A DNA stretch of 64,000 nucleotides from an uncultured Chloroflexia bacterium (lineage in GTDB: Bacteria; Chloroflexota; Limnocylindria; Limnocylindrales; CSP1-4). A program made the translations under genes and the position numbers. The DNA lies in assembly GCA_963720495.1 (NCBI GenBank), contig CAVRFU010000013.1, forward strand, positions 32,273 to 96,272. The letters are read 5' to 3'. Below, in pieces: positions 1 through 64,000 of this stretch. How positions within the stretch are numbered: position 1 is the stretch's first letter; every line of letters starts with the position of its first letter. The notes beneath the pieces are model-generated. The model searched no databases. It saw only the letters and a list, made by a program, of their open reading frames with translations, and was not told the DNA's origin.

Positions 1-128
1 CGATGCGCTACGTCCTCGGCCTGGACTCGTTCGAGATCGCCGCCGCGCGGCGGAAGTCGGCATCCGGAACGCGGGCGCGGATCGCGCGCGTGCTCGCGGA
101 GCTGCGCAAGGAGCTGGACCGTGACTGA
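1..128 (+). CDS. 3' end of a probable ECF sigma factor (region 4), truncated by the window edge
   Basis: Frame from nt 3 reads MRYVLGLDSFEIAAARRKSASGTRARIARVLAELRKELDRD*, resembling the sigma region-4 HTH. Its stop overlaps the GTG start of the next gene, as in the cassette at 1811-3633. Confidence 0.65.
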   Translation, partial: MRYVLGLDSFEIAAARRKSASGTRARIARVLAELRKELDRD

Positions 129-1395
129 CCGGCATAGCTCCCTCGAGTTCGAGGAGGCGCTCGAGCTCGCGATGCGGTCGTACGCGGCCAAAGGGCTCCG
201 TTCGTTCGACCCAGAGGCGATCGGCGCGCAGGCTGTTGCCCACGGCGCACGATCGTGGTGGACGGGACAGAGCCCCAGGCGCCCCTTCGCGATGCCCGTC
301 CTCCGGCTCGCGTTGCTCGTCGTCCTGTTCGCGGCGGCTGTCGGTGCGCTCGCCCTTGCCGGCGCGCAGCTCGTGACGCCCGCGCCGCCGATCCCGAGCG
401 TCCTCGCTGTCGGCGGCACGCGCCAGATCGTCCTGCTCGACACGGAATCGAAGATCACCCGCGCACTGACACCGCTGGTCGCGAGCGACAACTACCCCGT
501 CTGGTCGCCGGACGGAACCCGTATCGCATTCTCACAGACCGGTGGTCGCGGGGAGCTGCAGCTCATGGACGCCGACGGAAGCAACCGCCACGCGATCGTG
601 CCCGGAATGACCTCGGGGGAGCCGGTCGCGTGGTCGCCCGACGGCAAACAGATCGCGTTCCTCGGCTACCGATACCCGGGCGGTGCGGGGCCTGGACTCT
701 ATGTCGTCCGTCCGGACGGGACGGACCTGACGATGCTCGTGCCGGACGACAAGGGGTCTGGGATCAGCAGGATCGCGTGGTCGCCCGACGGGTCGCTCAT
801 CGCGTTCGCCGCGCTTGATGAAAGTCGGCCTGTCGACGGCGCTGGTGGGTACGTCTACGTCGTCGACGTCGCCTCCCGCGTCGTGACGCCAGTCGGCAGC
901 TCGCCCGTCGAGACCTTCGGGTCGATCGCTCCGCTCGCCTGGCGCCCGGGCGCGATGGAGCTGCTCTATGCCCAGCAGTACGGGGAGGCGCTCAAACTCG
1001 GCCATGAGGACGTGATGCTTGCGGAACGCGTCGGCGACGGTTGGCGAGAGCGGCCGATCATCACCGGCCTTCAGCCGAGCGATGCGACGTACCCTGAGTG
1101 GCTGGACGCCGAGCGCTTCGCGTACGCTCGTGACGGTGGGCTCTGGGTCGCCGGCGTGGACGGGCGACAGGAGGTCCGGATCGGCGATGCCCCCTCTGAC
1201 CCGTCCGACCCAGCCGACCCAGGTCTCGAGTCGTCTCCCGGATGCGTCGCGCCCGACGGATCGGCGCTCGCCATCCCGATCAACGCTGGCCAAGCCTCTG
1301 GCGTCGCATTCGTCGTCGTGCCAACAGATGGTCGGCCCGCGACGCGCATCAACGTGCCTGGCGGGGCATGCTCGTGGCAGCCCCCGCACCGGTGA
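121..1395 (+). CDS. Membrane-anchored TolB-like (PD40 repeat) beta-propeller protein, probable anti-sigma/sensor partner of the upstream ECF
   Basis: Short soluble N-terminus, one hydrophobic helix (LRLALLVVLFAAAVGALALAG), then repeated WSPDG motifs (YPVWSPDG, VAWSPDG, IAWSPDG). Confidence 0.8.
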   Translation: MTDRHSSLEFEEALELAMRSYAAKGLRSFDPEAIGAQAVAHGARSWWTGQSPRRPFAMPVLRLALLVVLFAAAVGALALAGAQLVTPAPPIPSVLAVGGTRQIVLLDTESKITRALTPLVASDNYPVWSPDGTRIAFSQTGGRGELQLMDADGSNRHAIVPGMTSGEPVAWSPDGKQIAFLGYRYPGGAGPGLYVVRPDGTDLTMLVPDDKGSGISRIAWSPDGSLIAFAALDESRPVDGAGGYVYVVDVASRVVTPVGSSPVETFGSIAPLAWRPGAMELLYAQQYGEALKLGHEDVMLAERVGDGWRERPIITGLQPSDATYPEWLDAERFAYARDGGLWVAGVDGRQEVRIGDAPSDPSDPADPGLESSPGCVAPDGSALAIPINAGQASGVAFVVVPTDGRPATRINVPGGACSWQPPHR

Positions 1396-1582
1396 GACTG
1401 GCACGCGCCAGTGAAGCCTGACGTCTGCGGAGGACCTCGCCGATGAAGCGCCCGCTCCTGGTCGCTCGACCGCATCGACGCGATGGGACTCGACCTCGTG
1501 ATACACCGAGCGCCGAAGCGGAGCGCTACGACTGGTCCGAAGCCTTCGGATCCGAGCCCCTGGTGTATTCGATTAGTCGTTC

Positions 1583-1600
1583 TGGTCGGGGCGAGAGGAT
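1583..1600 (-). repeat. 18-bp direct repeat of the tRNA-Pro(CGG) 3' end (att-like site)
   Basis: tggtcggggcgagaggat at 1583-1600 is identical to 3745-3762, the last 18 nt of the tRNA including CCA, in the same orientation. Confidence 0.85.
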
Positions 1601-1810
1601 CTGGGCCCGCGGAACCTACCGAACCCTGCCGATCGCCGGGGCGATCCGGCGGACTCTGCCTGAGTCGGATCGGGAATCTGCGGGCGGGCTTGACCCGGAC
1701 GCGAAACATGTCGGGGACGGTCGCACGGACAGCCCGCGACTAGATCGAACGATCGAGCCGCGCAATCCCTCTGGAGGAGTAGACGCGCCCACGTCGAGCG
1801 CGCACGATCG

Positions 1811-2374
1811 GTGATCAGGGTGGATCACGACCTCGTCCAGCTAGCCCAGCGCGGTGACCAGGACGCCTTCGCCGTCCTGGTCCGGACGCATGGGGACCGC
1901 CTGTTCGGGATCGCGCGAAGGATCCTCCGCGACATCGATCTCGCCGACGACGCCGTCCAACGGGCGCTCGTCGTCGCCTGGCGGGAACTGCCGAGCCTGC
2001 GCGAGGTCGACCGGTTCGAGTCCTGGTCGACGCGGATCCTGGTCCGCATCTGTTTCGAGCTCTCGCGCGCGACGCGCCGGGACGCCGTCCATCTGGTGCC
2101 ACTCGATGTCGCCATCGAACCGATGACCGCCGACGCCGCTGAGGCTGTGGCTCGGCGCGACCTTCTCGAACGTGGATTCCGGCGACTCGGACCGGAACAG
2201 CGCGCGATCCTCGTCCTGCACCACTACGTCGGACTCGAACCGTCCGAGATCGCCGAAACGCTCGGCATCCCGGCGGGGACGGTCCGTTCCCGACTGCACT
2301 ACGCCCATCGCGAGATGCGCGCCGCCCTTGAGGCCGACTCACGCCTCTTGGTGGCTGGAGGACGACTGGCATGA
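1811..2374 (+). CDS. ECF-family RNA polymerase sigma-70 factor
   Basis: Region 2 (AQRGDQDAFAVLV...ADDAVQRALVVAWRELPSLREVDRFESW) and region 4 (QRAILVLHHYVGLEPSEIAETLGIPAGTVRSRLHYA). Confidence 0.93.
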   Translation: MIRVDHDLVQLAQRGDQDAFAVLVRTHGDRLFGIARRILRDIDLADDAVQRALVVAWRELPSLREVDRFESWSTRILVRICFELSRATRRDAVHLVPLDVAIEPMTADAAEAVARRDLLERGFRRLGPEQRAILVLHHYVGLEPSEIAETLGIPAGTVRSRLHYAHREMRAALEADSRLLVAGGRLA

Positions 2375-3633
2375 CCGACCCCATCGACATCGAACCCATT
2401 CTCGACGACTGGCTCGGCGTTGGGTCCGACATCCTGCCCGATCGTTCGGTCGATGCCGTCCTCCGTACCGTCCGACAGACGACACAGCGGGATGCCTGGC
2501 GCGCTCCGGGGAGGACCACTTATATGCACAACATTCCGCGACTCGCCGTGGCCGGAGCGACGCTCGTAGCCGTCCTTGCCGTCGGCGGGCTCCTTCTCCG
2601 CGGCAGCCCGTCAGCCACCGGCGGGGCCGGCAATGGGCCCGTGCAATCAGCGCCGCCAACACCTTCAGGCACGCCTGCCCCGTCCGCGGCATCGGCCGCG
2701 CCGGCGTACGAGACGCCGCTTGGCATCGCCCTCGTCGGCATCGACGGGACCCTGAGACAGGACCTCGGTCTGCCATCGGATGCGTGGAGTCCGGACCTGA
2801 GCGCCGAGGGCGACCGCGTCTTCCTTCTGACGCGTTCGAAGGACGTGGTGCACTGCTTCGGGTGCGCCAACCCGGGCGCTTGGCCTGCGGTCGTCCCGGT
2901 CGGCAAGACATCCGGCCTCTACATCTGCTGCGACACCGACGGATTCGGCCAGGCTGCCTGGTCACCGGATGGCAGTCAGCTGGCGTACCAACACACGGGC
3001 AAGGACGGCAACGTCGACGTGTACGTGGTCCCCGTCGTCGATGACGGTTCCGGGATTGTCCGCTCAGCAACGCCAGGCGCCTGACAACCGATCCCGCCGT
3101 CGATGGCTGGCCGGCGTGGTCGCCGGACGGCGACGACCATCTACTACACGAACGACGGTGGCACGGGCGCGGACTCCGATGGGTTCTCCGAGACGCAGGA
3201 GATCTGGCGCGTGCCCGCGACCGGCGGGACCCCGCAGCGACTGACGGACAACGCCGAGGCGGACCTCCAGCCGGACGTGGCCGCGGACGGGACCGTCGTC
3301 TACTGGGAGGGTGGCGAGATCCGGACGATGGCCGCCGACGGGACCGGGCAGCACCGGCTCGCGGCGATCCCGTCGGATTTCGGGTTCAACCCGCGCTGGT
3401 CACCCGATGGTTCGAAGATCGCGGTCCTCCAGTACGACGCGAGCAAACGAGCCCTGTTCGACCCGGCCATCCGCCAGGACGCCGACCTGGCGCTCCTTCG
3501 GGTCGTCGTCGTGGATGTCGCGACCGGCGACGCCACGACCGTCGGTCCGCGGGTCGCTTCGTTCCTCAATCCGGTCTCCTGGACACCGGACGGAACGGCC
3601 CTGCTGATCAACCGGTACGACGACGGACCCTAG
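2371..3633 (+). CDS. Membrane-anchored anti-sigma-like protein with PD40/TolB-like propeller; two apparent frameshifts near 3070 and 3135
   Basis: ATGA overlap with the ECF stop, TM helix (LAVAGATLVAVLAVGGLLL), AWSPDG motifs. A third frame bridges ORFs 2371-3084 and 3103-3633 (RRLTTDPAVDGWPAWSPDG), restoring one continuous propeller. Confidence 0.75.
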
Positions 3634-3722
3634 GATCAGCCGGACCTGTGCGGGCGCGAACGTTGTCGGAAGGACTGCGTGGGACGGCCTGACGGCCGAC
3701 GACGTCGATCGACGATGAGGCG

Positions 3723-3740
3723 GACCTCACGCATGAGGTC
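3723..3740. terminator. Short hairpin between convergent units, just 3' of tRNA-Pro(CGG)
   Basis: gacctca-cgca-tgaggtc, 7-bp stem. Confidence 0.35.
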
Positions 3741-3744
3741 GGTA

Positions 3745-3821
<77 letters not shown>

Positions 3822-3954
3822 ACCGCGGGTGCCCGTTGTGACAGGGCCTGCGGATGATAGCGCAAGCCGAGCCGCCGAGCCAAAACCAGTGCCGCCCCTC
3901 CCGGCGTAGGGACCCGTGGCAACCAATGCGCCACACCGAGGAGGGTTCACCCCC

Positions 3955-4519
3955 ATGCGACCGACCCAACGTCCTTCGACGATCCGCCTGCTGAGCGCGC
4001 TCGGCGGCCTCCTGCTCGTCGTCGCCGCCTGTTCGAGCTCCGGGGCATCGGCCTCCGCACCCGCCGCACAGCCCTCGGCCGCGGCGTCCGCTGCCGGTCG
4101 GCGGCGTCCGCCGGCGGTTCGGCCGCTGCCGGTGGCGAGGAATACGTCATCGCCGCCGCGACCGACGCCAAGCTGGGCGGCTTCCTGACCGGCGAGGACG
4201 GCAAGACCCTCTACATCTTCACGCCGGACTCGGCCAACACGAGCACGTGCGTCGACACCTGCGCCCAGAGCTGGCCGCCGCTCGTCGTCGAATCGGACGA
4301 CACGCTCAAGGCCGGCGACGGCGTGACCGGAAAGCTCACGACCTTCGCGCGGCCGGACGGCACGATGCAGGTCGCCTACAACGGCATCCCGCTGTACTAC
4401 TTCGCCGACGACACGAAGGCCGGCGACGTGACCGGCCAGGGCAAGTCGGCGGCAAGTGGTTCGTCGCCTCCCCGACCGGCCCGCTGCCGTCGGCCAGCGC
4501 CGCTGTCAGCGCCTACTGA
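3955..4519 (+). CDS. Secreted lipoprotein with Yx(FWY)xxD repeats (COG4315 / Lipoprotein_15 type); two apparent frameshifts near 4120 and 4444
   Basis: SD gaggag, lipobox LVVAAC. Other frames give LTGEDGKTLYIFTPD...CAQSWPP, QVAYNGIPLYYFADDTKAGDVTGQG and VGGKWFV, the typical repeat motifs. Confidence 0.8.
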
Positions 4520-4535
4520 TCCCCTCGGCCACACA

Positions 4536-4567
4536 GAAACGGCCCTCGCTGATGCGAGGGCCGTTTC
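4536..4567. terminator. Bidirectional intrinsic terminator
   Basis: Perfect 14-bp inverted repeat gaaacggccctcgc-tgat-gcgagggccgtttc between convergent genes. Confidence 0.8.
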
Positions 4568-4585
4568 GATTCGAGATCCCCGGGA

Positions 4586-5587
4586 TCAGCCGCCCGGCGT
4601 CAGCCAGACCGGGTACTCGCGGACGTCCTCGGGGCTGCCGTCCTTGGCCGACGGGTTGTAGGCCCGGAGCGTCCCCCACTGCGCCTTCGTGACCTTGTAC
4701 TGGGCCGTCACGTCGAAGGTCCCGCGACATCCGGACCCGCACGTGGCCATGACCTGCCGGTCGACGAGCGTCTTGCCGCCGGCGTCGATGACCGCCACCC
4801 GGAAGGTCGCCTCGAAGACGTCGGCGTTGCCGACGACGTGGCCGCCAGTGGCGAATGCGGCGCCGTAGGCCGGCCGATCGACGAAGATCGCCGGCAGCTG
4901 CCCGACGTAGTCCGCCCGCGTCTGGGGCCCATCGAGGACCAGGCCCTCGCCGCCGAACACGGTGACGGTCTCGCCCTCGACCTGGAAGACGACCGACCGG
5001 ATCGTGCCGAACTGGGTCAGCGTGTAGACGACCTGCGCCAGCCGGCCCTGCATCGACTCCTTGCCACCGTCGGCGTCGAACTCGGTCGAGAGGTTCACCG
5101 TCGCGATCCCGCTCTTGACGGCCAGGCCGAGGAGGCGGACGCCCTCGGGGATCGCGGTCGACGGCCCGGCCGATTCACCCTCGATCGGGGGCGGGCCGGC
5201 AAGCAGGGACTTCATGGCCGTGGTCGCGACGGCGGTCGTCTTGGGCACCTCGCGCAGGAACGGCGCGAGGCCGACGCTGCCCGGCTCGAGACCGAGGAAG
5301 AAGTAGTTCCGGACGATCATGGTCGCGCCGGCGGGTGCCGGCGTCGCGGTCGGGGCGGGTGTGCCGCTGGCGTCGGGCGCGTCGGTCGGCTCGCCGGACG
5401 GCTCGGTGGAGGGCGTGACCCCGTCGCTCGGCCCGGGTGTCAGGTCCGGACCGGTGGGCTCGCCGGACGGCGCCGGGGCGATGCTCGGGACGGACCCGAG
5501 GCCGCCGGTGCTCCCGCTGCACGCCGCGACGAGCGCGACGATGGTGACCAGGGCGCCGGCGAGGATGAGACGCGGCATGGGCTTCAT
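4586..5587 (-). CDS. Lipoprotein with GerMN domain and C-terminal Gmad2-like Ig domain
   Basis: Lipobox LVAAC, Pro/Thr linker, GerMN motifs (LLAGP, STAIPEGVRLLG, ATVNLS, LAQVVYTLTQF, V.FQVEG), C-terminal GNADVFEATF...GTF. Confidence 0.85.
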   Translation of the reverse strand: MKPMPRLILAGALVTIVALVAACSGSTGGLGSVPSIAPAPSGEPTGPDLTPGPSDGVTPSTEPSGEPTDAPDASGTPAPTATPAPAGATMIVRNYFFLGLEPGSVGLAPFLREVPKTTAVATTAMKSLLAGPPPIEGESAGPSTAIPEGVRLLGLAVKSGIATVNLSTEFDADGGKESMQGRLAQVVYTLTQFGTIRSVVFQVEGETVTVFGGEGLVLDGPQTRADYVGQLPAIFVDRPAYGAAFATGGHVVGNADVFEATFRVAVIDAGGKTLVDRQVMATCGSGCRGTFDVTAQYKVTKAQWGTLRAYNPSAKDGSPEDVREYPVWLTPGG

Positions 5588-5668
5588 GAGTCGAGCTCCA
5601 GATGTGGGGACGATCAGGCGCCCAGCATCCGCCGGGTCGATGGCGGCCGTGTCGCCGAGCGGTAACGA

Positions 5669-7061
5669 TCAGGTCACAGGCAGCCGGAGCTCGATGCGCA
5701 GCCCTCCGCCGACGAGGTTGGCCGCCGTGAGGTAGCCGCCGAGCAGCCCGGCGTGCTCCGCGGCGATCGCCAGGCCGAGGCCGCTGCTCCCGCCGTGGCG
5801 CGACGGGTCGGCCTTGTAGAAGCGTTCGAAGATGCGGTCGAGCTGGTCGGGCGGAACGCCAGGCCCGCGATCGAACACGGCGATCACCAGCTCACCGTCG
5901 ACGGAGGTCAGCGAGACCTCGACCGGCGCGCCCGGCGCGTGCTCGCGGGCGTTGTCGAGGAGATTGGCCAGGATCCGCTCGAGCCTTCTCGGGTCGGTGT
6001 CGATGACGATCGGCGTGGCTGGAACGTCCAGCGTGGCCTCCGGTAGGCGAGCCGCGACGACGGTCCGCACCAGTCGCGGCACGTCGATCGGCTCGAGGGC
6101 GATCTGCTCGGCCCGGGCGTCGAACCGCGAGACCTCCATCAGGTCGTCCACCAGGGAGCGCAGGCGTCCGACGTCGGCCACCAGCAGCTCTCCGGCGCGG
6201 CGGCTCTCCGGCCGGCAGCGAGCCGAGGTGCTCGCGCAGGATCGAGGCCTCCGCGACGAGCGCGGCGAGCGGGGTCCGCAGCTCGTGTGCGACGTCGGCC
6301 ACGAACCGGCGGTTCTGGGATTCCGCGGCCTCCAGGCGGCCGATCGTCTCGGCAAGCGACTCGGCCATCCGGTTGAACCGCTCCGCCCACGTCCCGAACT
6401 CGTCGTCCGAGGTGACCGGCACGCGTGCGGAGAGGTCGCCGTGCTCGAGCCGCTCGGCCGCGCGGCTGGCGGCCTCGACCGGCGCCAGCACGCCGCGCGC
6501 GATGACCCGGGCGACGAGGAGCGCGACGAGGATCAGCACGACCGTGCCGATGATCAGCGCGAGCCGCAGCTGGCCGAGCGCGTCCTCGATCGCCTGCACG
6601 TCATGGACGAAGTAGAAGGCCGGACCGCTCCCGCCGACCCGGCCGCCGACGACCAGGCTCGGCTTTCCGGCGATCGCCGTCCAGGCGTAGGCCAGCTCGC
6701 CGGTGTCGACCTTCGCGCGCATGTCGGCCGGCAGCGTCGGCAGCACGCCGTCGAGGTCGGTGCGCGACACGACCGGGTCGCCGGACCCGATGTCGATGAT
6801 CGAATCGATGTCGCGCTGCAGGAACGTCTGGCGGAGCCCGCTGTCGATGATGTCGGCGCGGGTCGGCTCGGGCGGCAGGCCCCGATCCGGCACGGTCGTC
6901 GAGAGGTCGAACCGCGCCTGGGCGGCCGCGTCACGGAGGGCCTGGTCGTGCAGGCTCGTCTCGACGAAGAGGTAGGCGCCGAAGCCCAGGAGGATCGCCG
7001 TCAACGCGACGAGCGCGACGAGCGTGACGGTCAGCCGGCCCCGGATCCCGCGGATGGCCAT
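5669..7061 (-). CDS. MtrB-like HAMP sensor histidine kinase; one apparent frameshift near 6210
   Basis: Two TMs, HAMP (RVPVTSDDEFG), H-box (FVADVAHELRTPL). Second frame continues to N box (LANLLDNAREH), G1 (DRGPG), F (FERFYKAD) and G2 (GSSGLGLAI). Confidence 0.9.
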
Positions 7062-7069
7062 CGCGCGCC

Positions 7070-7750
7070 TCAGCGCATGGCCTTGTAGCCGGCGCCCCGA
7101 ACGGTCTGGATCAGCGTCGGAGCGGCCGGGTCGGGCTCGATCTTGGCGCGCAGCCGCGCGATGGCCACGTCCACCAGCCGTGAGTCACCGAGGTAGTCGT
7201 AGCCCCAGATCCGGTCGAGCAGGACGTCGCGGCTGAGGACCTGACCGGCCCGGCGGGTCAGCTCGACGAGGAGGTCGAACTCGGTCCGGGTCAGGGCGAT
7301 CTCCGTCCCGTCGCGGGTCGCGGTCCGCCCCGCCAGGTCGATCGAGACCGCGCCCAGCTGGAGACGGGCGGCGTCGTCCGGCTCGCGACCCGCCCGCCGG
7401 AGCGCGGCGCGGACGCGGGCGACCAGCTCCGGGACCTCGAACGGCTTCTTGACGTAGTCGTCGGCGCCCGCCTCCAGGCCGACGACCACGTCGATCGTGT
7501 CGGCCCGCGCGGTGAGCATGACCACCGGGACCGTCGAGGTCCGGCGGATCGCCCGGCAGACCTCCAGACCGTCGACGCGTGGCAGCATGACGTCGAGGAG
7601 CACGAGATCGAAGGCTTCGGCCCCGAACCGTTCCAGGCCGGCCGCGCCGTCGATCGCCGTCTCGACCGTGAAACCGGCGTTGCGCAGCCCGATCGCGGTG
7701 ATCTCGCGGATCGACGGGTCGTCCTCGACGAGCAGGATCCGGGCGTCCAT
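7070..7750 (-). CDS. OmpR-family response regulator (MtrA-like)
   Basis: ILLVEDD, LLDVMLP, LTAR, GADDYVKKPF, winged helix (LTRTEFDLL...RLVDVAIARLRAKIE...TVRGAGYK). Confidence 0.95.
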   Translation of the reverse strand: MDARILLVEDDPSIREITAIGLRNAGFTVETAIDGAAGLERFGAEAFDLVLLDVMLPRVDGLEVCRAIRRTSTVPVVMLTARADTIDVVVGLEAGADDYVKKPFEVPELVARVRAALRRAGREPDDAARLQLGAVSIDLAGRTATRDGTEIALTRTEFDLLVELTRRAGQVLSRDVLLDRIWGYDYLGDSRLVDVAIARLRAKIEPDPAAPTLIQTVRGAGYKAMR

Positions 7751-7805
7751 GCGGTCCCTCGTGCGGGCGGCCGACCGGCCGGCCTCCGCGGCAGTATGCC
7801 CTGCC

Positions 7806-9074
7806 CTACCCCAAGGTCGCCTCGAAGGCCGCGTTCTCGCGAGCCCGTTGCTCGGCGTGGATCGGCACCGTCCCGAGGGCGGCCAGCACGAACGTCACGG
7901 CCATCAGGCCGAACACGATCGGCACGCCCTGCGCCTCGCCGAAGGCGTCGATGACGATGCCGTACAGGATCACCCAGAGCGACCCCACGCCGAAGGCCAT
8001 CGCGAAGTAGAAGGCGTACGACGCGTCGCGGATCGACGGCGGCGCGATGTCGCCGAGGAGCGCCTGGAGCTGCGGGCTCTCCGAGAACGTGAACAGGCCC
8101 ATCAGGACGATCCCGACCCACAGCCAGATCAGCGACGAGCCGGCCGCCAGGAACACGACGAACCCGATCGCGCCACCGAGGTAGACCCCGATGATCAGCG
8201 GCTTGCGACCGATCCGGTCCGACAGCCAGCCGGCGACGAGGGGCATCGGCACGGAGAAGACGATCAGCGCCCCGTACATCAGCCCGGACGTGCCCTCGTC
8301 GAGGTGGAGCACCCGGGTCATGTAGATCAGCGCGAAGAGGTTGACCACGCCCAGGCCGCGGCCGCCGCCACCCAGGGCTGACGTGAGGTACAGCCACAGC
8401 AGGTCACGGTCGTGGAGGATCCGGCCGAAGGCGGACCGGACCGTCCCGCTGGCGAGCGCCGCCGCCCGGTCCGTGCCACGTTCACGGACGAACAGGAGGA
8501 TGAGGATCGCGATCGCGATCGCCGGCAACCCGAAGACGATCGACGCGCCGCGCCAGCCGACCGCGGCGATCAGCGGGACGCCGATCAGGGCGACCACGAC
8601 CGTGCCCACGTTGCCGCCCGCGATATGGGCGCTGATGGCGAACCCGCGCCGTTCGGCCGGGAACTGCTCGGCCAGGAGGCCGTTGCCGACCGGATGCTGG
8701 GGCGAGCCACCGATGCGTGAGGCGATGTTCGGGATGGCGAACGTGGCGAAGCTCGTCGCGAACGCCTGGAGCACGAAGCCACCACCGAACAGGATCCCGC
8801 CGTAGCCGAGCAGCCGCCGCCGCGAGACGACCCGGGTCAGGCCGGCGTAGCTGAGCTGGACCATGCCCGAGGTGAACGCGCCGATGGCCGCCAGGAAGGC
8901 GATCGTCTCCACCCCGACGCCGTACTCGTCGATGATCTTGAGGAAGATCAGGGGCAGGACGACGGCCTGGGCGTGGTTGATCGCGTGCGCCACGGACAGC
9001 AGGCCCAGCGAGCGCATCGGGTGGATCTGGATCGGCAGCACGCGCGTATGCAGCACGCGGGTATGGTGACGCAC
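7806..9074 (-). CDS. MFS transporter (true start may be ATG at 9017)
   Basis: About 12 hydrophobic segments, AGWLSDRIGRK motif, HAINH in TM1. Confidence 0.9.
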   Translation of the reverse strand: MRHHTRVLHTRVLPIQIHPMRSLGLLSVAHAINHAQAVVLPLIFLKIIDEYGVGVETIAFLAAIGAFTSGMVQLSYAGLTRVVSRRRLLGYGGILFGGGFVLQAFATSFATFAIPNIASRIGGSPQHPVGNGLLAEQFPAERRGFAISAHIAGGNVGTVVVALIGVPLIAAVGWRGASIVFGLPAIAIAILILLFVRERGTDRAAALASGTVRSAFGRILHDRDLLWLYLTSALGGGGRGLGVVNLFALIYMTRVLHLDEGTSGLMYGALIVFSVPMPLVAGWLSDRIGRKPLIIGVYLGGAIGFVVFLAAGSSLIWLWVGIVLMGLFTFSESPQLQALLGDIAPPSIRDASYAFYFAMAFGVGSLWVILYGIVIDAFGEAQGVPIVFGLMAVTFVLAALGTVPIHAEQRARENAAFEATLG

Positions 9075-9169
9075 GTTGGCCTACGTGGTTGGGCCAACCG
9101 GCGGGCCGAGGTGCGTCGAGTCGCGCCCGCGGCGTTCGCGGGCAGGGTTCGCGAGGTCCTAGCGTGCGC

Positions 9170-9439
9170 CTAGCGCTTCTTCTTGGGGACCTCGTAGAGG
9201 GCGTCGTGCGGGTCGGCGGCCTTCTTGTGCGTGGGCGCGCTGCCCTTCGCCGGCTCGTTCTTCGGCAGGACGTACAGGAGCATCAGCCCGAGCGGGCCGA
9301 AGATGAGGCAGATGATCGTCCAGAACCAGGCATTCCGGCCGAACTTGGGGGCGTTCTGGTAGGCATAGACGGCGCAGACGATCCAGACCACCGCCCCGAG
9401 GACGACGAAACCGGTACCGACGAGGGTGGGTGTATCCAT
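9170..9439 (-). CDS. Small two-helix membrane protein of unknown function
   Basis: 89 aa, two hydrophobic helices, W...LIFGPLG.LLY motif, basic tail. Confidence 0.65.
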   Translation of the reverse strand: MDTPTLVGTGFVVLGAVVWIVCAVYAYQNAPKFGRNAWFWTIICLIFGPLGLMLLYVLPKNEPAKGSAPTHKKAADPHDALYEVPKKKR

Positions 9440-9539
9440 GGGGCTCTGGGACCTCTAAAGGCGGCTCGGGACGGCGTCGACCGCGTGTGCCCCGCCATGA
9501 TGACGGAACCGGTGGTCCCCGAGTGCGCCGTGCCGGCCC

Positions 9540-11684
<2,145 letters not shown>

Positions 11685-11851
11685 GGATCTCCTGACGGGT
11701 GCCGTGCGCTGCTGTGAACGACGGTGAGCACGACGCGACGAAAGACCCGCGCGGCACCGCCAAAAGCCTACCAGCCGGCTAGGTTGCGGTTCAGCATCGG
11801 CTGGTCCTACAAAGGGTTGTGCCTGTCCCGCGACCACCCTCGCGGGGCCCG

Positions 11852-13312
11852 TCACTCGCTCGGCGCGGCTCCGGTCGGGCGGCGGACCGCGACGAGCTGG
11901 TCGAGCAGACGACCGAACTCGCGCTCGACGTCGACGTACCGGTCCGAGCGCCAGACGATGCCCAGCCGGCCGTCCGGGGCCAGGCGCGTCCAGACCCGGC
12001 GACGCGGCCGGTAGAAGGTGATGGTGATGCCGGCGATGAGGCACGCGAACGCGATCCAGACCAGGCCCTGCCCGGGGTCGCGCTTCGCGATCAGCAGCGT
12101 GAACTCGCCGAAATCGGTCAGGCCGATCGACAGGTCCAGGCCTTCCGAGACCCGCGCCTCGCCGCGCTCCAGGTCGACCGCCGGGTACAGGTCCTCGATC
12201 GGCTGGCCGTCCGCTGCGGTGCCGACGACGCGGTACGGGATGGCGATGAGGATCCCTGCGCCATCGGCCGCCTTGTCGAGCAGCAGCTTCAGGCCCATGT
12301 CCCGGCCGGGGATGCCGATGGAGGTGTACGGCCGCCCGTCCAGGGCGTCGGTCATCGGCACGGGCGCATCGAGGAGGATCGCCCCGGCCGCGCTCTTGAG
12401 CAGGATGTGCGGTGCCGGTCCGAAGCCGTTCTGATGGAACGTGTAGCCGGCGATCGAGAGCGGATCGTTCACCCGGATCGTCTTGCGAGCGATCTGGCGG
12501 CCGTCCTGGAACACGGCCAGGTCGGTCGTGAAGTCGGTCGGGGTGCCGGAGTCGAAGCCGGGCGCCTCGAAGTCGAAGTTCTTGACCAGCAGGAGCCCGG
12601 GCGTCCCGATCGGCTGGACCGTCAGCGATTCGCCCTCGGCCACGACGAGGCCCTGCTCGTCGCCCAGCCGCGAGGTGGCCGCGGCCGCCAGCAGGAACAG
12701 GATCAGGCCGAGATGCGTGAGCAGCGTCGCCATCTTCGTGTACTGGTGGCGGTCGCCGTACAGGTGGCGCGTGCCGTCCGCCTCGGCCTCCTCGCGCACC
12801 CGGAAACCGTTGCGCCGCAGGACCGTTCGGATGTCGTCCCCGGCCACGCCGTCCATGGCCGCCCGGTCCGGCAGCCGCGGATCGAAGTACGGCTCCGGCT
12901 GGGCGACCCGGATGTCGCTCACCCCGCGCCACAGACGGGGCGTGCGGTCCAGCGTGCAGACCACGATCGAGGTGACGAGGACGACCAGCGCGGCGCTGAA
13001 CCAGGGCGAGCGGAAGACCGCGAACAGCGACAGCCGCTCCATGACGTCCACCACGGTCGTGCCCAGGACCGGGTCGTAGCGGGCGTGGAGCTGGTCCATC
13101 GCCCCGGCGTAGTCGGTCGCGGAGCGGAACGCGAAGTCGGGCAGCTGCTTGATGGTCATGCCGATGACCGCGAGGAGCAGCAGGAAGATGATCTGGAACA
13201 CGGCGAAATCGACCGACGTGAACAGGTGCCACAGGCCGTATCCCAGGCGGGCGGGGATGTTCCGGCCGGACGGTCGGCTTCTGGCCGTCGAGACGACGGC
13301 CGGGCTCGCGAT
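11852..13312 (-). CDS. resB: Cytochrome c biogenesis protein ResB/CcsB family (start approximate)
   Basis: N-terminal TMs, VFRSPWFSAAL...CTLDR, HLGLILFL, DFTTDL, IRVNDPLSIAGYTFHQ, C-terminal RDPGQGLVW...RRRVW. No clean start codon near 13312. Confidence 0.85.
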   Translation of the reverse strand: MASPAVVSTARSRPSGRNIPARLGYGLWHLFTSVDFAVFQIIFLLLLAVIGMTIKQLPDFAFRSATDYAGAMDQLHARYDPVLGTTVVDVMERLSLFAVFRSPWFSAALVVLVTSIVVCTLDRTPRLWRGVSDIRVAQPEPYFDPRLPDRAAMDGVAGDDIRTVLRRNGFRVREEAEADGTRHLYGDRHQYTKMATLLTHLGLILFLLAAAATSRLGDEQGLVVAEGESLTVQPIGTPGLLLVKNFDFEAPGFDSGTPTDFTTDLAVFQDGRQIARKTIRVNDPLSIAGYTFHQNGFGPAPHILLKSAAGAILLDAPVPMTDALDGRPYTSIGIPGRDMGLKLLLDKAADGAGILIAIPYRVVGTAADGQPIEDLYPAVDLERGEARVSEGLDLSIGLTDFGEFTLLIAKRDPGQGLVWIAFACLIAGITITFYRPRRRVWTRLAPDGRLGIVWRSDRYVDVEREFGRLLDQLVAVRRPTGAAPSE

Positions 13313-13323
13313 GGCTCCGACCC

Positions 13324-14580
13324 CTAGACGGCGCCGAGCGCCGGGACGGGCCGCCCGTCGAGCGCCCGAGCCGCCCCGAGCGCGTCGGCGAAGTCCGCCT
13401 GGAGGTCCTCGAGATCCTCGAGCCCGACCGAGACACGCAGGAGGCCGGGCGTGATCCCGGCGGCCAGCAGCTCCGCCTCGCTCGACTGGCGGTGCGAGGT
13501 GGACGGCGGGTGGACGACCATCGTGTGGACGCTCCCGAGCGACGCCGTCAGCTCCGGGATCCGGAGCGCGTCGATGATGGCCCGGCCGGCGGCGCGGCCC
13601 CCGGCCGCTTCGAAGGCGAGCATCCCGCCGGCCACGCCGGGGCGGAACTGGCGCAGCGCCACGTCGTGCTGGGGATGGCTCTCCAGGCCGGGATACAGGA
13701 CGCGTGACACGCCGTCCTGACGCTCGAGCCACGCCGCCAGTGCCGCGGCGGTCGCGGCGTGGCGCTGAACCCGGATGGCGAGGGTCAGGATGCCGCGCAG
13801 GACGAGGAAGGCATCGAGCGGACCGAGGGTCGCCCCGGTATCGATCTGGACGCGCTCGACCGCGCGGATGTGCTCCGCGGAGCCGGCGGCGACCCCCGCG
13901 ATGACGTCGCTGTGACCGCCGATGAACTTGGTCGCCGACTCGACGACGAGGTCCGTGCCCAGCTCGAGCGGCCGGCAGACGTACGGCGACGCGAAGGTGT
14001 TGTCGACGACGTACGTCGCGCCGTGCCGATGGGCGAGGTCGGCCAATGCGGCGTGGTCGGCGATCGCGGTCGTCGGGTTGGCGATGGTCTCCGCGTAGAG
14101 GACCTTCGTCGGCGCCGCGGCGAGCGCCTCGGCCACCGCGTCGAGGTCGGTCGTGTCGACGCTGTCCACCTGGACCCCGAACCCGCCGAACGTCCGCAGC
14201 ATCTGCGCCCGGGTCGAGCCGTAGATCGCGGTCGGGGCGACCACCCGGTCGCCGCTGCGCAGCAGTGACGCGAGCGCGGCGTGGATGGCGCCCATGCCGG
14301 AGGCCAGCGCAAGCCCGGCCTCGCCGCCGGCCAGCTCCGCGTAGGCGGCGCCGAGCGCGCTCGTGGTCGGGTTGGAGATCCGGCTGTAGGCGAAGCCCGC
14401 CCGGGCGTCGGCGGCGACCCGGCCCAGCTCCTCCGCGTCGGCCGAGGCGAACGTGGCGGTCTGGAAGATCGGCACGCTCGTCGGCGTCTGATCGAGCGAC
14501 GGGATGCGCGAGGCGGCGCGGATGGCCCGCGTCGAGAAGCCCTGGCCGTGGGGCCGCGGACGGGGGTCGGTGTCACTCAC
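13324..14580 (-). CDS. PLP-dependent trans-sulfuration enzyme (cystathionine gamma-synthase / methionine gamma-lyase family)
   Basis: PIFQTATF, YSRISNPT, ASGMGAI, ETIANP, VDNTFASP, ESATKFIGGHSD (PLP Lys), SLGSVHT, LRVSVGLED. Confidence 0.93.
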   Translation of the reverse strand: MSDTDPRPRPHGQGFSTRAIRAASRIPSLDQTPTSVPIFQTATFASADAEELGRVAADARAGFAYSRISNPTTSALGAAYAELAGGEAGLALASGMGAIHAALASLLRSGDRVVAPTAIYGSTRAQMLRTFGGFGVQVDSVDTTDLDAVAEALAAAPTKVLYAETIANPTTAIADHAALADLAHRHGATYVVDNTFASPYVCRPLELGTDLVVESATKFIGGHSDVIAGVAAGSAEHIRAVERVQIDTGATLGPLDAFLVLRGILTLAIRVQRHAATAAALAAWLERQDGVSRVLYPGLESHPQHDVALRQFRPGVAGGMLAFEAAGGRAAGRAIIDALRIPELTASLGSVHTMVVHPPSTSHRQSSEAELLAAGITPGLLRVSVGLEDLEDLQADFADALGAARALDGRPVPALGAV

Positions 14581-14589
14581 CGGGCGATG

Positions 14590-15849
14590 CTACACCGGCG
14601 AGACGGGTCGCCCCGGCTGCGGCATCGGGACGCCGGTCACGCGGTCCTTGCCGGCCCGCTTCGAGGCGTACATCGCGCCGTCGGCACTGATGATCAGCTC
14701 GTCCGCCGTCCGGCCGTCGTCCGGGTAGCTGACGACCCCGATGGACAGCGACGGCCGCGGTCCGGTCCCGGGCAGGTCCAGGACGAGGTTGTTGACGCCG
14801 ATGCGGATCTTCTCGGCCAGGACGAACGCGCCGGTCGGGTCGGTCTCCGGAAGCAGGGCGACGAACTCGTCACCGCCGTAGCGGGCGGCCGTGTCGATCT
14901 GGCGGACGCCCTGGGTGATGACCTCGCCGACGCCACGCAGGACGCGATCGCCCTGGAAGTGGCCGAGCCGGTCGTTGATCGACTTGAGCTCGTCGAGGTC
15001 CATCATCAGAAGGCAGAAGCCGCGACCCGACCGCGCGCTGCGGGCGATCTCGCGATCGATCGCCGCGAAGAAGAAGGTCCGGTTGAAGAGGCCGGTCAGC
15101 GAGTCGACCGTCGACAGGCGGATGGCGGCGTCACGCGCCCGCCGCTGCGCCCGGGCGATGACCAGCGCGACGTACGCCAGCAGCACGAGGGCCGTCAGGT
15201 TGATCCCGACGATGGCCACGGTGGTCGGCCCCAGGCTGCCCTCCGTCGACCCCGCGATGACGGCGAGCACGTAGCCGAGCCCGGCCGCAGCGGTCAGCGC
15301 GACCGTGATCGTCGGCGAGACCACGAGGGCTGCGCCGGCGACGATGAGCGGGAAGGCGAAGAAGAACGGGCTGGCGGCGCCACCGGTCAGGGCGACCAGG
15401 AGCGTCGCGACCGTGATCGCGACCGATCCCTCGAGGACGAACTTGGCCGGTCCCAGCGCGTCGCCCGGCAGCAGGTCGTGGACGACGACGATGAACAGGC
15501 CGGACAGGGCGAACAGGACGAAGATCGCGGGCTGGGTCGCGGGCCACAGCCCGGTCGCCGCGACGATGACCGTGGCCGCCAGGAGGAAGGTCCAGGCGAC
15601 GATCCGGACGACCCGGTCGTAGGTCTGGGTGGCGACGCCGTCCTCGGCGGTCGTGCCCTCCATCCCGCCGACGACGGCGGCCTCGGCCGCGCGCCGCTCC
15701 GCGTCGACCCCGGGCGCGACGTCGCGCGCCATCGGGCTCGATCGACCGAGCATGGGCGGGATCAGGATCACGGCCATCACCGCCAGGTTGGCGATGACGA
15801 CGGCGATGATCAGGAGGATGACGGGATCGACCGGCACGATCGACCTCAC
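14590..15849 (-). CDS. Membrane-bound diguanylate cyclase (GGDEF)
   Basis: Multi-TM N-terminus, DSLTGLFNR, MDLDELKSINDRLGH, RQIDTAARYGGDEF (intact active site and RxxD I-site), SIGV, ADGAMYASK. Confidence 0.93.
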   Translation of the reverse strand: MRSIVPVDPVILLIIAVVIANLAVMAVILIPPMLGRSSPMARDVAPGVDAERRAAEAAVVGGMEGTTAEDGVATQTYDRVVRIVAWTFLLAATVIVAATGLWPATQPAIFVLFALSGLFIVVVHDLLPGDALGPAKFVLEGSVAITVATLLVALTGGAASPFFFAFPLIVAGAALVVSPTITVALTAAAGLGYVLAVIAGSTEGSLGPTTVAIVGINLTALVLLAYVALVIARAQRRARDAAIRLSTVDSLTGLFNRTFFFAAIDREIARSARSGRGFCLLMMDLDELKSINDRLGHFQGDRVLRGVGEVITQGVRQIDTAARYGGDEFVALLPETDPTGAFVLAEKIRIGVNNLVLDLPGTGPRPSLSIGVVSYPDDGRTADELIISADGAMYASKRAGKDRVTGVPMPQPGRPVSPV

Positions 15850-15923
15850 CTAGACATGGCGGGATGGCCCGGATGCCCCCGCACTGGCCGACATCTTAGC
15901 CGTCCCCGGCGATGCGCCCGACC

Positions 15924-15949
15924 GGCCCGCACGCACGACGGTGCGGGCC
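15924..15949. terminator. Hairpin downstream of the Lrp gene
   Basis: ggcccgcac-N8-gtgcgggcc, 9-bp stem. Confidence 0.45.
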
Positions 15950-15973
15950 GTCAACGACATTCCGTGGGATCGG

Positions 15974-16477
15974 TCAGCGGGTGCCGTACTGGTAGGTCTG
16001 CTTGACCAGTCGGAGGTACACGAACGTCTCCGTGTCGCGCACCCCGTCGATCGCCCGCAGGCGCTCGGCCAGGAACACCAGGAGGGCGTCGTTGTCCTCG
16101 CAGACGGTCTCGATCAGCAGGTCGTACGAGCCGGCGGTGATGACCACGTAGTCCACCTCCGGCATGGCCGCCAGGTGCTCGCTGACCTCGATCAGCTTGT
16201 CGCTCTCGCAGCGGATCCCGATCATCGCCATCTGGTGGAAGCCGAGCTTGAGGGGGTCGGTCACACCGACGACCTGGAGGATCCCGCGCTCGATCAACCG
16301 GTTGGTCCGGGCCCGGACCGCGGCCTCGGACACGCCCAGATCCGCGGCGATCTGGGTGAACGGGCGTCGGCCATCGGCCTGCAGGTGCTCGATGATCCGC
16401 TTGTCCAGCGGCGAGACGTCCTCACCGGACCGGGCCCCTCCGGGGCGAGCGCGCGGGGAACGGACCGGCATCGTCAT
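15974..16477 (-). CDS. Lrp/AsnC-family transcriptional regulator
   Basis: LDKRIIEHLQADGRRPFTQIAADLGVSEAAVRARTNRL HTH and RAM domain (VVITAGSYDLLIE). Confidence 0.93.
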   Translation of the reverse strand: MTMPVRSPRARPGGARSGEDVSPLDKRIIEHLQADGRRPFTQIAADLGVSEAAVRARTNRLIERGILQVVGVTDPLKLGFHQMAMIGIRCESDKLIEVSEHLAAMPEVDYVVITAGSYDLLIETVCEDNDALLVFLAERLRAIDGVRDTETFVYLRLVKQTYQYGTR

Positions 16478-16570
16478 CGGCTGGCGGGCGCCTCCATGGG
16501 GTTGTCGGCCGATGCTAGCACGGGCTCCGCGGCCGTCCGTCTGACGCCCGGAGCACGCAACGGGTCGTCG

Positions 16571-17510
16571 TCAGACGCCGTCGTCGTCGAGGTCGAGGAG
16601 GGCGCCGGCGACGGCCTCGATCGAGTCGCGGGTGATCGGGTCGAGCACGAGCTGGACGTGGTCGATCCCCTGCCGGGCGAAGGCGCGCAGCGCGTCGGCG
16701 AGGGCCGCCGGGTCGCCGTCGACCGGCGGGATGGCGCGCTGCCTGCTGTCGCCCTGGAGCCGGCCCTCGCCGCCCGGCAGGCTGGACCAGCACGGCGACG
16801 GTCCGCTCGACCTCGGTCGGGTCGCGGCCGACGTCGCGGCACGCAGCGTCGACCAGGGCACGCACCGACGCGATGCCCTCCGGCCGGTTGCCGGTGTCGT
16901 TGTACCAGGAGTTCCACGAGTCGGCGTGGGCCATCGTCGTCCGGAGCATGCGCGGCCCGTTCGAGCCGATCATCAACGGCGGTCCGTCGGCGCGTGGTCC
17001 GCGCGGCAGCAGCTCGCAATCGCGGGCCTGGTACCAGCGCCCGTCGAAGTCGATGGCGCCCTCACGGAGGAGCGTCCGGATGATCGTGAACGCCTCCTCG
17101 AACCGGTCGATCCGATGGTCGTATGGGTAGCCGAACGCGCGGAACTCCGTCTCGTTCCAGCCGGCGCCCAGGCCGAGGACGAACCGCCCGCCGCTGATCT
17201 CGTCGATCGTGGCGGCCTGCTTGGCGAGCAGGGCTGGGTTGTGGAAGTTCGTACAGGCGACGAGTGGCCCGAGCTCGATCCGCGTCGTCGTCGCGGCGAT
17301 CGCCGCGAGGAGCGTCCAGGCCTCCCACGGACCGCGCGCCGGGCGATCCGGCCAGCGGTAGAGGAGGTGCTCGCCGACCCACACGGAATCGAACCCGAGG
17401 TCCTCGATCGCGCGGGTCATGTCGAGGATCTCCGACCAGCGGACCTCGCGCTCGACCTCCGGCAGCTGGATGCCCACCTTGAGCGGGCGGCGGGCGGCGG
17501 CGTTCGTCAT
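16571..17510 (-). CDS. LLM-class flavin/F420-dependent oxidoreductase; one apparent frameshift near 16780
   Basis: GFDSVWVGEHL, TTRIELGPLV, NPALLAKQAATIDEISGGRFVLGLGAGW. C-terminus continues in another frame (LADALRAFARQGIDHVQL). Confidence 0.88.
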
Positions 17511-17737
17511 CGGCCAAGGGTATCGGGCCGGGCGCGGCGTGGTGCACGGCGGCGGCGGCCGGCCCGTCCTCGCCACTCACGGATCCGGCTCGTGCACTGC
17601 GAGTCGGGACGACTTCCGCGGGCACGACGATGCGCTCGCGAGCGTGGCGGTGTCCGCCCCGGCGACCAATGCGGATCCCGTCGCCGCTGAACACGATCCA
17701 CGTTCGTACCAGGCGGAAACCAACGTGCGGACGCCCG

Positions 17738-17767
17738 TTGACAGCGGCGCCATCCGTCCCGCACCCT
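17738..17767 (+). promoter_or_regulatory. Putative sigma70-type promoter for the leader-lysE transcript
   Basis: TTGACA (17738-43), 18-nt spacer, CACCCT (17762-67), 9 nt before the leader ATG. Confidence 0.5.
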
Positions 17768-17776
17768 GCCCGCGAC

Positions 17777-17842
17777 ATGACCGCCACCACCCGCCACGCA
17801 CGACGACGCCAGCAGGGGCCCACCCGGGCCACCTCGACCTGA
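17777..17842 (+). CDS. Putative 21-aa attenuator leader peptide MTATTRHARRRQQGPTRATST
   Basis: Lies between a promoter-like motif and a terminator. Contains CGC-CAC-GCA-CGA-CGA-CGC (tandem CGA Arg codons) and six Thr codons. Confidence 0.55.
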   Translation: MTATTRHARRRQQGPTRATST

Positions 17843-17883
17843 CGCCGTGCGCCCGAGCGGGCGCCGACCACCAGTCCCGAGTG

Positions 17884-17912
17884 ACGCCCCGGCAGATGCC
17901 GCGGGCGTTTTT
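17884..17912 (+). terminator. Intrinsic terminator (attenuator) upstream of lysE-family gene
   Basis: acgccc-cggca-ga-tgccg-c-gggcgt followed by a T tract, 30 nt before the CDS start. Confidence 0.7.
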
Positions 17913-17942
17913 CTGTGTCACGACCCATCGAAAGGAGCTCTC

Positions 17943-18560
17943 GTGGATCCCGCGCTCGCGTTCCGCGGCTTCATCCTCGGCTTCACGATCGCGGCCGCCG
18001 TCGGCCCGATCAGCCTGCTGGTCATCCGCCGGACGCTCGCCCAGGGCCAGCTGTACGGGCTGGTCTCCGGCCTCGGCGTGGCCACCGCGGACGCGACGTA
18101 CGGTGCGATCGCGGCCTTCGGCCTGGGTGCGATCACGGATCTGCTGGTCAACGCCCGTCAGGTGCTCGGGCTCGTCGGCGGGCTCTTCCTCCTGTGGCTG
18201 GCGTGGCGGACCATCCGTTCGGTGCCGACGGAGGCCGCCACCGTCACGACTCGGCGCGGTGGCTACGCGGGCGCATACCTGTCGATCCTGGGGCTGACAC
18301 TGGCCAACCCGATGACGATCCTGTCGTTCGGGGCGTTGTTCGCCGGCCTCGGCGTGACGGGCGGCGCGACCGGTGATGCGGTTGCGGTCGTGGCCGGCGT
18401 CCTGCTCGGGTCGACCACGTGGTGGGTCGTGCTGACCACGGTCATCGGCACGGTCCGGACCCGCGTGACCCCGCTCTGGATCCACCGGATCAATCTCGTG
18501 TCCGGCGTGATCCTCGGCGCGTTCGCCGTCGTCGCGATCGCGTCTGCGCTCGTGGGTTGA
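17943..18560 (+). CDS. LysE/RhtB-family amino acid exporter
   Basis: SD aaaggag then GTG; GFTIAAAVGPISLLVIRRTL...G...GLGVATADATY and LTLANPMTILSF motifs; about 6 TMs. Confidence 0.92.
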   Translation: MDPALAFRGFILGFTIAAAVGPISLLVIRRTLAQGQLYGLVSGLGVATADATYGAIAAFGLGAITDLLVNARQVLGLVGGLFLLWLAWRTIRSVPTEAATVTTRRGGYAGAYLSILGLTLANPMTILSFGALFAGLGVTGGATGDAVAVVAGVLLGSTTWWVVLTTVIGTVRTRVTPLWIHRINLVSGVILGAFAVVAIASALVG

Positions 18561-18757
18561 GCGTCCCGGACCCGTTCGGGAACAGCGTCTAAGCGCGCCG
18601 ACACGTGGGCTAAGGCGGTCGACGGTCACAGGACCGTCGAAATGAGGTGTCGCGCGTGCCGTGGATAAGGACTTCGCTCGATGGAATCCGGCTTCCTCGG
18701 CCTCAACGTGAACGTCATCAAGCCCCGATGCCGGGACGAGTGAAAAGGAGCACCGAG

Positions 18758-18937
18758 ATGTCCAGGTACGAACGACGGATCTACTTCGAATGGCTGGTCG
18801 AGAAGCGTGCGGCGTACGCAGCGCTCGGCGACGAGGACCGGACCCCGATCATCACGATCTCCGATGTCATCGCCTGGGCCGAGCATGAGCTGGCCCGCAC
18901 GTCCGTCGCTGAATCGACGCCGGCGACCGAAGCCTGA
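18758..18937 (+). CDS. Small hypothetical protein (59 aa)
   Basis: Strong SD aaaaggag 7 nt before ATG; MSRYERRIYFEWLVEKRAAY... has protein-like composition. Confidence 0.5.
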   Translation: MSRYERRIYFEWLVEKRAAYAALGDEDRTPIITISDVIAWAEHELARTSVAESTPATEA

Positions 18938-18957
18938 GCGGCTGACCGGTCGGCCGT

Positions 18958-19374
18958 TCAGTCGGCGGGCGGCAGCTCCGTGAAGAGCGTGAGCTGCAGC
19001 CCAGCCGGACCCTCGAGGCGGGCGTTCATCGACCGCCACGGCGTCAGGGTCGGCGGCGCGAGGACCGTGGCGCCGGCCGCCTCCAGGGCGGCCATCGTGG
19101 CCCCCGAATCGGCAACCTCGAAGGCGACCCGGATGGGGCCGGCCACGCGCCGGCCGACCTCGACCCGATCGATGAACTCGGCCTGGGCCGGGTCGGCGAT
19201 CTCGAGCGTCGCGCGACCCGCCTCGAGGATCATCACCCGTCCGTCGGGCGAGCTGTACGACTCGCGTTCGGACAGGCCGAGGACGTCGCGATAGAACCGG
19301 ACCGCGTCGTCGTAGTCGGGCGCGGTAACGACGAGGCGCAGCTCGCGGACCGGACCCGCATCGGCGGTGGACAT
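18958..19374 (-). CDS. VOC/glyoxalase family protein
   Basis: ELRLVVTAPDYDDAVRFYRDVLGL, IRVAFEVAD, TPWRSMNARLEGPAGLQLTLF; SD ggagg. Confidence 0.88.
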   Translation of the reverse strand: MSTADAGPVRELRLVVTAPDYDDAVRFYRDVLGLSERESYSSPDGRVMILEAGRATLEIADPAQAEFIDRVEVGRRVAGPIRVAFEVADSGATMAALEAAGATVLAPPTLTPWRSMNARLEGPAGLQLTLFTELPPAD

Positions 19375-19479
19375 GGCGCCTCCCCTTGCGTGCGATCGAG
19401 CGCCATACCGCGCTCCCTTTCTAGCCTGCCTGAGCCGGCGGAGCGGCGCCGATGCGCCGACGGCGGCGGCCGATGCAGG

Positions 19480-19620
19480 CTCAGCGATGGGAGCCTCAGT
19501 CGCATCGTGACCGGGATGGGCGAGGACGCTGCGGGCGAGCTCTATGTCCTGACGAGGACACGACTCGGTCCGGTCGGGACGTCGGGCGAGGTCCTGAAGC
19601 TGGTCCCGCCGGGGAGCTAG
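19480..19620 (+). pseudogene. Orphan C-terminal fragment resembling a PQQ glucose/sorbosone dehydrogenase
   Basis: VTGMGEDAAGELYVLTRTRLGPVGTSGEVLKLVP* resembles the GSDH C-terminal blade; no N-terminal part upstream. Confidence 0.55.
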
Positions 19621-19703
19621 ACCGGCCCAGGCGGGACTGCTCGGATCGGCGCACACTCGTCAGCCGTCGCGTCGCCGAGATCGCGTCCCCAGGAGGGTCC
19701 CTC

Positions 19704-20576
19704 ATGACCACGACAACGGAGCCCGCCAAGGCCCTCACCGCCGACGACATGCGGGATGCGGCGCAAGTGAAGCGGGCCAACGCTTCCGGCAAGATGCCCG
19801 CCGTGTTCATCCACGGCCTGTGGCTCCTGCCGAGCAGCTGGGACCGATGGGCAGCCGTCTTCGACGAGGCGGGCTACTCGGCCCTCGCTCCCGGCTGGCC
19901 GGACGATCCCGAGACGGTCGCCGAAGCGAACGCGGACCCGGAGGTGTTCGCCGGCAAGTCGGTCGGCGACGTGGCGGACCATCTCGATGCGGTCGTCCGG
20001 ACCCTCGACCGGAAGCCGGTCATCATCGGCCACTCGTTCGGCGGGCTGCTGACCCAGATCCTGGCCGGTCGTGGGCTGGCGGCGGCGTCGGTCGCGATCG
20101 ATCCGGCCCCGTTCCGGGGCGTCCTGCCGCTGCCGATCTCGGCGCTGCGGTCCGCGTCGCCGGTCCTGACCAACCCGGTCAATTACAACCGGGCGGTGCC
20201 GCTGACCTACGAGCAGTTCCGGTACGGCTTCGCCAACGCGGTCGACGAGGCCGAGGCGCATCAGCTGTACGAGACGTTCGCGGTCCCGGCGCCGGGCAAG
20301 CCCCTCTTCCAGGCGGCATCGGCCAACCTCAATCCGTGGACCGAGGTCAAGGTCGACAGCACGAACCCGGAGCGCGGTCCTCTCCTGATCATCTCGGGCG
20401 AGAAGGACAACACCGTGCCCCGCTCGATCTCCAACGCCTCCTACAAGCGCCAGAAGCGGAACGAGGGCGTGACCGAGTTCGTCGAGATGGCCGGCCGCGG
20501 CCACGCGCTCGTGATCGACGGCGGCTGGCGCGAGGTCGCCGACACGGCACTCGCCTTCGTCAAACGCTTCACGTAG
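19704..20576 (+). CDS. Alpha/beta hydrolase
   Basis: VFIHGLW, IGHSFGG nucleophile elbow, LLIISGEKD, GRGHAL; SD aggagg. Confidence 0.92.
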   Translation: MTTTTEPAKALTADDMRDAAQVKRANASGKMPAVFIHGLWLLPSSWDRWAAVFDEAGYSALAPGWPDDPETVAEANADPEVFAGKSVGDVADHLDAVVRTLDRKPVIIGHSFGGLLTQILAGRGLAAASVAIDPAPFRGVLPLPISALRSASPVLTNPVNYNRAVPLTYEQFRYGFANAVDEAEAHQLYETFAVPAPGKPLFQAASANLNPWTEVKVDSTNPERGPLLIISGEKDNTVPRSISNASYKRQKRNEGVTEFVEMAGRGHALVIDGGWREVADTALAFVKRFT

Positions 20577-20609
20577 ATCTCGGGGCGTCCCGATCGCGAA
20601 GGGGGCGCA

Positions 20610-22200
20610 TCAGGGCACCTGGTAGACCCAGAGCCGCTCGACGGGATCGACCAGGAGCGGGATGAGCCGAACCCCGTCGATGACCGGGTTCGGCGCCTCC
20701 AGAGCCGCATAGGTCGCTGCGCCCGCCCCCTCTGTCCGCGGGTCGTGAACGATCACGCGTCCGGGCAGGTGAACGAGCGACTCGACCGTCTCGAAGGTCG
20801 GTGCGCCGAGGCCGGCGATCTTCGTCAATCCCACACCCGTATCGACCGCGAGCCGAGGCCGTAGCGGGGAAGGAACGACCAGGATCATGTCATCGGCCTC
20901 GGGCGGAGCGAGCACCTTCGACCGGTCGGACTCGCCGACCCCGCCCGCCACGTTCGCGAGCGCTTGCCGGATGACCGGGACGACCCGGTCCGCACGGACC
21001 GCTTGATCCCGGAGCCCGCGGATCTGCGCCGTGTCGGCCCTGATCTCGCTGCCGAGCGGCACCCACAGCGCGGCTGCGGTCCCGATACCGATGGCGATGG
21101 CCCCCGCCGAGCCCCATCGCATCCACCGCGGTGTCCCCGGGATCCGGCGGTCGCCCAGCTCCCGCAGTCGAGAGAATGCGGGAGCGCGGAGCGCGCCGAA
21201 GCCAAGGCCGGCAGCGACCAGGATGCCGATGTCGACGGGGATGACGTAGCGCGGCGAGACGTAGGTGCCGCGTGCAGCCAGGAAGACCAGGAATCCGGCG
21301 ACGCCGAGGGTCGCGGCCACCAACCCGACGACGATCGCCCAGCGACGGGTCGACGACACGAGCGCCACGCCCACCGCGGCAAGGATCGCAAATCCACCGA
21401 GCCGAAGGACGTGCCGAACGAGGTAGGTGGCGATATTGACCGGCCCCTGTCGAGCGACCGCTGCCGCGGCCACCTCCGAGAAGCGAGCCGACACGCGCAA
21501 CCAGAAGGTCGGATCGCCGGTCAGCAGCCAGTCGTGCAGGAGCATGACCGGCAGGGCCAGGAACGCGGCCGGGAGCCACCATGCCGCGCGGGGAGGCCCG
21601 GTGCCGTGGCCGGTTCGAGCGCGAAGCTCCCAGACGAGCAAGAGCGGCGGTGGCCGCACCGATGAACACGAATGTCTCCACGCGGGCGAGCGCAGCGAGC
21701 CCCAGGGCCAGGGCGGCGAGGGCGTATCGGGGTCGCGCGACCGAGAGCGCAAGCCCCGCAACCACCCATCCGAGCATCGCCCAGGCGATGCTGTAGCCGC
21801 GGGCCACGTCGAGGAGCAACGGGGTGGCACCCATCAATGCGACGGCGGTGAAGGCCGCCGCCCCCACGCCGGCGAGGCGCCGGGCGAGGACGGCCGATAG
21901 CGCGATGGCGGTGGCGTAGGCCGCGATCGAGGCCCACACGATCAGGCGCCAGTCGCCCCAGATCGCGTGCAGGCCCCCGAGCACGACCGTCATGAGGGGC
22001 TTCGGCGTCGACTCCGACCCACGCCTCGAGGTGGCGCCCACTCGCCAGGCGATCGAAGAAGAGGACCGGACGCCGCCCCGTCGAAGTCGACACCACCGGC
22101 GGCGAACGGCCTGATCACGTAGAGGGCGACACCGATGGCCGCCGACGAACGTCGCCGCGAACGTGAGCAGCGTCGCAGAGGACTCGCGCCGGTCGAACAC
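20610..22200 (-). CDS. Multi-pass membrane protein, possibly a GT-C-fold glycosyltransferase; about 3 apparent frameshifts
   Basis: Hydrophobic segments continue across ORFs 21990-22217, 20890-22200 and 20610-21830 (STPKPL, LAALARVETF, HDWLLTGDPTFW, SPRYVIP) with a soluble C-terminal domain. Confidence 0.5.
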
Positions 22201-22261
22201 CGTCCGGAGTGTCGCACACGCCCCGCGGATCGAGCCGCGAGGCGGTCGTTGGCGCCTCCGG

Positions 22262-22693
22262 TCAGGCGGTCGCTTCCTGGGCGACCTTCGCCGGCTGCAG
22301 GATCCGGATGGCGTTGCCGAAGGGGTCGCGGACGCCCATGTCGGTGCCGTAGAAGTGGTCGGTGGGCTCCTGCGTGAAGTCGGTGACGCCCCGTTCCTTG
22401 AGGGTCTCGTAGAGCGCCCGGGCGTCGTCGGTCTGGAAGACGAGCCCGACGAAGGCGCCCTTGGTGACCAGCTCGCGGATCTGCTCCGCGGTCGCCTCGT
22501 CGTGGAGCGGCGAGCCCGGCTGCTCGAGCGAGATCTCGGTGCCCTTCCCGCCCGGGACCCGCACGGTCAGCCAGCGGTAGTCGCCCTGCTTGAAGTCCTG
22601 GCCGACCTCCAGCCCGAGCTTGTTGACGTAGAAGTCGAGGGCCTCGTCCTTGTCGAGGACCATGATCGTCGCGACGGTCAGGTTGTTGATCAT
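22262..22693 (-). CDS. VOC/glyoxalase family protein
   Basis: VLDKDEALDFYVNKLGLEV, RWLTV, YETLKERGV.F.QEP, RDPFGN. Confidence 0.92.
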   Translation of the reverse strand: MINNLTVATIMVLDKDEALDFYVNKLGLEVGQDFKQGDYRWLTVRVPGGKGTEISLEQPGSPLHDEATAEQIRELVTKGAFVGLVFQTDDARALYETLKERGVTDFTQEPTDHFYGTDMGVRDPFGNAIRILQPAKVAQEATA

Positions 22694-22733
22694 CGGTGCG
22701 TTCCTCCGCTGTCGGGTGTCGTGATGACGACCG

Positions 22734-23192
22734 TCATGCTACGGAGCGGTCGACCGCGCTGGCTTCTCCGAAACTGCTCATCCGTACCGCCTCGCCCGCT
22801 GACACACGCGGGCGCGTCGCCCACATCTGGACGCAGTTCGGAGCCACGATCGGCCCGTGACCCTCGCGATAGCCCGAGGGCGTCTCGCCGACGATCTCAC
22901 GGAACATGCGGCTGAACGTCCCGAGGCTCGTGAACCCGACATCGAGGCAGATGTCGGTGATGCTCCGATCGGTCTCGCGCAGCAGGAACATCGAGCGCTC
23001 GACCCGGCGCCGCTGCAGGTAGCGGTGCGGCGTCTCGCCGAACACGGCGCGGAAGCTGCGGCTGAAGTGCGCCTCGGAGATGTGGGCCACCGCGGCCACG
23101 GCGCGGACGTCGAGCGGCTCGGCATAGGCGCGGTCCATGGCGTCGCGGGCGCGCAGGAGACGCCGGTTCAGGTCCTCGGCTTCGCGGCTCAC
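22734..23192 (-). CDS. AraC-family transcriptional regulator (stand-alone HTH pair)
   Basis: HFSRSFRAVFGETPHRYL, SITDICLDVGFTSLGTFSRMFREIVGETPSGYR. Confidence 0.93.
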   Translation of the reverse strand: MSREAEDLNRRLLRARDAMDRAYAEPLDVRAVAAVAHISEAHFSRSFRAVFGETPHRYLQRRRVERSMFLLRETDRSITDICLDVGFTSLGTFSRMFREIVGETPSGYREGHGPIVAPNCVQMWATRPRVSAGEAVRMSSFGEASAVDRSVA

Positions 23193-23225
23193 GCCCCCAC
23201 GCTACGCCAACGGCCGAAGCCGTGC

Positions 23226-24098
23226 TCAGTCAGTCGTCGCCATGCCGACGAGGGCGGCGCTCGTCCTCCACAGGCGGCCCGAGGCGTCCTGGTCGTAAGA
23301 CTTCGCATTGGAGCTCTTCGGCTTGCCCTTCGCGAAATACCTGCCCGTGACGCCATCGACCGCTGAGGAGGACGCCAGATAGATCGATGTTTCCGCGCCC
23401 TGCTCCGGTGATTTCATGAAGGGGCGCACGAACGGAACGATCAGCTTGAAGATGCGAGACGGGTCCTCGGCGCCGAAGCCAGTGCTGACGACACCCGGAT
23501 GGAGCACGTTGGCGGTCACGCCGGTCCCGTGCAGCCGGCGCGACAGCTCGTAGGTGAACATGACGCTCGCCAGCTTCGACTGGTTGTAGGCCGTCTCTCC
23601 GGAGTAGGCGTGTTCGCCCTGGAGGTCATCGAAGTCGATGGTTCCCATCGACTGCGCGCCGGATGAGACGGTCACGACCCTGGCCGGTGCGCTCGCCTCG
23701 AGGCGATCCAGCAGCAGGTCGGTCAAGAGAAAGGCGGCAAGGTGATTCACGGCAAATGTGTGCTCGAGGCCGTCGACGGTCACGTGACGAGTCGCCCAGA
23801 AACCTCCGACGTTGTTGACCAGGACATCAAGGTGCTGGTACGCCTCGAGCACCTCCCGGGCGAGCCGGCGGACCTCGGCCTGCGACGACAGGTCGGCGCC
23901 GAACGCGTCTACACGGGGACTCCCGCTCGCGTGCTCGATGTCTGCGGCAGCCTTCTCGGCGCGCGCCAGATCCCGGCCGGTGATCCCGACACGTGCGCCG
24001 AGCGCGGCGAGTCCGATCGCTGTCGCCTTGCCGATACCGCCGGTGCCGCCCGTGACGACCACGGTCTTGCCCGCCATCGACGACGTCTGGTGATCCAT
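23226..24098 (-). CDS. SDR oxidoreductase (retinol-dehydrogenase-like)
   Basis: VVTGGTGGIG, DVLVNNVG, RVVTVSS, YNQSK (YxxxK), LHPGVVST. Confidence 0.93.
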   Translation of the reverse strand: MDHQTSSMAGKTVVVTGGTGGIGKATAIGLAALGARVGITGRDLARAEKAAADIEHASGSPRVDAFGADLSSQAEVRRLAREVLEAYQHLDVLVNNVGGFWATRHVTVDGLEHTFAVNHLAAFLLTDLLLDRLEASAPARVVTVSSGAQSMGTIDFDDLQGEHAYSGETAYNQSKLASVMFTYELSRRLHGTGVTANVLHPGVVSTGFGAEDPSRIFKLIVPFVRPFMKSPEQGAETSIYLASSSAVDGVTGRYFAKGKPKSSNAKSYDQDASGRLWRTSAALVGMATTD

Positions 24099-24129
24099 GG
24101 TCGACTCCGGAGGCCAGCGCGCGGATCGG

Positions 24130-24206
24130 TGGTCGGGGAGGCGGGATTCGAACCCGCGATCTCGTGCTCCCAAAGCACGTGCGTTGCCAGGCTACGCTAC
24201 TCCCCG
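24130..24206 (-). tRNA. tRNA-Pro(TGG)
   Basis: Reverse complement cggggagtagcgtagcctggcaacgcacgtgctttgggagcacgagatcgcgggttcgaatcccgcctccccgacca: anticodon loop ttTGGga, GGTTCGAATCC, encoded CCA. Confidence 0.97.
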
Positions 24207-24294
24207 AGGCGGTCGACATCGTACTCGACCCGGTCCGAGGATCCGGTCGCGGCATCAAGACGACCCGACCGACCCGACGCGAGGGCGGCCCGCG

Positions 24295-24543
24295 CTAGGC
24301 GCCCTGCTCGACCTTGTAGAGCGTGTGTGCCTCGAGCCCGTGGGCCTCGCGGTGGACCCGGGTCGCGGTCTCGCGGTCGGGAGCCGTGACGAGACAGAAC
24401 ACCTTGCCGGCCTCCTCGTCCACCCAGTAGTGGGTGTACTCGACGCCGTACTTGCCCTGGATCTCGACATCAGCTTCGTGCGCCCCGGCGACGGCTTCGG
24501 CCGTGACCCCCGGGATGTCATGCATATCCATGTACGTGGGCAC
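24295..24543 (-). CDS. DUF4242 / SCO4226-like small putative nickel-binding protein
   Basis: MPTYMDMH, AHEADVEIQ, YWVDEEAGKVFCLVTAPD, VHREAHG; SD aaggagg. Confidence 0.85.
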   Translation of the reverse strand: MPTYMDMHDIPGVTAEAVAGAHEADVEIQGKYGVEYTHYWVDEEAGKVFCLVTAPDRETATRVHREAHGLEAHTLYKVEQGA

Positions 24544-24592
24544 GGAACCCTCCTTGTGGTGACCCGCCGGCGTGGGCGTGAATGCTACGCCT

Positions 24593-24611
24593 CGACCGAC
24601 CTGGTCGGTCG
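24593..24611. promoter_or_regulatory. Perfect 19-bp palindrome, operator-like
   Basis: cgaccgacc-t-ggtcggtcg, 5 nt upstream of a minus-strand TAGCAT -10 (24582-87) for the DUF4242 gene. Confidence 0.45.
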
Positions 24612-24668
24612 CCCGATCGCGTTGCCTGTCGGCGTCACGCCGGCAGCCGATGACCCGTCACAGGACAC

Positions 24669-24710
24669 GACGCCGGGCGATCAAGGCAGGCTGATCGATC
24701 GCCCGGCGTC
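24669..24710. repeat. 14-bp perfect inverted repeat in divergent intergenic region
   Basis: gacgccgggcgatc-N14-gatcgcccggcgtc. Confidence 0.7.
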
Positions 24711-24788
24711 TCCATGCCCGGCGCGGCCGGGTAGACTCCGCGACGACACCCGAGTCGCCGACCAACGACAGAGGAGCCAGAGCCCCGC

Positions 24789-26168
24789 GTGCAAGCCACC
24801 CGGATCCGGCCTGATACGAGGCCAACCGACCTCCGCCGCCTCGCCGCGGCGACGCTGTCGGCGGTGATCCCGGGACTCGGCCAGCTGTTCAATCGCCGGC
24901 CCGCGCTCGCGCTTCTCTTCCTCGTCCCATCCCTGGTCGTGCTGGGCATCGGGCTGCTCGTGGTCCAGCTCCAGTCGCCGGCGCGGTTGGCCGCCTGGGC
25001 CGTGTCCCCGCAGGTCCTCAGCACCCTCCTCGCGCTCAACGTCATCGCCCTCGTCTGGCGGCTCGTCGCCGTCGGCCAGGCCTTCCTCGACACGCGCCGC
25101 ACCGGCCGGACCGGCTGGCTGGGCATCGGCGGCCTGCTCGTCATCGCCCTCGTCGTGGCGATCCCGCACCTGGTCGTCTACCGCTACGGAACGGCCCTCG
25201 GCGACACGTTCGACAAGATCTTCGCCGGCGCGGTCCTGGGCGCCACGGACGCGCGAGCCGCGACGGACGGGCCCGTCCCCGCCGACGGCCAGCGGGTCAA
25301 CGTCCTGCTCGTCGGCATCGACAAGCGCGGCGACCGGGCGTCGAACCTGACCGACACGATGATGGTCGCCTCCCTCGATCCGGTCGGCCACACGGTCTCG
25401 CTCCTGTCCCTTCCGCGGGACCTGATCGACACGCCGCTCGGCAACGGCGACACCTTCGGTCCCAAGCTCAACTCGCTGATGTCCTACGCGGACCGCAACC
25501 CGAAGCAGTTCCCGAAGGGCGGCATGCGCACCCTGGAGGACGCCGCGGGGGCGTTGCTCGACATCCCGATCCACTACTACGCCCGGCTCGACTTCCGCGG
25601 CCTGATCAAGATGGTCGACGCGGTCGGCGGGGTCGACATCGTCGCGCCGCGAGCCTTCCAGGACCCCGGCTACGACGGGTACGGCCTCGGACGCAAGGGC
25701 TTCTCGATCACGGCCGGCAAGCACCACCTCGACGGCGCCGACGCCCTGGCCTACGCCCGATCGCGCAAGGCGCTCGGCGAGAGCGACTTCACCCGGCAGG
25801 CCCGCCAGCAGCAGATCCTCGTCGCCCTGAAGAGCCAGGTGTCCCGTGGCGGCAGCCTGCTCTTCCAGCTGCCCGAGCTGCTCGATGCGGTCGGCAGCAC
25901 GATCCGGACGGACATGCCCGTGGAGCGACTGCCGGAGCTCGCCGCGATCGTCGAGGAGGTCGGTCGCGACGGCGTGACCAGCGTCGTCATCCGGTCGCCG
26001 CTGGTCCACCCGAAGAGCACCCGCTACGGCGATTCACAGGCGCCCGACCTGGCGAAGATCCGGGCCGTCGCGGCGGGTCTGTTCAGCGACCCGGGCACGG
26101 ACCCAGCCCCCTGGCCGTCCCCGAAGCCCACCAAGGCACCGAAGGCGAAGCCGAGCGCCGGATCGTAA
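24789..26168 (+). CDS. LCP (LytR-CpsA-Psr) family cell-wall glycopolymer ligase
   Basis: N-terminal TMs, NVLLVGID, TDTMMVAS, LSLPRD, KLNS, ALAYARSR, DFTRQARQQ. Confidence 0.93.
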   Translation: MQATRIRPDTRPTDLRRLAAATLSAVIPGLGQLFNRRPALALLFLVPSLVVLGIGLLVVQLQSPARLAAWAVSPQVLSTLLALNVIALVWRLVAVGQAFLDTRRTGRTGWLGIGGLLVIALVVAIPHLVVYRYGTALGDTFDKIFAGAVLGATDARAATDGPVPADGQRVNVLLVGIDKRGDRASNLTDTMMVASLDPVGHTVSLLSLPRDLIDTPLGNGDTFGPKLNSLMSYADRNPKQFPKGGMRTLEDAAGALLDIPIHYYARLDFRGLIKMVDAVGGVDIVAPRAFQDPGYDGYGLGRKGFSITAGKHHLDGADALAYARSRKALGESDFTRQARQQQILVALKSQVSRGGSLLFQLPELLDAVGSTIRTDMPVERLPELAAIVEEVGRDGVTSVVIRSPLVHPKSTRYGDSQAPDLAKIRAVAAGLFSDPGTDPAPWPSPKPTKAPKAKPSAGS

Positions 26169-26178
26169 CGACGCCTCT

Positions 26179-26763
26179 TCAACGACCCCAGCGGTCGGTC
26201 GGAGCGCGCCCGGCGAGCGACTCGAAACGGGTCAGGAACGCGGCGAGATCGGCGTCCTCGCTGACGAGCGCCCGATTGGCGGGCGTGAGGAAGCCCTCCA
26301 CGACGGCGTGGTCCAGCCACCGGAGCAGGTGGTCCCAGTAGCCGGCCCGGCCCAGGAGGCCGATCGGCTTGGCGTGGAGCCCGAGCTGGCCCCAGGATGC
26401 GACCTCCGCGAGCTCCTCGAGCGTGCCCAGACCTCCGGGCAGCGCGATGAAGCCGTCGGACAGGGCCGCCATGCCGGCCTTGCGCTCGTGGAGCGTCTCG
26501 ACGATGTGCAGCTCGGTCAGGCCGCCATCGGCCAGCTCGCGATCGACGAGACGGCGCGGGATGACTCCGATGACCTCGCCGCCGGCCGACAGCGCGGCAT
26601 CCGCGACCGCGCCCATCATCCCGACCCGGCCGCCGCCGTAGACGAGCCCGATGCCACGTTCCGCCAGCCCCGTCCCGACCTGCGCCGCAAGATCCACGTA
26701 GCCCGGATCGCGACCGGGGCTCGCGCCGCAGAAGACGCACAGGCGTCGCGCGACGGCCGTCAC
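26179..26763 (-). CDS. LOG-family nucleotide monophosphate phosphoribohydrolase (TIGR00730 type)
   Basis: LCVFCGAS, LVYGGGRVGMMG, HERK, PGGLGTLEE. Confidence 0.92.
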   Translation of the reverse strand: MTAVARRLCVFCGASPGRDPGYVDLAAQVGTGLAERGIGLVYGGGRVGMMGAVADAALSAGGEVIGVIPRRLVDRELADGGLTELHIVETLHERKAGMAALSDGFIALPGGLGTLEELAEVASWGQLGLHAKPIGLLGRAGYWDHLLRWLDHAVVEGFLTPANRALVSEDADLAAFLTRFESLAGRAPTDRWGR

Positions 26764-26764
26764 C

Positions 26765-27397
26765 TCAGAACCCGAGGGCGGCCAGCCGCGGCGTCATCCG
26801 ACGGGCGGCCCGGGCTCGATGCGAGACGGCGTGCTTCTCGGCCGGGGTCCACAGCCCGAACGTCCGACCTCCCGGCGGCTCGGGCGACGGCTCGAAGATC
26901 GGGTCGTAGCCGAACCCGCCCGTCCCGCGCGGCTCCGTGGCGATCCGGCCGCGGCAGGTCCCGCGGGTCATGATCGGCGCCACGCCGCCGCGCGGGCCCG
27001 CGTCCTCGGGGAGTGCCAGCGCAAGCACGCAGACGTAGCGGGCGCCGCGTCGCTCCGGCGGCAGACCGTCGAGGGCGGCCAGCAGCTTGCGATTGTTGTC
27101 CTCGTCGGTCGCGTCCTCGCCGGCGTACCGCCGGGTCCGCACGCCGGGGCCGCCGCCCAGCGCGTCAACCTCGATGCCGGAGTCGTCGGCGAGCGTCGGG
27201 AGGCCGCTCAGCCGCACCCCGAACCGGGCCTTGATCGCGGCGTTGGTCTCGAACGTCTCGCCGTCCTCGACGGGGTCGCCGGGCAATCCGAGGTCGTCGA
27301 GCGACACCAGCTCCGCGACGTCGAGCGCGAGCAGCTCCCGCAGCTCGCGCAGCTTGTGGGCCGAGCGCGTGGCGACCAGGAGTCGCCGGGCGGTCAC
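26765..27397 (-). CDS. rdgB: Non-canonical purine NTP pyrophosphatase (RdgB/HAM1)
   Basis: [62 protein letters not shown]. Confidence 0.93.
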
Positions 27398-28131
27398 CGC
27401 CGGACGGTCGCCAGCACGGCGGCCTGGGCCTCGAACAGGCGCGCCAGCCCGCCATCGGCCAGGTCGAGCAGGCCGTCCGCGGCGGCCCGGTCGAAGGGCT
27501 TGCCCTCGGCGGTGCCCTGCAGCTCGACGTAGGCGCCGCCGTCCGTGCCGACCACGTTGAAGTCGACGTCCGCCCGAGAGTCCTCCGAGTAGTCGAGATC
27601 GAGCAGCGGCAGGCCGCCGACGAGCCCGACCGAGACGGCCGCCACCTTGGCCACCAGATGCCGCTCCATGCCGTAGGTGATGAGCGCCGCCGCCAGGGCG
27701 ACGTAGCCGCCCGTGATCGACGCGGTCCGGGTCCCGCCGTCGGCCTGGAGGACGTCGCAGTCGACGGTGATCGTCCGCTCGCCGAGACGGGTCAGGTCGA
27801 CCGCGTCGCGGAGCGAGCGCCCGATCAGCCGCTGGATCTCGTGGGTCCGGCCGCCGATCTTGCCCCTGACCGATTCGCGGTCCGTTCGCTCGGCGGTCGC
27901 GCGCGGCAGCATCGAATACTCGGCGGTGATCCAGCCGGTGCCCTTGCCGCGCAGGTGCGGCGGGACGCGGTCGACGATCGTCGCAGCGCACAGGACCTCG
28001 GTGTCGCCGACCCGGATCCGGCACGAGCCCTCGGCCCATTTCTGGACGCCCAGGGTGAACGAGACGGGTCGCAGGTCGTTGGGGCCGCGGCCGTCTGCGC
28101 GGACGGTGGCTGGTCGGTTGCCGATGGTCAC
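27394..28131 (-). CDS. rph: Ribonuclease PH
   Basis: RADGR...[62 protein letters not shown]-type motif, QGTAEG. Confidence 0.96.
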
Positions 28132-29300
28132 AGGGCTCTCTCCTCGATCTTGGCAGCATCCCACAGTGCGTCGAGTGCCTCGAAGTCGAGATCGCGCAGC
28201 GCGACACCACGCGCGGCGGCCCCCCGCTCGACGCTGGCGAAGCGCCGCCGGAACTTGGCGTTGGCGGCGCGCACGGCAGCCTCCGCCTCGATCCCGCGGC
28301 GGCGAGCGACGTTGACCAGCACGAACAGCAGGTCCCCGAACTCCTCGGCCCGCTCGGCGTCGTTCGTCGCGCGGCGCAGCTCGTCGGCCTCCTCGACGAC
28401 CTTGTCGAGCACGCCGTCGATGGTCGGCCAGTCGTAGCCGAGGTTGGCTGCCCGGTCCTGCATCTCCTGGCTCGCCGCGAGGGCCGGCATCGAGGGGCTG
28501 ATCCCGTCGAGGGCACTCTTCGGGGCCGCAGGCCCGCCGGAGCCCGCGTCGTCGTCGGCGGCATCAGCCGCAGCGGCGGCCCGCTCGTCGGCCTTGATCC
28601 GCTCCCACTGCCGGTTGACGTCCGAGGCGGTCCGGGCGACCGCGTCGCCGAATACGTGCGGGTGGCGCCGGACGATCTTGGAGGCGATCGCGGCCTGGAC
28701 GTCGGCGAGGTCGAAGACGCCGGCCTCGGCCGCCAGCTGGGCGTGAAGGACGACCTGCAACCAGAGATCGCCGAGCTCGCCCGCCAGCTCCCGGGTCGCA
28801 CCGGCCTCGAGCGCGTCGTACACCTCGTAGGCCTCCTCGAGGAGGTGCTTGCGCAAGGACGTGTGGGTCTGCTCGCGGTCCCACGGACAGCCGTCCGGCT
28901 GGCGCAGCCGGGCCGAGATCCAGGGCAGGGCCCACGGGCCGGCGGCGGCCAGCTCGGGCGCCACGGGCGCGAGATAGAGCGCACCCGCCAGGGTGGCCGC
29001 GTCCAGCGACCCGACGGTCAGGCCGTCATCGCCGCCGAACCGCCCGACCGGATGGTCGGCCGGGTAGAGCCGCCGGAGGACGGCGACGGGATCGTCACCG
29101 CCCGACCCGGCACGGCCCGGCAGCGGCGCGGCACCGTCGCCGTCGCTCGAGGCGCGCAGGGTCGCAAGCGGCACGATCAGGAGCGGCCGGGACGCCTCGA
29201 TCGGGATGCCGACCAGCGTCTCGGCCGCGACGACCTGGAGGCCCGTCGCCGGATCGAGTCCCCAGCGGAGTCGCGCCTCCGCGACGAGGGCGTCGAGCAC
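28128..29300 (-). CDS. mazG: MazG nucleoside triphosphate pyrophosphohydrolase with divergent N-terminal extension (YabN-like)
   Basis: [45 protein letters not shown], second domain EEFGDLLF...NAKFRRRF. Confidence 0.92.
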
Positions 29301-29313
29301 CCGCCCCCTCCGC

Positions 29314-31050
29314 TCAGCTGGTCGGGGTGGTGACGGATGGGTCGCGCGTGATCGTCGCGGCGCCCTTCTTGGCGTTGTACCACTTCGTGAAGGCGGTGGA
29401 GGTCAGCTCCTCGAGCTGCCTGCCCTCCGGGGTGCGCGTCTCCTCGGCGGCCACCTTGAACAGGTAGACGCCGTCGCCGGGCATGGTCACGACCGACGAC
29501 GTCTTGCCGATCGGCGCGGCGAAGATCGCATTGGTCAGGTCATCGGCCAGCTGGCCCTTGGCGACCCAGCCGAGATCGCCGCCGGAGCCGGCCGTCGGAG
29601 CGTTCGAGTTGTCGCGGGCGAGGACGCCGAAGTCCGCACCCTTGTCCGCCTGGTCCTTGAGCGCCTTGAGATGGTCCTCGTCGGTCGGGTGGTACATCAC
29701 CTGGATGACGTGCCAGCCGAAGGCGGACTTGACCGGTGGGAGGATCTGGCCGTCCTTGAGTCCGGGGGCGAGGATCGCCTTCTCGAACTCCGGGTCGACG
29801 CCGCTCGTGCTGTCGAAGAACGGGAGCTTGCCGCCGGTCCCGGTGGGACCCTGCGCCTGGGCTTCGTCGCTCTGCTTGCGGGCGATCGAGTCGAACAGGC
29901 TCGGGTTGCCCTGCAGGCTGGCGTAGGTGGCAAGGGCCTTGGCGCGGGCCGCCTCCCAGGACGGATCGGTGTCCGGGATCTGCGCGGCGCCGGAGGGGTC
30001 GCCCTTCGGGCTGTACAGGATGTGGCGCACCTTGATCGCGTCGGCGGCCAGGCCCGGCTCGGCCTCGCTGGTGTAGATCTCGGAGACCTTGCGCTGCGGC
30101 GCGGCGCCCGTGTAGTCGGCGACGATCTTGCTCTGGAGCTTGTCGTGCAGGACGTCCGCCGCGAGGGCGGCCTTGTACTTGTCGAGGGACACGCCGTCGT
30201 TGACGATCTTGGCCTGGTACGCGGAGTCGACCGCCTCGGGCGCGATGTCGGTCACCCGGCCGATCCGGAAGATGCCATCGGCACCCTGGACGACGGCCGT
30301 CGGCTTGTTGACCTCGGCGGCGAAGACCGCCTTCAGGTAATCCTCGTCGGCCTGCTTGTCGTCCGCCGCGATCCAGCCCAGGTCGCCGGCCTGACCCGCG
30401 GTCGAGGCATCGGTCGACGTGGTCTTGGCGACGTCGTCCCAGGACTTGCCGCCGTTCAGGTCCGCCAGCGCCGCGTCGGCGACCGACTTGGCGGCCGCGA
30501 TCTGGGCGGCGGTCGGCTGCACGGCGCCGAGGTCGGTCGACGGCTTGACCTCGATGACGTAGGCGTGGCGGGTCTCGGGCGTCGTCGCCTCGGTGACCAG
30601 CCGCGCATCGATGTCCTCGGGCGTCGCGCTGACGCCTTCCTGCGTCGCGAGCTTGGCCTGGAGCTTGGCGTCGATCAGGCGCTCGAGCGAGACGGACGGC
30701 AGCTGCTGGCGCACCTGGGCGTTGGTCTGCGTCTGGGTCGTGCCCTGGGCCTCGGTCAGGTGGCCGGCCGCGACCGCGGTGGCGGTCCGCCGGTCGGCCT
30801 CGTCGAGCCGCCAGGCGTCGATCGCCAGCCGGTCCTTGAGGTCGTCCTTGCTGATCGACTGGCCGTCGACGCTGCCGACCGACGCGAGGTGGTCGTTGTA
30901 GTAGGCCAGCCCGGCCGCGACGCCGAGGATGACGACGGCGAGGACGACGATCAGGCCGAAGCCGAGGTTGAGGTAGAAGTTGCGCCGGTCCTGGGCTTCC
31001 CACGCTGGTCGGTGGGCGCGCTTCACGACGGGCTTGGCACGGAAGGTCAT
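29314..31050 (-). CDS. Membrane-anchored parvulin-type peptidyl-prolyl isomerase (SurA/PrsA-like, multiple rotamase domains)
   Basis: N-terminal TM, AGDLGWI, IKVRHILY, GGKLPFF, KSAFGWHVIQ, GGDLGWV. Confidence 0.9.
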   Translation of the reverse strand: MTFRAKPVVKRAHRPAWEAQDRRNFYLNLGFGLIVVLAVVILGVAAGLAYYNDHLASVGSVDGQSISKDDLKDRLAIDAWRLDEADRRTATAVAAGHLTEAQGTTQTQTNAQVRQQLPSVSLERLIDAKLQAKLATQEGVSATPEDIDARLVTEATTPETRHAYVIEVKPSTDLGAVQPTAAQIAAAKSVADAALADLNGGKSWDDVAKTTSTDASTAGQAGDLGWIAADDKQADEDYLKAVFAAEVNKPTAVVQGADGIFRIGRVTDIAPEAVDSAYQAKIVNDGVSLDKYKAALAADVLHDKLQSKIVADYTGAAPQRKVSEIYTSEAEPGLAADAIKVRHILYSPKGDPSGAAQIPDTDPSWEAARAKALATYASLQGNPSLFDSIARKQSDEAQAQGPTGTGGKLPFFDSTSGVDPEFEKAILAPGLKDGQILPPVKSAFGWHVIQVMYHPTDEDHLKALKDQADKGADFGVLARDNSNAPTAGSGGDLGWVAKGQLADDLTNAIFAAPIGKTSSVVTMPGDGVYLFKVAAEETRTPEGRQLEELTSTAFTKWYNAKKGAATITRDPSVTTPTS

Positions 31051-31146
31051 GGTCTGGGTCGATTTCCTGTCACATGGCCGGCTGACGCCGGGGATGGAGG
31101 GCCGCGGTATGGTACACCGCCCCCTCGGGAAGCCGTGTCCGCAGCC

Positions 31147-32325
31147 CTATCGTCGATCTCCCGCCCGGGTCAATGACGGGACGATGAGCGCCTCCGTGAC
31201 GCGTGTTGCGGAACCTCCATCTGCGACGTCGAACGAGGCGGCCCGAAACCGCTCCACGCGCTCGAGATCGAAGACACCGGCCCGCAGGTACGCGGCCAGC
31301 TCCGCGGTCGTCTCGAAGATCGGGCCGGGCACGCCGGTCCGGTAGTCGAAGTAGAAGCCGCGCTCGCGCTCGTACGCCTCGTAGTCCGGCGCGAAGAAGA
31401 CCATCGGCCGGTGCAGCAGGGCGAACTCGAAGATCGCGCTCGAGTAGTCGGTCACGAGCACGTCGCTCACGAGCATCAGCTCGTTGATGTCGGGGTGATC
31501 CGAGACGTCGATCGCGAAGTCCGCGAGGTCCGGGCCGATCGGCGTGGCGGACCGGATGAACGGGTGCAGCCGGACGAGCAGGACGTGGTCCGCGTCGAGG
31601 GCGTCACGCAGGACCCGGAGGTCGAGGTCGTCCGTGGCGCGGGCGTCGGTGACGCTGTCGCCGCGGAAGGTCGGCGCGTACAGGATGACCCGGCGGCCGT
31701 CGGTCAGGCCGTATCGCTCGCGGACGGCGGCTCGCGTCCGGGCCAGGTGCTCCTCGCCGAAGAGCACGTCCGTCCGCGGGATGCCCAGGTCCGACCGAAA
31801 CCGCTCGAGCGGCTGGCGGAACGCCTCCGCGTAATGCGGCGCGGCGGTCTGCGAGGCGACGAGGCAGACGTCGTAGTTCGAGTGGATCCGGACCCGGCTG
31901 GCGAGCGCCTCGTCCACCCCGAACGACTTGTCCAGCACGCTGTAGCCGACCTTCTTGAACGCGCCGCAGGCGTGCCACGTCTGGACGATCGTCGTGCCCG
32001 GCCGCTTGCGGATCACATAGATCGGGAAGAAGTAGTCGTCCACGATGAACACCCGCGAGGTCGCCAGGTAGTAGCCGGCGACGACCGCGTGCCAGGCCGC
32101 GGCGATCCGGCCGCGGCCACCGACGCCCGGCCGGTGGGCGAGGGTCACGACCGGGATCCCCGGACGGCGCGCCGCCAGGTCGTCCGCGATGGCCGCCAGG
32201 TTGCCGCCGAGCCGCGGGGCGTGGGCGGTCGCGAGCACGACCCGCGAGCGGAGCGGCAGGCGGCGCCCGAACGCGAACGCCGCCCGGACGAGCACGATCC
32301 GGATCGTCAGCACGAGATCGTTCAT
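31147..32325 (-). CDS. CDP-glycerol/ribitol glycerophosphotransferase family (TagB/TagF-like)
   Basis: VDDYFFP, QTWHACGAFKKVG, GIPRTD, ILYAPTFRG, LHP, SDVLVTDYSSAIFEF, RGFY. Confidence 0.92.
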   Translation of the reverse strand: MNDLVLTIRIVLVRAAFAFGRRLPLRSRVVLATAHAPRLGGNLAAIADDLAARRPGIPVVTLAHRPGVGGRGRIAAAWHAVVAGYYLATSRVFIVDDYFFPIYVIRKRPGTTIVQTWHACGAFKKVGYSVLDKSFGVDEALASRVRIHSNYDVCLVASQTAAPHYAEAFRQPLERFRSDLGIPRTDVLFGEEHLARTRAAVRERYGLTDGRRVILYAPTFRGDSVTDARATDDLDLRVLRDALDADHVLLVRLHPFIRSATPIGPDLADFAIDVSDHPDINELMLVSDVLVTDYSSAIFEFALLHRPMVFFAPDYEAYERERGFYFDYRTGVPGPIFETTAELAAYLRAGVFDLERVERFRAASFDVADGGSATRVTEALIVPSLTRAGDRR

Positions 32326-32335
32326 CCGGACCGCC

Positions 32336-33892
32336 TCACCGGGCCAGGATCAGCTGGTCGATGACGCGGTCGGTCGAGCCGCTGTCGAGATGCGCGAAGT
32401 GGCGCGCCGCGAAGTCGTCCACCTTGGACGCCTCGTAGTCGTCGCGGCGGATCGCGTCGACCATCTCCGCGAACGTCCGGACGATCCGGCCGGGCACGAA
32501 CAATTCGAACGGGACGTAGAAGTCGCGTGTCGCCACGTAGTCCTCGAGGTCGTAGGCGAAGAACAGCATCGGCCGGCGGAGGGTCGAGTACTCGAACACG
32601 ATCGATGAATAGTCGGTCACCAGGAGGTCGACCGCGAACAGGAGGTCGTTGACGTCCACCGGCCGGGTGGAGCCGTCGATCAGGCGGTCCCGGAACGCCT
32701 CCGGGATGCGGACCGGCTCGAGCACGAACGGGTGCATCTTGATGATGATCGTCGCGTCGCGCTCGACCGCCAGCGCGTGGAGCGCCGCGTAGTCGAGCAG
32801 CTCGAACGCGTACGACGCCTCCCGGATCGTGTCGCCGCGGTACGTGGGCGCGAACAGGATCGTCCGGCGCCCGACGATCTCCGGGTACGCCGCCCGGGCG
32901 GCAGCCAGCCCCTCGGCCTGCGCCCTCGCGTCGAAGAACCGGTCCATCCGGGGGATGCCGGTCGGGATGACCCGTGCTTCGGGGATGCCGAACGCCTCGG
33001 CGTAGAAGGGCACGTCGAACTCCGAGCTGACGATCGCCGCGGTGTACTTCCGGTGGACGCGGACGTTCGGGTCCGGCAGGCCGATCCGGCTGAAGCCCAC
33101 GGTCTTGAACGCGCCCGAGGCGTGCCACAGCTGGATGATCCGGACCGCCGGCGACAGCCTGACCCAGTCGAGCGGCGGGAACGAATCGTCGAGGACGATC
33201 ACGTCGGCGCCGGCCAGGGCACGGGCGAGCCGCAGCCGGTCGAGGAAGCTCCAGCGCTCGGTGAGCCCGGGCTTGAGCATCACCGTCAGGTCCGCCTCGC
33301 GATCGAGGCCGCGTTCGACCATCCGGGCGTTGACGACCTGGAGGTTGCCCGACATCTCCGAGATGAGACGCGAGGTGAACAGGACGCGCGGCTTGCTCCG
33401 CCGGGTGACCAGGCGCGACGCCGACACGAGGGCACGGAAGGCGGCCCGCCGGATCCGGGTGACGCGGCGCACGGGCTTGCGGACGCGATCCGCGGCGTCG
33501 AACGCGACATCGATCGTGAGAGTCCTCGCCGTCGCGTCCACCGCGGGAGCCATGCGGTAGGACCCATTCGTGAGGGTGAACGAGCCCGGCTCCGGGCGCG
33601 CCGTCGGCAGGGACGGGGCCGGGAGGACGGCGGCGCGGAGCGTCCAGCGGCCGGCTCCCAGCGGCTCGAGGCCCGGACCGACCAGCACGTTGAACCGGGC
33701 CGTGAGGCGATCGCCGTCGATCGTCGCGCGTGTCGGTGGCATCGCCTCGCCGCCGGCGGCGTCGGGGACGAGGTCGAGCGACGACAGGTCGAGCGTGACA
33801 CCGGCCGGCACACGGGCCTCGACGATGAGCTGGACGCGCTCCCAGCGGATGGCGTCGACCTCGATCGCGGGCTCCCGTGGCTCGTCGGCCAT
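32336..33892 (-). CDS. CDP-ribitol/glycerol phosphotransferase (TarK/TarL/TagF-like) with extra N-terminal domain
   Basis: QLWHASGAFKTVG, GIPRMD, ILFAPTYRG, KMHP, LLVTDYSSIVFEY, RDFY. Confidence 0.92.
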   Translation of the reverse strand: MADEPREPAIEVDAIRWERVQLIVEARVPAGVTLDLSSLDLVPDAAGGEAMPPTRATIDGDRLTARFNVLVGPGLEPLGAGRWTLRAAVLPAPSLPTARPEPGSFTLTNGSYRMAPAVDATARTLTIDVAFDAADRVRKPVRRVTRIRRAAFRALVSASRLVTRRSKPRVLFTSRLISEMSGNLQVVNARMVERGLDREADLTVMLKPGLTERWSFLDRLRLARALAGADVIVLDDSFPPLDWVRLSPAVRIIQLWHASGAFKTVGFSRIGLPDPNVRVHRKYTAAIVSSEFDVPFYAEAFGIPEARVIPTGIPRMDRFFDARAQAEGLAAARAAYPEIVGRRTILFAPTYRGDTIREASYAFELLDYAALHALAVERDATIIIKMHPFVLEPVRIPEAFRDRLIDGSTRPVDVNDLLFAVDLLVTDYSSIVFEYSTLRRPMLFFAYDLEDYVATRDFYVPFELFVPGRIVRTFAEMVDAIRRDDYEASKVDDFAARHFAHLDSGSTDRVIDQLILAR

Positions 33893-34049
33893 CCACGCTC
33901 CTTGTCGGTCGGGCCGCGGGATCGTCGCGCCCAGTCGCGGATGATAGCCCGGCTGCGACCGGGCCTGCGGTTTCGCGTACCCTCAGGCGGACAGTCATCC
34001 GAGCCGCGACGGGCTCAGCGGAGCAGGGCCGAGCGCACCGGAGGTTCGC

Positions 34050-34739
34050 ATGAAGATCGGGATGATCGTGCTCGCCGGAGGGGTCGGCAAACGCATCGGC
34101 CGGCCGTTCCCGAAGCAGTTCCTGCTCCTGGGCGGCAAGCCGCTGATCATCCACGTGCTGGAGAAGGCGCGGCTGATCCCGGCCATCGAACGGGTCGTCG
34201 TCACCTGCCCGGAGAGCCATCTCGACGAGACGCGGACGCTGATCGACAACCACGGCTTCGATGCGGCCAGGTTCAGCTGCATCGTCGGCGGTGGGTCGCG
34301 CCAGGAGTCGGTCTACCGGGGGCTCGAGGCCCTCGATGACACCGACACGGTCATCGTCCACGAAGCCGTCCGTCCCCTCGTCACCGCCGATGAGTTCCGC
34401 GAGCTGATCGCGGCCGAGGAGGGCAACGCGATGTTCGGGATCCCGATCCCGTTCACCGTCCTCAAGGGCCACGAGTACGTCGAGGACCTCCTGGAGCGGG
34501 ACGAGCTGGTCAACGTCCAGCTCCCCCAGAAGTTCGACCGGGCCAAGCTGATGGCCGCCCACGAAGCGGCGCGGCGCGACGGGGCATTCTTCACCGAGGA
34601 CGCCAGCCTCTTCCACCGCTACGCAGGTGAGCGGGTCCGGATCCTGCCCGGCTCCGAGCGCAACATCAAGATCACCGTCCCGACCGACATCGTGACCGCC
34701 GAGGCGATCTACGCCGACGTCATCGGCCGCAGGGGCTGA
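34050..34739 (+). CDS. IspD/TarI-family cytidylyltransferase
   Basis: LAGGVGKRIG...PKQFL, GGGSRQESV, HEAVRP, VQLPQKF, NIKIT. Confidence 0.9.
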   Translation: MKIGMIVLAGGVGKRIGRPFPKQFLLLGGKPLIIHVLEKARLIPAIERVVVTCPESHLDETRTLIDNHGFDAARFSCIVGGGSRQESVYRGLEALDDTDTVIVHEAVRPLVTADEFRELIAAEEGNAMFGIPIPFTVLKGHEYVEDLLERDELVNVQLPQKFDRAKLMAAHEAARRDGAFFTEDASLFHRYAGERVRILPGSERNIKITVPTDIVTAEAIYADVIGRRG

Positions 34740-34740
34740 G

Positions 34741-35445
34741 ATGGGCAAGGTCTGCGTGATCACCGGGGCCAGCCAGGGCATCGGGCGGGCCGCGGCGGTC
34801 CGGATGAGCCGTGAGCCGAACGTCGGCTCGATCGTGCTCGTCGCGCGCAACGGGGAGGGACTGGACGGCACCGTCGCCGAGATGGACCGTGACGGGAAGC
34901 GGATCGAGGCGATCCCCTACGACCTGATGGACCTCGACGGGATCCCCGCCCTCGTCGATCGCATCCAGCGCGACTACGGGAGCATCGACATCCTGCTCAA
35001 CATCGCGGGCTACGCCGATCCGCGGTCGCTCCTCGACACGAGCACCGACAACATCGTGAAGACCTACACCATCAACGTCTTCGCGATGCTGGTCCTCATC
35101 CGCGAGGCCACCCGCCACATGTACGACCGGGGCGGCAAGATCCTCAACGTCGCATCGACGGCCGGCATCACCTCGCGACCGGGCTGGCTGGCGTACGCCT
35201 CGTCCAAGGCGGCGGTCGTGTCGCTGTCCGCGACCCTCGCGGACGAGCTGGCCGGCAGCGGGATCAAGATCTACAGCATCTCGCCGGGGCGAACGGCCAC
35301 CGAGCTGCGCCGCAAGCTGGCGCCGGAGGAGGACCCCTCGACGATCATGCAGCCGGGCCAGGTGGCCGACGTCATCGCCCAGCTGATGAGCGACGACGAG
35401 GTCACCCTCGACGGCCAGAACATCATCGTCCGCACGCGGGCCTAG
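34741..35445 (+). CDS. SDR oxidoreductase, probable ribulose-5-P reductase for CDP-ribitol
   Basis: ITGASQGIG, LLNIAG, NVAS, YASSK, SPGRTAT; starts 1 nt after the IspD-like gene. Confidence 0.8.
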   Translation: MGKVCVITGASQGIGRAAAVRMSREPNVGSIVLVARNGEGLDGTVAEMDRDGKRIEAIPYDLMDLDGIPALVDRIQRDYGSIDILLNIAGYADPRSLLDTSTDNIVKTYTINVFAMLVLIREATRHMYDRGGKILNVASTAGITSRPGWLAYASSKAAVVSLSATLADELAGSGIKIYSISPGRTATELRRKLAPEEDPSTIMQPGQVADVIAQLMSDDEVTLDGQNIIVRTRA

Positions 35446-35453
35446 ACCGGCGG

Positions 35454-36632
35454 ATGCGCCCGCTCGAATACCGGCTGGCGAGCGCTCTCCTCCGCTTCGT
35501 GCGCCTCTTCGCGTCGCGGCTGGCCATCCAGTCCGACAAGGTGGTCCTGGCCACGGCCCGGGTCCCGACCCTGGATGGAAATCTGCTCCACCTCCACCGG
35601 GCGATGCGAGCGCGGCACCCCGAGCTCCGCTACGTGCTCCTCCTCGAGCCCTACAGCTACGGCCTGGCCGGCAAGCTGGCCTACCTCGTCCGGCTCGTGC
35701 GCGGGATGTACCACCTCCAGACCGCCCGCCTGTTCGTCACCGACAACGCCTACCTGCCGATCCACGTCGCGCCACACCGGCGGCGGACGACGGTCGTCCA
35801 GGTCTGGCACGCCGCCGGGGCGCTCAAGCGGTTCGGGCTGGACACGACGGTGCCGATCGCGGAGCCGGAGCGGACGTTCCTGCATCGCTACTACGACGCG
35901 GTCGTCGTCGGTGGCGAGTGGACGCGCGGACCGTATGCGGCCGCCCTCCGGACGCCGATGGAGCGGGTCATCGCCCTCGGCTCGCCCCGGACCGACTCCT
36001 TCTTCGATGACGCGGCCCTGGCCGCGGCACGCGGACGGGTGCTGGCGGCCCATCCCGAGCTCGCCGGGCGGCGGGTGGTCCTCTACGCCCCGACGTTCCG
36101 GGGCCGCGGGGTCGGCAAGCGGGCGGCCACCGGGCTCGACGCCGCAGCGCTGCGGGCCGCCCTGCCCGCCGGCGATGCGCTGGTCCTAAAGACCCACCCC
36201 AACCTGGATCCGGCCGCCACGCCGACGGCCGGCTACGACGTCGTGGCCGACCCGACGGCCGAGATCAACGACCTGCTCGCCCTGACCGACATCCTCATCA
36301 CCGACTATTCGTCGTCGGTCATCGAGTTCGCCCTCCTGCGCCGGCCGATCGTCCTGCTCGTCGGCGACCTGGCCGAGTACGAGGTGGACCCGGGGCTCTA
36401 CCTCGACTACCGGACCGACATGATCGGGACCCAGGTGACCGACACGGCCGGGGTGATCGATGCGATCGTCGGCGATCGGTTCGACCTCGCCGGGTACGAC
36501 GCGTTCATCACCCGGCAGCTGGGTGCCGCGCGGGGCGGTGCCAGCGACCGCTTCGTCGACCGGTTCCTGGAGGGCGGGCCGGGGTCCGGCCAGCGAGGTG
36601 ATACTCTTCCGCCCGATGTCCGCCACGAGTGA
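35454..36632 (+). CDS. CDP-glycerol glycerophosphotransferase family (TagB-like)
   Basis: TDNAYLP, QVWHAAGALKRFG, GSPRTD, LYAPTFRG, HP, LITDYSSSVIEF, GLY. Confidence 0.9.
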   Translation: MRPLEYRLASALLRFVRLFASRLAIQSDKVVLATARVPTLDGNLLHLHRAMRARHPELRYVLLLEPYSYGLAGKLAYLVRLVRGMYHLQTARLFVTDNAYLPIHVAPHRRRTTVVQVWHAAGALKRFGLDTTVPIAEPERTFLHRYYDAVVVGGEWTRGPYAAALRTPMERVIALGSPRTDSFFDDAALAAARGRVLAAHPELAGRRVVLYAPTFRGRGVGKRAATGLDAAALRAALPAGDALVLKTHPNLDPAATPTAGYDVVADPTAEINDLLALTDILITDYSSSVIEFALLRRPIVLLVGDLAEYEVDPGLYLDYRTDMIGTQVTDTAGVIDAIVGDRFDLAGYDAFITRQLGAARGGASDRFVDRFLEGGPGSGQRGDTLPPDVRHE

Positions 36633-37500
36633 GGTCCCGGCAGCCTTTCGCAATGCCGCCGGGGAACGGGGTCCCCTTCGACTCATCGGCGAGGCCATCT
36701 CGGACATCCGTTCCCGCCAGCGCCTGGTCCGCTATCTGGTCCAGGCCGACATCCGCCGGCGTGGCACGGACACCGTGCTGGGCAATGTCTGGTGGGTTCT
36801 CGACCCGCTCCTCCAGATGGTCGTCTACGTCGTCTTCGTGACGATCATCGCGCCACGCAAGGTGCCCGACTACCCGCTGTTCATCTTCGCCGCGATCCTG
36901 CCCTGGAAGTGGTTCACCTCGTCGATCGGCGATGCGACGTCGTCGATCGTCGGCAAGGACCAGCTGATCAAGCAGATCCAGTTCCCGAAGATCGTCCTGC
37001 CGACGGCGGCGGCGGTCGCCGGCATCGTCAGCTTCTTCTTCGGACTCGCGGCGCTCGGACTGCTGATGCTGTTCTACCCGGATCGGATCTCGCCATACCT
37101 GGTGCTGATCCCGGTCATCGCGAGCGTCCAGTTCGTGTTCACCCTCGCGTGCGCCTACCTGGTCGCCGCCGGAAACGTGTTCTTTCGCGACCTGGGCAAC
37201 GTCGAGGGCCACCTGATGCGCCTGTGGTGGTTCCTGTCACCGGGCCTGTACAGCCTGGCCGCGCTGGACGAGCTGGGGATCTTCCAGTCGCATCCGTTCC
37301 TGCGGACGCTGGCCGGCGCCAATCCATTCGCGATCCTGTTCGAGGCCTATCGGATGGTGATCTACGGGACGCCGGAAGGCCTGCCCGGGCTGCCCAACTT
37401 TGCCTCGCTCGCGGCATTGCTGGTGGCGAGCATCGGTTTCCTCGGCCTGACCACGATCGTGTTCAAGCGCCTCGAGCCCAACTTCGCCAAGGTGATCTGA
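36616..37500 (+). CDS. ABC-2 polysaccharide/teichoic acid exporter permease (TagG/Wzm)
   Basis: RRRGTDTVLGNVWWVLDPL, LIKQIQFPKIVLP, FFRDL, NPFAILFEAYR. Confidence 0.92.
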   Translation: MSATSEVPAAFRNAAGERGPLRLIGEAISDIRSRQRLVRYLVQADIRRRGTDTVLGNVWWVLDPLLQMVVYVVFVTIIAPRKVPDYPLFIFAAILPWKWFTSSIGDATSSIVGKDQLIKQIQFPKIVLPTAAAVAGIVSFFFGLAALGLLMLFYPDRISPYLVLIPVIASVQFVFTLACAYLVAAGNVFFRDLGNVEGHLMRLWWFLSPGLYSLAALDELGIFQSHPFLRTLAGANPFAILFEAYRMVIYGTPEGLPGLPNFASLAALLVASIGFLGLTTIVFKRLEPNFAKVI

Positions 37501-38339
37501 TGGCCGTCGAGAAACGGCCGCCGCGGATGGATCGAGGTGCCGACTACGCGATCACCGCGAGCAACGTGGGCGTCAAGTACGACCTCCGCTTCACCAGGAA
37601 GACGACGGTCCGTGGGTCGATCGCCCAGATGCTCGGACGCGGCCACATCGACAAGTTCTGGGCGCTTCGCAACGTCGACCTGCACGTCCGGCGCGGCGAA
37701 TCGCTGGCGGTCATCGGCCCGAACGGCGCAGGCAAGAGCACGTTGCTCCAGGTCCTGGCGGGGATCATCCACCCGTCCGAGGGCGCGGTCGACGTCTTCG
37801 GCCACGTGTCCGGCCTGCTGACGCTGGGCGCCGGCTTCGACAAGGACCTGACCGGTCGCGACAACATCCTGCTCGGTGGCGCGTTCCTCGGTCTCGACGA
37901 TCACGTGACCCGCGAGCTGCTGCCGTCGATCATCGACTACGCCGAGCTCGGCGAGTTCATCGAGGCGCCGCTCAAGACCTATTCGTCGGGCATGCGCGCC
38001 CGGCTCGGCTTCGCGATCGCGACGTCGGTCGACCCGGACATCCTCCTGCTCGACGAGGTCCTCGCGACCGGCGACGCCAACTTCCGGGCCAAGTCCAAGA
38101 CCCGCGTCCTCGACATCGTGGGTGCCGCCAAGGCTGTCGTCCTCGTCACCCACGACATGGGCTGGGTGACCGAGTACTGCAACCGGGCCATCCTCATCGA
38201 GCAGGGCGTCGTGGTCATGGAGGGCGAGCCGGCCGAGGTGGTCGAGCTCCACCAGGCGCACCAGGCCGAGGCCCGCGCCCGGAACGCCGCGGCCGCAATC
38301 GCGGCCGGTGTCGATCCGCGGATCGTGAAGGTCCGCTGA
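37500..38339 (+). CDS. ABC exporter ATPase (TagH/Wzt), no C-terminal carbohydrate-binding domain
   Basis: FWALRNV, GPNGAGKSTL, PLKTYSSGMRARLGFA, LLLDEVLATGD, VTHD. Confidence 0.94.
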   Translation: MAVEKRPPRMDRGADYAITASNVGVKYDLRFTRKTTVRGSIAQMLGRGHIDKFWALRNVDLHVRRGESLAVIGPNGAGKSTLLQVLAGIIHPSEGAVDVFGHVSGLLTLGAGFDKDLTGRDNILLGGAFLGLDDHVTRELLPSIIDYAELGEFIEAPLKTYSSGMRARLGFAIATSVDPDILLLDEVLATGDANFRAKSKTRVLDIVGAAKAVVLVTHDMGWVTEYCNRAILIEQGVVVMEGEPAEVVELHQAHQAEARARNAAAAIAAGVDPRIVKVR

Positions 38340-38357
38340 GGGACGCTCAGCGGATGG

Positions 38358-39134
38358 TCAGCGGCGGCGGAGGATCGCCGCGACGAGCCCGGCGATGCCG
38401 GCGATCACCAGGGTCCCGCGCCAGTCGAGCAGCGGCTTGACCTCGCCGTCGACCCGCGCGGCGATCACCACGCCGGCGATGCTCCGCCGCTCGAAGGTGA
38501 CTTTCCCGGCAGCCAGGTTCCAGACCGCGCCTTGATCGATCCGGACCTCGCGGGCGAAGAGGTTCCGGACGAACGACTGGCTCACCCGGGCCTCACCGGC
38601 GAGCGCGACACCGACGCCACTCATCTCGGCGGTGACCCGATCCGCCCGGGCGAGCCCGATGCCGCCCATGGTCACCGAGACGTCCTTGGCGGCCGCCTGC
38701 GCGATGCCGCCCATCCGAACGTCGACCTGGGAGGCCTCGACGTGGGTGATCCCGCCCTGCGTGACGGTGACCTGCTGGGCCTGGGCGGTCTCGACGCCGC
38801 CGTTGGTGATGTTGATGACCTCGGGCCGCGTCTCGCTCGTTGCCGTCACGGCGGTCGGTGCCGTCGGTCGCGCGGCCGGCGCGGATGTCGTTGCGGCGCG
38901 CGAGGCCGTGGCTGTCGGTTGGGATGCCGGTTTGGGCGTCGGTTTGGCGCTGGGCTTCACGGCTGAGGCCGGCGCGCTCGCTGTCGTCTTCGCGGCTGAG
39001 GCGGAGGCGCTCGCGGCCGGTTTGGCGCCGCTGGGTGGCTTGGCAGCGGTCGTTCGCGCCCGCGTCACCTTCGGCTTCGCTACCTCGTCGGCGTCGGCCT
39101 TGGCTGGATCGTCACTCGCGGGTCGATCGGTCAT
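38358..39134 (-). CDS. Hypothetical protein: Ala/Pro/Lys-rich N-terminus, about eight 15-aa repeats, C-terminal membrane anchor
   Basis: Repeats such as AQAQQVTVTQGGITH / VEASQVDVRMGGIAQ / AAAKDVSVTMGGIGL; ends LVIAGIAGLVAAILRRR; TAGGCT 6 nt before ATG. Confidence 0.75.
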   Translation of the reverse strand: MTDRPASDDPAKADADEVAKPKVTRARTTAAKPPSGAKPAASASASAAKTTASAPASAVKPSAKPTPKPASQPTATASRAATTSAPAARPTAPTAVTATSETRPEVINITNGGVETAQAQQVTVTQGGITHVEASQVDVRMGGIAQAAAKDVSVTMGGIGLARADRVTAEMSGVGVALAGEARVSQSFVRNLFAREVRIDQGAVWNLAAGKVTFERRSIAGVVIAARVDGEVKPLLDWRGTLVIAGIAGLVAAILRRR

Positions 39135-39335
39135 GGACCTAGCCTATCGCGGGTCGGCCGGCAATGCGAGCGCCAGGGCAAGGACAGGCCCGGACGCGGC
39201 CCGTCGGCCGCCGTGATGGGCGTCATACGCCTTTCCTTGCGTCCTCGGCTATCCTGCGCCAAGCCACGGTCGCGGCGTGTCGCCCCGGGCACGACCGGCG
39301 CCATGGCCATCGCATGATCTGGAGGAGCCACCGGG

Positions 39336-40544
39336 ATGCAACGGAACGCGACCATCGGGATCGTCGGCGTCGTCGTCGTGTCGGCCCTCGTCGTCGGCAT
39401 CGGCGCCACGGCGCTGGGCAACCCGGCCGCCTCCGCCCGGCCGTCGGCAGTGGCCCAGGTCCCGACCGCCACGCCGGCTCCCACGACCTCGGGCACGCCG
39501 GAAGCGACCGTCGAACCGACCGCCTCGCCGAGTCCGACCCCCGTCCCGACGCCCACCCCGGTCCCGACGCCCGTCACGGTCCCGGGGCCGCTCACCGGTC
39601 GACCCCTCTCGCCGGCCGTCGCCAAGCGGCATCCGATCGCGGTCATGATCGATGACCTCGGCGCGGCGCGGCCGCAGTCCGGCCTGTCGTCCGCCTCGGT
39701 CGTCTGGCAGGCCCCGGCGGAAGGCGGCATCCCGCGCTACATGGCGATCTTCCAGGACAGCCTGCCCAAGGAGATCGGCCCGGTCCGCAGCTCCCGCTAC
39801 TACTACATCGCCTGGGCCGCCGAGTGGCGCGCGGTCTACGCGCACGCCGGTGGCTCGCCGCAGGCGAAGGCAACGCTGGCCGCCAAGGGTCGCGGGCAGT
39901 ACGTCTACAACATCGACGAGTTCCGCTACAGCGGGACCTTCGGCCGGGTCACCTTCCGGTCCGCCCCGCACAACCTGTACACGACCGGCGCAAAGCTCAG
40001 GGCCGCCGGGAAGCACCAGGGGTCCAAGGACAAGGCCTACACGGCAGCCTGGACCTTCGCCCCGGATGCGCCGCTCGACGCCCGGCCGGTCGGCGGGACG
40101 ATCACGATCAAGTACCCCTACAACACCATCGGCTACGTCTACGACCGCAAGACCAACACGTACCTGCGCTCCGTCACGGGCGAGAAGAAGGAGACGGACA
40201 AGGGCACCGGCGTCCGGATCGCGCCCAAGAACGTCGTGGTGATGCGCATGCGGTTCGGTCCGCTCAATGACGGTCACCCCGGCGCACCACGGCTCGAGGC
40301 GACCGTCGTCGGGAGCGGGCCCGCCTGGGTCTTCACCAACGGGAAGACGATCAAGGGCACCTGGAAGAAGACCGCGATCACCAAGCCGACCCGGTTCTAC
40401 GACAAGAACGGCAAGGCGATCCCGCTGACCATCGGCCAGACCTTCGTCCAGGTGATCCCGGGCAACTACCCGTTCTCGTACAAGGCCGGGACGAACCCGC
40501 CGCCCGCCGGCGCCACCCCGAGCGGGAGCCCCGCGCCGAGCTGA
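39336..40544 (+). CDS. DUF3048 (YerB-like) extracellular protein
   Basis: N-terminal hydrophobic anchor, PT linker, PLTG, PIAVMID, ARPQSGL, AEGGIPRY, GPVRSSR, APHNLY, GQTFVQV. Confidence 0.88.
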   Translation: MQRNATIGIVGVVVVSALVVGIGATALGNPAASARPSAVAQVPTATPAPTTSGTPEATVEPTASPSPTPVPTPTPVPTPVTVPGPLTGRPLSPAVAKRHPIAVMIDDLGAARPQSGLSSASVVWQAPAEGGIPRYMAIFQDSLPKEIGPVRSSRYYYIAWAAEWRAVYAHAGGSPQAKATLAAKGRGQYVYNIDEFRYSGTFGRVTFRSAPHNLYTTGAKLRAAGKHQGSKDKAYTAAWTFAPDAPLDARPVGGTITIKYPYNTIGYVYDRKTNTYLRSVTGEKKETDKGTGVRIAPKNVVVMRMRFGPLNDGHPGAPRLEATVVGSGPAWVFTNGKTIKGTWKKTAITKPTRFYDKNGKAIPLTIGQTFVQVIPGNYPFSYKAGTNPPPAGATPSGSPAPS

Positions 40545-40557
40545 GCCGACCGGCAGG

Positions 40558-41874
40558 TCAGCGGGCGTCCGTCGCCCGGACGCCGACCTCCGCGTAGATC
40601 CGCCGCGTCTCGATCGCGACGTCGGCCCACGTCCGCGTCTGCCATGCGGCGCGCTCGCGAGCGCTGGCGACGAGCCGGGCGTGGACGGCGTCATCCGCCC
40701 AGATCGTCGTCAGCGCCACGGCCAGCCGGTCCGGATCGCCGGGTTCGACGAGGAGCCCCGCCGGTCCGACGATCTCCGGCAGCGGTCCCACCGCTGAGGC
40801 GACGACCGGGGTCCCGCAGGCGATCGCCTCGATGACCGGCAGGCCGGCCGCCTCGGAGACGACGGGGAGGACCACCGCTCGAGCGGCCCGGACGAGCTCG
40901 ACCTGTTCCGCGACGGCCAGGCTCGGGGCGTAGGCGAGGGCCTCGCCGACCCCCTTGCGTGCGGCGGCCCGGGCGACCGACGCCCGGTCCTCCGGGGTCG
41001 CCCCGAGGAGAAGGACCCGCGGCGGCCACGCCACATCCGGCTCGAGACCGGCGGGCCGGCCGGCCCGCGCCAGGCGAGCGAGGGCGGACAGGAGCGTGGT
41101 CAGGTCGAGGCGGGCATCGAAGCGGCCGGAGAACGCGAGGTACCGACCCGTCACGCCGAGCCGCTGACGGATCTCCGAGGGCGCCCCAGGCGACGTGACC
41201 GACGAGGTCCCGGGCGAACCGACCGGGGCGGGCGCGAACCCGGCACGGGGCGCCAGCGGCACGACCCGGACACGGCTCCCCCGGATCCGGATCAGGCGGC
41301 GCGCCGCGGCTGCCGTGGCGTCGCTGCCGACGATGACGGCGGCCGCCTCGCGCAGCAGCTGCGCCCGCAGCCGCTGGCCGAACCGGCTGGCCAGCGAGCG
41401 CTGGAACGCATCCGGCAGCTCCCACGGCGCGAGATCGAGCAGGGTGACCACCACGGGCAACCCGGAGGCGATCGGGAGCGGGCCGCCCCCGATGGCGTGA
41501 TAGACGGCGCCCGCCGCGCCACCGCGCTCGGCTCGCCAGGTCGACCCGATCGCCGCGCCACGCAACACGAACGGATCGACGGTCATGGCCCCGGACCGGA
41601 GCAGGCGGGTCGGGGGCAGCTGGCGGCGCCCGACGACCTCGAGGTGGCCGAACCGCGGAGTCGGGTCGTCGAGATCCGACGCGATCAGGAAGGCGAACGA
41701 CTCGCCCGCGAGCGGCGCCGCATCGAAGGCCCCGAGCAGACCGTCCAGGTAGGCCGCCGCCAGCGGGGCGCGATCGGGCGCCTGGAGCGGGCGCGCGTCG
41801 AGGATCACGCGGACGCCGGCCGGGAGCGCCCCTTCGGAGCCGCCGCCCAGCCGGCCGGCGGCCGGACCGGTCAC
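40558..41874 (-). CDS. Glycosyltransferase family 4 (GT-B)
   Basis: VILDARPLQ, VVVTLLDLAPW, VRVVPLA, SEAAGLPVIEAIACGTPVVAS; GTG overlaps the upstream TGA. Confidence 0.88.
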   Translation of the reverse strand: MTGPAAGRLGGGSEGALPAGVRVILDARPLQAPDRAPLAAAYLDGLLGAFDAAPLAGESFAFLIASDLDDPTPRFGHLEVVGRRQLPPTRLLRSGAMTVDPFVLRGAAIGSTWRAERGGAAGAVYHAIGGGPLPIASGLPVVVTLLDLAPWELPDAFQRSLASRFGQRLRAQLLREAAAVIVGSDATAAAARRLIRIRGSRVRVVPLAPRAGFAPAPVGSPGTSSVTSPGAPSEIRQRLGVTGRYLAFSGRFDARLDLTTLLSALARLARAGRPAGLEPDVAWPPRVLLLGATPEDRASVARAAARKGVGEALAYAPSLAVAEQVELVRAARAVVLPVVSEAAGLPVIEAIACGTPVVASAVGPLPEIVGPAGLLVEPGDPDRLAVALTTIWADDAVHARLVASARERAAWQTRTWADVAIETRRIYAEVGVRATDAR

Positions 41875-42659
41875 GATCGGCGGCGGCGCGTCAGGCGGGC
41901 GAGGAGCTCCTCGGCCCGGAGCTGGACGACCACGACCAGCGCCTCGACGACGATCCGCCGGCTCATCTTGGACTGCCCGACACGGCGGTCGCGGAAGGTG
42001 ATCGGCACCTCGCGGATCCGGGCGCCGGCCCGGCTCGCCCGGAAGGTCATCTCGATCTGGAAGACGTAGCCGCCGGCATGGACCCCGTCGAACGGGACCG
42101 CCGCGAGCGTCGTGCCGCGCCACGCCTTGAACCCGCCGGTCAGGTCGTTCTGGCCCAGACCGAGCACGATCCGCGCGAAGAGGCTGCCGCCGCGTGACAC
42201 GATCCGCCGGCCGAGCCCCCAGTCGACGACGCCGCCGCCGGGCGTGTAGCGGGAGCCGATGACGAGATCGGCCGTGTCGCCGGCGATCGGGGCGACCAGG
42301 CCGGGCAGTGCCGCGGGGTCGTGGCTGAAATCGGCATCCATCTGGACGACCGTGGTGGCGCCGCCGGCCAGCGCCACGCCGAAGCCGTCCAGGTAGGCGC
42401 GTCCGAGGCCCTGCTTGAGGGCGCGATGGCGGACGCGGATGCGCGGGTCGGCCGCCGCCAGCGCGTCGGCGAGGCGGCCCGTGCCGTCCGGCGAGCCATC
42501 GTCGACCACGAGGACCGTGGCCGCGGGCAGCGCCTCGAGGATCGCGGCCGTCATCGGGCCGACGTTCTCGGCCTCGTTGTAGGTCGGCAGGACGATCCAG
42601 ACCCGGTCCTCGGGCGCGGCCGGAGCCGGCTCGATCGTCGTCGGGCTGGGGTCGATCAT
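41871..42659 (-). CDS. Polyprenol monophosphomannose synthase-like GT2 (Ppm1/DPM1 family)
   Basis: VLPTYNEAEN, VVDDGSPDGT, GLGRAY, QMDADFSH, DLVIGSRY, DLTGGFK, GYVFQIE, EVPITFRDRRVGQSKM. Confidence 0.92.
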   Translation of the reverse strand: MIDPSPTTIEPAPAAPEDRVWIVLPTYNEAENVGPMTAAILEALPAATVLVVDDGSPDGTGRLADALAAADPRIRVRHRALKQGLGRAYLDGFGVALAGGATTVVQMDADFSHDPAALPGLVAPIAGDTADLVIGSRYTPGGGVVDWGLGRRIVSRGGSLFARIVLGLGQNDLTGGFKAWRGTTLAAVPFDGVHAGGYVFQIEMTFRASRAGARIREVPITFRDRRVGQSKMSRRIVVEALVVVVQLRAEELLARLTRRRRS

Positions 42660-42691
42660 GGACGCCAAGTCTAGTCGGGTCGCGTGGGCGG

Positions 42692-45180
42692 CTACGGTGC
42701 CTTGACGGTGACGGTGCGGCTGGTCCGCGAGGCGCCGATCCAGCTCGTCGCGTCGACCACGACCCGGTACGTGCCCGGCTTGACGAATGCCCCGGCAGCC
42801 GTCTTGCCCGACCACGTCCACCCGTACCGCCCGGCGGCGAGCGTCCGGCCCCGCCAGATCTGGCGGACCAGGGTGGATCCCTGGTAGATCGCCTACCGAG
42901 ACGGTCGCCCGTCGGCGGAGGACGACGGTCAGCCGGTCGCGGCCACCGGCCCGTGGCACGAACGAGGCACGTGCCCAGCCGAGCGACCGGATCGTCCGGT
43001 CGACGCGGACCGTCGCCGTGCGGATGGTCGGGTTGCCGGCCCGGTCGAAGGCACCGACGTAGACCGTGTACCGGCCATCCGGGACCGCGCGACCGGCGGC
43101 ATCGCGACCGTTCCAGACCCAAGCCCTGGACGTGGTGGCGGGGAAGACCAGGCGGCGCACCGTGGCGCGCCTGCCGTCGATGATGCGCACGCTCCCGGCC
43201 AGCGGCTCGTCGGCGCGGATGGACAGCCTGACCGCGTCCGCCTGACCGTCGCCATCGGGCGAGATGAAGGCCGAACCGAGCGAGAGGGTCATCGCGGCCG
43301 CGCGGCGATCGACGGTGACGACCCTCGCGACGGACGCCCGGTTGTTCGAGGCATCCGCCGTCCAGATCGTGATCCGGTACTGGCCGTCGGGCACCGGGGT
43401 GCCCGCGTTCGTCCGGCCGTTCCACGTGTAGGACGCCCGCTTGTCGACCTTCTCGCCGGAGCGGATCGCGGGGCCGGCGACCCCGCGGACGATGCGCTGG
43501 ACCACCCAGCCGAACCGGATGTGGCCGGTCACGGCCACGTCGAGCCGGACGGCCTCGGACCGGCCGTCGCCGTTGGGCGAGACGACCGCGCTCGTGAGCG
43601 TGGCCGCGGTGATCCGCGGCGGGACCTTGTCGGTGATGAACTTGGCCTTCAGGACCGCGTACAGCTCGGGCCGTGTCCCGTCGTAGCCGAGGGCCCAGAT
43701 CCCGGCGCCGCGCAGGTTCGCGCGGTTGATGAGGTCGTACTTGAGACCGAGCGCGGTCGCGTCGTCGTAGTAGACCTGGCGATAGGGGTTGACGCAGCCG
43801 TACCTGGCCGTGCAGTTCTTGCGGCGGTAGACGACCCACGAGGATCCCTCGGCCGCGTCCCACTTCCGGCCGTGGTCGGCGGCGACCTGGCGGGCGGTGC
43901 CGTACACCACGGTCGTGGAGGCACCGTACTTCGTGCCCGAGATGTTCCGGGCGTGGACGGCCGCGGTGTCGGTCGACCAGGCCCGGCCGTAGTACGGCAC
44001 GCCGAGGATGACCTTGGCGGCGGGGATCCGGCCGAGGTAGGTCCTCACCGTGTCCGCGATGTCGTAGGTCGGTCCGCCGATCGGCGCGATCGACCCGACC
44101 CTGGCCGTGGACGCGCCCCGGTAGTCGTAGCCCATGACCACGACGGCGTCCGCCGCCCCGGCCGCGGTGCCCTTCTCGAGCGGGTAGTTGCCGGCCCAGC
44201 CGAACGTGTCGAACGTCAGCTGGTAGCCGGCGTGGACCCTGTTGAGCTCGGAACGGACGGTGCGGACGAGCGCGGTGAACTCGTCGGCGTAGGTGGACAC
44301 GATCGGCTCGAAGTCGAGATTGACCCCGTCGGCGCCACGATCCCGGACCGCGGCCGCGATCTGGCGAGCCAGGTTGGCGCGATTGCCCGCGCTGCCGAGC
44401 AGGTTCTTCTGGCGGCTGACGCCGCTCGACGACCAGGCGAAGCTCTGGACGGTCAGGACCACCCGCGCGCCGCTCCTGTGCGCCGCATTCATGACGGCCG
44501 TCATCTTCGAGCTCGTCCAGCCACTCCAGCCGACGGTGGTCGAGCCGTCGCTGTTGCGCTTCTGGAGGTCACCGTTGGCGGCGGCTCCGACCCCGAAGTA
44601 CGCGACCGTCGACAGCTTCTCCCAGTCCAGCCGGGTCGACGGGTCGGTCAGCTCCCAGTAGGGCAGGAACCCGAAGACCTCGCGCTTGAGGCCGCCCGGG
44701 TCGACGGCCGCTGCGGGCGTGCCGGCGATCGCGCCGCGCCGGGTCCAGGTACGGCACGTCGGCCGCCCCGACCGGGGCGCCGGATGACGGGGCGCGGGTG
44801 GACGTCGCTCCGCTCTTGCGGCCGGGTGCCGCGCTCGTCGCGCGCATCGCCGTGCCCGAGAGCCGGCCGGCCGGCAGTGCCCGCGGCTGGACGCCACCGA
44901 CCGTCCACCGGTCGGCGCCCCGAGGCGTGAACGGGACGGTGACCCGGGCGCCGGGGGCGAACCTGGTCGTGTCGTTCGCGTGCGCCACCGCCTCCTCGTA
45001 CTGGACCGTCGGCTGGAGCGTGGCGGCCGGGTCCCCCGCCGCCGGTCGTCCGGCCGGGGCCACGGCGCCGACGGTGCCGACCGGCGCGAGCCCGGCGAGG
45101 ACGAGCAGGCCCGCGACGATCGCCAGCGCGCGCGGGCGGGCGACGACCGCGGGGCGTGCGTGTGGCGGGCGGGCAGTCAT
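42692..45180 (-). CDS. Secreted GH18 glycoside hydrolase with tandem FlgD-type Ig domains; apparent frameshifts near 44740 and 42895
   Basis: Signal peptide, EVFGFLPYW, DGVNLDFEP, VMGYDY, LGVPYYG, GAGIWALGYD, then SPNGDG...WNGR...PDG.Y repeats; last domain completes in another frame (...SRTVTVKAP*). Confidence 0.85.
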
Positions 45181-45340
45181 GGGCACGACGGTCCTCATCG
45201 GCGGTTCCTGAGACGGCCCAGCCTCGCCTCGGCACGCTCGACGGTCTACGGCTCGATGGTCCCGGTCCGGGATGGTACGGGGTGGTCCGGTGGGGTCTGG
45301 TGCGGTTCCCGGGGCGGACGGTCAGGTGCGGTGAGGTGGC

Positions 45341-45380
45341 GACGGGTGCCGTCGGGTGCCGTCGGGGGCCGTCGAGTGCC
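45341..45380. repeat. Four imperfect 10-bp tandem repeats within a GGTNN-periodic intergenic tract (about 45258-45392)
   Basis: gacgggtgcc gtcgggtgcc gtcgggggcc gtcgagtgcc. Confidence 0.7.
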
Positions 45381-45414
45381 TGTCAGGTGTGGTCCGCGGA
45401 CGATCCAGGCCGGG

Positions 45415-47700
45415 TCAGTGCAGCGCGTACGACACGTACGTGGACTGCGATCCGCCCTTGGTGTCGATGCCCTTGACCCGGAACGAGACCTTGCCTGTGC
45501 CACCGCTGGACTTGAGCCGGATCGTGATCCGGTACGTGTGGCCGGACACCTTCGACATCCGGACGCTCCAGCGCGCGAGCCTGGGCTGGTAGATGGACAG
45601 GCTCGGGCTCTTGGACAGGAGCTCCGCCGTGGTGGCGGTGATCGTGATCGACTGGCCCCGCTTCGGCGTCGAGTCGTTGAGCTTGATCACGAACGCATCC
45701 ATGTCGAAGGCGGCGCCCTGCACCGCGCTCAGCGTCCCGTCGGTCGCGGACACGTACGAGGTGTAGTGGCCCCGCGGCAGCATCTTGCCGTCCGATCGAC
45801 GGCCGCTGAAGGTCCAGGTCTGGGTGCCGGCCGGCAGCGCGACCGCGGCCAGGCGGGTCATGACGATCTGGTTGGCGGCGTTGCGCAGCGTCCAGGTGAC
45901 GGTCATCGGGCGTGCGAGGGTGAACGACAGGACCGTCGCGCGATCCAGCGTGTCGAGGTCCTGCGGGAAGAAGAGCGAGCGGCTCGTCGTCACCGTGCGC
46001 AGCGCCCCGACCAGGTTGACGGTCCGCTCGACGGCGGGACCGGTGTTGCCGGCCATGTCCGTCGCCGCGACGCGGATCCGGTAGGTGCCGTCCGGCGCGT
46101 ACCCACCCGCGGTGGTCCGGCCGTTCCAGGTGACCGCGACGGCGGCGCTCCCGTTGGCCACGGTCCAGCTCTTGACCTGCGCGCCGCCGGCATCGACGAC
46201 ACGGGTCACGATCGACCCCGGCTCGCGGTTCGTGGCGGTCAGGCTGACCGTGTCGCGGACGCCGTCGCCGTTGGGCGAGAACCATTGGGTCGTGCTCGCG
46301 GCGGGGGTCAGGCCGGCGAGCTCGGGTGCCGCGGTGTCGACGGTCAGCTCGCGGGTGGCCCGGGCCGGGCCGTTGCCCCACGGATCGACGCCACTGACGC
46401 TCACCTGGTAGGTGCCATCCGCGACGGGATCGCCCGAGACCTTGCCGTCCCAGGCGACCTGGAACGTGGAGCCGGTCCCGGTCGTCGAGAACAGCTCGTG
46501 GTCGGCGCCGTCGCGGATCTTCAGCGTCCAGGCGACCGATTCGGTGAACCGGCCGCGCAGCGACGCGGCGTCGCGCTGTCCGTCGCCGTTGGGCGAGAAC
46601 GCGGCGCCGGGGTCGAGGACGCGGACGACCGGGGCGGTGCTGTCGCGCGCCGCGAGGTCGCTGGCGAGCATGTAGCCCGCGATGGACGGGTCGTCGATCC
46701 CGGCGACCTCGACCAGGGTGCCGCCCGCGTCGGACGGCTGGGTGGGCTGCTCGACGACGTGCAGCCGCGTGCCGGCCGGGAGCGTCGTGGTCGGGACCCC
46801 GGTGGAGTCCAGGTCGCCGTACACGCCGGCGCCATCGGTCGTCACTGCGGCGTTGCCGGGAACGACGAGGCTGGTCGGGTTGACGCTCGTGTCGCCGTAA
46901 CCGCCGGAGACGACCTCATCGGTCGTGACACCCAGGGTCTGGACCGCGAGCGAGCGGTAGAAGCCGGTCGTCGCCGTGATCGGGTCCTGGTAGACCGTCG
47001 TCGCGGGCGTCCGCGCGGACGGGAAGCTGACCACGTGGCCGTTCCGACCGGGCGCGGTCCGCCACATGTCCTCGACCGACTGATGTGTCGTGAACAGTCC
47101 CCGGATGTACACCTCTGATCCGGCGTGACCGTCGGCGATGACCGCCGACGCGCCGGCCTTCAGGAAGCCGGCGGCGTAGTTGTCGGCGCGCTGGCGGGCG
47201 ACGGTGACCGTCGGCTCCGGGTTGCCCGGCTCCGAGTTGCCGGACGCGTAGCACAGGTGGTTGAGGATGACGACCGCGTTCGGCGCAAGGTCGAGCGTGG
47301 AGACGTACGGCTCGCCGTAATACTTGTTGTTGTAGTCGCCCGCGCCGGCCGTGGCGTTGAGCCCGAACCCGTCCTTCGTCGTGTACTTGGCGTCATACGT
47401 GTACGGGCTCGGCCAGCCGTTGCCGTGCCCGAGGTAGATGACGATCGAGGCGCCGACGACGGCCGCCTTGACCTTCGCCCAGGTCGCGTTCGGGCTGTAG
47501 ACCTTGACCACGTTCGGCGTGTACTTGATCGCTTCCGCGTAGGCCCGGTCGGCATCCGCGCGATAGCCCGCCGTCGCGCCGTGCGTCGCCCCGACGATGA
47601 TCACGACCTTCGGATCGCCGGTCGCCGCGGCAGCGGACGGCACGATCACGCCAAAGGTCGCGATGAGCACGAAGACGAGGGCGGCGGCTGATCTGCGCAA
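45415..47700 (-). CDS. Secreted protein: clan-CD (caspase/gingipain/CHAT)-like domain, SH3-like domain and tandem FlgD-type Ig domains
   Basis: TTG start after SD ggag; signal peptide; IVIYLGHG and VILNHLCYA; AAGFLKAGASAVIA; FSPNGDG...WDG/WNG...DGTY repeats. Confidence 0.75.
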   Translation of the reverse strand: MRRSAAALVFVLIATFGVIVPSAAAATGDPKVVIIVGATHGATAGYRADADRAYAEAIKYTPNVVKVYSPNATWAKVKAAVVGASIVIYLGHGNGWPSPYTYDAKYTTKDGFGLNATAGAGDYNNKYYGEPYVSTLDLAPNAVVILNHLCYASGNSEPGNPEPTVTVARQRADNYAAGFLKAGASAVIADGHAGSEVYIRGLFTTHQSVEDMWRTAPGRNGHVVSFPSARTPATTVYQDPITATTGFYRSLAVQTLGVTTDEVVSGGYGDTSVNPTSLVVPGNAAVTTDGAGVYGDLDSTGVPTTTLPAGTRLHVVEQPTQPSDAGGTLVEVAGIDDPSIAGYMLASDLAARDSTAPVVRVLDPGAAFSPNGDGQRDAASLRGRFTESVAWTLKIRDGADHELFSTTGTGSTFQVAWDGKVSGDPVADGTYQVSVSGVDPWGNGPARATRELTVDTAAPELAGLTPAASTTQWFSPNGDGVRDTVSLTATNREPGSIVTRVVDAGGAQVKSWTVANGSAAVAVTWNGRTTAGGYAPDGTYRIRVAATDMAGNTGPAVERTVNLVGALRTVTTSRSLFFPQDLDTLDRATVLSFTLARPMTVTWTLRNAANQIVMTRLAAVALPAGTQTWTFSGRRSDGKMLPRGHYTSYVSATDGTLSAVQGAAFDMDAFVIKLNDSTPKRGQSITITATTAELLSKSPSLSIYQPRLARWSVRMSKVSGHTYRITIRLKSSGGTGKVSFRVKGIDTKGGSQSTYVSYALH

Positions 47701-47849
47701 GGGGACTCCGAGGCTGGACCGGGGCTGTGAGCAGCTGTCGCCCCAGACTCGCGCCCCTGCGGCGCACGCTCAATCGCGGGATGGTCCTGCGCCTGCTAGC
47801 CCCTTCGGGCCGGTCGGGCGGGTGACCGGGCGGACTGGTGGGGTCCGGA

Positions 47850-48426
47850 TCAGAGAGGTTCGTGGCGCAGGCGCACCACGAGGTCGGCCAGCGGCGGATT
47901 GGTCAGATCCCGCTCGGAGAGGATCGGCCGCCCGTCGGGCGTCGCCTCGAGGACGGGCCAAGGAACCGCGACCGCCGGGTCGTCCCAGGCGAAGCCGAGC
48001 TCGTCCGAGCCGTCGTACTCGTTGGTGACCAGATAGACCAGCTGGAGGGGCTCGATCGCGAGGAACCCGTGGGCGACCCCGGTCGGGATCGAGACCCAGC
48101 CGTCGGCCGCCAGCTCGCGGGTCTCCACGACCGCCGGACCCGTGCCGGCCAGCGCCGGCCGGACGTCGACGAGCGCGACCAGCGCCCGGCCTTCCGCGAC
48201 GATCCAGAGGTCGTCCTGGCGTCGGTGGAGATGGAGCCCGCGGAGGACCCCGGCGGCCGAGGTGGACAGGTTGGCCTGGACGAAGGTCGCCGCCCGGGAA
48301 CTGGCCCGCCCGCCACAGCTCGCGGAACGAGCCACGGGCGTCGCCGTGACGGGCGATCGATCCGTAGCTGACCCCAGGCAGGATCGAGCCGGACGGGCCG
48401 GTCGCCGGGGCGTCGTCCTGTGTCAT
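47850..48426 (-). CDS. rfbC: dTDP-4-dehydrorhamnose 3,5-epimerase; apparent frameshift near 48295
   Basis: HGDARGSFRELW in one frame; FVQANLSTS..GVLRGLHLH, LVDVR, IPTGVAHGF, WDDP, ILSERD in the next. Confidence 0.88.
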
Positions 48427-49325
48427 GCCCGGGCCCGCATCGTGCGCAGGAGGGCCGGCGCGTAGTCGGCCATGGCGTCCGGCCACGACCGCATCGGGTC
48501 GCCGGGGAGTGGCGTCTGGGCCAGGACGCCCCAGCGCGGCGGCCGCGACGGGCGCTCCCAGGTGGAGGACGGGACGTTGACGATGTCGACCTCGATGCCC
48601 GCCCGGCCGAGGACGTAGCGGGCCCAGTCGCCCCGGGTCGCGAAGAGGCCGTTGACGAGGTGGTGGACGCCGGCCGTCGCGTCCTCGGCCAGCAGCCCGA
48701 CGACGGCCTCGGCCACATCGGCGGTGTACGTCGGCGTGCCCCACTCGTCGCTCACGAGGCGCAGCGGCTCGCCGGCCGCTCGCGCACGCTCGGCGGCCTC
48801 GAGGATCTTGCTCGGGTAGTCCCGCCCGGGTGCCCCGAACAGCCAGGCCGTCCGGGCGATCCCGAGTGCGGCCCCCGGTCGGGCGGCGAAGGCGGCCGCG
48901 GCGAGGCGCTCGCCCTCCGCCTTCGATGCGCCGTACGGGTTGGCCGGCGACACCGGATCGGTCGGCAGGTAGCCATCGCCGTCCAGCCGCGTGCCGTCGA
49001 AGACCTCGTTGGTCGAGATGGCGAGGAGGTCGATCCCCCGCTCCGCGCAGGCCGCCGCGAGAACGCCCGTGGCAGCCCCGTTGCGTTGCAGGGCGAGCGC
49101 CGGGTCGAGGGCGCAGCCGTCGACGTCGGTCCAGGCGGCGGCATGGACCACCACCTCCGGTCGCTCCCGGTCGAGGCGCACACCGATGTCGCCGGGGGCG
49201 TCGAGGTCGAACTCGGCACGGTCCCACGCGATCGGCCCGGCCGGACCCGTGAACGGTGCATCCGCCAGGGCGGCGACGAGGTGCCGGCCGAGACGTCCGG
49301 CCGCCCCCGTGACGGCGACGCGCAT
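48423..49325 (-). CDS. rfbD: dTDP-4-dehydrorhamnose reductase
   Basis: VTGAAGRLG, HAAAWTDVD, ISTNEVFDG, YGASK, RTAWLF, GTPTY. Confidence 0.93.
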   Translation of the reverse strand: MRVAVTGAAGRLGRHLVAALADAPFTGPAGPIAWDRAEFDLDAPGDIGVRLDRERPEVVVHAAAWTDVDGCALDPALALQRNGAATGVLAAACAERGIDLLAISTNEVFDGTRLDGDGYLPTDPVSPANPYGASKAEGERLAAAAFAARPGAALGIARTAWLFGAPGRDYPSKILEAAERARAAGEPLRLVSDEWGTPTYTADVAEAVVGLLAEDATAGVHHLVNGLFATRGDWARYVLGRAGIEVDIVNVPSSTWERPSRPPRWGVLAQTPLPGDPMRSWPDAMADYAPALLRTMRARA

Positions 49326-50404
49326 CAGTCGCCGGTCGCGGGCATGGCCGGCGCCGCCTGGCCCGTCGCGAGCCGATGCCCGTACTGGCGGGCGTACCAG
49401 CCGTCCCAGTCGCCCGATCGGGCGGCCCGCCACCACGCCTCGTTCGCCTGGTACCAGGCGACGGTCGAGGCCAGACCGTCCTCGAAGGTCGTCGTCGGGC
49501 GCCAGCCGAGCGTGGCGAGCTTCGTGCCGTCCATCGCGTACCGGCGGTCGTGGCCGGGCCGGTCGTCGACCGTTCGGACCAATGACCACGGCTTCCCGAG
49601 CTGGTCGAGCAGCAGCGTCACGACCTCCCGGTTCGTGCGCTCGGTGGCGCCGGCCACGTTGTAGGTCTCGCCCGAGACGCCGTTCCGGAGGACGAAGTCG
49701 ATCGCCGCGGCGTGGTCGGACACGTACAGCCATTCCCGTCGCTGGAGGCCATCGCCGTACATCGGCAGCGGCCGGTCGTCGAGCGCGTTGGTGACGAACA
49801 ACGGGATGAGCTTCTCGGGATGGTGGTACGGCCCGTACGTGTTGGAGCCGCGGGTCACGACCGCGTCGAGCCCGTGGGTGATGACGTAGCTCCGGACGAG
49901 CAGCTCGCCGGCCGCCTTGGCCGCCGCGTACGGGGAGCGCGGCGCGAGCGGGGCGTCCTCCGCGGCATGGCCCTCGTCCACGGAGCCGTAGACCTCGTCG
50001 GTCGAGACCTGCAGGTAGCGCGGCCGGGCGGGCGCCGCGCGACAGGCGTCGAGAAGCACGTGCACGCCGATGACCCCGGTCGCCAGGAAGGCCTCCGGGT
50101 CGAGGATGGAGCGGTCGACGTGCGACTCGGCGGCGAAGTTGAGCACGGCATCCGACGCGTCGACGAGGGGTCCGACCACCTCCGGATCGGCGATGTCACC
50201 CTGGACGAACGTGAACCGGCCGGCCATCTCGGGGTCGTCCCGGACGGGCGCCAGGTTGGCCTCGTTGCCGGCGTAGGTCAGCTTGTCGAGGACCGTGATC
50301 CGCGTCCCGTCGCGCCGGCCCAGGACGTCGCGGACGTAGGCGGAGCCGATGAACCCGGCCCCGCCGGTGACGAGCAGACGCTTCGCCGACCGGTCCCCGG
50401 CCAC
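49325..50404 (-). CDS. rfbB: dTDP-glucose 4,6-dehydratase
   Basis: LVTGGAGFIGS, DKLTYAGN, NFAAESHVDRSI, VSTDEVYG, PYAAAKA, DRPGHDRRY. Confidence 0.95.
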   Translation of the reverse strand: MAGDRSAKRLLVTGGAGFIGSAYVRDVLGRRDGTRITVLDKLTYAGNEANLAPVRDDPEMAGRFTFVQGDIADPEVVGPLVDASDAVLNFAAESHVDRSILDPEAFLATGVIGVHVLLDACRAAPARPRYLQVSTDEVYGSVDEGHAAEDAPLAPRSPYAAAKAAGELLVRSYVITHGLDAVVTRGSNTYGPYHHPEKLIPLFVTNALDDRPLPMYGDGLQRREWLYVSDHAAAIDFVLRNGVSGETYNVAGATERTNREVVTLLLDQLGKPWSLVRTVDDRPGHDRRYAMDGTKLATLGWRPTTTFEDGLASTVAWYQANEAWWRAARSGDWDGWYARQYGHRLATGQAAPAMPATGD

Positions 50405-50405
50405 C

Positions 50406-51167
50406 TCAGCCGACCGCCCGGGTGACCGGCGCCGACAGCCGGCCAGCGGCGTCGTCGGCGGCGGCCAGCTCGGCAGCCCGCAGGAGCGACGGGACCGTCC
50501 CGGCGTCGGTCCAGTGACCCTCGTACACGGGGCTGTAGAGGCCCTGGCCGGGGATGTAGTGGTTGAGGACGTCGGTGATCTCGAGCTCGCCGCGGCCGGA
50601 CGGCAGGAGGAGGTCGATGACCCCGAAGGCATCCGGCCGGAGGAAGTACACGCCGATCGGGATGAGGTCGCTCTTGGGGTTGTCCGGCTTCTCCTCGAAG
50701 CCGATCACCCGGCCGTCGGCGTCGAACTCGGCCACGCCGAAGCGCTCAGGGTCCGGGACCTGGTAGAGCAGCGTGCCGGCCCCGTACGGGCCGCTCTCGA
50801 ACTCGGCGGCGATGCCGTCGAGCGGCTGGCCGCGCAGGATGTTGTCGCCGAGGACGCAGCAGAACGCGTCGTCGCCGACGAAGTCGCGGGCCAGCCCGAT
50901 GGCGTGGGCGATGCCCAGCGCGCCCGGCTGGTAGCGGTAGGTCAGGTCGATGCCGAAGGCCGAGCCGTCCGCCAGCAGCTCGACGACGTCGCCCACGCTC
51001 TTGCCACCGACGATGACCATGACCTCGCGGATGCCCATCCCGGCGAGCGTCTCGATCGGGTAGTAGATCATCGGCCGGTCGTAGATCGGCAGCAGGTGCT
51101 TGTTGGTGACGATCGTGAGCGGGTAGAGCCGGGTCGCGGTGCCGCCGGCGAGGACGATGCCCTTCAT
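50406..51167 (-). CDS. rfbA: Glucose-1-phosphate thymidylyltransferase (short form)
   Basis: MKGIVLAGGTATRLYPLT...KHLLPIYDRPMIYYP, LGDN, EEKP, RGELEITD, WTDAGT. Confidence 0.93.
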   Translation of the reverse strand: MKGIVLAGGTATRLYPLTIVTNKHLLPIYDRPMIYYPIETLAGMGIREVMVIVGGKSVGDVVELLADGSAFGIDLTYRYQPGALGIAHAIGLARDFVGDDAFCCVLGDNILRGQPLDGIAAEFESGPYGAGTLLYQVPDPERFGVAEFDADGRVIGFEEKPDNPKSDLIPIGVYFLRPDAFGVIDLLLPSGRGELEITDVLNHYIPGQGLYSPVYEGHWTDAGTVPSLLRAAELAAADDAAGRLSAPVTRAVG

Positions 51168-51210
51168 CGCGGGCAAGGGTAGCAGTCGAGGCTGGCCGCC
51201 ACCGCCGGGG

Positions 51211-52182
51211 TCACGGCTTCGGGGTGGCCGGACGGGCGCCGCCCGGCTTCGCGCTGGGCGCCAGGCACGGCTGCTCGCCCTGGGGCAGGACACCCGTGCC
51301 GCCGCAGTCGACCGGCTGCTGCTCGATCGGCGGCAGGCCACCGTCGTAGTCGGTGATGACCATGAGGTACTCGAGCTTGTCGAGCTGGGCCGCGGGCTGG
51401 AGGAACGCGGTCTGGACCACCGAGTTGGCGTCGCGGTGCGTATCGACCACCTGCCCGATGAGCAGGCCCTTCGGATACGGCGAGCGGACGCCGCTGCCGA
51501 GCTCGATGCCCGCGGTGACGACCTCGTCGCCGACCGTGACGGTCTCGCCCGAATCGATCTCGCGCATGATCAGGACACCGCCCAGCTGCCCGACCACCTC
51601 GCCGGTCGCGGCGTTGGTCGTCAGCTGGCCGATGACGGTCGAGCCGCTGTCGGTCAGCAGCAGGACCTTGGCGCTCGACGGAGTGACCTCGGTCACCCGG
51701 CCGGCCAGCGCGCCACCGGCTGCGACCGCCACGTCGCCGACCTTGATCCCGTCGTCGCTGCCCTTGTCGAGCACGACCAGCCGCCGGAACTCGGACGATT
51801 CCCGGGCGATCACCGACGCGGCCGCCGTCTTGTAGTCGAGCCCGGAGCGGAGCTGCAGGAGCGCGGTCAGGTCCTCGTTCTCGCGCCGGATCTCCTCCAG
51901 CCGTGCGTTCTCCGCGGCCAGCCGCTGGTTCTCGGCCTCGAGCGCGGCGTTGTCCACTCGCAGCCGGTCGATCTCGGCGACCGCTCCGACGACGGACGCG
52001 ACCCCGCCGGCGACCTGGTCGAGGGCGCCCTGGACCGGGCGGAACGCGTACCCGACGCCGTTCTGCATCTCGCGGACGAGCGGGTTCGAGGAGAAGGCCA
52101 TGAGCATCACGCAGATGACCAGCAGGACGAGGAACGCGACCCCGCGGCGTCGGGCGGCTCGGCTGGCGAGGACGGAGGTCAT
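51211..52182 (-). CDS. mreC: Rod shape-determining protein MreC
   Basis: N-terminal TM, coiled coil (LEAENQRL..ENARL), DKGSDDGIKVGD, GRV, GDEVVTAG, YPKGLLIGQV. Confidence 0.92.
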   Translation of the reverse strand: MTSVLASRAARRRGVAFLVLLVICVMLMAFSSNPLVREMQNGVGYAFRPVQGALDQVAGGVASVVGAVAEIDRLRVDNAALEAENQRLAAENARLEEIRRENEDLTALLQLRSGLDYKTAAASVIARESSEFRRLVVLDKGSDDGIKVGDVAVAAGGALAGRVTEVTPSSAKVLLLTDSGSTVIGQLTTNAATGEVVGQLGGVLIMREIDSGETVTVGDEVVTAGIELGSGVRSPYPKGLLIGQVVDTHRDANSVVQTAFLQPAAQLDKLEYLMVITDYDGGLPPIEQQPVDCGGTGVLPQGEQPCLAPSAKPGGARPATPKP

Positions 52183-52228
52183 CGGCGCGTTCCGGATCGG
52201 TTCGCTCGTCTCGTTGGCTGGCTGCGGC

Positions 52229-53281
52229 TCAGCGCGGCGGGCGCGAGTACGTCTCGGAGACGAGGACGCGCGCCATCCGGTCGAGATCCTGGAGGACGAC
52301 GCCCGTCCCGCGTGCGACGCAGGTCAGCGGGTCGTCGGCGATGTGGACGGGCATCTGGGTCGCCTCGGCGACGCGCCGGTCGAGACCGGCCAGCAGGGCG
52401 CCGCCGCCGGCCAGGACGATGCCCTGGTCCATGATGTCGGCGACCAGCTCGGGCGGGGTCTCCTCGATCGTGTCCTTGACCGTGTCGACGATCTGCTGGA
52501 CGGACGGCTCGATGGCCTCGCGGATCTGGTCCGCGCCGACCTCGACGCTGCGCGGCAGCCCGGTCAGCAGGTCCCGGCCACGAAGCGCGACCCGCTGCGC
52601 GTCCCATTCGCCCGGGTAGGCCGAGGCGATGGCGATCTTGATGTCCTCCGCCGTCCGCTCGCCGAGGAACAGGTTGTACTCGCGGCGCGCGAAGGTGACG
52701 ATGTCCTGGTCCATCTCGTCACCACCGATCCGGATGCTCCGGCTCACGACGATCCCGCCCAGGCTGATGACGGCGACCTCCGTCGTCCCGCCGCCGATGT
52801 CGACGACCAGCGACCCGGACGGCTCGCTCACGGGCAGGCCGGCGCCGATCGCGGCGGCCATCGGCTCCTCGATGAGCCCGGCCCAGCGGGCGCCGGCGTT
52901 GAGCGCCGCATCGCGGACGGCGCGCTTCTCGACCTCGGTGACACCGGACGGGATGCCGAGGAGCATCCGCGGCCGGGCGATCATGCCGACCCGGGCGTGG
53001 ACCTTGTCGACGAAGTACTTGATCATCTGCTCGGTCACGTCGAAGTCGCTGATGACCCCGTCGCGGAGCGGCCGGACCGCGATGATGTTGGCCGGCGTCC
53101 GGCCGACCATCCGCTTGGCCTCGGCCCCGACCGCCAGGACGCGCTTGGTCTTGGCGTCGATGGCCACGACCGACGGCTCGCTCATGACGATCCCGCGATC
53201 GCGGACGTGGACCAGCGTGTTGGCCGTCCCGAGGTCGATCCCGATGTCGCGGGAGAAGATGCCGAGGATCCGGTCGAGCAT
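52229..53281 (-). CDS. mreB: Rod shape-determining protein MreB
   Basis: DIGIDLGTANT, EPSVVA, PLRDGVISD, EEPMAAAIGAG, DIGGGTTEVAVISLGG, GIVLAGGGALL. Confidence 0.97.
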   Translation of the reverse strand: MLDRILGIFSRDIGIDLGTANTLVHVRDRGIVMSEPSVVAIDAKTKRVLAVGAEAKRMVGRTPANIIAVRPLRDGVISDFDVTEQMIKYFVDKVHARVGMIARPRMLLGIPSGVTEVEKRAVRDAALNAGARWAGLIEEPMAAAIGAGLPVSEPSGSLVVDIGGGTTEVAVISLGGIVVSRSIRIGGDEMDQDIVTFARREYNLFLGERTAEDIKIAIASAYPGEWDAQRVALRGRDLLTGLPRSVEVGADQIREAIEPSVQQIVDTVKDTIEETPPELVADIMDQGIVLAGGGALLAGLDRRVAEATQMPVHIADDPLTCVARGTGVVLQDLDRMARVLVSETYSRPPR

Positions 53282-53469
53282 GGTGGCGGGCGGGTCCCTT
53301 CGTTCGTCGCGGTCGGGGGTTCGGGTCGGGCGCGGCGCCGGCGCCGGGAGGCGCCGCCGGAGTCGGGGCGGGCCGCGCTGCGGCATCCACTCGCTGGGTC
53401 GGGCCGGTAGCCCGCGCAGTATACCCGGTCGCTCTGGCGCGGCCGGAGGGGACGACCTCGCGGGACGGC

Positions 53470-54219
53470 TCAGCCGGCCGCGGGCCGGTCGAACGCCACT
53501 CCCCTGTCCCGCAGCGACACGTACGCGTCGTGGCCGATGACGAGGTGGTCGAGGAGCTGGATGTCCAGCAGGCGACCGGCCGCCAGCGCCTCGGCGGTCA
53601 GGTGGAGGTCGTCCGGTGACGGCGTGGGGTCGCCCGACGGGTGGTTGTGGACGAGGATCACGCCGGCCGCGTTGAGCCGGACCGCGTCCCGGAAGAGCTC
53701 ACCGACACGGACCAGCGACGACGACACGTTGCCCTGGTAGACGGTGCTGACGCGCAGGACGTGGTTCTTCGTGTCGAGCATGACCACCCGCAGCTCCTCG
53801 CGCTCGAGCCGGCCCATCTGGAGGATCAGGCGGTCCGCCACGTCGTGGGGGCCGCGGATCGTCCAGCGAGCCGTCGGCCAGTCCGCGAGCAGCCGGCGCC
53901 CGAGCTCGAAGGCCGCGACCAGCTGCGCGGCCTTCGCCTCGCCGATCCCGCTGACCTCGGCGAGCTCGAGCTCCGTGGCACGGGCCAGCCCGGTCAGGCC
54001 GTCGTGGCGGGCGAGCGCGTCGGCCGCGAGGTCCACGGCCGATCGGCCGCGCGTCCCGGAGCCCCACACCAGCGCGATCAGCTCGGCGACGGTCAGGCCA
54101 CCGACGCCGCGCATGGCCAGACGCTCCCGCGGCCGCTCCGTGACGGGCAGCTCCCGGATCGCCCGGCCCCGATCGCCGTGGTGGCCGTCGGTCGTCGACG
54201 GCTCGTGGGATGCGGCCAC
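53470..54219 (-). CDS. radC: RadC/JAB-domain protein (UPF0758)
   Basis: ERPRERL, HhH (GIGEAKAAQL..AFELGRR), RELFRDAV-type segment, HNHPSGDPTPSPDD, LLDHLVIG. Confidence 0.93.
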   Translation of the reverse strand: MAASHEPSTTDGHHGDRGRAIRELPVTERPRERLAMRGVGGLTVAELIALVWGSGTRGRSAVDLAADALARHDGLTGLARATELELAEVSGIGEAKAAQLVAAFELGRRLLADWPTARWTIRGPHDVADRLILQMGRLEREELRVVMLDTKNHVLRVSTVYQGNVSSSLVRVGELFRDAVRLNAAGVILVHNHPSGDPTPSPDDLHLTAEALAAGRLLDIQLLDHLVIGHDAYVSLRDRGVAFDRPAAG

Positions 54220-54420
54220 CGCGACACCTCCGGAACGAAATGGGGCGGTCTGAGGCGTCCCCGGGGCCCGGATGACGAGAGCCCGCCGATTCCCCCCGCC
54301 ATCCGGACCTCGAGGACATCGCGCAGCCTAGGGACGGGCGCTCATCGGCCGGTCATCCGGTGGTGCACGGCGGCTCACCGACGCGCCGGGGATGGCGATC
54401 CGGCGCCGGTCGGACGCTCG

Positions 54421-55530
54421 CTACGACGACCGCGAGGCGATCTCGGCGATGACCAGGAGGATCCCGTTGAACGCGGCGTGGAGCCCGTACGACGCCCAGA
54501 CCGTCTTGCGCCGGACGAACAGCCAGCCGAGGGCCAGGGCGATCGGCACCCGGCCGGCGAACGCGACGAAGGCCTGGGAGAAGGCATCGCCCGCGCTGGA
54601 GCCCGAGATCGTCAGAACGTGCGCGAAGGCGAACACCAGCGCCCCGAGCACGACGCCGCGGGTGACGCCGAGACCGCGGACCCAGGCCGTCGTGGCGAAT
54701 GCCCGGAAGAGGATCTCCTCGCCGAACGGCGCGACCACGACCCCGGCCAGGAGCGACAGGGCGAAGCCGATGTTCGTCCCGGTCGGGGGCAGCGGGCTGA
54801 CCGGCTCGACCGGGACGGCCCGCAGCAGGATCGAGACGACGATCCCGGTCACGAAGACGATCGGCAGGGCCCAGGCCGCGCCCCCCAGCCCTTCCGCCAC
54901 GGCCCGTCGGTCCGGCCGGCTGACGCCCATCGCCGCCCAGTCGAGCGCTCCGGCATCGACGACGAGGAGCCGCACGAGGCCGATGTAGACAGCCGCCTGG
55001 ACGGTCACCGAGACGAGCGCCCCGAACGGGCCATCGAGCGGGACGCCGACGAAGGCGAGCGGGACGCTGACGGCCAGCACCGCCAGCAGCGAGATCGGGA
55101 CGGAGGCGAACAGGACCAGGAACGGCGACGGCCCCTGGTACGGCAGGCGGCCGCGGACGCGCCGCTCGATCGCCTGGGAGCCGGCGCCGGCGATGAGCCC
55201 GACGGACAGCGGGATGAGGCCGACGACGATCAGGATCCGGGCAGAATCCGGGTTGCTGCTCATGATCCCCACCGCGATGAGCCCGATCCCGACGATGGTG
55301 GCGAGCCAGCCGACGACGAACAGCGCCGGCGCGGAGCGACCCTCGATGGTGAACGTGCCGGTCCCGAGCCGCGCCGGCGGCGGGGCCGGGATCAGGACGG
55401 CCGCGCCGGACTCATCGCGCTCGGGCGCGTCGGGGTCGGGCGCGTCGGGGTCGGGGGCCGGGACCATCCCGTCCGGGGATCCGTCCGCTCGCTCCGGCCC
55501 ACGCCCGGACGGCGGGTCCGAGGAGGTCAA
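54421..55530 (-). CDS. CPBP/CAAX (Abi) family intramembrane metalloprotease with N-terminal TM extension
   Basis: APFGEEILFR, FAFAH, HAAFN motifs. Confidence 0.9.
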   Translation of the reverse strand: MTSSDPPSGRGPERADGSPDGMVPAPDPDAPDPDAPERDESGAAVLIPAPPPARLGTGTFTIEGRSAPALFVVGWLATIVGIGLIAVGIMSSNPDSARILIVVGLIPLSVGLIAGAGSQAIERRVRGRLPYQGPSPFLVLFASVPISLLAVLAVSVPLAFVGVPLDGPFGALVSVTVQAAVYIGLVRLLVVDAGALDWAAMGVSRPDRRAVAEGLGGAAWALPIVFVTGIVVSILLRAVPVEPVSPLPPTGTNIGFALSLLAGVVVAPFGEEILFRAFATTAWVRGLGVTRGVVLGALVFAFAHVLTISGSSAGDAFSQAFVAFAGRVPIALALGWLFVRRKTVWASYGLHAAFNGILLVIAEIASRSS

Positions 55531-56210
55531 CGCTCCGGCAGCGGATCCTGGGGCGCCGGGATCGGCCCGGTCGCGGGACGCGTCGACGACCGGCCACCGG
55601 TCGGGAACGTTGTCGGGATCGCGCTCGAGCCGGAGACGGCGGCAGCGGGCTGGGCCGCCTCGCCCGTGGCGGCGATCCGGCCGGTCACCTCGCGAGCGTG
55701 CGGCAGCGCCCCGATGGCGGCCGGCGCCTCACGACGTTCGAAGTCCTTGCCGCACCAGGCGCACAGCGACCAGTCCATCCCGACCAGGCGGCTGCAGTTC
55801 GGGCAGACGCGCTTCAGGCGGGTCCGGCAGTTGGGGCAGATGATCCACTCGTCGTCGATCCGGCGCTCGCAGCCGGGGCAGTGGTGGATCGACTCGACCT
55901 CGGCGAGGAGCGCCTCCTCGGCCAGGTTGCGCTCCCAGACCTCGCCGATCTTCTCGTGCGGCCGAACGATCTTGTAGATCCAGACGGCGAGGATGAAGAA
56001 GATCGGGGTGAACAGGATGATGCCGGCGGCCGCGACGTACGGCAGGATCGGGTTGTCCGACCGCTGCTGCATGTCCCGGAAGGCCCAATAGGCCGAGGCC
56101 AGCCAGATGACGATGAGGTAGATGCCGATCGCCCGGAGTCCGAACTGGACCGGAGCGCTGTTGAAGAAGCCGCCGACCGTGTCGCCGATCTGTCCGAAGA
56201 TCTGATCCAT
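55527..56210 (-). CDS. Membrane protein with double zinc ribbon
   Basis: Two TMs, then CPGC..CPNC and CPNC..CAWC. Confidence 0.85.
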   Translation of the reverse strand: MDQIFGQIGDTVGGFFNSAPVQFGLRAIGIYLIVIWLASAYWAFRDMQQRSDNPILPYVAAAGIILFTPIFFILAVWIYKIVRPHEKIGEVWERNLAEEALLAEVESIHHCPGCERRIDDEWIICPNCRTRLKRVCPNCSRLVGMDWSLCAWCGKDFERREAPAAIGALPHAREVTGRIAATGEAAQPAAAVSGSSAIPTTFPTGGRSSTRPATGPIPAPQDPLPER

Positions 56211-56347
56211 GCCGCTGGGTCGCTGCCTCCGTTGGCCTCACCGGGCCGATGCACCCCAGGTCGGGCCTCGTCCGATTCGCTCGGCGAAGTGTAGCAGGGG
56301 AGTTCCGGGGTCTCGGTCCGTGGGCTGCCCACCCGTTCGCCATGGGC

Positions 56348-57485
56348 TCAGACGACCGGTTCGACCTCGACGTGACGGGTGGCCCACGATCGTGACGCCG
56401 CCACCGATGAGGAGCGCCAGCGCCGCCGAGAGCGACGACGATGACGCCGACGTCGGCACCGAGCGGGCCGAACTGGTACGGCCAGGTCAGACCGACGAGC
56501 ATCCCGCCCAGACCGAGCGCGAACACGCCGGCCCACAGCCAGACGGGGACCTTCGTGCGCATGATCCCGAGCGCCAGGATGGCGAGCGACGCCAGGAGGA
56601 CCACGACGTGGGTCGGGCTGGCGAGGCCCCACGAGTCGAGATAGCCACCGAGGCTGCGCGAGCCGATGACGACGCGCGACCAGGGCAGCAGGAAGCCGAG
56701 CACCGCCATCGCGGCGCCGACGATCACGAACCACGTGCCGATCTCGGCGAACCGGGTGAGCTCGTCGGCATCCCCCGCATCGACGGTGCGTTCGCGGCGG
56801 CGGCCTCGGCCGCGGCGATCGACGACCGCGGCGCGACGGTCATCGTCTGGGACGGCCAGGAGCCACTCCCCGACGATCCGGCACCGGCGGTCGCCGCGGC
56901 CGACAGCGCCAGCACCGGCGGGCGATACGCGCTCGGCGGCGTGTGGCCCGGCCCCGTCGCCGCGGTCACGTCCTTCCGGTGGACGTACGGGCGCGCGATG
57001 AGGATCGGCTCGGGACCATCGAACGGCGTGCGGAGCGCCGCGGGCAGGGCCTCGGTCGGTTCGGGCGACAGGGAGAAGGCTGCCGGCTCGAGCTCGAGCT
57101 CCGCCGGTTCGGCGCCTCCATCGGGTTCGGCGTCAGCCTCGGCTTCGGCCTCGAGCTCCCTGGTGTCGCTCTCGGCTGCCGGCTCGGCCGTCTCGGCCGT
57201 CTGGGTCTCGGCCGCGCCGGTCGGTGCGCCGTCATCGAGCGGGAGGGGGATCTGATCGGGCGCGACATCGGACTCGGGCATCGCGTCGGCCTCGGGCATC
57301 GCGTCGGCCGTGTCCGCCACGCCCACCGGGGCGTCCGCGTCCACCTCGACCGGGGTCGGCTCGGGAACCTGCCTGGCCGGCCCGCCCGCCACGGATGCCA
57401 GGAGCGCGCCACAGGCCGGGCACGACAGCCGGCCGTACGAGACCTTTTCGCCACACTCGACGCAGTCGATGGTCTTGGTCTTCAT
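56348..57485 (-). CDS. Hypothetical protein: N-terminal Zn ribbon, acidic linker, C-terminal multi-TM domain; 2-3 apparent frameshifts
   Basis: CVEC..CPAC; frames switch near 56780 and 56400-56430 (WFVIVGAAMAVLGFLLPW... to ...ATRHVEVEPVV*). Confidence 0.6.
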
Positions 57486-57527
57486 GCGACATCTCCCCGT
57501 CCGGGACGGCCGCCGGGGCCGCCCGGG

Positions 57528-58516
57528 CTACAGCGTCGCAGACGTGTGGTCGGGTCGCCAGTCACCCGGTCGGCTATCGGTCGACCCCCCGAACGTCCCT
57601 TCCCGGGTGACCTCGGCGACGGTCCAGACGGCCGCTCGCCAGGCACAGACCACGCTCAGGAGCAGCAAGCCGACGGTCCACAGGACCACCAGGACCAGGA
57701 CCGCGACGAAGACCGAGACCGGATCGTCGGCCCCCTCGAGCACGTTGGCTGCGGCGGTCCAGGCGGTCCCCGCGCGCGACGGCCGCCGGAACGAGGACCG
57801 CGAGCAGGACGAGGGCAGGAGCCCAGAAGCGCGCGAGCGTCGCGACCGGGTGTCGCACGCCCGTGCCGATCGCGCCGGCCAGCGCCCGGCCCACGCCGTC
57901 ACCGTCGAGCACGATCCGTCGCGCCGCCATCGCCCCGACGATCTCGCCGATCATCCAGGCCACGACCACCGCGGCGATGACCTCGGGCGTCTCCCGCAGG
58001 ACCCGGATCGCGATCGGGGTCACGACGTCGAACGGGCTGGTCAGCTCGCGATAGGCCACCGACACCAGGCGCACGGACCCCCAGGCGAAGGCGAGCAGCA
58101 GAGGCACGAGCGCGACGAGCCGGGCGACGAGGATCCGGAGCGACGACGCCACGACGGGCGGACAGCTCGCGCCCGGGCCGGCGCGCGGCGAGGTCCTCGT
58201 CCAGCGCCACGATCCGGATCGTCTCGGCCTCGAGCGCGGCGGCCAGCCAGGCACCGCCGAACAGCAGCGCCACGACCGCGAGCACGGCCGCGCCACCGGC
58301 CGCGATCATCGAGCCGGTGACCGATCCGAGCGCGATCGCCGTGACGAGCGGTCCGAACGCGTTGGCGAGCCCGACCGGCGTGGGCAGCACGACGACCGGC
58401 ACGACGACGAGGAGGATCCCGCCGCGGAGCAGGAAGGCCCCGAGCGCGAGCGGCCAGGTGGCCGGCGTGGCCAGCGTCACGAGCAGCGCGCCGATGAGCG
58501 CCACTCCCCGGTTCAC
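57528..58516 (-). CDS. Hypothetical integral membrane protein; apparent frameshifts near 58170 and 57780
   Basis: Continuous hydrophobic helices across three frames (NRGVALIGALLV..., VARLVALVPLLLA..., VSVFVAVLVLVVLW...). Confidence 0.6.
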
Positions 58517-61500
58517 GGGACGGGGCTGGCGGACGGACCCACGCTCGGCAGCGTGAGACCCGGGGCGAGGACCTGGAGCTGCTGGATGCGCGGCACCGAC
58601 GAGGGCGATCTCCTCGCCGTAGCGAGCGAGGTCACCGTCGCGGAGCGCCTGCTGGGCCAGCTCGTAGTGCGTGTTGGCGTAGTCGATGAGGCCCGGCACG
58701 TCGGTCGGCAGGCCGGCCACCGGCGTCGGCGACGGAGTCCCGACCGGACCGGCCGTCGGCGTGGCGCCCGGGCCCGGACTGGCGGACGGTCCCGGTGATG
58801 GCGGCGGCGTGGGTTGGGGCGGGGCCCCTGCCTCGGCCGCCAGCAGGAGCCGGAGGGCATCGCCCAGCGTCGCGCTCCAGACGACCTGGCGCGGCGACGC
58901 CACGACGATCCGGGTGAATGCCGGGAACGCCGATCCGGTCGACTGGAGATAGATCGGCTGGAGATAGATGAGGGCGTCGTCGAGCGGCAGCACGATCAGG
59001 TTGCCCCGGATGACCTGGCTGCCCGACTGGTTCCACAGGGATATCTGGGCGCTGATGACCGGGTCCTGGTCGATCCGCGCCTCGATCTGGGCGGGCCCGA
59101 AGATCGTCGTGTCGGCCGGGAACCGGTAGACGAGCGTGGAGCCATAGTTCGCACCGTCGTTCCTGGCCGCGACCCACGCGATCATGTTCGGGCGGCTGGT
59201 CGGCACCATCGGCTGGAGGAGCAGGAACTCGACCCCCTTCTCGCCGGGCAGGTGCATCTCGACGTAGTACGCCTCGGACGGCAGTGTCTGCTCGCTCGAG
59301 GTGCCGGTCGGCACGGTCCACAGGTCGTCCTTGCGGAAGAACTGGAGCGGGTCGGTCACGTGATAGCGACCGAAGGTCCGGGTCTGGACGTTGAACAGCT
59401 CCTCGGGGACCCGCAGGTGGGCGCGGAGGTCGGACGGCATCGCCGTGAGCGGCTCGAACATCGTCGGGAAGATGCCTTCGTACGCGCGGATGATCGGGTC
59501 GTCCGGGTCCGCGACGTAGAAGTGCATCGTGCCGTCGTAGGCGTTCATCGTGATCTTGACGCTGTTGCGGATGTAGTTGAAGGCGTCGCCGCCCAGGCCC
59601 GTGCCGGACAGAGCGGTCGGATCGAACGCCTGGGCGTCCGGGAACCGGTCGGAGGTCGTGTAGGCGTCCTGGATGTAGACCAGCTGGCCGCTGTCGTCGA
59701 TGACCAGGTAGGGATCCTTGTCGAAGCGCAGGAACGGGGCGACCAGCTGCCAGCCGGTCGGCCAGGCTGCGATGGAACAGCAGCTGGCTGTCGCTCGTGA
59801 CCTGGTCGCTGATGAGCAGGTCGAGGTCCTTGAACCTGGCCGCGAACAGCAGGCGCATGAGCGTCGTATCGAGGTCGATCCCCGTGGTCCCCGTCCAGCG
59901 GTATTGCGCACCGACCGAGCCGCCCGAGTCGGTGTCGCCGGTCGGGTAGTCGAACTCGTCCTCCTGGGCGCCGGTGACGACGTACGAGGACGGCCGCTCG
60001 CCGAAGTAGATCCGCGGCTGGGAGATCGTCGGGGCGCCCGACACCGAGACCGGCGGCAGGTTGCCGATCAGCAGGTTCGGCTGACCCTGGCTGCCCGCCT
60101 CGTTCACCGGCACCATGGCGACGCCGATGCCGTGGGTGTAGATGATCCGCTGGTTCACCCAGCCGGTGGCGCTCGGGTTCTGCTCGAGGGCAAGCTCGCG
60201 GCCGGAGAGCATGACCTGGCGCTGGGCGTCGTCGATCGAGTAGCGGTCCGTGTCGACGCCGGGGAAGTCGTAGTACTTGCGCACGGTCTGGAGCTGGTCG
60301 AGGCTGACCTGCAGCGGGCGTGGATCCCACAGGCGGGCGCTGGCGAACGTCGGCGCCTCGGCGGCGACCTGCTCCGGCGTGAGGACCGCGGTCCCGTCGA
60401 AGGGCTGGTCGGTCCAGTCCCCGACGTCGAAGGCGAGCCGCGTCATCGATATGTTGTTGCCGATGTACGGCGACTCCTGCGCGTACTGGTTCGGAGCGAC
60501 CGAGAAGCGCTGGACGACCTCCGGGTACAGCCGCCCGATGACGAGCGACGCGACGAACCAGAGCGCGATGGTCAGCCCCAGGGGCCACAGCACCCGGGTG
60601 AACGCACCGCCGACGAGCAGCGCGGCCGCGATCCCGGACAGGATCGTCAGGATGTCGTAGGCCATGAACTGCGCGTTCTGGTCGGTGAAGCTCACGCCCG
60701 TCGCGACGCCCCGGTTGCTGTACGACAGGTCGAGCTTGTCGAGCTGGTAGCCGAACGCCACCGACAGCAGGAACAGGCCGGCCAGGACCGCGAGGTGGAC
60801 GCGCACCTGGGTCGAGAACACGAGGCCGCCGTGCGTCGCGCTGACGAGGTAGCGGGCGAGGGTCACCAGCAGCGCGCCGACGACCAGCGCGTTGAACAGG
60901 CCCTGGATGAGGCGCAGGAACGGCAGCTCGAAGAGGAAGAACCCGATGTCGCGGTTGAAGATCGGGTCGGTCACGCTGGCGACCGGCGAGTACGGGACCC
61001 GGTGGATCCACAGCAGCACGGTCTCCCAGGCACCCGACACGGCCCCGCCGATGAGCAGGGCGATGAACAGGGCGATCCCGCCGAGGACCCAGCCGGCGAG
61101 GGGCGTCAGGTCGGGCAGGTCGCCGCCCTCGAAGACCAGCGTCGGACCGGACGGGGTGGCGCCGTACCGGTCGCCGCCGCCGTACCGGTCGCCGCCGAAC
61201 GGCGAGCGGCCGCCGCGTCGCTGGTCCGCGGCCTGGGCGGCCTCGTTGATCCGGTCCACGAACGACCGGATGCTGCCGCCCGATCCACCGCTCGACGCGG
61301 GCGCGAGGCGTCCGGCCAGCCAGAGGTTGCCGAGCAGCACGATGGCCGCCACGAGGAACGCGCCGACGCCCAGGCCGACGGTCGCGGTCAGCCTCGTCCA
61401 GAAGACCGGATCGAACCCGACGCTCTTGAACCAGAGGGCGTCGGTCCACAGGTCGATCCCGACGCTGAACAGCAGGAAGATCGCGATGACGAGCGCGATC

Positions 61501-61838
61501 GCGATCCACAGGCCCATCCGCCGGCCGGCGCGGGCCAGCCGCCCGGAGCCACCGTCATCCGGCCCGCCCGGTCCGCGCCGCCGGGGCGGACCGCCGCGGC
61601 GACGCGCCTCATGGATCGGCTGCGGCCGGTCGGCGTCGTCCTCGTCGGTGGCGTCGTCCTCGTCGCGGCGCCGTCGCTCGTCCGTGGCGTCCGTGTCCGC
61701 GTCATCGTCCGTTTCGTCCGGCTCCGCGTCGTCGTCCGGAGCGTCGCGATCCGGCTTGCCGGGCGGGGGCGTTTCGCCGCGTGCGACGGCCTCGCGCTTG
61801 CGCAGCTCTTCCAGGAAGTCGTCGAACAGGTCGCGCAT
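58513..61838 (-). CDS. UPF0182 family membrane protein; apparent frameshifts near 59750 and 58590
   Basis: WTDALWFKSVG, DPIFNRDIGFFLFELP, YIGNNISMTR, RLWDP, YTHG, PRIYFGE, APFLRFDKDPY, YIRNSVK, GPAQIEARIDQD, RGNLIVLP, YLQPIY. Confidence 0.92.
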
Positions 61839-61867
61839 CGGGTGCGCAGTCTACCCGCCGGATCGGA

Positions 61868-62359
61868 TCATGGCCGGTGGAGCCCGCCGATGGCCCGCGC
61901 GAAGCCCGCCAGGACCGTCTCGGCGAGCTCGTTCGGGCCCATCGTGGCCGCCCGCGCGGGCTCGAACCGGAACGCGGCGCGGATGGCCAGGGGCGCCCGC
62001 CACGGCCGGCTCGGATCGTCGGGCTGGGCGATGAGGCCGAGCCGCATCTGGAGCCGCCCGGCATCCTCGAGGATGAGCCCGGACAGGGCGCCGCTGACGC
62101 CCGGTCCGAGGCGCGCCAGCGGCGGGTCGGGCGGCGGCCCCGCGGTCGGCGCCACGTCGCGGAAGCTCACGACGCCCTCGTCGTCGACGACCCACACGAC
62201 CGCCAGCCACCAGCCGTCGGGCGCCTCGGTCGGCCGGGCCATGCCGGCGCGCAGCGTGCGATCGCCGATGCGGATCGGCTGCTCGCGGAGGTAGGACGGA
62301 CCGGGCGGCGGCAGGCGATCGGGCACCGCCGCAGGATAGCGCCGCGTGGCCGTCGACAC
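61868..62359 (-). CDS. Hypothetical protein (start approximate)
   Basis: Protein-like frame GPSYLREQP...GWWLAVVWVVDDEGVVSF...RPWRAPLAIRAAF, co-oriented with neighbours. Confidence 0.65.
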   Translation of the reverse strand: MSTATRRYPAAVPDRLPPPGPSYLREQPIRIGDRTLRAGMARPTEAPDGWWLAVVWVVDDEGVVSFRDVAPTAGPPPDPPLARLGPGVSGALSGLILEDAGRLQMRLGLIAQPDDPSRPWRAPLAIRAAFRFEPARAATMGPNELAETVLAGFARAIGGLHRP

Positions 62360-62369
62360 GGCCACGGCG

Positions 62370-62903
62370 TCAGGCGGGCGGGGCGTCCTCGGCGGCGTCC
62401 TTGTCGGGCGCGGCGGCGGCGGCGCCTGCGGCGGCACCCGCGTGGAGGCCGGCCTCGGCCTCGGCGGCCGGGATCCCGGCCTCTTCCTCGGCGTCGGCGA
62501 TCTCCTCGGCGTCGGCGACCCGACCCTCGACGATGGCGTCGGCGCGCATCGCGTCCGCCTCGGCCTGGAGGTTGGCGACCTCGGCCTGGAGCTCGAGCAG
62601 GAGGATCTCGCGCTGGACCGCGGGGTCGGGCGGGGCCAGGGCCCCCGGGTCGACGGGGCCACCGCCCGTGTCCGGATAGTCGCCGCTGATCCACGACAGC
62701 AGCCGGCTCCGCTGCGGCGGCGGGCGCTCGCCTCGCGCGACCTTCGGATCGATCTCGGTGATGCCGGGCAGCTCGGACGCGTCCTCGGCGATCAGGATCG
62801 CGCCGCAGCTGGCGCAGGTGACGGCCCCGGCCTTGACGGCCGCCGAGCACCACGGGCAGATCTCGTCGGACGCGGCGGCGGGCGGAAGGGTCGCTTCATC
62901 CAT
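62370..62903 (-). CDS. Hypothetical Zn-ribbon protein with acidic coiled-coil tail
   Basis: CPWC..CASC, SRLLSWISG, EILLLELQAEVANLQAE; TAGGAT 7 nt before ATG. Confidence 0.7.
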   Translation of the reverse strand: MDEATLPPAAASDEICPWCSAAVKAGAVTCASCGAILIAEDASELPGITEIDPKVARGERPPPQRSRLLSWISGDYPDTGGGPVDPGALAPPDPAVQREILLLELQAEVANLQAEADAMRADAIVEGRVADAEEIADAEEEAGIPAAEAEAGLHAGAAAGAAAAAPDKDAAEDAPPA

Positions 62904-62969
62904 CGGCCGAATCCTACCCGGTCGCGCGACGCGTTCGATGGCCCATCCGTCATCTCCGGGGGAGGACCC

Positions 62970-64000
62970 TCATTCCCATTCGATCGTGGCCGGCGGCTTG
63001 GAGCTGATGTCGTAGACGACCCGGTTGACGCCCGGCGACCTCGTTGACGATGCGCGACGAGATCTTGCCCAGGACGTCGTACGGGAGCTTGGCCCAGTCG
63101 GCGGTCATCCCGTCCTCGCTGGTGACGGCCCGGATCGCGACGACGTTGGCGTAGGTCCGGCCGTCGCCCATCACGCCGACCGAGCGGACCGGGGTCAGGA
63201 TCGCGAACGACTGCCACAGGCTCCGATAGAGGCCGGCGCCCTTGATCTCGTCGATGACGATCCAGTCCGCCTCGCGCAGGGTGTCGAGCCGCTCCGCCGT
63301 GACCTCGCCGATGATCCGGATGGCGAGGCCCGGGCCCGGGAACGGCTGGCGCAGGACCATCGCCTCGGGCAGGCCGAGCTGGAGGCCGACCCGCCGGACC
63401 TCGTCCTTGAACAGGTAGCGCAGCGGCTCGATGAGCTTGAACCGGAGGTCTGCCGGCAGCCCGCCGACGTTGTGGTGGGTCTTGATCTTCTGGGCGGCCT
63501 TGGTCTCGGAGGTCGCCGACTCGATGACGTCCGGGTAGAGCGTGCCCTGGGTCAGGAAGTCGATCCGGCCGAGCTTCGTCGCCTCCTCCTCGAAGACGCG
63601 GATGAACTCGTCGCCGATGATCCGGCGCTTCTCCTCGGGGTCCTCGACGCCGGCCAGCCGGGCCAGGAAGCGCTCGCGCGCGTCGACCATGACGAGGTTC
63701 ATGCCGAGGTCGCGCTCGAAGGTGACCCGGAGCAGCTCCGATTCCTTCTTGCGCATCAGGCCGTGGTCGACGTAGATGCAGGTCAGCCGGTCGCCGACCG
63801 CGCGATGGACGAGCGCGGCGGCCACCGCGGAATCGACGCCGCCCGACAGCGCGCAGATGACCAGGCCGTCCGAGCCGGTCTCGCGCGCATGCGCGTCGAC
63901 CCGGTCGCGGATGCCGGTGACGGTCGTCTCGATGAAGTTGGCCGCCGTCCAGGTCGGCGAGACACCGGCGATGTCGACCACGAAGTTGCGCAGGATGTCC
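62970..64000 (-). CDS. guaA: GMP synthase (glutamine-hydrolysing), 3' part, truncated by window; apparent frameshift near 63040
   Basis: [63 protein letters not shown]; the conserved [19 protein letters not shown] lies in the adjacent frame. Confidence 0.96.

Follow-up and report, generated by a model that had tools for sequence, protein, structure and literature searches.

The classical attenuators of amino-acid biosynthesis operons are those of Escherichia coli trpL, hisL, pheL, leuL and thrL. To our knowledge, the leaderless sensory small ORFs described so far come mainly from mycobacteria. In the ilvB1 attenuator of Mycobacterium tuberculosis, the upstream ORF (uORF) is translated and the ribosome footprint has been used to argue for masking (PMC13236596), while the mycobacterial polycysteine element, according to its abstract (bioRxiv 10.1101/834739), regulates translation by unmasking a ribosome-binding site. 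In the soil Chloroflexota considered in this study, a small ORF together with three RNA hairpins and a terminator most likely forms a conserved ribosome-read switch in front of a transporter gene.

The locus lies within a 64,000-nucleotide stretch of DNA (the window), to whose + strand all coordinates refer. A previous interpretation of this DNA from its letters alone (the sequence-only reading) had proposed an arginine-sensing leader-peptide attenuator of inverted logic controlling a lysE exporter gene, with four pairing segments, A to D, following the small ORF. Direct reading of the sequence located all of the listed elements where they had been placed, and the conserved promoter, in-frame small ORF, hairpins and terminator support a leader-peptide transcription attenuator before a LysE-family gene. 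The interpretation as a whole was retained in part: the predicted attenuator stood, while the arginine signal, the inverted logic based on B:C pairing and the LysE/ArgO identity of the gene did not. Likewise, among the features expected to recur upstream of lysE in relatives, the leader and the A:B and C:D helices were conserved and covarying, but the Arg-rich peptide and B:C covariation were not found.

The leader and its transporter gene

We found 56 distinct versions of the leader, each ahead of an orthologous LysE-family gene; all belong to a single family of Ca. Limnocylindria (Chloroflexota), within which several genera are represented. These sequences are related, and the leader counts are not counts of independent events. 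The covariance model of the leader gave a single hit per genome, always upstream of the LysE ortholog. The leader arrangement is beyond chance, as judged from this restriction of the hits to the upstream regions of the ortholog within a single Limnocylindria family. Several relatives have lost the leader and retained the transporter gene. The leader RNA has a G+C content of 71%, and a comparison of the leader region (17450-18050) with the Rfam 15 covariance models gave no match (best E = 1.5).

The downstream gene (17932..18560) comprises a Shine-Dalgarno sequence, AAGGAG (17932-37), and an ORF of 205 amino acids from GTG at 17943 to TGA ending at 18560. The ORF matched Pfam LysE (3.7e-22), which agrees with the earlier assignment to lysE at the level of the broad family; identity with the LysE/ArgO equivalog is contradicted by a TIGR00948 score of 35.4 bits against a cut-off of 213.65 bits. 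All NCBIfam scores were below cut-off, and they lay nearer to RhtB, with 58.8 bits for the RhtB-type model TIGR00949, 30.1 for RhtC and 24.5 for LeuE. No solved structure of a relative of the transporter was found. An Lrp/AsnC regulator gene is located two genes upstream of the transporter gene.

The leader begins with a promoter (17738..17767) that the sequence-only reading had recognized correctly, TTGACA at 17738-17743 and CACCCT at 17762-17767 separated by an 18-nt spacer. The pattern TTGACA-N17/18-(N)A(NNN)T, including the A at position 2 and the T at position 6 of the -10 box, is kept in nearly all leaders, and a simple promoter scan missed the site because the -10 box is weak. The promoter spacer also carries a conserved ATC(C), a possible operator. 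The small ORF (17777..17842; MTATTRHARRRQQGPTRATST) was likewise confirmed, with 21 codons from ATG at 17777 and a TGA at 17840-17842. Its start lies 9 nt past the -10 box, so that the ORF would be leaderless or have a 2-nt leader. A start codon lies 5-10 nt past the -10 box in 55 of the 56 distinct leaders and shares its frame with a stop codon located 5-11 nt ahead of the second hairpin; this placing of the start argues that the ORF is leaderless, or nearly so, across the family. ORF length varies from 18 to 24 codons by whole-codon differences only, with the frame kept in 55/56 leaders, and the N-terminal half of the peptide is variable. Leaderless architecture is common in this genome, to judge from TANNNT motifs 6-9 nt upstream of the starts of long ORFs (244, 160, 79 and 67 cases against a background of about 20). 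From these sequence features we infer translation of the leader ORF as well as the start and termination of transcription. A second ORF starting at an overlapping UGAUG was rejected, the AUG being missing in the clade of the window, as was recoding at the stop codon stimulated by the second hairpin, given that there is no slippery site and two leaders end in UAG. The same genome contains three further leaderless small-ORF-plus-terminator leaders, with Cys or Met codons, before sulfur-metabolism genes.

Three hairpins are predicted in the leader. P1 (17812..17835, -14.2 kcal/mol), which joins segments 1 and 2 inside the ORF, pairs GGCCC (17817-21) with GGGCC (17826-30) and extends through AGG:CCU; it was 92% paired in 37 leaders, with compensatory or wobble changes such as CCGC/GCGG, AGCCC/GGGCU and GGUCC/GGGCC. 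A further extension, UCG:CGA, is doubtful (66% paired). P2 (17849..17864, -11.7 kcal/mol) begins 6 nt past the stop codon in the window and corresponds to the A:B hairpin proposed earlier. The segments A (cgcccg, 17850-55) and B (cgggcg, 17858-63) are present and the helix is conserved, but the register required correction because the original version leaves a 2-nt loop; the better pairing is GCGCCC (17849-54) with GGGCGC (17859-64) around the 4-nt loop GAGC. P2 was 96% paired, one leader carrying a double change (GCGCUG/CAGCGC), and the spacer between stop codon and P2 measured 6 nt in 31 of the 36 leaders scored and 5-11 nt in the others. P3 (17883..17912, -19.9 kcal/mol) bears out the proposed C:D terminator, with C (cgccc, 17885-89), D (gggcg, 17903-07) and the T tract all present. 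In this predicted intrinsic terminator, ACGCCCCGGC (17884-93) pairs with GCCGCGGGCGU (17898-908) with one bulged C, and a TTTTT tract follows by direct reading (17908-12). P3 was 98% paired, and five of its pairs showed double changes, for example G-C to A-U in 17 of 37 leaders. A terminator scan found one site here compared to 0.2 expected; the G+C-rich hairpin and U tract stand between the leader ORF and the gene, a short way ahead of its ribosome-binding site. U-tracts are short in some relatives, with UU in a few. Taken together, the three helices were 92-98% paired with eight doubly changed pairs, values reached by none of 500 shuffles. Sites for PyrR-like or ANTAR-like proteins were rejected as superficial likenesses with no Rfam match.

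Regulatory codons and the antiterminator

The codons proposed to be regulatory are the two Gln codons CAG CAG (17810..17815), at a conserved position immediately 5' of P1. Counting back from the final base of the P1 5' arm, the two codons whose first bases lie at 11 and 8 nt each encode Gln in 48 of 55 leaders, and Asn occupies these positions in 5 and 1 further leaders, respectively, so that 102 of the 110 codons are Gln or Asn. Gln is enriched 4.6-fold in the leader peptides, although each leader has only one to three Gln codons, and synonymous CAG/CAA changes were seen. A distance of 8 nt from the A-site codon corresponds to +11 from the P site, which is the unwinding edge of the ribosome. 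The Gln/Asn codons are therefore placed where a stall would uncover the strand of the proposed antiterminator. Since the N-terminal peptide is variable, such a stall could not depend on the nascent chain.

The same does not hold for arginine, the signal proposed earlier. The tandem CGA codons are present, within the run CGA CGA CGC (17801-17809) of the small ORF, but this tandem was found only in the window; most relatives show either CGC CGC or no run of Arg codons at all. Arg accounts for 18% of 42 leader peptides compared to 19% of stop-free frames of the same DNA (0.96-fold), and neither conserved Arg enrichment nor an Arg run was found at the sensing position. Threonine, suggested as an alternative signal, fared somewhat better, being 2.2-fold enriched, although the Thr positions are not conserved.

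Among the genes for tRNA charging, glnS exceeded the cut-off in 2 of 16 relatives, asnS in none of the 16 and gatB in 15 of the 16, and no glnS above cut-off was found in this genome. This gene content suggests that the lineage makes both Gln-tRNA and Asn-tRNA via GatCAB. Given this shared route, and the Asn codons at the same place in some relatives, the signal would probably be a shortage of amide-charged tRNA.

The strand that a Gln stall would release is segment 2 (17823..17841), comprising the loop and 3' arm of P1 together with the end of the ORF. Its proposed partner (17872..17892) consists of the spacer CAG..CGAGUG and the terminator 5' arm. In a model with the P1 5' arm masked and transcription still short of the terminator 3' arm, the pairs were 17823-29:17886-92, 17830-36:17878-83 and 17839-41:17872-74. 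The duplex between the terminator 5' arm and the P1 loop, 3' arm and next 4 nt averaged -13.1 kcal/mol, with a negative z in 56/56 leaders (mean z -1.58 compared to shuffles), and the partners switch together between clades (CGAGGG with CCCUCG versus CC-GGG with CCC-GG); formal covariation of the antiterminator is thin, being essentially this one clade-switching pair. In the state model of the window, the probability of pairing between the terminator 5' arm and segment 2 was 0.03 in free RNA; it rose to 0.71 under a Gln stall and fell to 0 once the ribosome stood at the stop codon. The corresponding means over 56 leaders were 0.23, 0.75 and 0. The energy needed to free the terminator arm was highest when the second Gln codon occupied the A site (7.2 versus about 5 kcal/mol), a modest peak of about 2 kcal/mol over a noisy background.

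Several other pairings were examined and rejected. The helix between the ORF end and the spacer, when tested alone, was no better than shuffles (z +0.18) and occurs only as a continuation of the stem between segment 2 and the terminator arm. A local hairpin between the spacer CUGAGAGG and the terminator arm was 67% paired, showed no covariation and was not found in the clade of the window, and a helix between the mRNA 5' end and the region of the stop codon was significant and covarying only in the other clade (z -3 to -5), being absent from the window and not general. A his-type chain joining the P1 3' arm to A offers only 4 bp and was judged by eye too weak compared to A:B. Whole-leader folding with ribosome masks was noisy; the fraction paired gave no crisp switch, and the free-energy profile was more informative.

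On balance, it is probable that the leader is a classical ribosome-mediated attenuator, leaderless or nearly so, that is read at Gln/Asn codons and controls read-through into the LysE/RhtB-family transporter gene. With no ribosome on the RNA, P1 would sequester segment 2, P2 and the terminator would form, and transcription would end before the gene. A ribosome at the stop codon would itself hold segment 2, and P2 and the terminator would again form, leaving the gene off. If Gln-tRNA(Gln) were scarce, the ribosome would stall with CAG 17810-12 or 17813-15 in its A site, its leading edge masking exactly the P1 5' arm, and the freed segment 2 could pair with the spacer and terminator 5' arm in a long antiterminator stem capped by P2, allowing RNA polymerase to read on into the transporter gene.

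Alternative explanations for the leader

In the logic put forward by the sequence-only reading, arrival of the ribosome at the stop codon hides A and lets B:C form, which blocks the terminator (on), whereas a stall at Arg or Thr codons leaves A:B and C:D to form (off), the exporter being made in times of amino-acid plenty. This explanation, which we regard as quite unlikely, has a logic that fits an exporter, and part of its mechanism can be reproduced in models: P1, P2 and P3 would indeed all form if the ribosome stalled at the Arg codons, and when 4 nt of A were masked in the window, the pairing between the terminator arm and the loop and 3' arm of P2 rose from 0.02 to 0.88. The energy profile of the window also climbs again at the last codon and stop (6.1-6.3 kcal/mol), which counts against the Gln-stall reading to the extent that a ribosome at the stop would likewise raise sequestration of the terminator arm; averaged over 55 leaders, however, the profile shows no rise at the stop, so the claim that such a ribosome favors B:C applies to the modelled window and not to the leaders as a group. 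The 6-nt spacer common to most leaders would suit the inverted logic and is accommodated, but not required, by the Gln-stall model; with this spacer, the first P2 pair lies at +12 from the P site, just beyond the unwinding edge, and A:B would probably persist with a ribosome at the stop codon. The B:C pairing itself argues most directly against this logic. Its key C:G pair is a C.A mismatch in 17/37 leaders with no covariation, 405 of 500 shuffles pair as well, the duplex does not outperform shuffles (mean z -0.42), and the pairing is broken in the one leader in which P2 covaries (GCGCUG/CAGCGC). Extension of B:C with the P2 loop (CGAGGGCG : CGCCCUCG) forms in models of the window and some species, and this antiterminator was rejected, with or without the extension, for its mismatches and missing covariation. 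The Thr enrichment would agree with the alternative signal, but the Arg frequency at chance level and the non-conserved CGA run do not agree with the main one, and the conserved Gln codons would be left unexplained.

An arrest peptide of the TnaC/SpeFL type, in which the peptide and a small molecule, perhaps the substrate of the exporter, stall the ribosome late or at the stop and thereby prevent termination, would induce the exporter when its substrate is in excess. The recurrence of the motif Q-Q-x-P-x-R-A across genera, with an Arg codon that is always CGG or AGG and never GGG or UGG, is in keeping with this idea; however, the P-x-R-A codons are the P1 stem itself, and Pro is replaced by Ser in two lineages with P1 pairing kept. 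No conserved residues were found near the peptidyl-transferase centre, as the last three vary (RSS, RST, CSN, TST, ASI, YSI, VSLA and others), and the Ser codon among them is invariably UCG in most leaders, which argues for constraint on the RNA rather than the peptide. The variable N-terminal half, and the need of a stop-codon stall for the poorly supported B:C pairing, also speak against an arrest peptide, which we consider very unlikely. It is unlikely, to a lesser degree, that no ribosome-read switch exists, the small ORF and terminator forming a small gene or small RNA in their own right, or damping expression constitutively, with the transporter expressed by leaky read-through or under protein control at the promoter or hairpins. 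Such a view could draw on the fact that none of the alternative pairings covaries strongly, on the short U-tracts in some relatives and the loss of the leader in several that keep the gene, and on the ATC(C) in the promoter spacer and the nearby Lrp/AsnC regulator gene. There is no room, however, for a second promoter between terminator and gene (about 30 nt in the window and about 20-50 nt in relatives), and one would have to put down to coincidence that the frame is conserved, that the Gln/Asn codons are so exactly placed with respect to P1, and that segment 2 is complementary to the terminator arm in 56/56 leaders.

A difficulty for the Gln-stall reading is that there is no evident physiological reason for a cell short of amino acids to induce an exporter. 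One speculative answer, to which we assign a very low likelihood, is that the leader senses GatCAB-dependent amide-tRNA charging and the exporter expels a glutamine antimetabolite, or an inhibitor of glutamine synthetase or amidotransferases, produced by soil neighbours. This idea derives from the interchangeability of Gln and Asn at the sensing position in a lineage with GatB, lacking AsnRS and mostly lacking GlnRS; such amino-acid-like toxins would cause exactly this stalling, so that the exporter would act as a resistance response. If so, the leader would be part of a resistance circuit with no transcription factor, reading the effect of the toxin on the ribosome.

Significance and comparison with known attenuators

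If the Gln-stall reading is true, textbook attenuation would be extended to a previously unreported signal (glutamine/asparagine codons, and thus amide-tRNA charging), to a gene class not known to be under its control (LysE/RhtB-type exporters) and to the Chloroflexota class Limnocylindria, in which RNA regulation has hardly been studied. Leaderless sensory small ORFs would then also be in use in soil Chloroflexota, with Cys/Met versions in the same genome. In addition, the reason for inducing an exporter on Gln-tRNA shortage could reveal the true substrate of the transporter.

The logic sought by the sequence-only reading, on in amino-acid excess, is that of TnaC/SpeFL (PMC8429421), where the ribosome is held late in the leader ORF; these systems rely on conserved residues near the C-terminus and on Rho, whereas here the C-terminal residues vary and the predicted terminator is intrinsic. 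The Salmonella mgtL/mgtP leaders of Mg2+ transporter genes (PMC3641672) share with this locus the control of a transporter gene by leader codons for one amino acid outside the biosynthesis of that amino acid, but they differ in their Pro codons, long leaders, additional sensors, Shine-Dalgarno-led ORFs and enterobacterial hosts. The mycobacterial polycysteine ORFs (bioRxiv 10.1101/834739) resemble the present leader in having a leaderless sensory ORF at the 5' end of the operon transcript and codon-specific pausing as the signal; here the leader has a canonical terminator with a U tract, and the codons proposed to be sensed are different. The ilvB1 uORF attenuator of M. tuberculosis (PMC13236596) is similar in its upstream ORF with regulatory codons, its antiterminator and terminator alternatives, its Rho-independent terminator and its high G+C content. 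However, the ilvB1 attenuator has experimental support and couples the sensing of branched-chain amino acids to the genes that make them, neither of which applies to the leader described here, known from sequence and models.

No attenuator with Gln/Asn codons was found to be reported in the literature searched. Compared to the E. coli trpL, hisL, pheL, leuL and thrL attenuators, the present leader has the same overall plan, with a short ORF (here predicted to be translated) whose regulatory codons lie within segment 1 or directly 5' of it, and with 1:2, 2:3 and 3:4 pairings that exclude one another (here modelled). In both, an intrinsic terminator precedes the first structural gene, and the position of the stop codon is such that an unstalled ribosome would cover segment 2. 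The present leader differs from the E. coli attenuators in its Gln (or Asn) codons, in the control of an exporter-family gene rather than a biosynthetic operon, in its predicted leaderless ORF, in the extra hairpin P2 that would cap the antiterminator, and in its Chloroflexota host.

Layout and distribution of the leader

Every element listed in the sequence-only reading of the window was found at the coordinates assigned to it. On the plus strand, a promoter (TTGACA at 17738-43, an 18-nt spacer and CACCCT at 17762-67) precedes a 21-codon small ORF (17777-17842; MTATTRHARRRQQGPTRATST) that carries the Arg codon run CGA CGA CGC at 17801-09 and the Gln codons CAG CAG at 17810-15. The A:B hairpin (P2) that follows is present, although its exact pairing is better redrawn as GCGCCC (17849-54) with GGGCGC (17859-64). 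Hairpin C:D (P3) with its U tract (17908-12) forms the terminator, a scan for which returned one site at the leader versus 0.2 expected, and a Shine-Dalgarno AAGGAG (17932-37) leads to the GTG start (17943) of a LysE-family transporter gene (205 aa; Pfam LysE, 3.7e-22). No Rfam match to the leader was obtained. The gene adjoining the transporter upstream is a divergent F420-dependent LLM oxidoreductase, and the second gene upstream encodes an Lrp/AsnC-family regulator (15974-16477, minus strand); such regulators are frequent controllers of amino-acid exporters. The promoter spacer (17744-17761) and the equivalent place in relatives share a conserved (C)ATC(C/G), approximately 7-9 nt ahead of the -10 box; this motif could belong to an operator or to an extended promoter element.

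The closest relatives are soil MAGs of Ca. Limnocylindria/Limnocylindrales (Chloroflexota), and a LysE ortholog was found in 29 of 61 related genomes. A search with covariance model R1 found the leader once per genome, each time directly upstream of the LysE ortholog, in the window's genus and at least three further genera of one family, and nowhere outside that family among 401 genomes of the class. Across 80 named loci, the leader accompanies orthologs down to approximately 55% identity, while more distant orthologs (Anaerolineae, Bacillota and others) are without it. Altogether 56 distinct leaders were collected; these share kinship, and counts across them overstate the number of independent events. 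Some relatives have lost the leader, with one locus retaining only the promoter, two only the terminator, and several nothing. At L065 (CAVRGP010000006.1), TTGACA-N17-CACCCT is kept while the small ORF, P1 (the hairpin within that ORF), P2 and most of the terminator are gone; at L010, a natural deletion joins the -35 box directly to the spacer preceding the terminator; and at L028 the terminator alone is left before a transporter gene with an in-frame TAG. The transporter is frameshifted in four assemblies (L026 and L027 at residues 134-144; L025 and L028 at residues 35-44), reflecting either recurrent pseudogenisation or indel errors in long-read MAGs.

Conserved hairpins and a probably leaderless small ORF

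Among 37 leaders, pairing is maintained at 92% for P1, 96% for P2 and 98% for P3, and in eight pairs both partners have changed, values that 0 of 500 shuffles reached. The leader RNA is 71% G+C, such that many alternative pairings are expected by chance. In 55 of the 56 leaders, the -10 box is followed after 5-10 nt (mostly 7) by an ATG, GTG or TTG start codon, whose frame closes at a stop 5-11 nt (mostly 6) ahead of P2. The ORFs span 18, 20, 21, 22, 23 or 24 codons, every length change being of whole codons, and the sole out-of-frame ORF (L026) comes from an assembly whose transporter gene is also frameshifted. In the window's genome, TANNNT ends 6, 7, 8 and 9 nt before long-ORF starts 244, 160, 79 and 67 times (background approximately 20) and is more than 10 times commoner at 6-7 nt before ATG/GTG than at other distances. 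This excess indicates that leaderless genes are common there, probably numbering several hundred; the window's own distance of 9 nt falls in the tail of this distribution. The small ORF is thus probably translated and leaderless, and the leader as a whole is very probably an attenuator read by the ribosome.

In a sister clade (L017, L021, L029, L042 and others), the first 13 nt of the mRNA, AUGCAUCACGUCG, pair with UCGACCUGAUGC, which runs from the closing codons of the ORF through its stop to the next 4 nt (z of -3 to -5 versus shuffles), with matching variants in L027 (CGCGUC/GACGCG) and L026 (AUGUCAG/CUGACGU). This helix, absent from the window's clade, would shut the 5'-terminal start codon after the ORF is transcribed.

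Candidate sensing codons and the direction of the switch

The leader peptides are enriched in Gln (4.6x), His (2.3x) and Thr (2.2x) and depleted in Gly. Two codons, whose first bases lie 11 and 8 nt ahead of the final base of the P1 5' arm, each encode Gln in 48 of 55 leaders, with Asn in five of the remainder at the first position and in one at the second; the window has CAG CAG (17810-15) at these positions. With the second Gln codon in the ribosome's A site, unwinding would extend exactly as far as the P1 5' arm does. This would release the P1 loop and 3' arm, which are complementary to the terminator 5' arm in every leader, to pair with it. That duplex averages -13.1 kcal/mol, with a negative z versus shuffles in 56 of 56 leaders (mean -1.58), and its partners are CGAGGG:CCCUCG in most clades and CC-GGG:CCC-GG in the window's. 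The modelled Gln-stalled fold of the window (17823-29/17886-92, 17830-36/17878-83, 17839-41/17872-74 and a P2 cap) has an energy of -30.9 kcal/mol. In a state model, pairing of the terminator arm with segment 2 (P1 loop, P1 3' arm and ORF end) before the terminator's own 3' arm is made had a probability of 0.23 for free RNA, 0.75 for the Gln stall and 0 for a ribosome at the stop (means of 56 leaders), and of 0.03, 0.71 and 0 for the window. In a codon-by-codon scan, the energy to free the terminator arm peaked at the second Gln codon, at 7.2 versus approximately 5 kcal/mol on average (7.1 kcal/mol in the window, which alone shows a second rise at the stop), a modest modelled contrast between ribosome positions. 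The residues encoded ahead of the Gln codons vary among leaders, so stalling at these codons would be read via the tRNA rather than the nascent chain. Classical attenuation at Gln/Asn codons is somewhat favored.

The opposite logic, in which a ribosome reaching the stop masks A so that B pairs with C and arginine excess turns the exporter on, is improbable and would apply mainly to the window's own clade. For the window alone, masking A does move the terminator arm onto B in the model, so this fold is not unreasonable there. However, 17 of 37 leaders have a C.A mismatch in B:C, which lacks covariation, is broken where P2 covaries, and shows no energetic advantage over shuffles (mean z -0.42). 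With the stop in the A site and a 6-nt spacer, the first P2 pair falls at +12 from the P site, just beyond the ribosome's unwinding edge, so A is probably left unmasked. Nor does arginine stand out as the signal, accounting for 18.2% of residues in 42 leader peptides versus 18.8% (0.96x) when this DNA is translated in frames that lack stops; CGA is a minor codon (9% of Arg codons), but its tandem pair occurs in the window alone. The LysE/ArgO assignment of the transporter also fared poorly, with 58.8 bits for an RhtB-type model versus 35.4 for a LysE model, both far under cut-off.

For the favored Gln/Asn reading, a shortage of amide-charged tRNA is suggested as the signal. Across 16 related genomes, glnS exceeded the cut-off in two, asnS in none and gatB in 15, indicating that the lineage charges tRNA(Gln) and tRNA(Asn) by the amidotransferase route; the other 14 have weak, sub-cut-off glnS-model matches and rely on GatCAB. 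In the window's genome glnS was also under cut-off, although at 76% completeness its own absences are weak evidence. This shared route would explain why Asn replaces Gln at the sensing position. Full-length GlnRS genes (>700 bits) occur in G001 (contig C1, 498857-500434) and G008 (contig C109, 410-1987), a patchy distribution reflecting either acquisition or contamination.

Sibling leaders and known systems

Outside the window, the genome has a further three leaderless small ORFs with an intrinsic terminator downstream of each and MCM or CACSC motifs in their peptides: MTHTQVSWNMCMRWRPRRAEDGV (contig C1, 462685, plus strand) before a MetY-like PLP enzyme, MTSHVRSSAMCMPWRPHGGDTGR (contig C1, 362530 counted on the reverse-complement strand) before an ABC ATPase, and MTRVTLACACSCRPSAKQGRWCI (contig C4, 346633, plus strand) before a rhodanese-like gene. 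All three resemble attenuators that would control sulfur metabolism through Cys/Met codons, much as in the polycysteine small ORFs of mycobacteria, and imply that this kind of switch is in regular use in the genome. A literature search found no description of glutamine codons in an attenuator or of a leader peptide preceding a LysE-family gene. The mechanism proposed here would be the same as trpL/hisL-type attenuation; similar elements in high-G+C bacteria include ilvB1 of Mtb (PMC13236596) and leaderless Cys sensors (10.1101/834739), while mgtL/mgtP exemplify codon-read leaders controlling transporters (PMC3641672).

Follow-up and report, generated by a model that had tools for sequence, protein, structure and literature searches.

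Candidate genes for a teichoic-acid-type poly(ribitol-phosphate) wall polymer in an uncultured Limnocylindria bacterium (Chloroflexota)

Can a member of the Chloroflexota make a teichoic-acid-type wall polymer, and if so, of which polyol and on which linkage unit? Limnocylindria are abundant uncultured Chloroflexota of soils, lakes and other fresh waters. The envelope of the phylum is poorly known, and we know of no wall polyol-phosphate polymer that has been characterised in it. The sole mention of teichoic-acid genes for Chloroflexota in the literature searched was an annotation-level remark on Litorilinea (PMC8793728). We analysed a stretch of 64,000 nt, here called the window, from an uncultured soil bacterium of the Chloroflexia (GTDB lineage Bacteria; Chloroflexota; Limnocylindria; Limnocylindrales; CSP1-4), corresponding to positions 32,273–96,272 of the forward strand of contig CAVRFU010000013.1 (assembly GCA_963720495.1). 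An earlier note, made from the sequence alone, had read a part of it as a ribitol-phosphate wall-polymer locus. The assembly comprises 3.3 Mb and is 76% complete.

Genes of the locus and their host

The features of the locus and its surroundings are as follows.

31147..32325, minus strand: GPT1, TagF-family phosphotransferase (PF04464, 266 bits)
32336..33892, minus strand: GPT2, TarL-type polyol-phosphate polymerase (PF04464, 234 bits)
33893..34049, no strand: divergent spacer of 157 bp between two operon-like groups, from gene coordinates
34050..34739, plus strand: IspD-family cytidylyltransferase paralog (PF01128, 159 bits)
34741..35445, plus strand: classical SDR reductase (PF00106, 158.8 bits)
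35454..36632, plus strand: GPT3, TagF-family phosphotransferase (PF04464, 181 bits)
36616..37500, plus strand: ABC-2 (type V) permease of the Wzm/TarG kind (weak Wzm match, fold matches)
37500..38339, plus strand: ABC ATPase of the TarH/Wzt kind (Wzt/RfbE, TagH and PF00005 matches)
24789..26168, plus strand: LCP (LytR-CpsA-Psr) ligase candidate, glycopolymer to peptidoglycan (PF03816, 115.6 bits)
29314..31050, minus strand: PrsA/SurA-like parvulin foldase with an N-terminal membrane anchor (Rotamase domains)
38358..39134, minus strand: hyp258, conserved neighbour (no Pfam or NCBIfam match)
39336..40544, plus strand: DUF3048 extracytoplasmic protein (PF11258, 154.6 bits; PF17479, 89 bits)
40558..41874, minus strand: GT4 glycosyltransferase (PF00534, 70.5 bits), located by codon-position GC analysis
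41871..42659, minus strand: GT2 of the polyprenyl-phosphate sugar synthase type, Ppm1/DPM1/GtrB-like (PF00535, 88 bits)
47850..51569, minus strand: rfbC-rfbD-rfbB-rfbA, dTDP-L-rhamnose synthesis (PF00908, PF16363, PF00483; RmlD_sub_bind, 175 bits)

The gene list of the earlier note was recovered in full: three PF04464 enzymes, an IspD-SDR pair and an ABC pair in divergent arrangement, with the LCP gene about 5 kb away and GT4, GT2, rfbABCD and mreBC nearby. Its statement that tagO, tagA and tagD lie outside the window was also correct. The three PF04464 genes are the only ones in the assembly, and the core cluster contains no glycosyltransferase gene. No sigma-70-like match was found in the spacer, and a scan of positions 28000–40700 for promoter and terminator consensus sequences gave nothing above chance.

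The LCP protein has three N-terminal TM segments, scores 103.5 bits with TIGR00350 and 91.8 bits with TagU, and is syntenic in about 35 related loci; it is retained also in genomes lacking the GPT cassette. The parvulin foldase is conserved beside the locus in GPT-positive and GPT-negative genomes alike and is a conserved flank, not cassette-specific. The hyp258 protein consists of a low-complexity N-terminal part, a GG-repeat middle and a C-terminal membrane anchor, and adjoins the ABC pair in most related loci. The DUF3048 protein, conserved as a neighbour by synteny, has a membrane anchor followed by a Pro/Thr linker. The GT4 enzyme is a candidate for linkage-unit or glycan synthesis, and the best NCBIfam matches of the GT2 enzyme are AglJ, PpgS and dolichyl-P-hexose transferase. 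An ORF at 41871–45176, considered as a GH18-Ig-GT2 fusion, was dropped when its translation showed that GT2 starts at its own ATG at position 42659.

The taxon call of the earlier note, Chloroflexota, was borne out by the nearest related loci (60–97% identity, on contigs of up to 2.3 Mb), which point to Ca. Limnocylindria, and by the MreB encoded on the same contig, which is 86–88% identical to proteins named Ca. Limnocylindrales or Limnocylindria. These comparisons place the host in the class Limnocylindria. A mis-binned contig of actinobacterial or bacillotal origin would make the host unremarkable, and two points could be read that way: Actinomycetota are also typically high in G+C, and a few related loci are labelled Coriobacteriia, Thermoleophilaceae or Eubacteriales (for Coriobacteriia on NCBI labels alone). 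However, the 241-kb contig does not differ in G+C from the other 13 contigs, the locus occurs with the same flanks on contigs of 1–2.3 Mb labelled Chloroflexia, and the Actinomycetota-labelled copies are just 57–62% identical, with a G+C of 63–68%. On the G+C, the MreB identity and the long Chloroflexia contigs, we rejected mis-binning as extremely improbable. Recent horizontal transfer of the cluster was likewise rejected on composition because the GC3 of its genes (0.89–0.97, codon-position analysis) equals that of the flanking genes.

Predicted functions of the enzymes and the exporter

The PF04464 scores of GPT1, GPT2 and GPT3 represent full-length matches (cut-off, 22.1 bits), and the catalytic histidine pair (WH and (K/R)xHP), which aligns to H444 and H584 of TagF, is intact in all three. 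GPT1 (392 aa) consists of a GT-B domain only, carries the loop WHACGAFK and scores 205, 138 and 108 bits with the TarL, TarF and TarB models, respectively. GPT3 (392 aa), also a GT-B domain only, carries the loop WHAAGALK and scores 113 bits with TarL and 98.7 bits with TarB (cut-off, 500). In GPT2 (518 aa), an Ig-like N-terminal domain and a long amphipathic helix precede a GT-B domain with the loop WHASGAFK; the enzyme scores 385 bits with the TarL model and 326 bits (E = 3e-96) with PDB 8va1. According to the published polyol-loop rule, GAF is a ribitol signature and GAL is primase-like (PMC10901376). About 48 of 54 GPT1 orthologs retain the GAF loop, and about 38 of 43 GPT3 orthologs the GAL loop. 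The loops of GPT1 and GPT2 support the ribitol inference of the earlier note.

The AF2 model of GPT2 (pLDDT 86.8) places a beta-sandwich at residues 10–133 and a helix at residues 139–162 ahead of the GT-B domain. Foldseek matched the model over its full length to 8va1 (E = 4e-45) and its N-terminal domain to TarL/TarK (8v33, 8v34). The phylogeny of the polymerases had been named as a check on the earlier reading. In the IQ-TREE analysis, GPT2 was sister to Staphylococcus aureus TarL (support 100/99), GPT3 formed a separate clade (100/99), and all three enzymes grouped with TarL, apart from TagF and split from the capsule polymerase Cps3D at 98/99. Sequence, tree and predicted fold agree in making GPT2 a TarL-type polymerase. 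The TarB, TarF and TarL equivalog cut-offs were all missed by a wide margin; that of TarL (NF041713, 1000 bits) belongs to a model of Staphylococcus-like sequences. A grouping with the multi-domain group 2 capsule polymerases Cps3D and Bcs3 was considered and rejected on the 98/99 split and the single-domain form of the GPTs. The capsule enzymes, which are large and work with Kps export, appear to share the catalytic GT-B fold and the CDP-polyol phosphotransfer chemistry, but they are distant (53–79 bits for Cps3D, 33 bits for Bcs3) and lie outside the clade of TarL and GPT1–3.

The SDR gene starts 1 nt after the IspD paralog and is translationally coupled to it; its product is of the generic SDR type, with the motifs TGxxxGIG and YxxxK. 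In relatives, the IspD paralog is invariably accompanied by the SDR and GPT3. It scores 175 bits with TIGR00453 (cut-off, 181) and 127 bits with the ribitol-5-phosphate cytidylyltransferase model NF001183 (cut-off, 166), and matches true IspD (5ddt, 127 bits) better than TarI (4jis, 97 bits). A separate true ispD (190.7 bits) is present elsewhere in the genome, on contig C6. The IspD/TarI-like enzyme and SDR listed in the earlier note are present; the cytidylyltransferase itself stands nearer to true IspD than to TarI. Natural fusions exist, both IspD-SDR (one named Bcs1-type CDP-ribitol synthase) and IspD-SDR-GPT, and in some orthologous clusters of Limnocylindria the split pair gives way to a Bcs1-like fusion, 41–44% identical to a protein named ribitol-5-phosphate dehydrogenase/cytidylyltransferase. 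As far as the primary work is represented in a later paper, Bcs1/Acs1 of Haemophilus influenzae is a bifunctional CDP-ribitol synthase in which an IspD-like domain is fused to an SDR (Zolli 2001, Pereira & Brown 2004, via PMC10918830). Our genes share this domain pair and its order, cytidylyltransferase then SDR; they differ in being two separate genes, and their predicted products are 34% and 28% identical to a fusion protein that bears the annotation of this enzyme. We consider the IspD paralog probably a CDP-polyol synthase, namely a ribitol-5-phosphate cytidylyltransferase, and the SDR a probable ketose-phosphate reductase.

In regards to export, the permease gene shares its first 17 nt with the end of GPT3. 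The permease has no Pfam match and a weak NCBIfam match to Wzm (24.5 bits). The top 15 Foldseek matches of its low-confidence AF2 model (pLDDT 60.8) are all Wzm (E = 4e-7), TarG (1e-5) or KpsM (4e-4), and on this list of fold matches we assign it to the Wzm/TarG kind, of which it is the only member in the assembly. The ATPase (279 aa), whose gene overlaps that of the permease in TGATG, is a nucleotide-binding domain (NBD) lacking the C-terminal carbohydrate-binding domain of Wzt, as had been claimed for the pair; it scores 185 bits with Wzt/RfbE and 178 and 166 bits with TagH, all below the equivalog cut-offs. The pair has the make-up of a TagGH/TarGH-type exporter, and on these matches TarGH and Wzm/Wzt are indistinguishable.

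We searched the rest of the genome for the linkage-unit genes. PF00953 matched two genes: MraY of the dcw cluster and, on contig C9 and unlinked to the locus, a gene for a WecA/TagO homolog of 378 aa (127 bits; cut-off, 326). Neither TagA/TarA (PF03808) nor TagD/TarD (TIGR01518) had a match in the 76%-complete assembly. Among the 17 locus-bearing Limnocylindria genomes, TagA was missing in 14 and lay far from the locus in the other 3, and TagD was over the cut-off in none, so that the linkage unit is not canonical. The search named in the earlier note thus returned tagO, in the form of this homolog, and failed to return tagA and tagD. These distributions suggest that Tar-type polymerases are able to work on a different linkage unit.

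Proposed pathway and its alternatives

The poly(ribitol-phosphate) pathway of S. aureus and Bacillus subtilis W23 comprises TarO, TarA, TarB, TarF, TarIJ, TarK/L, TarGH and LCP enzymes. The present gene set shares with it a TarL-type polymerase (Ig-like N-terminal domain, amphipathic helix, GT-B domain and GAF loop), further TagF-family transferases that consist of GT-B alone, a dedicated gene pair predicted to synthesise the CDP-polyol, an ABC exporter of two genes that lacks the Wzt C-terminal domain, and an LCP ligase candidate with a TagO/WecA homolog. It differs in that TagA and TagD, and with them the ManNAc-GlcNAc-(GroP) linkage unit, are absent, an SDR takes the place of TarJ, a reductase of the zinc type, the cytidylyltransferase resembles IspD more than TarI, the three transferases are TarL-related and not TarB/TarF orthologs, and the locus is accessory in a Chloroflexota host, alternating with a sugar cassette. 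Lactiplantibacillus tarIJKL loci (L056, L057) are alike in gene order, with an IspD-like gene followed first by one for a short TagF-family enzyme with a G(S/T)L loop and next by one for a TarL-like enzyme with a GAF loop; they differ in their flanks and reductase family and are only 28–37% identical.

We favour, with some reserve, a reading in which the locus directs the ABC-transporter-dependent production of a poly(ribitol-phosphate) wall glycopolymer of the teichoic-acid type; the GAF loops, the grouping with TarL and the WecA/TagO homolog support it. The earlier note had likewise supposed a ribitol-phosphate wall polymer, with rhamnosylation or mannosylation as a possibility. The WecA-like enzyme would place GlcNAc-1-P on undecaprenyl phosphate, and a further sugar, if any, would come from another glycosyltransferase because TagA is absent; a glycerol-phosphate linker would not be made because there is no TagD. 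The SDR would form the polyol phosphate by reducing a ketose phosphate, of which ribulose-5-P is the likeliest, and the IspD paralog would convert this product with CTP to CDP-ribitol, the two acting as a split Bcs1-type synthase. GPT3, with its GAL loop and no N-terminal domain, may prime the lipid-linked acceptor; GPT1, with a GAF loop and no N-terminal domain, may add or extend ribitol phosphate; and GPT2, with its TarL architecture, would polymerise. The ABC pair would then export the lipid-linked polymer, and the LCP enzyme would transfer it to peptidoglycan. The missing TagA and TagD, the IspD-like cytidylyltransferase, the generic nature of the SDR, the missed TarB, TarF and TarL cut-offs, the lack of GPT2 in some related clusters, the 76% completeness of the assembly and an LCP adjacency that is not cassette-specific count against this scheme. 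The gene set looks complete and conserved and appears to be a real member of the Tar-type wall-teichoic-acid kind, with a predicted polymer chemistry.

The enzymes could instead add a single or a few polyol-phosphate residues to a heteropolysaccharide, such as a rhamnose-containing wall polysaccharide or a glycoprotein glycan, with no poly(ribitol-phosphate) chain. GT4, GT2 and rfbABCD directly adjoin the locus, the fold of the exporter agrees with Wzm no less well than with TarG, and GPT2 is missing from 15 of 44 related clusters, about a third, which may leave some of them without a long polymer. GPT1 and GPT3 also have no N-terminal domain, a feature that the TarL paper connects with polymerases (PMC10901376). 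The presence of a full TarL-architecture enzyme in the window and a core cluster devoid of glycosyltransferases speak against such decoration. It is general background that the GT-B domain of TagF alone is able to polymerise, and we regard decoration as unlikely. Less likely still is a polymer that is made and exported but not bound to peptidoglycan, either lipid-anchored or released as a capsule or exopolymer in the manner of Gram-negative TagF-like capsules. The LCP gene, 5 kb off in another transcription unit and kept with or without the cassette, and the presence of KpsM among the fold matches are compatible with it; the separation of the GPTs from Cps3D in the tree, the low Bcs3 score, their single-domain form and a permease that matches Wzm and TarG better than KpsM speak against it. 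Moreover, Chloroflexota are regarded as having no LPS outer membrane (PMC10608941, PMC8793728).

The activated polyol might also be other than ribitol, namely erythritol-4-P, arabinitol-5-P or a hexitol phosphate. Erythritol-4-P is the closest analogue of the natural substrate of IspD, which the cytidylyltransferase resembles more than TarI. IspD-family and SDR pairs are known to make CDP-6-D-glucitol (PMC10918830), and in four related genomes the split pair and the Bcs1-like fusion occur together, possibly with different products; however, S. aureus likewise has two synthase copies, both for CDP-ribitol (PMC10901376). Since the split pair (28 loci) and the fusion (9 loci) take each other's place in clusters that are orthologous in other respects, the loops of GPT1 and GPT2 show the ribitol signature, and GPT2 is sister to a proven ribitol-phosphate polymerase, we hold a different polyol to be improbable and retain ribitol phosphate as the predicted repeating unit.

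The machinery is of a well-known kind and leaves the known mechanism of teichoic acid synthesis unchanged; no polymer of this type is known to have been characterised in the phylum. The locus offers a definite set of candidate genes, suited to expression, for an anionic wall polymer of a class that abounds in soils and lakes, and the putative split Bcs1-type synthase and the three TarL-type transferases are open to in vitro study.

Distribution and alternative cassettes

The cluster was found in 65 of 401 Limnocylindria species (16%) and in none of the other Chloroflexota classes sampled, and about 40 genomes preserve its gene order. The locus is an accessory feature, not a trait of the class as a whole. 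Genomes of the same genus without the cluster have, at the same site, a sugar-based cassette with a homologous ABC exporter. We propose to regard the wall-glycopolymer locus as variable and the cassette as an accessory module that can be exchanged within it. Only tentatively do we put forward the whole combination of a first teichoic acid for the phylum, a linkage unit without ManNAc or glycerol phosphate, and a serotype-like cassette switch beside ppiC/LCP. If it holds, the cassette of a species would be of the polyol-phosphate (teichoic) or of the amino-sugar/uronic-acid (teichuronic-like) type even within one genus, and the two types would have separate versions of the same ABC exporter. 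The patchy distribution and the alternative cassettes at one site indicate a diversification of surface polymers in this uncultured lineage, probably under phage or predator pressure. In two cassette-negative genomes of the same genus, none of the right-hand flank (hyp258, DUF3048, GT4 and rfb) was found within 20 kb on the far side of the ABC pair, and the flank that they share with the present locus is the LCP-MazG-PpiC side only.

Gene content and host of the cluster

The Tar-type cluster at 31147-38339 is real, and within Limnocylindria it is both conserved and accessory. The G+C content of the window is 71%, and many of its open reading frames (ORFs) are therefore spurious; genes were called by codon-position G+C and then checked by profile searches. 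All of the genes claimed earlier for the locus proved to be real, and the claimed surroundings (the LCP gene for a candidate glycopolymer-peptidoglycan ligase, GT4, GT2, the rfb genes, and mreBC) were present as described. The features are as follows, where GPT1, GPT2, and GPT3 denote the three TagF-family phosphotransferases.

24789-26168, + strand: LCP
Between LCP and the cluster: Ham1, RNase PH, MazG, and a PrsA-like parvulin
31147-32325, - strand: GPT1, Glyphos_transf (PF04464)
32336-33892, - strand: GPT2, Glyphos_transf (PF04464), 518 aa
Between the GPT2 and cytidylyltransferase genes: divergent spacer, 157 bp
34050-34739, + strand: IspD-family cytidylyltransferase
34741-35445, + strand: classical SDR, starting 1 nt past the cytidylyltransferase stop
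35454-36632, + strand: GPT3, Glyphos_transf
36616-37500, + strand: six-helix permease, 17-nt overlap with GPT3
37500-38339, + strand: ABC ATPase, 279 aa, TGATG overlap with the permease gene
40558-41874, - strand: GT4
41871-42659, - strand: GT2, Ppm1/GtrB-like, 262 aa, ATG at 42659
47850-51569, - strand: rfbC, rfbD, rfbB, and rfbA, followed by mreC and mreB

GPT1–GPT3 were the only PF04464 genes in the 3.32-Mb, 14-contig assembly. The assignment to Chloroflexota, tentative in the earlier note, is supported by the relatives of GPT1 and MreB and by the G+C content, which was equal across all contigs of the assembly. The nearest GPT1 copies among one-genome-per-species GTDB contigs (60–97% identity) came from MAGs titled Ca. 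Limnocylindrales, Limnocylindria, "Chloroflexia", or Chloroflexota, several of them on contigs of 1–2.3 Mb. The named nearest relatives of MreB, encoded on the same contig 15 kb from the locus, were 86–88% identical and belonged to Ca. Limnocylindrales and Limnocylindria.

Long ORFs can mislead at such G+C, as exemplified by 9540-13547 (- strand), a 1335-codon stop-free frame containing a type III glutamine synthetase gene whose GSIII domains match only the C-terminal ~700 codons. A single stop-free frame at 41871-45176 (- strand) comprises a GH18 and FlgD-Ig secreted protein, ~90 nonsense-looking residues, and then the separate GT2; the true end of the GH18 gene is probably in another frame, possibly owing to an indel. 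The UPF0182 membrane-protein gene at 57899-61850 (- strand) is split across two reading frames with a switch near 59743 (ORF 58632-61850, model positions 2–541; ORF 57899-60067, positions 541–770); the probable cause is an indel or an error in the assembly, and not biology.

Transferases and the activated polyol

GPT2 scored higher against the NCBIfam TarL model (385 bits at positions 180–560) than against those of TarF (106) and TarB (73), and higher against S. aureus TarL (8va1; 326 bits, E 3e-96) than against TagF (81), Cps3D (53), and Bcs3 (33). An IQ-TREE tree was built from 64 catalytic domains of the window genes, their orthologs in related loci, Lactiplantibacillus Tar proteins, and TarL, TagF, and Cps3D, the last three entered as aligned parts only. 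The transferases formed three orthologous clades, and GPT2 was sister to S. aureus TarL with a support of 100/99. All three clades and TarL were split from TagF and the capsule polymerase Cps3D (98/99); the earlier note had considered a grouping with capsule polymerases, and the tree speaks against it. The AlphaFold2 model of GPT2 (pLDDT 86.8) consists of a β-sandwich (10–133), a long helix (139–162), and a GT-B domain. A Foldseek search with this model ranked full-length TarL first (E 4e-45) and also returned the isolated N-terminal domains of TarL and TarK (8v33, 8v34); such an extra N-terminal domain is borne by polymerases of the family (PMC10901376).

Both catalytic histidines are present in GPT1, GPT2, and GPT3. 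In ribitol-phosphate transferases the loop past the catalytic Trp-His is GAF; glycerol-phosphate transferases have PL at this place, and the TarB/TagB primases have GAL or GSL (PMC10901376). The corresponding sequences are WHACGAFK in GPT1, WHASGAFK in GPT2, and WHAAGALK in GPT3; within each clade, about 90% of the orthologs retain the loop.

The cytidylyltransferase of the locus scored just under the TIGR00453 cut-off (174.8–175.1 against 181.3 bits), whereas a separate ispD on contig C6 of the same assembly passed it (190.7 bits), which indicates that the locus copy is a paralog. This copy resembles B. subtilis IspD (127 bits) more than it does TarI (97 bits), and similarity alone therefore does not give its substrate. 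IspD-family and SDR pairs can also make other CDP-alditols (PMC10918830), and for this reason an activated polyol other than ribitol is retained as an alternative, although we consider it unlikely. Ribitol is favoured by the GAF loops of GPT1 and GPT2, by natural fusions, and by the replacement of the separate IspD-paralog and SDR genes (split pair) by a single Bcs1-like protein (fused form). Natural IspD-SDR fusions occur in metagenomes, as do IspD-SDR-GPT and SDR-GPT fusions (P0013, P0026), and one more distant fusion carries the name ribitol-5-phosphate 2-dehydrogenase/cytidylyltransferase. Across 44 related clusters, the two forms replaced one another beside orthologous GPT1 and GPT3, with 28 loci for the split pair, 9 for the fused form, and 4 for both; the fused protein was 41–44% identical to the named fusion. 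Fused IspD-SDR ORFs of about 455 aa adjoin GPT2 in L023, L025, L029, and L031, where they replace or supplement the split pair.

Linkage unit, export, and attachment

The earlier note had found tagO, tagA, and tagD missing from the window. A WecA/TagO-like gene does exist in the genome, on contig C9 adjoining glyA; the second PF00953 gene lies in the dcw cluster and is mraY. TagA (PF03808) had no match in the 76%-complete assembly and was missing in 14 of 17 locus-bearing genomes (84–96% completeness), lying hundreds of kb from the locus where present, and TagD was missing in all 17. These results indicate that the canonical ManNAc-GlcNAc-(GroP) unit is not made. The adjacent GT4 and rhamnose genes are only candidates for providing the acceptor of GPT3.

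The ATPase scored similarly against mycobacterial Wzt (185 bits) and TagH (178 and 166 bits). No Pfam family was recognised in the permease, the sole one of its kind in the assembly, and the only solved structures that its low-confidence model matched were those of Wzm, TarG, KpsM, and mycobacterial Wzm. About 35 related loci show synteny for the LCP gene; it is also retained in genomes lacking the cluster, and its nearness is therefore weak evidence for this polymer.

The canonical wall-teichoic-acid pathway includes TagA and TagD, whereas the Limnocylindria genome has neither, and the cluster further differs in its putative split Bcs1-type synthase, its three TarL-related transferases, and its alternation with a sugar cassette. 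Considering the doubt on the length of the polymer, on which polyol it contains, and on its attachment to peptidoglycan, we regard the full wall-teichoic-acid reading, drawn from sequence, as somewhat probable. An evolutionary essay restricts teichoic acids to Actinobacteria and Firmicutes (PMC7203096), and no biochemical characterisation of them in Chloroflexi/Chloroflexota was found in the literature searched. Teichoic and lipoteichoic genes were annotated in a Litorilinea genome announcement (PMC8793728), and LCP proteins in Chloroflexi are listed in a review (PMC7831098).

Distribution and alternative cassettes

Among 401 evenly sampled Chloroflexota species genomes, only five, all from the class of the window, had full-length matches above 100 bits; outside this class the best match was partial (48 bits). 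Such genes were present in 65 of 401 Limnocylindria species genomes, in 30 of the 177 high-quality genomes, and in 12 of 65 genera. Within the window's own genus, 9 genomes had them and at least 20 did not. Four same-genus genomes without the cassette had an intact PpiC-MazG flank, and the two checked further also retained LCP. Three of the four encoded a permease-ATPase pair 54–71% identical to that of the window. In G444, one of the four, annotation of the adjoining 12 kb (L068, C3:712300-732200, 4000-19600) showed that the site beside PpiC holds an amino-sugar/uronic-acid cassette (4,6-dehydratase (Polysacc_synt_2), epimerase, DegT aminotransferase, GNAT, GT4, and UDP-sugar dehydrogenase) and a homologous ABC exporter. 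These results indicate a variable wall-glycopolymer site at which the cluster is one of the alternatives. The middle of the cluster also varies: GPT2 occurs in 29 of 44 loci, and some loci contain further GPT copies or a second synthase.

For GPT1, GPT2, and GPT3 alike, MAG sequences labelled Coriobacteriia or Eubacteriales (63–67% G+C) branched as sisters to those of Limnocylindria. This suggests that the whole cluster was at some point transferred between phyla; codon-position G+C gave no sign of a recent arrival. Five loci with these labels (L036, L038, L039, L042, and L058) have a GPT3-SDR-IspD / GPT2-GPT1 core of 42–66% identity and other flanks.

A DUF3048 extracytoplasmic protein (39336-40544, + strand) accompanies the cassette almost constantly, with 44–80% identity in about 35 loci, and may be functionally linked to the polymer. 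Most loci with the cassette also conserve, beside the ABC ATPase, a 258-aa protein without a family match (38358-39134, - strand). In two cassette-negative genomes, the 20 kb around the ABC pair did not contain it. Its N-terminal part is rich in Ala, Pro, and Thr, its middle consists of GG repeats (β-helix-like), and a membrane anchor lies at the C-terminus.
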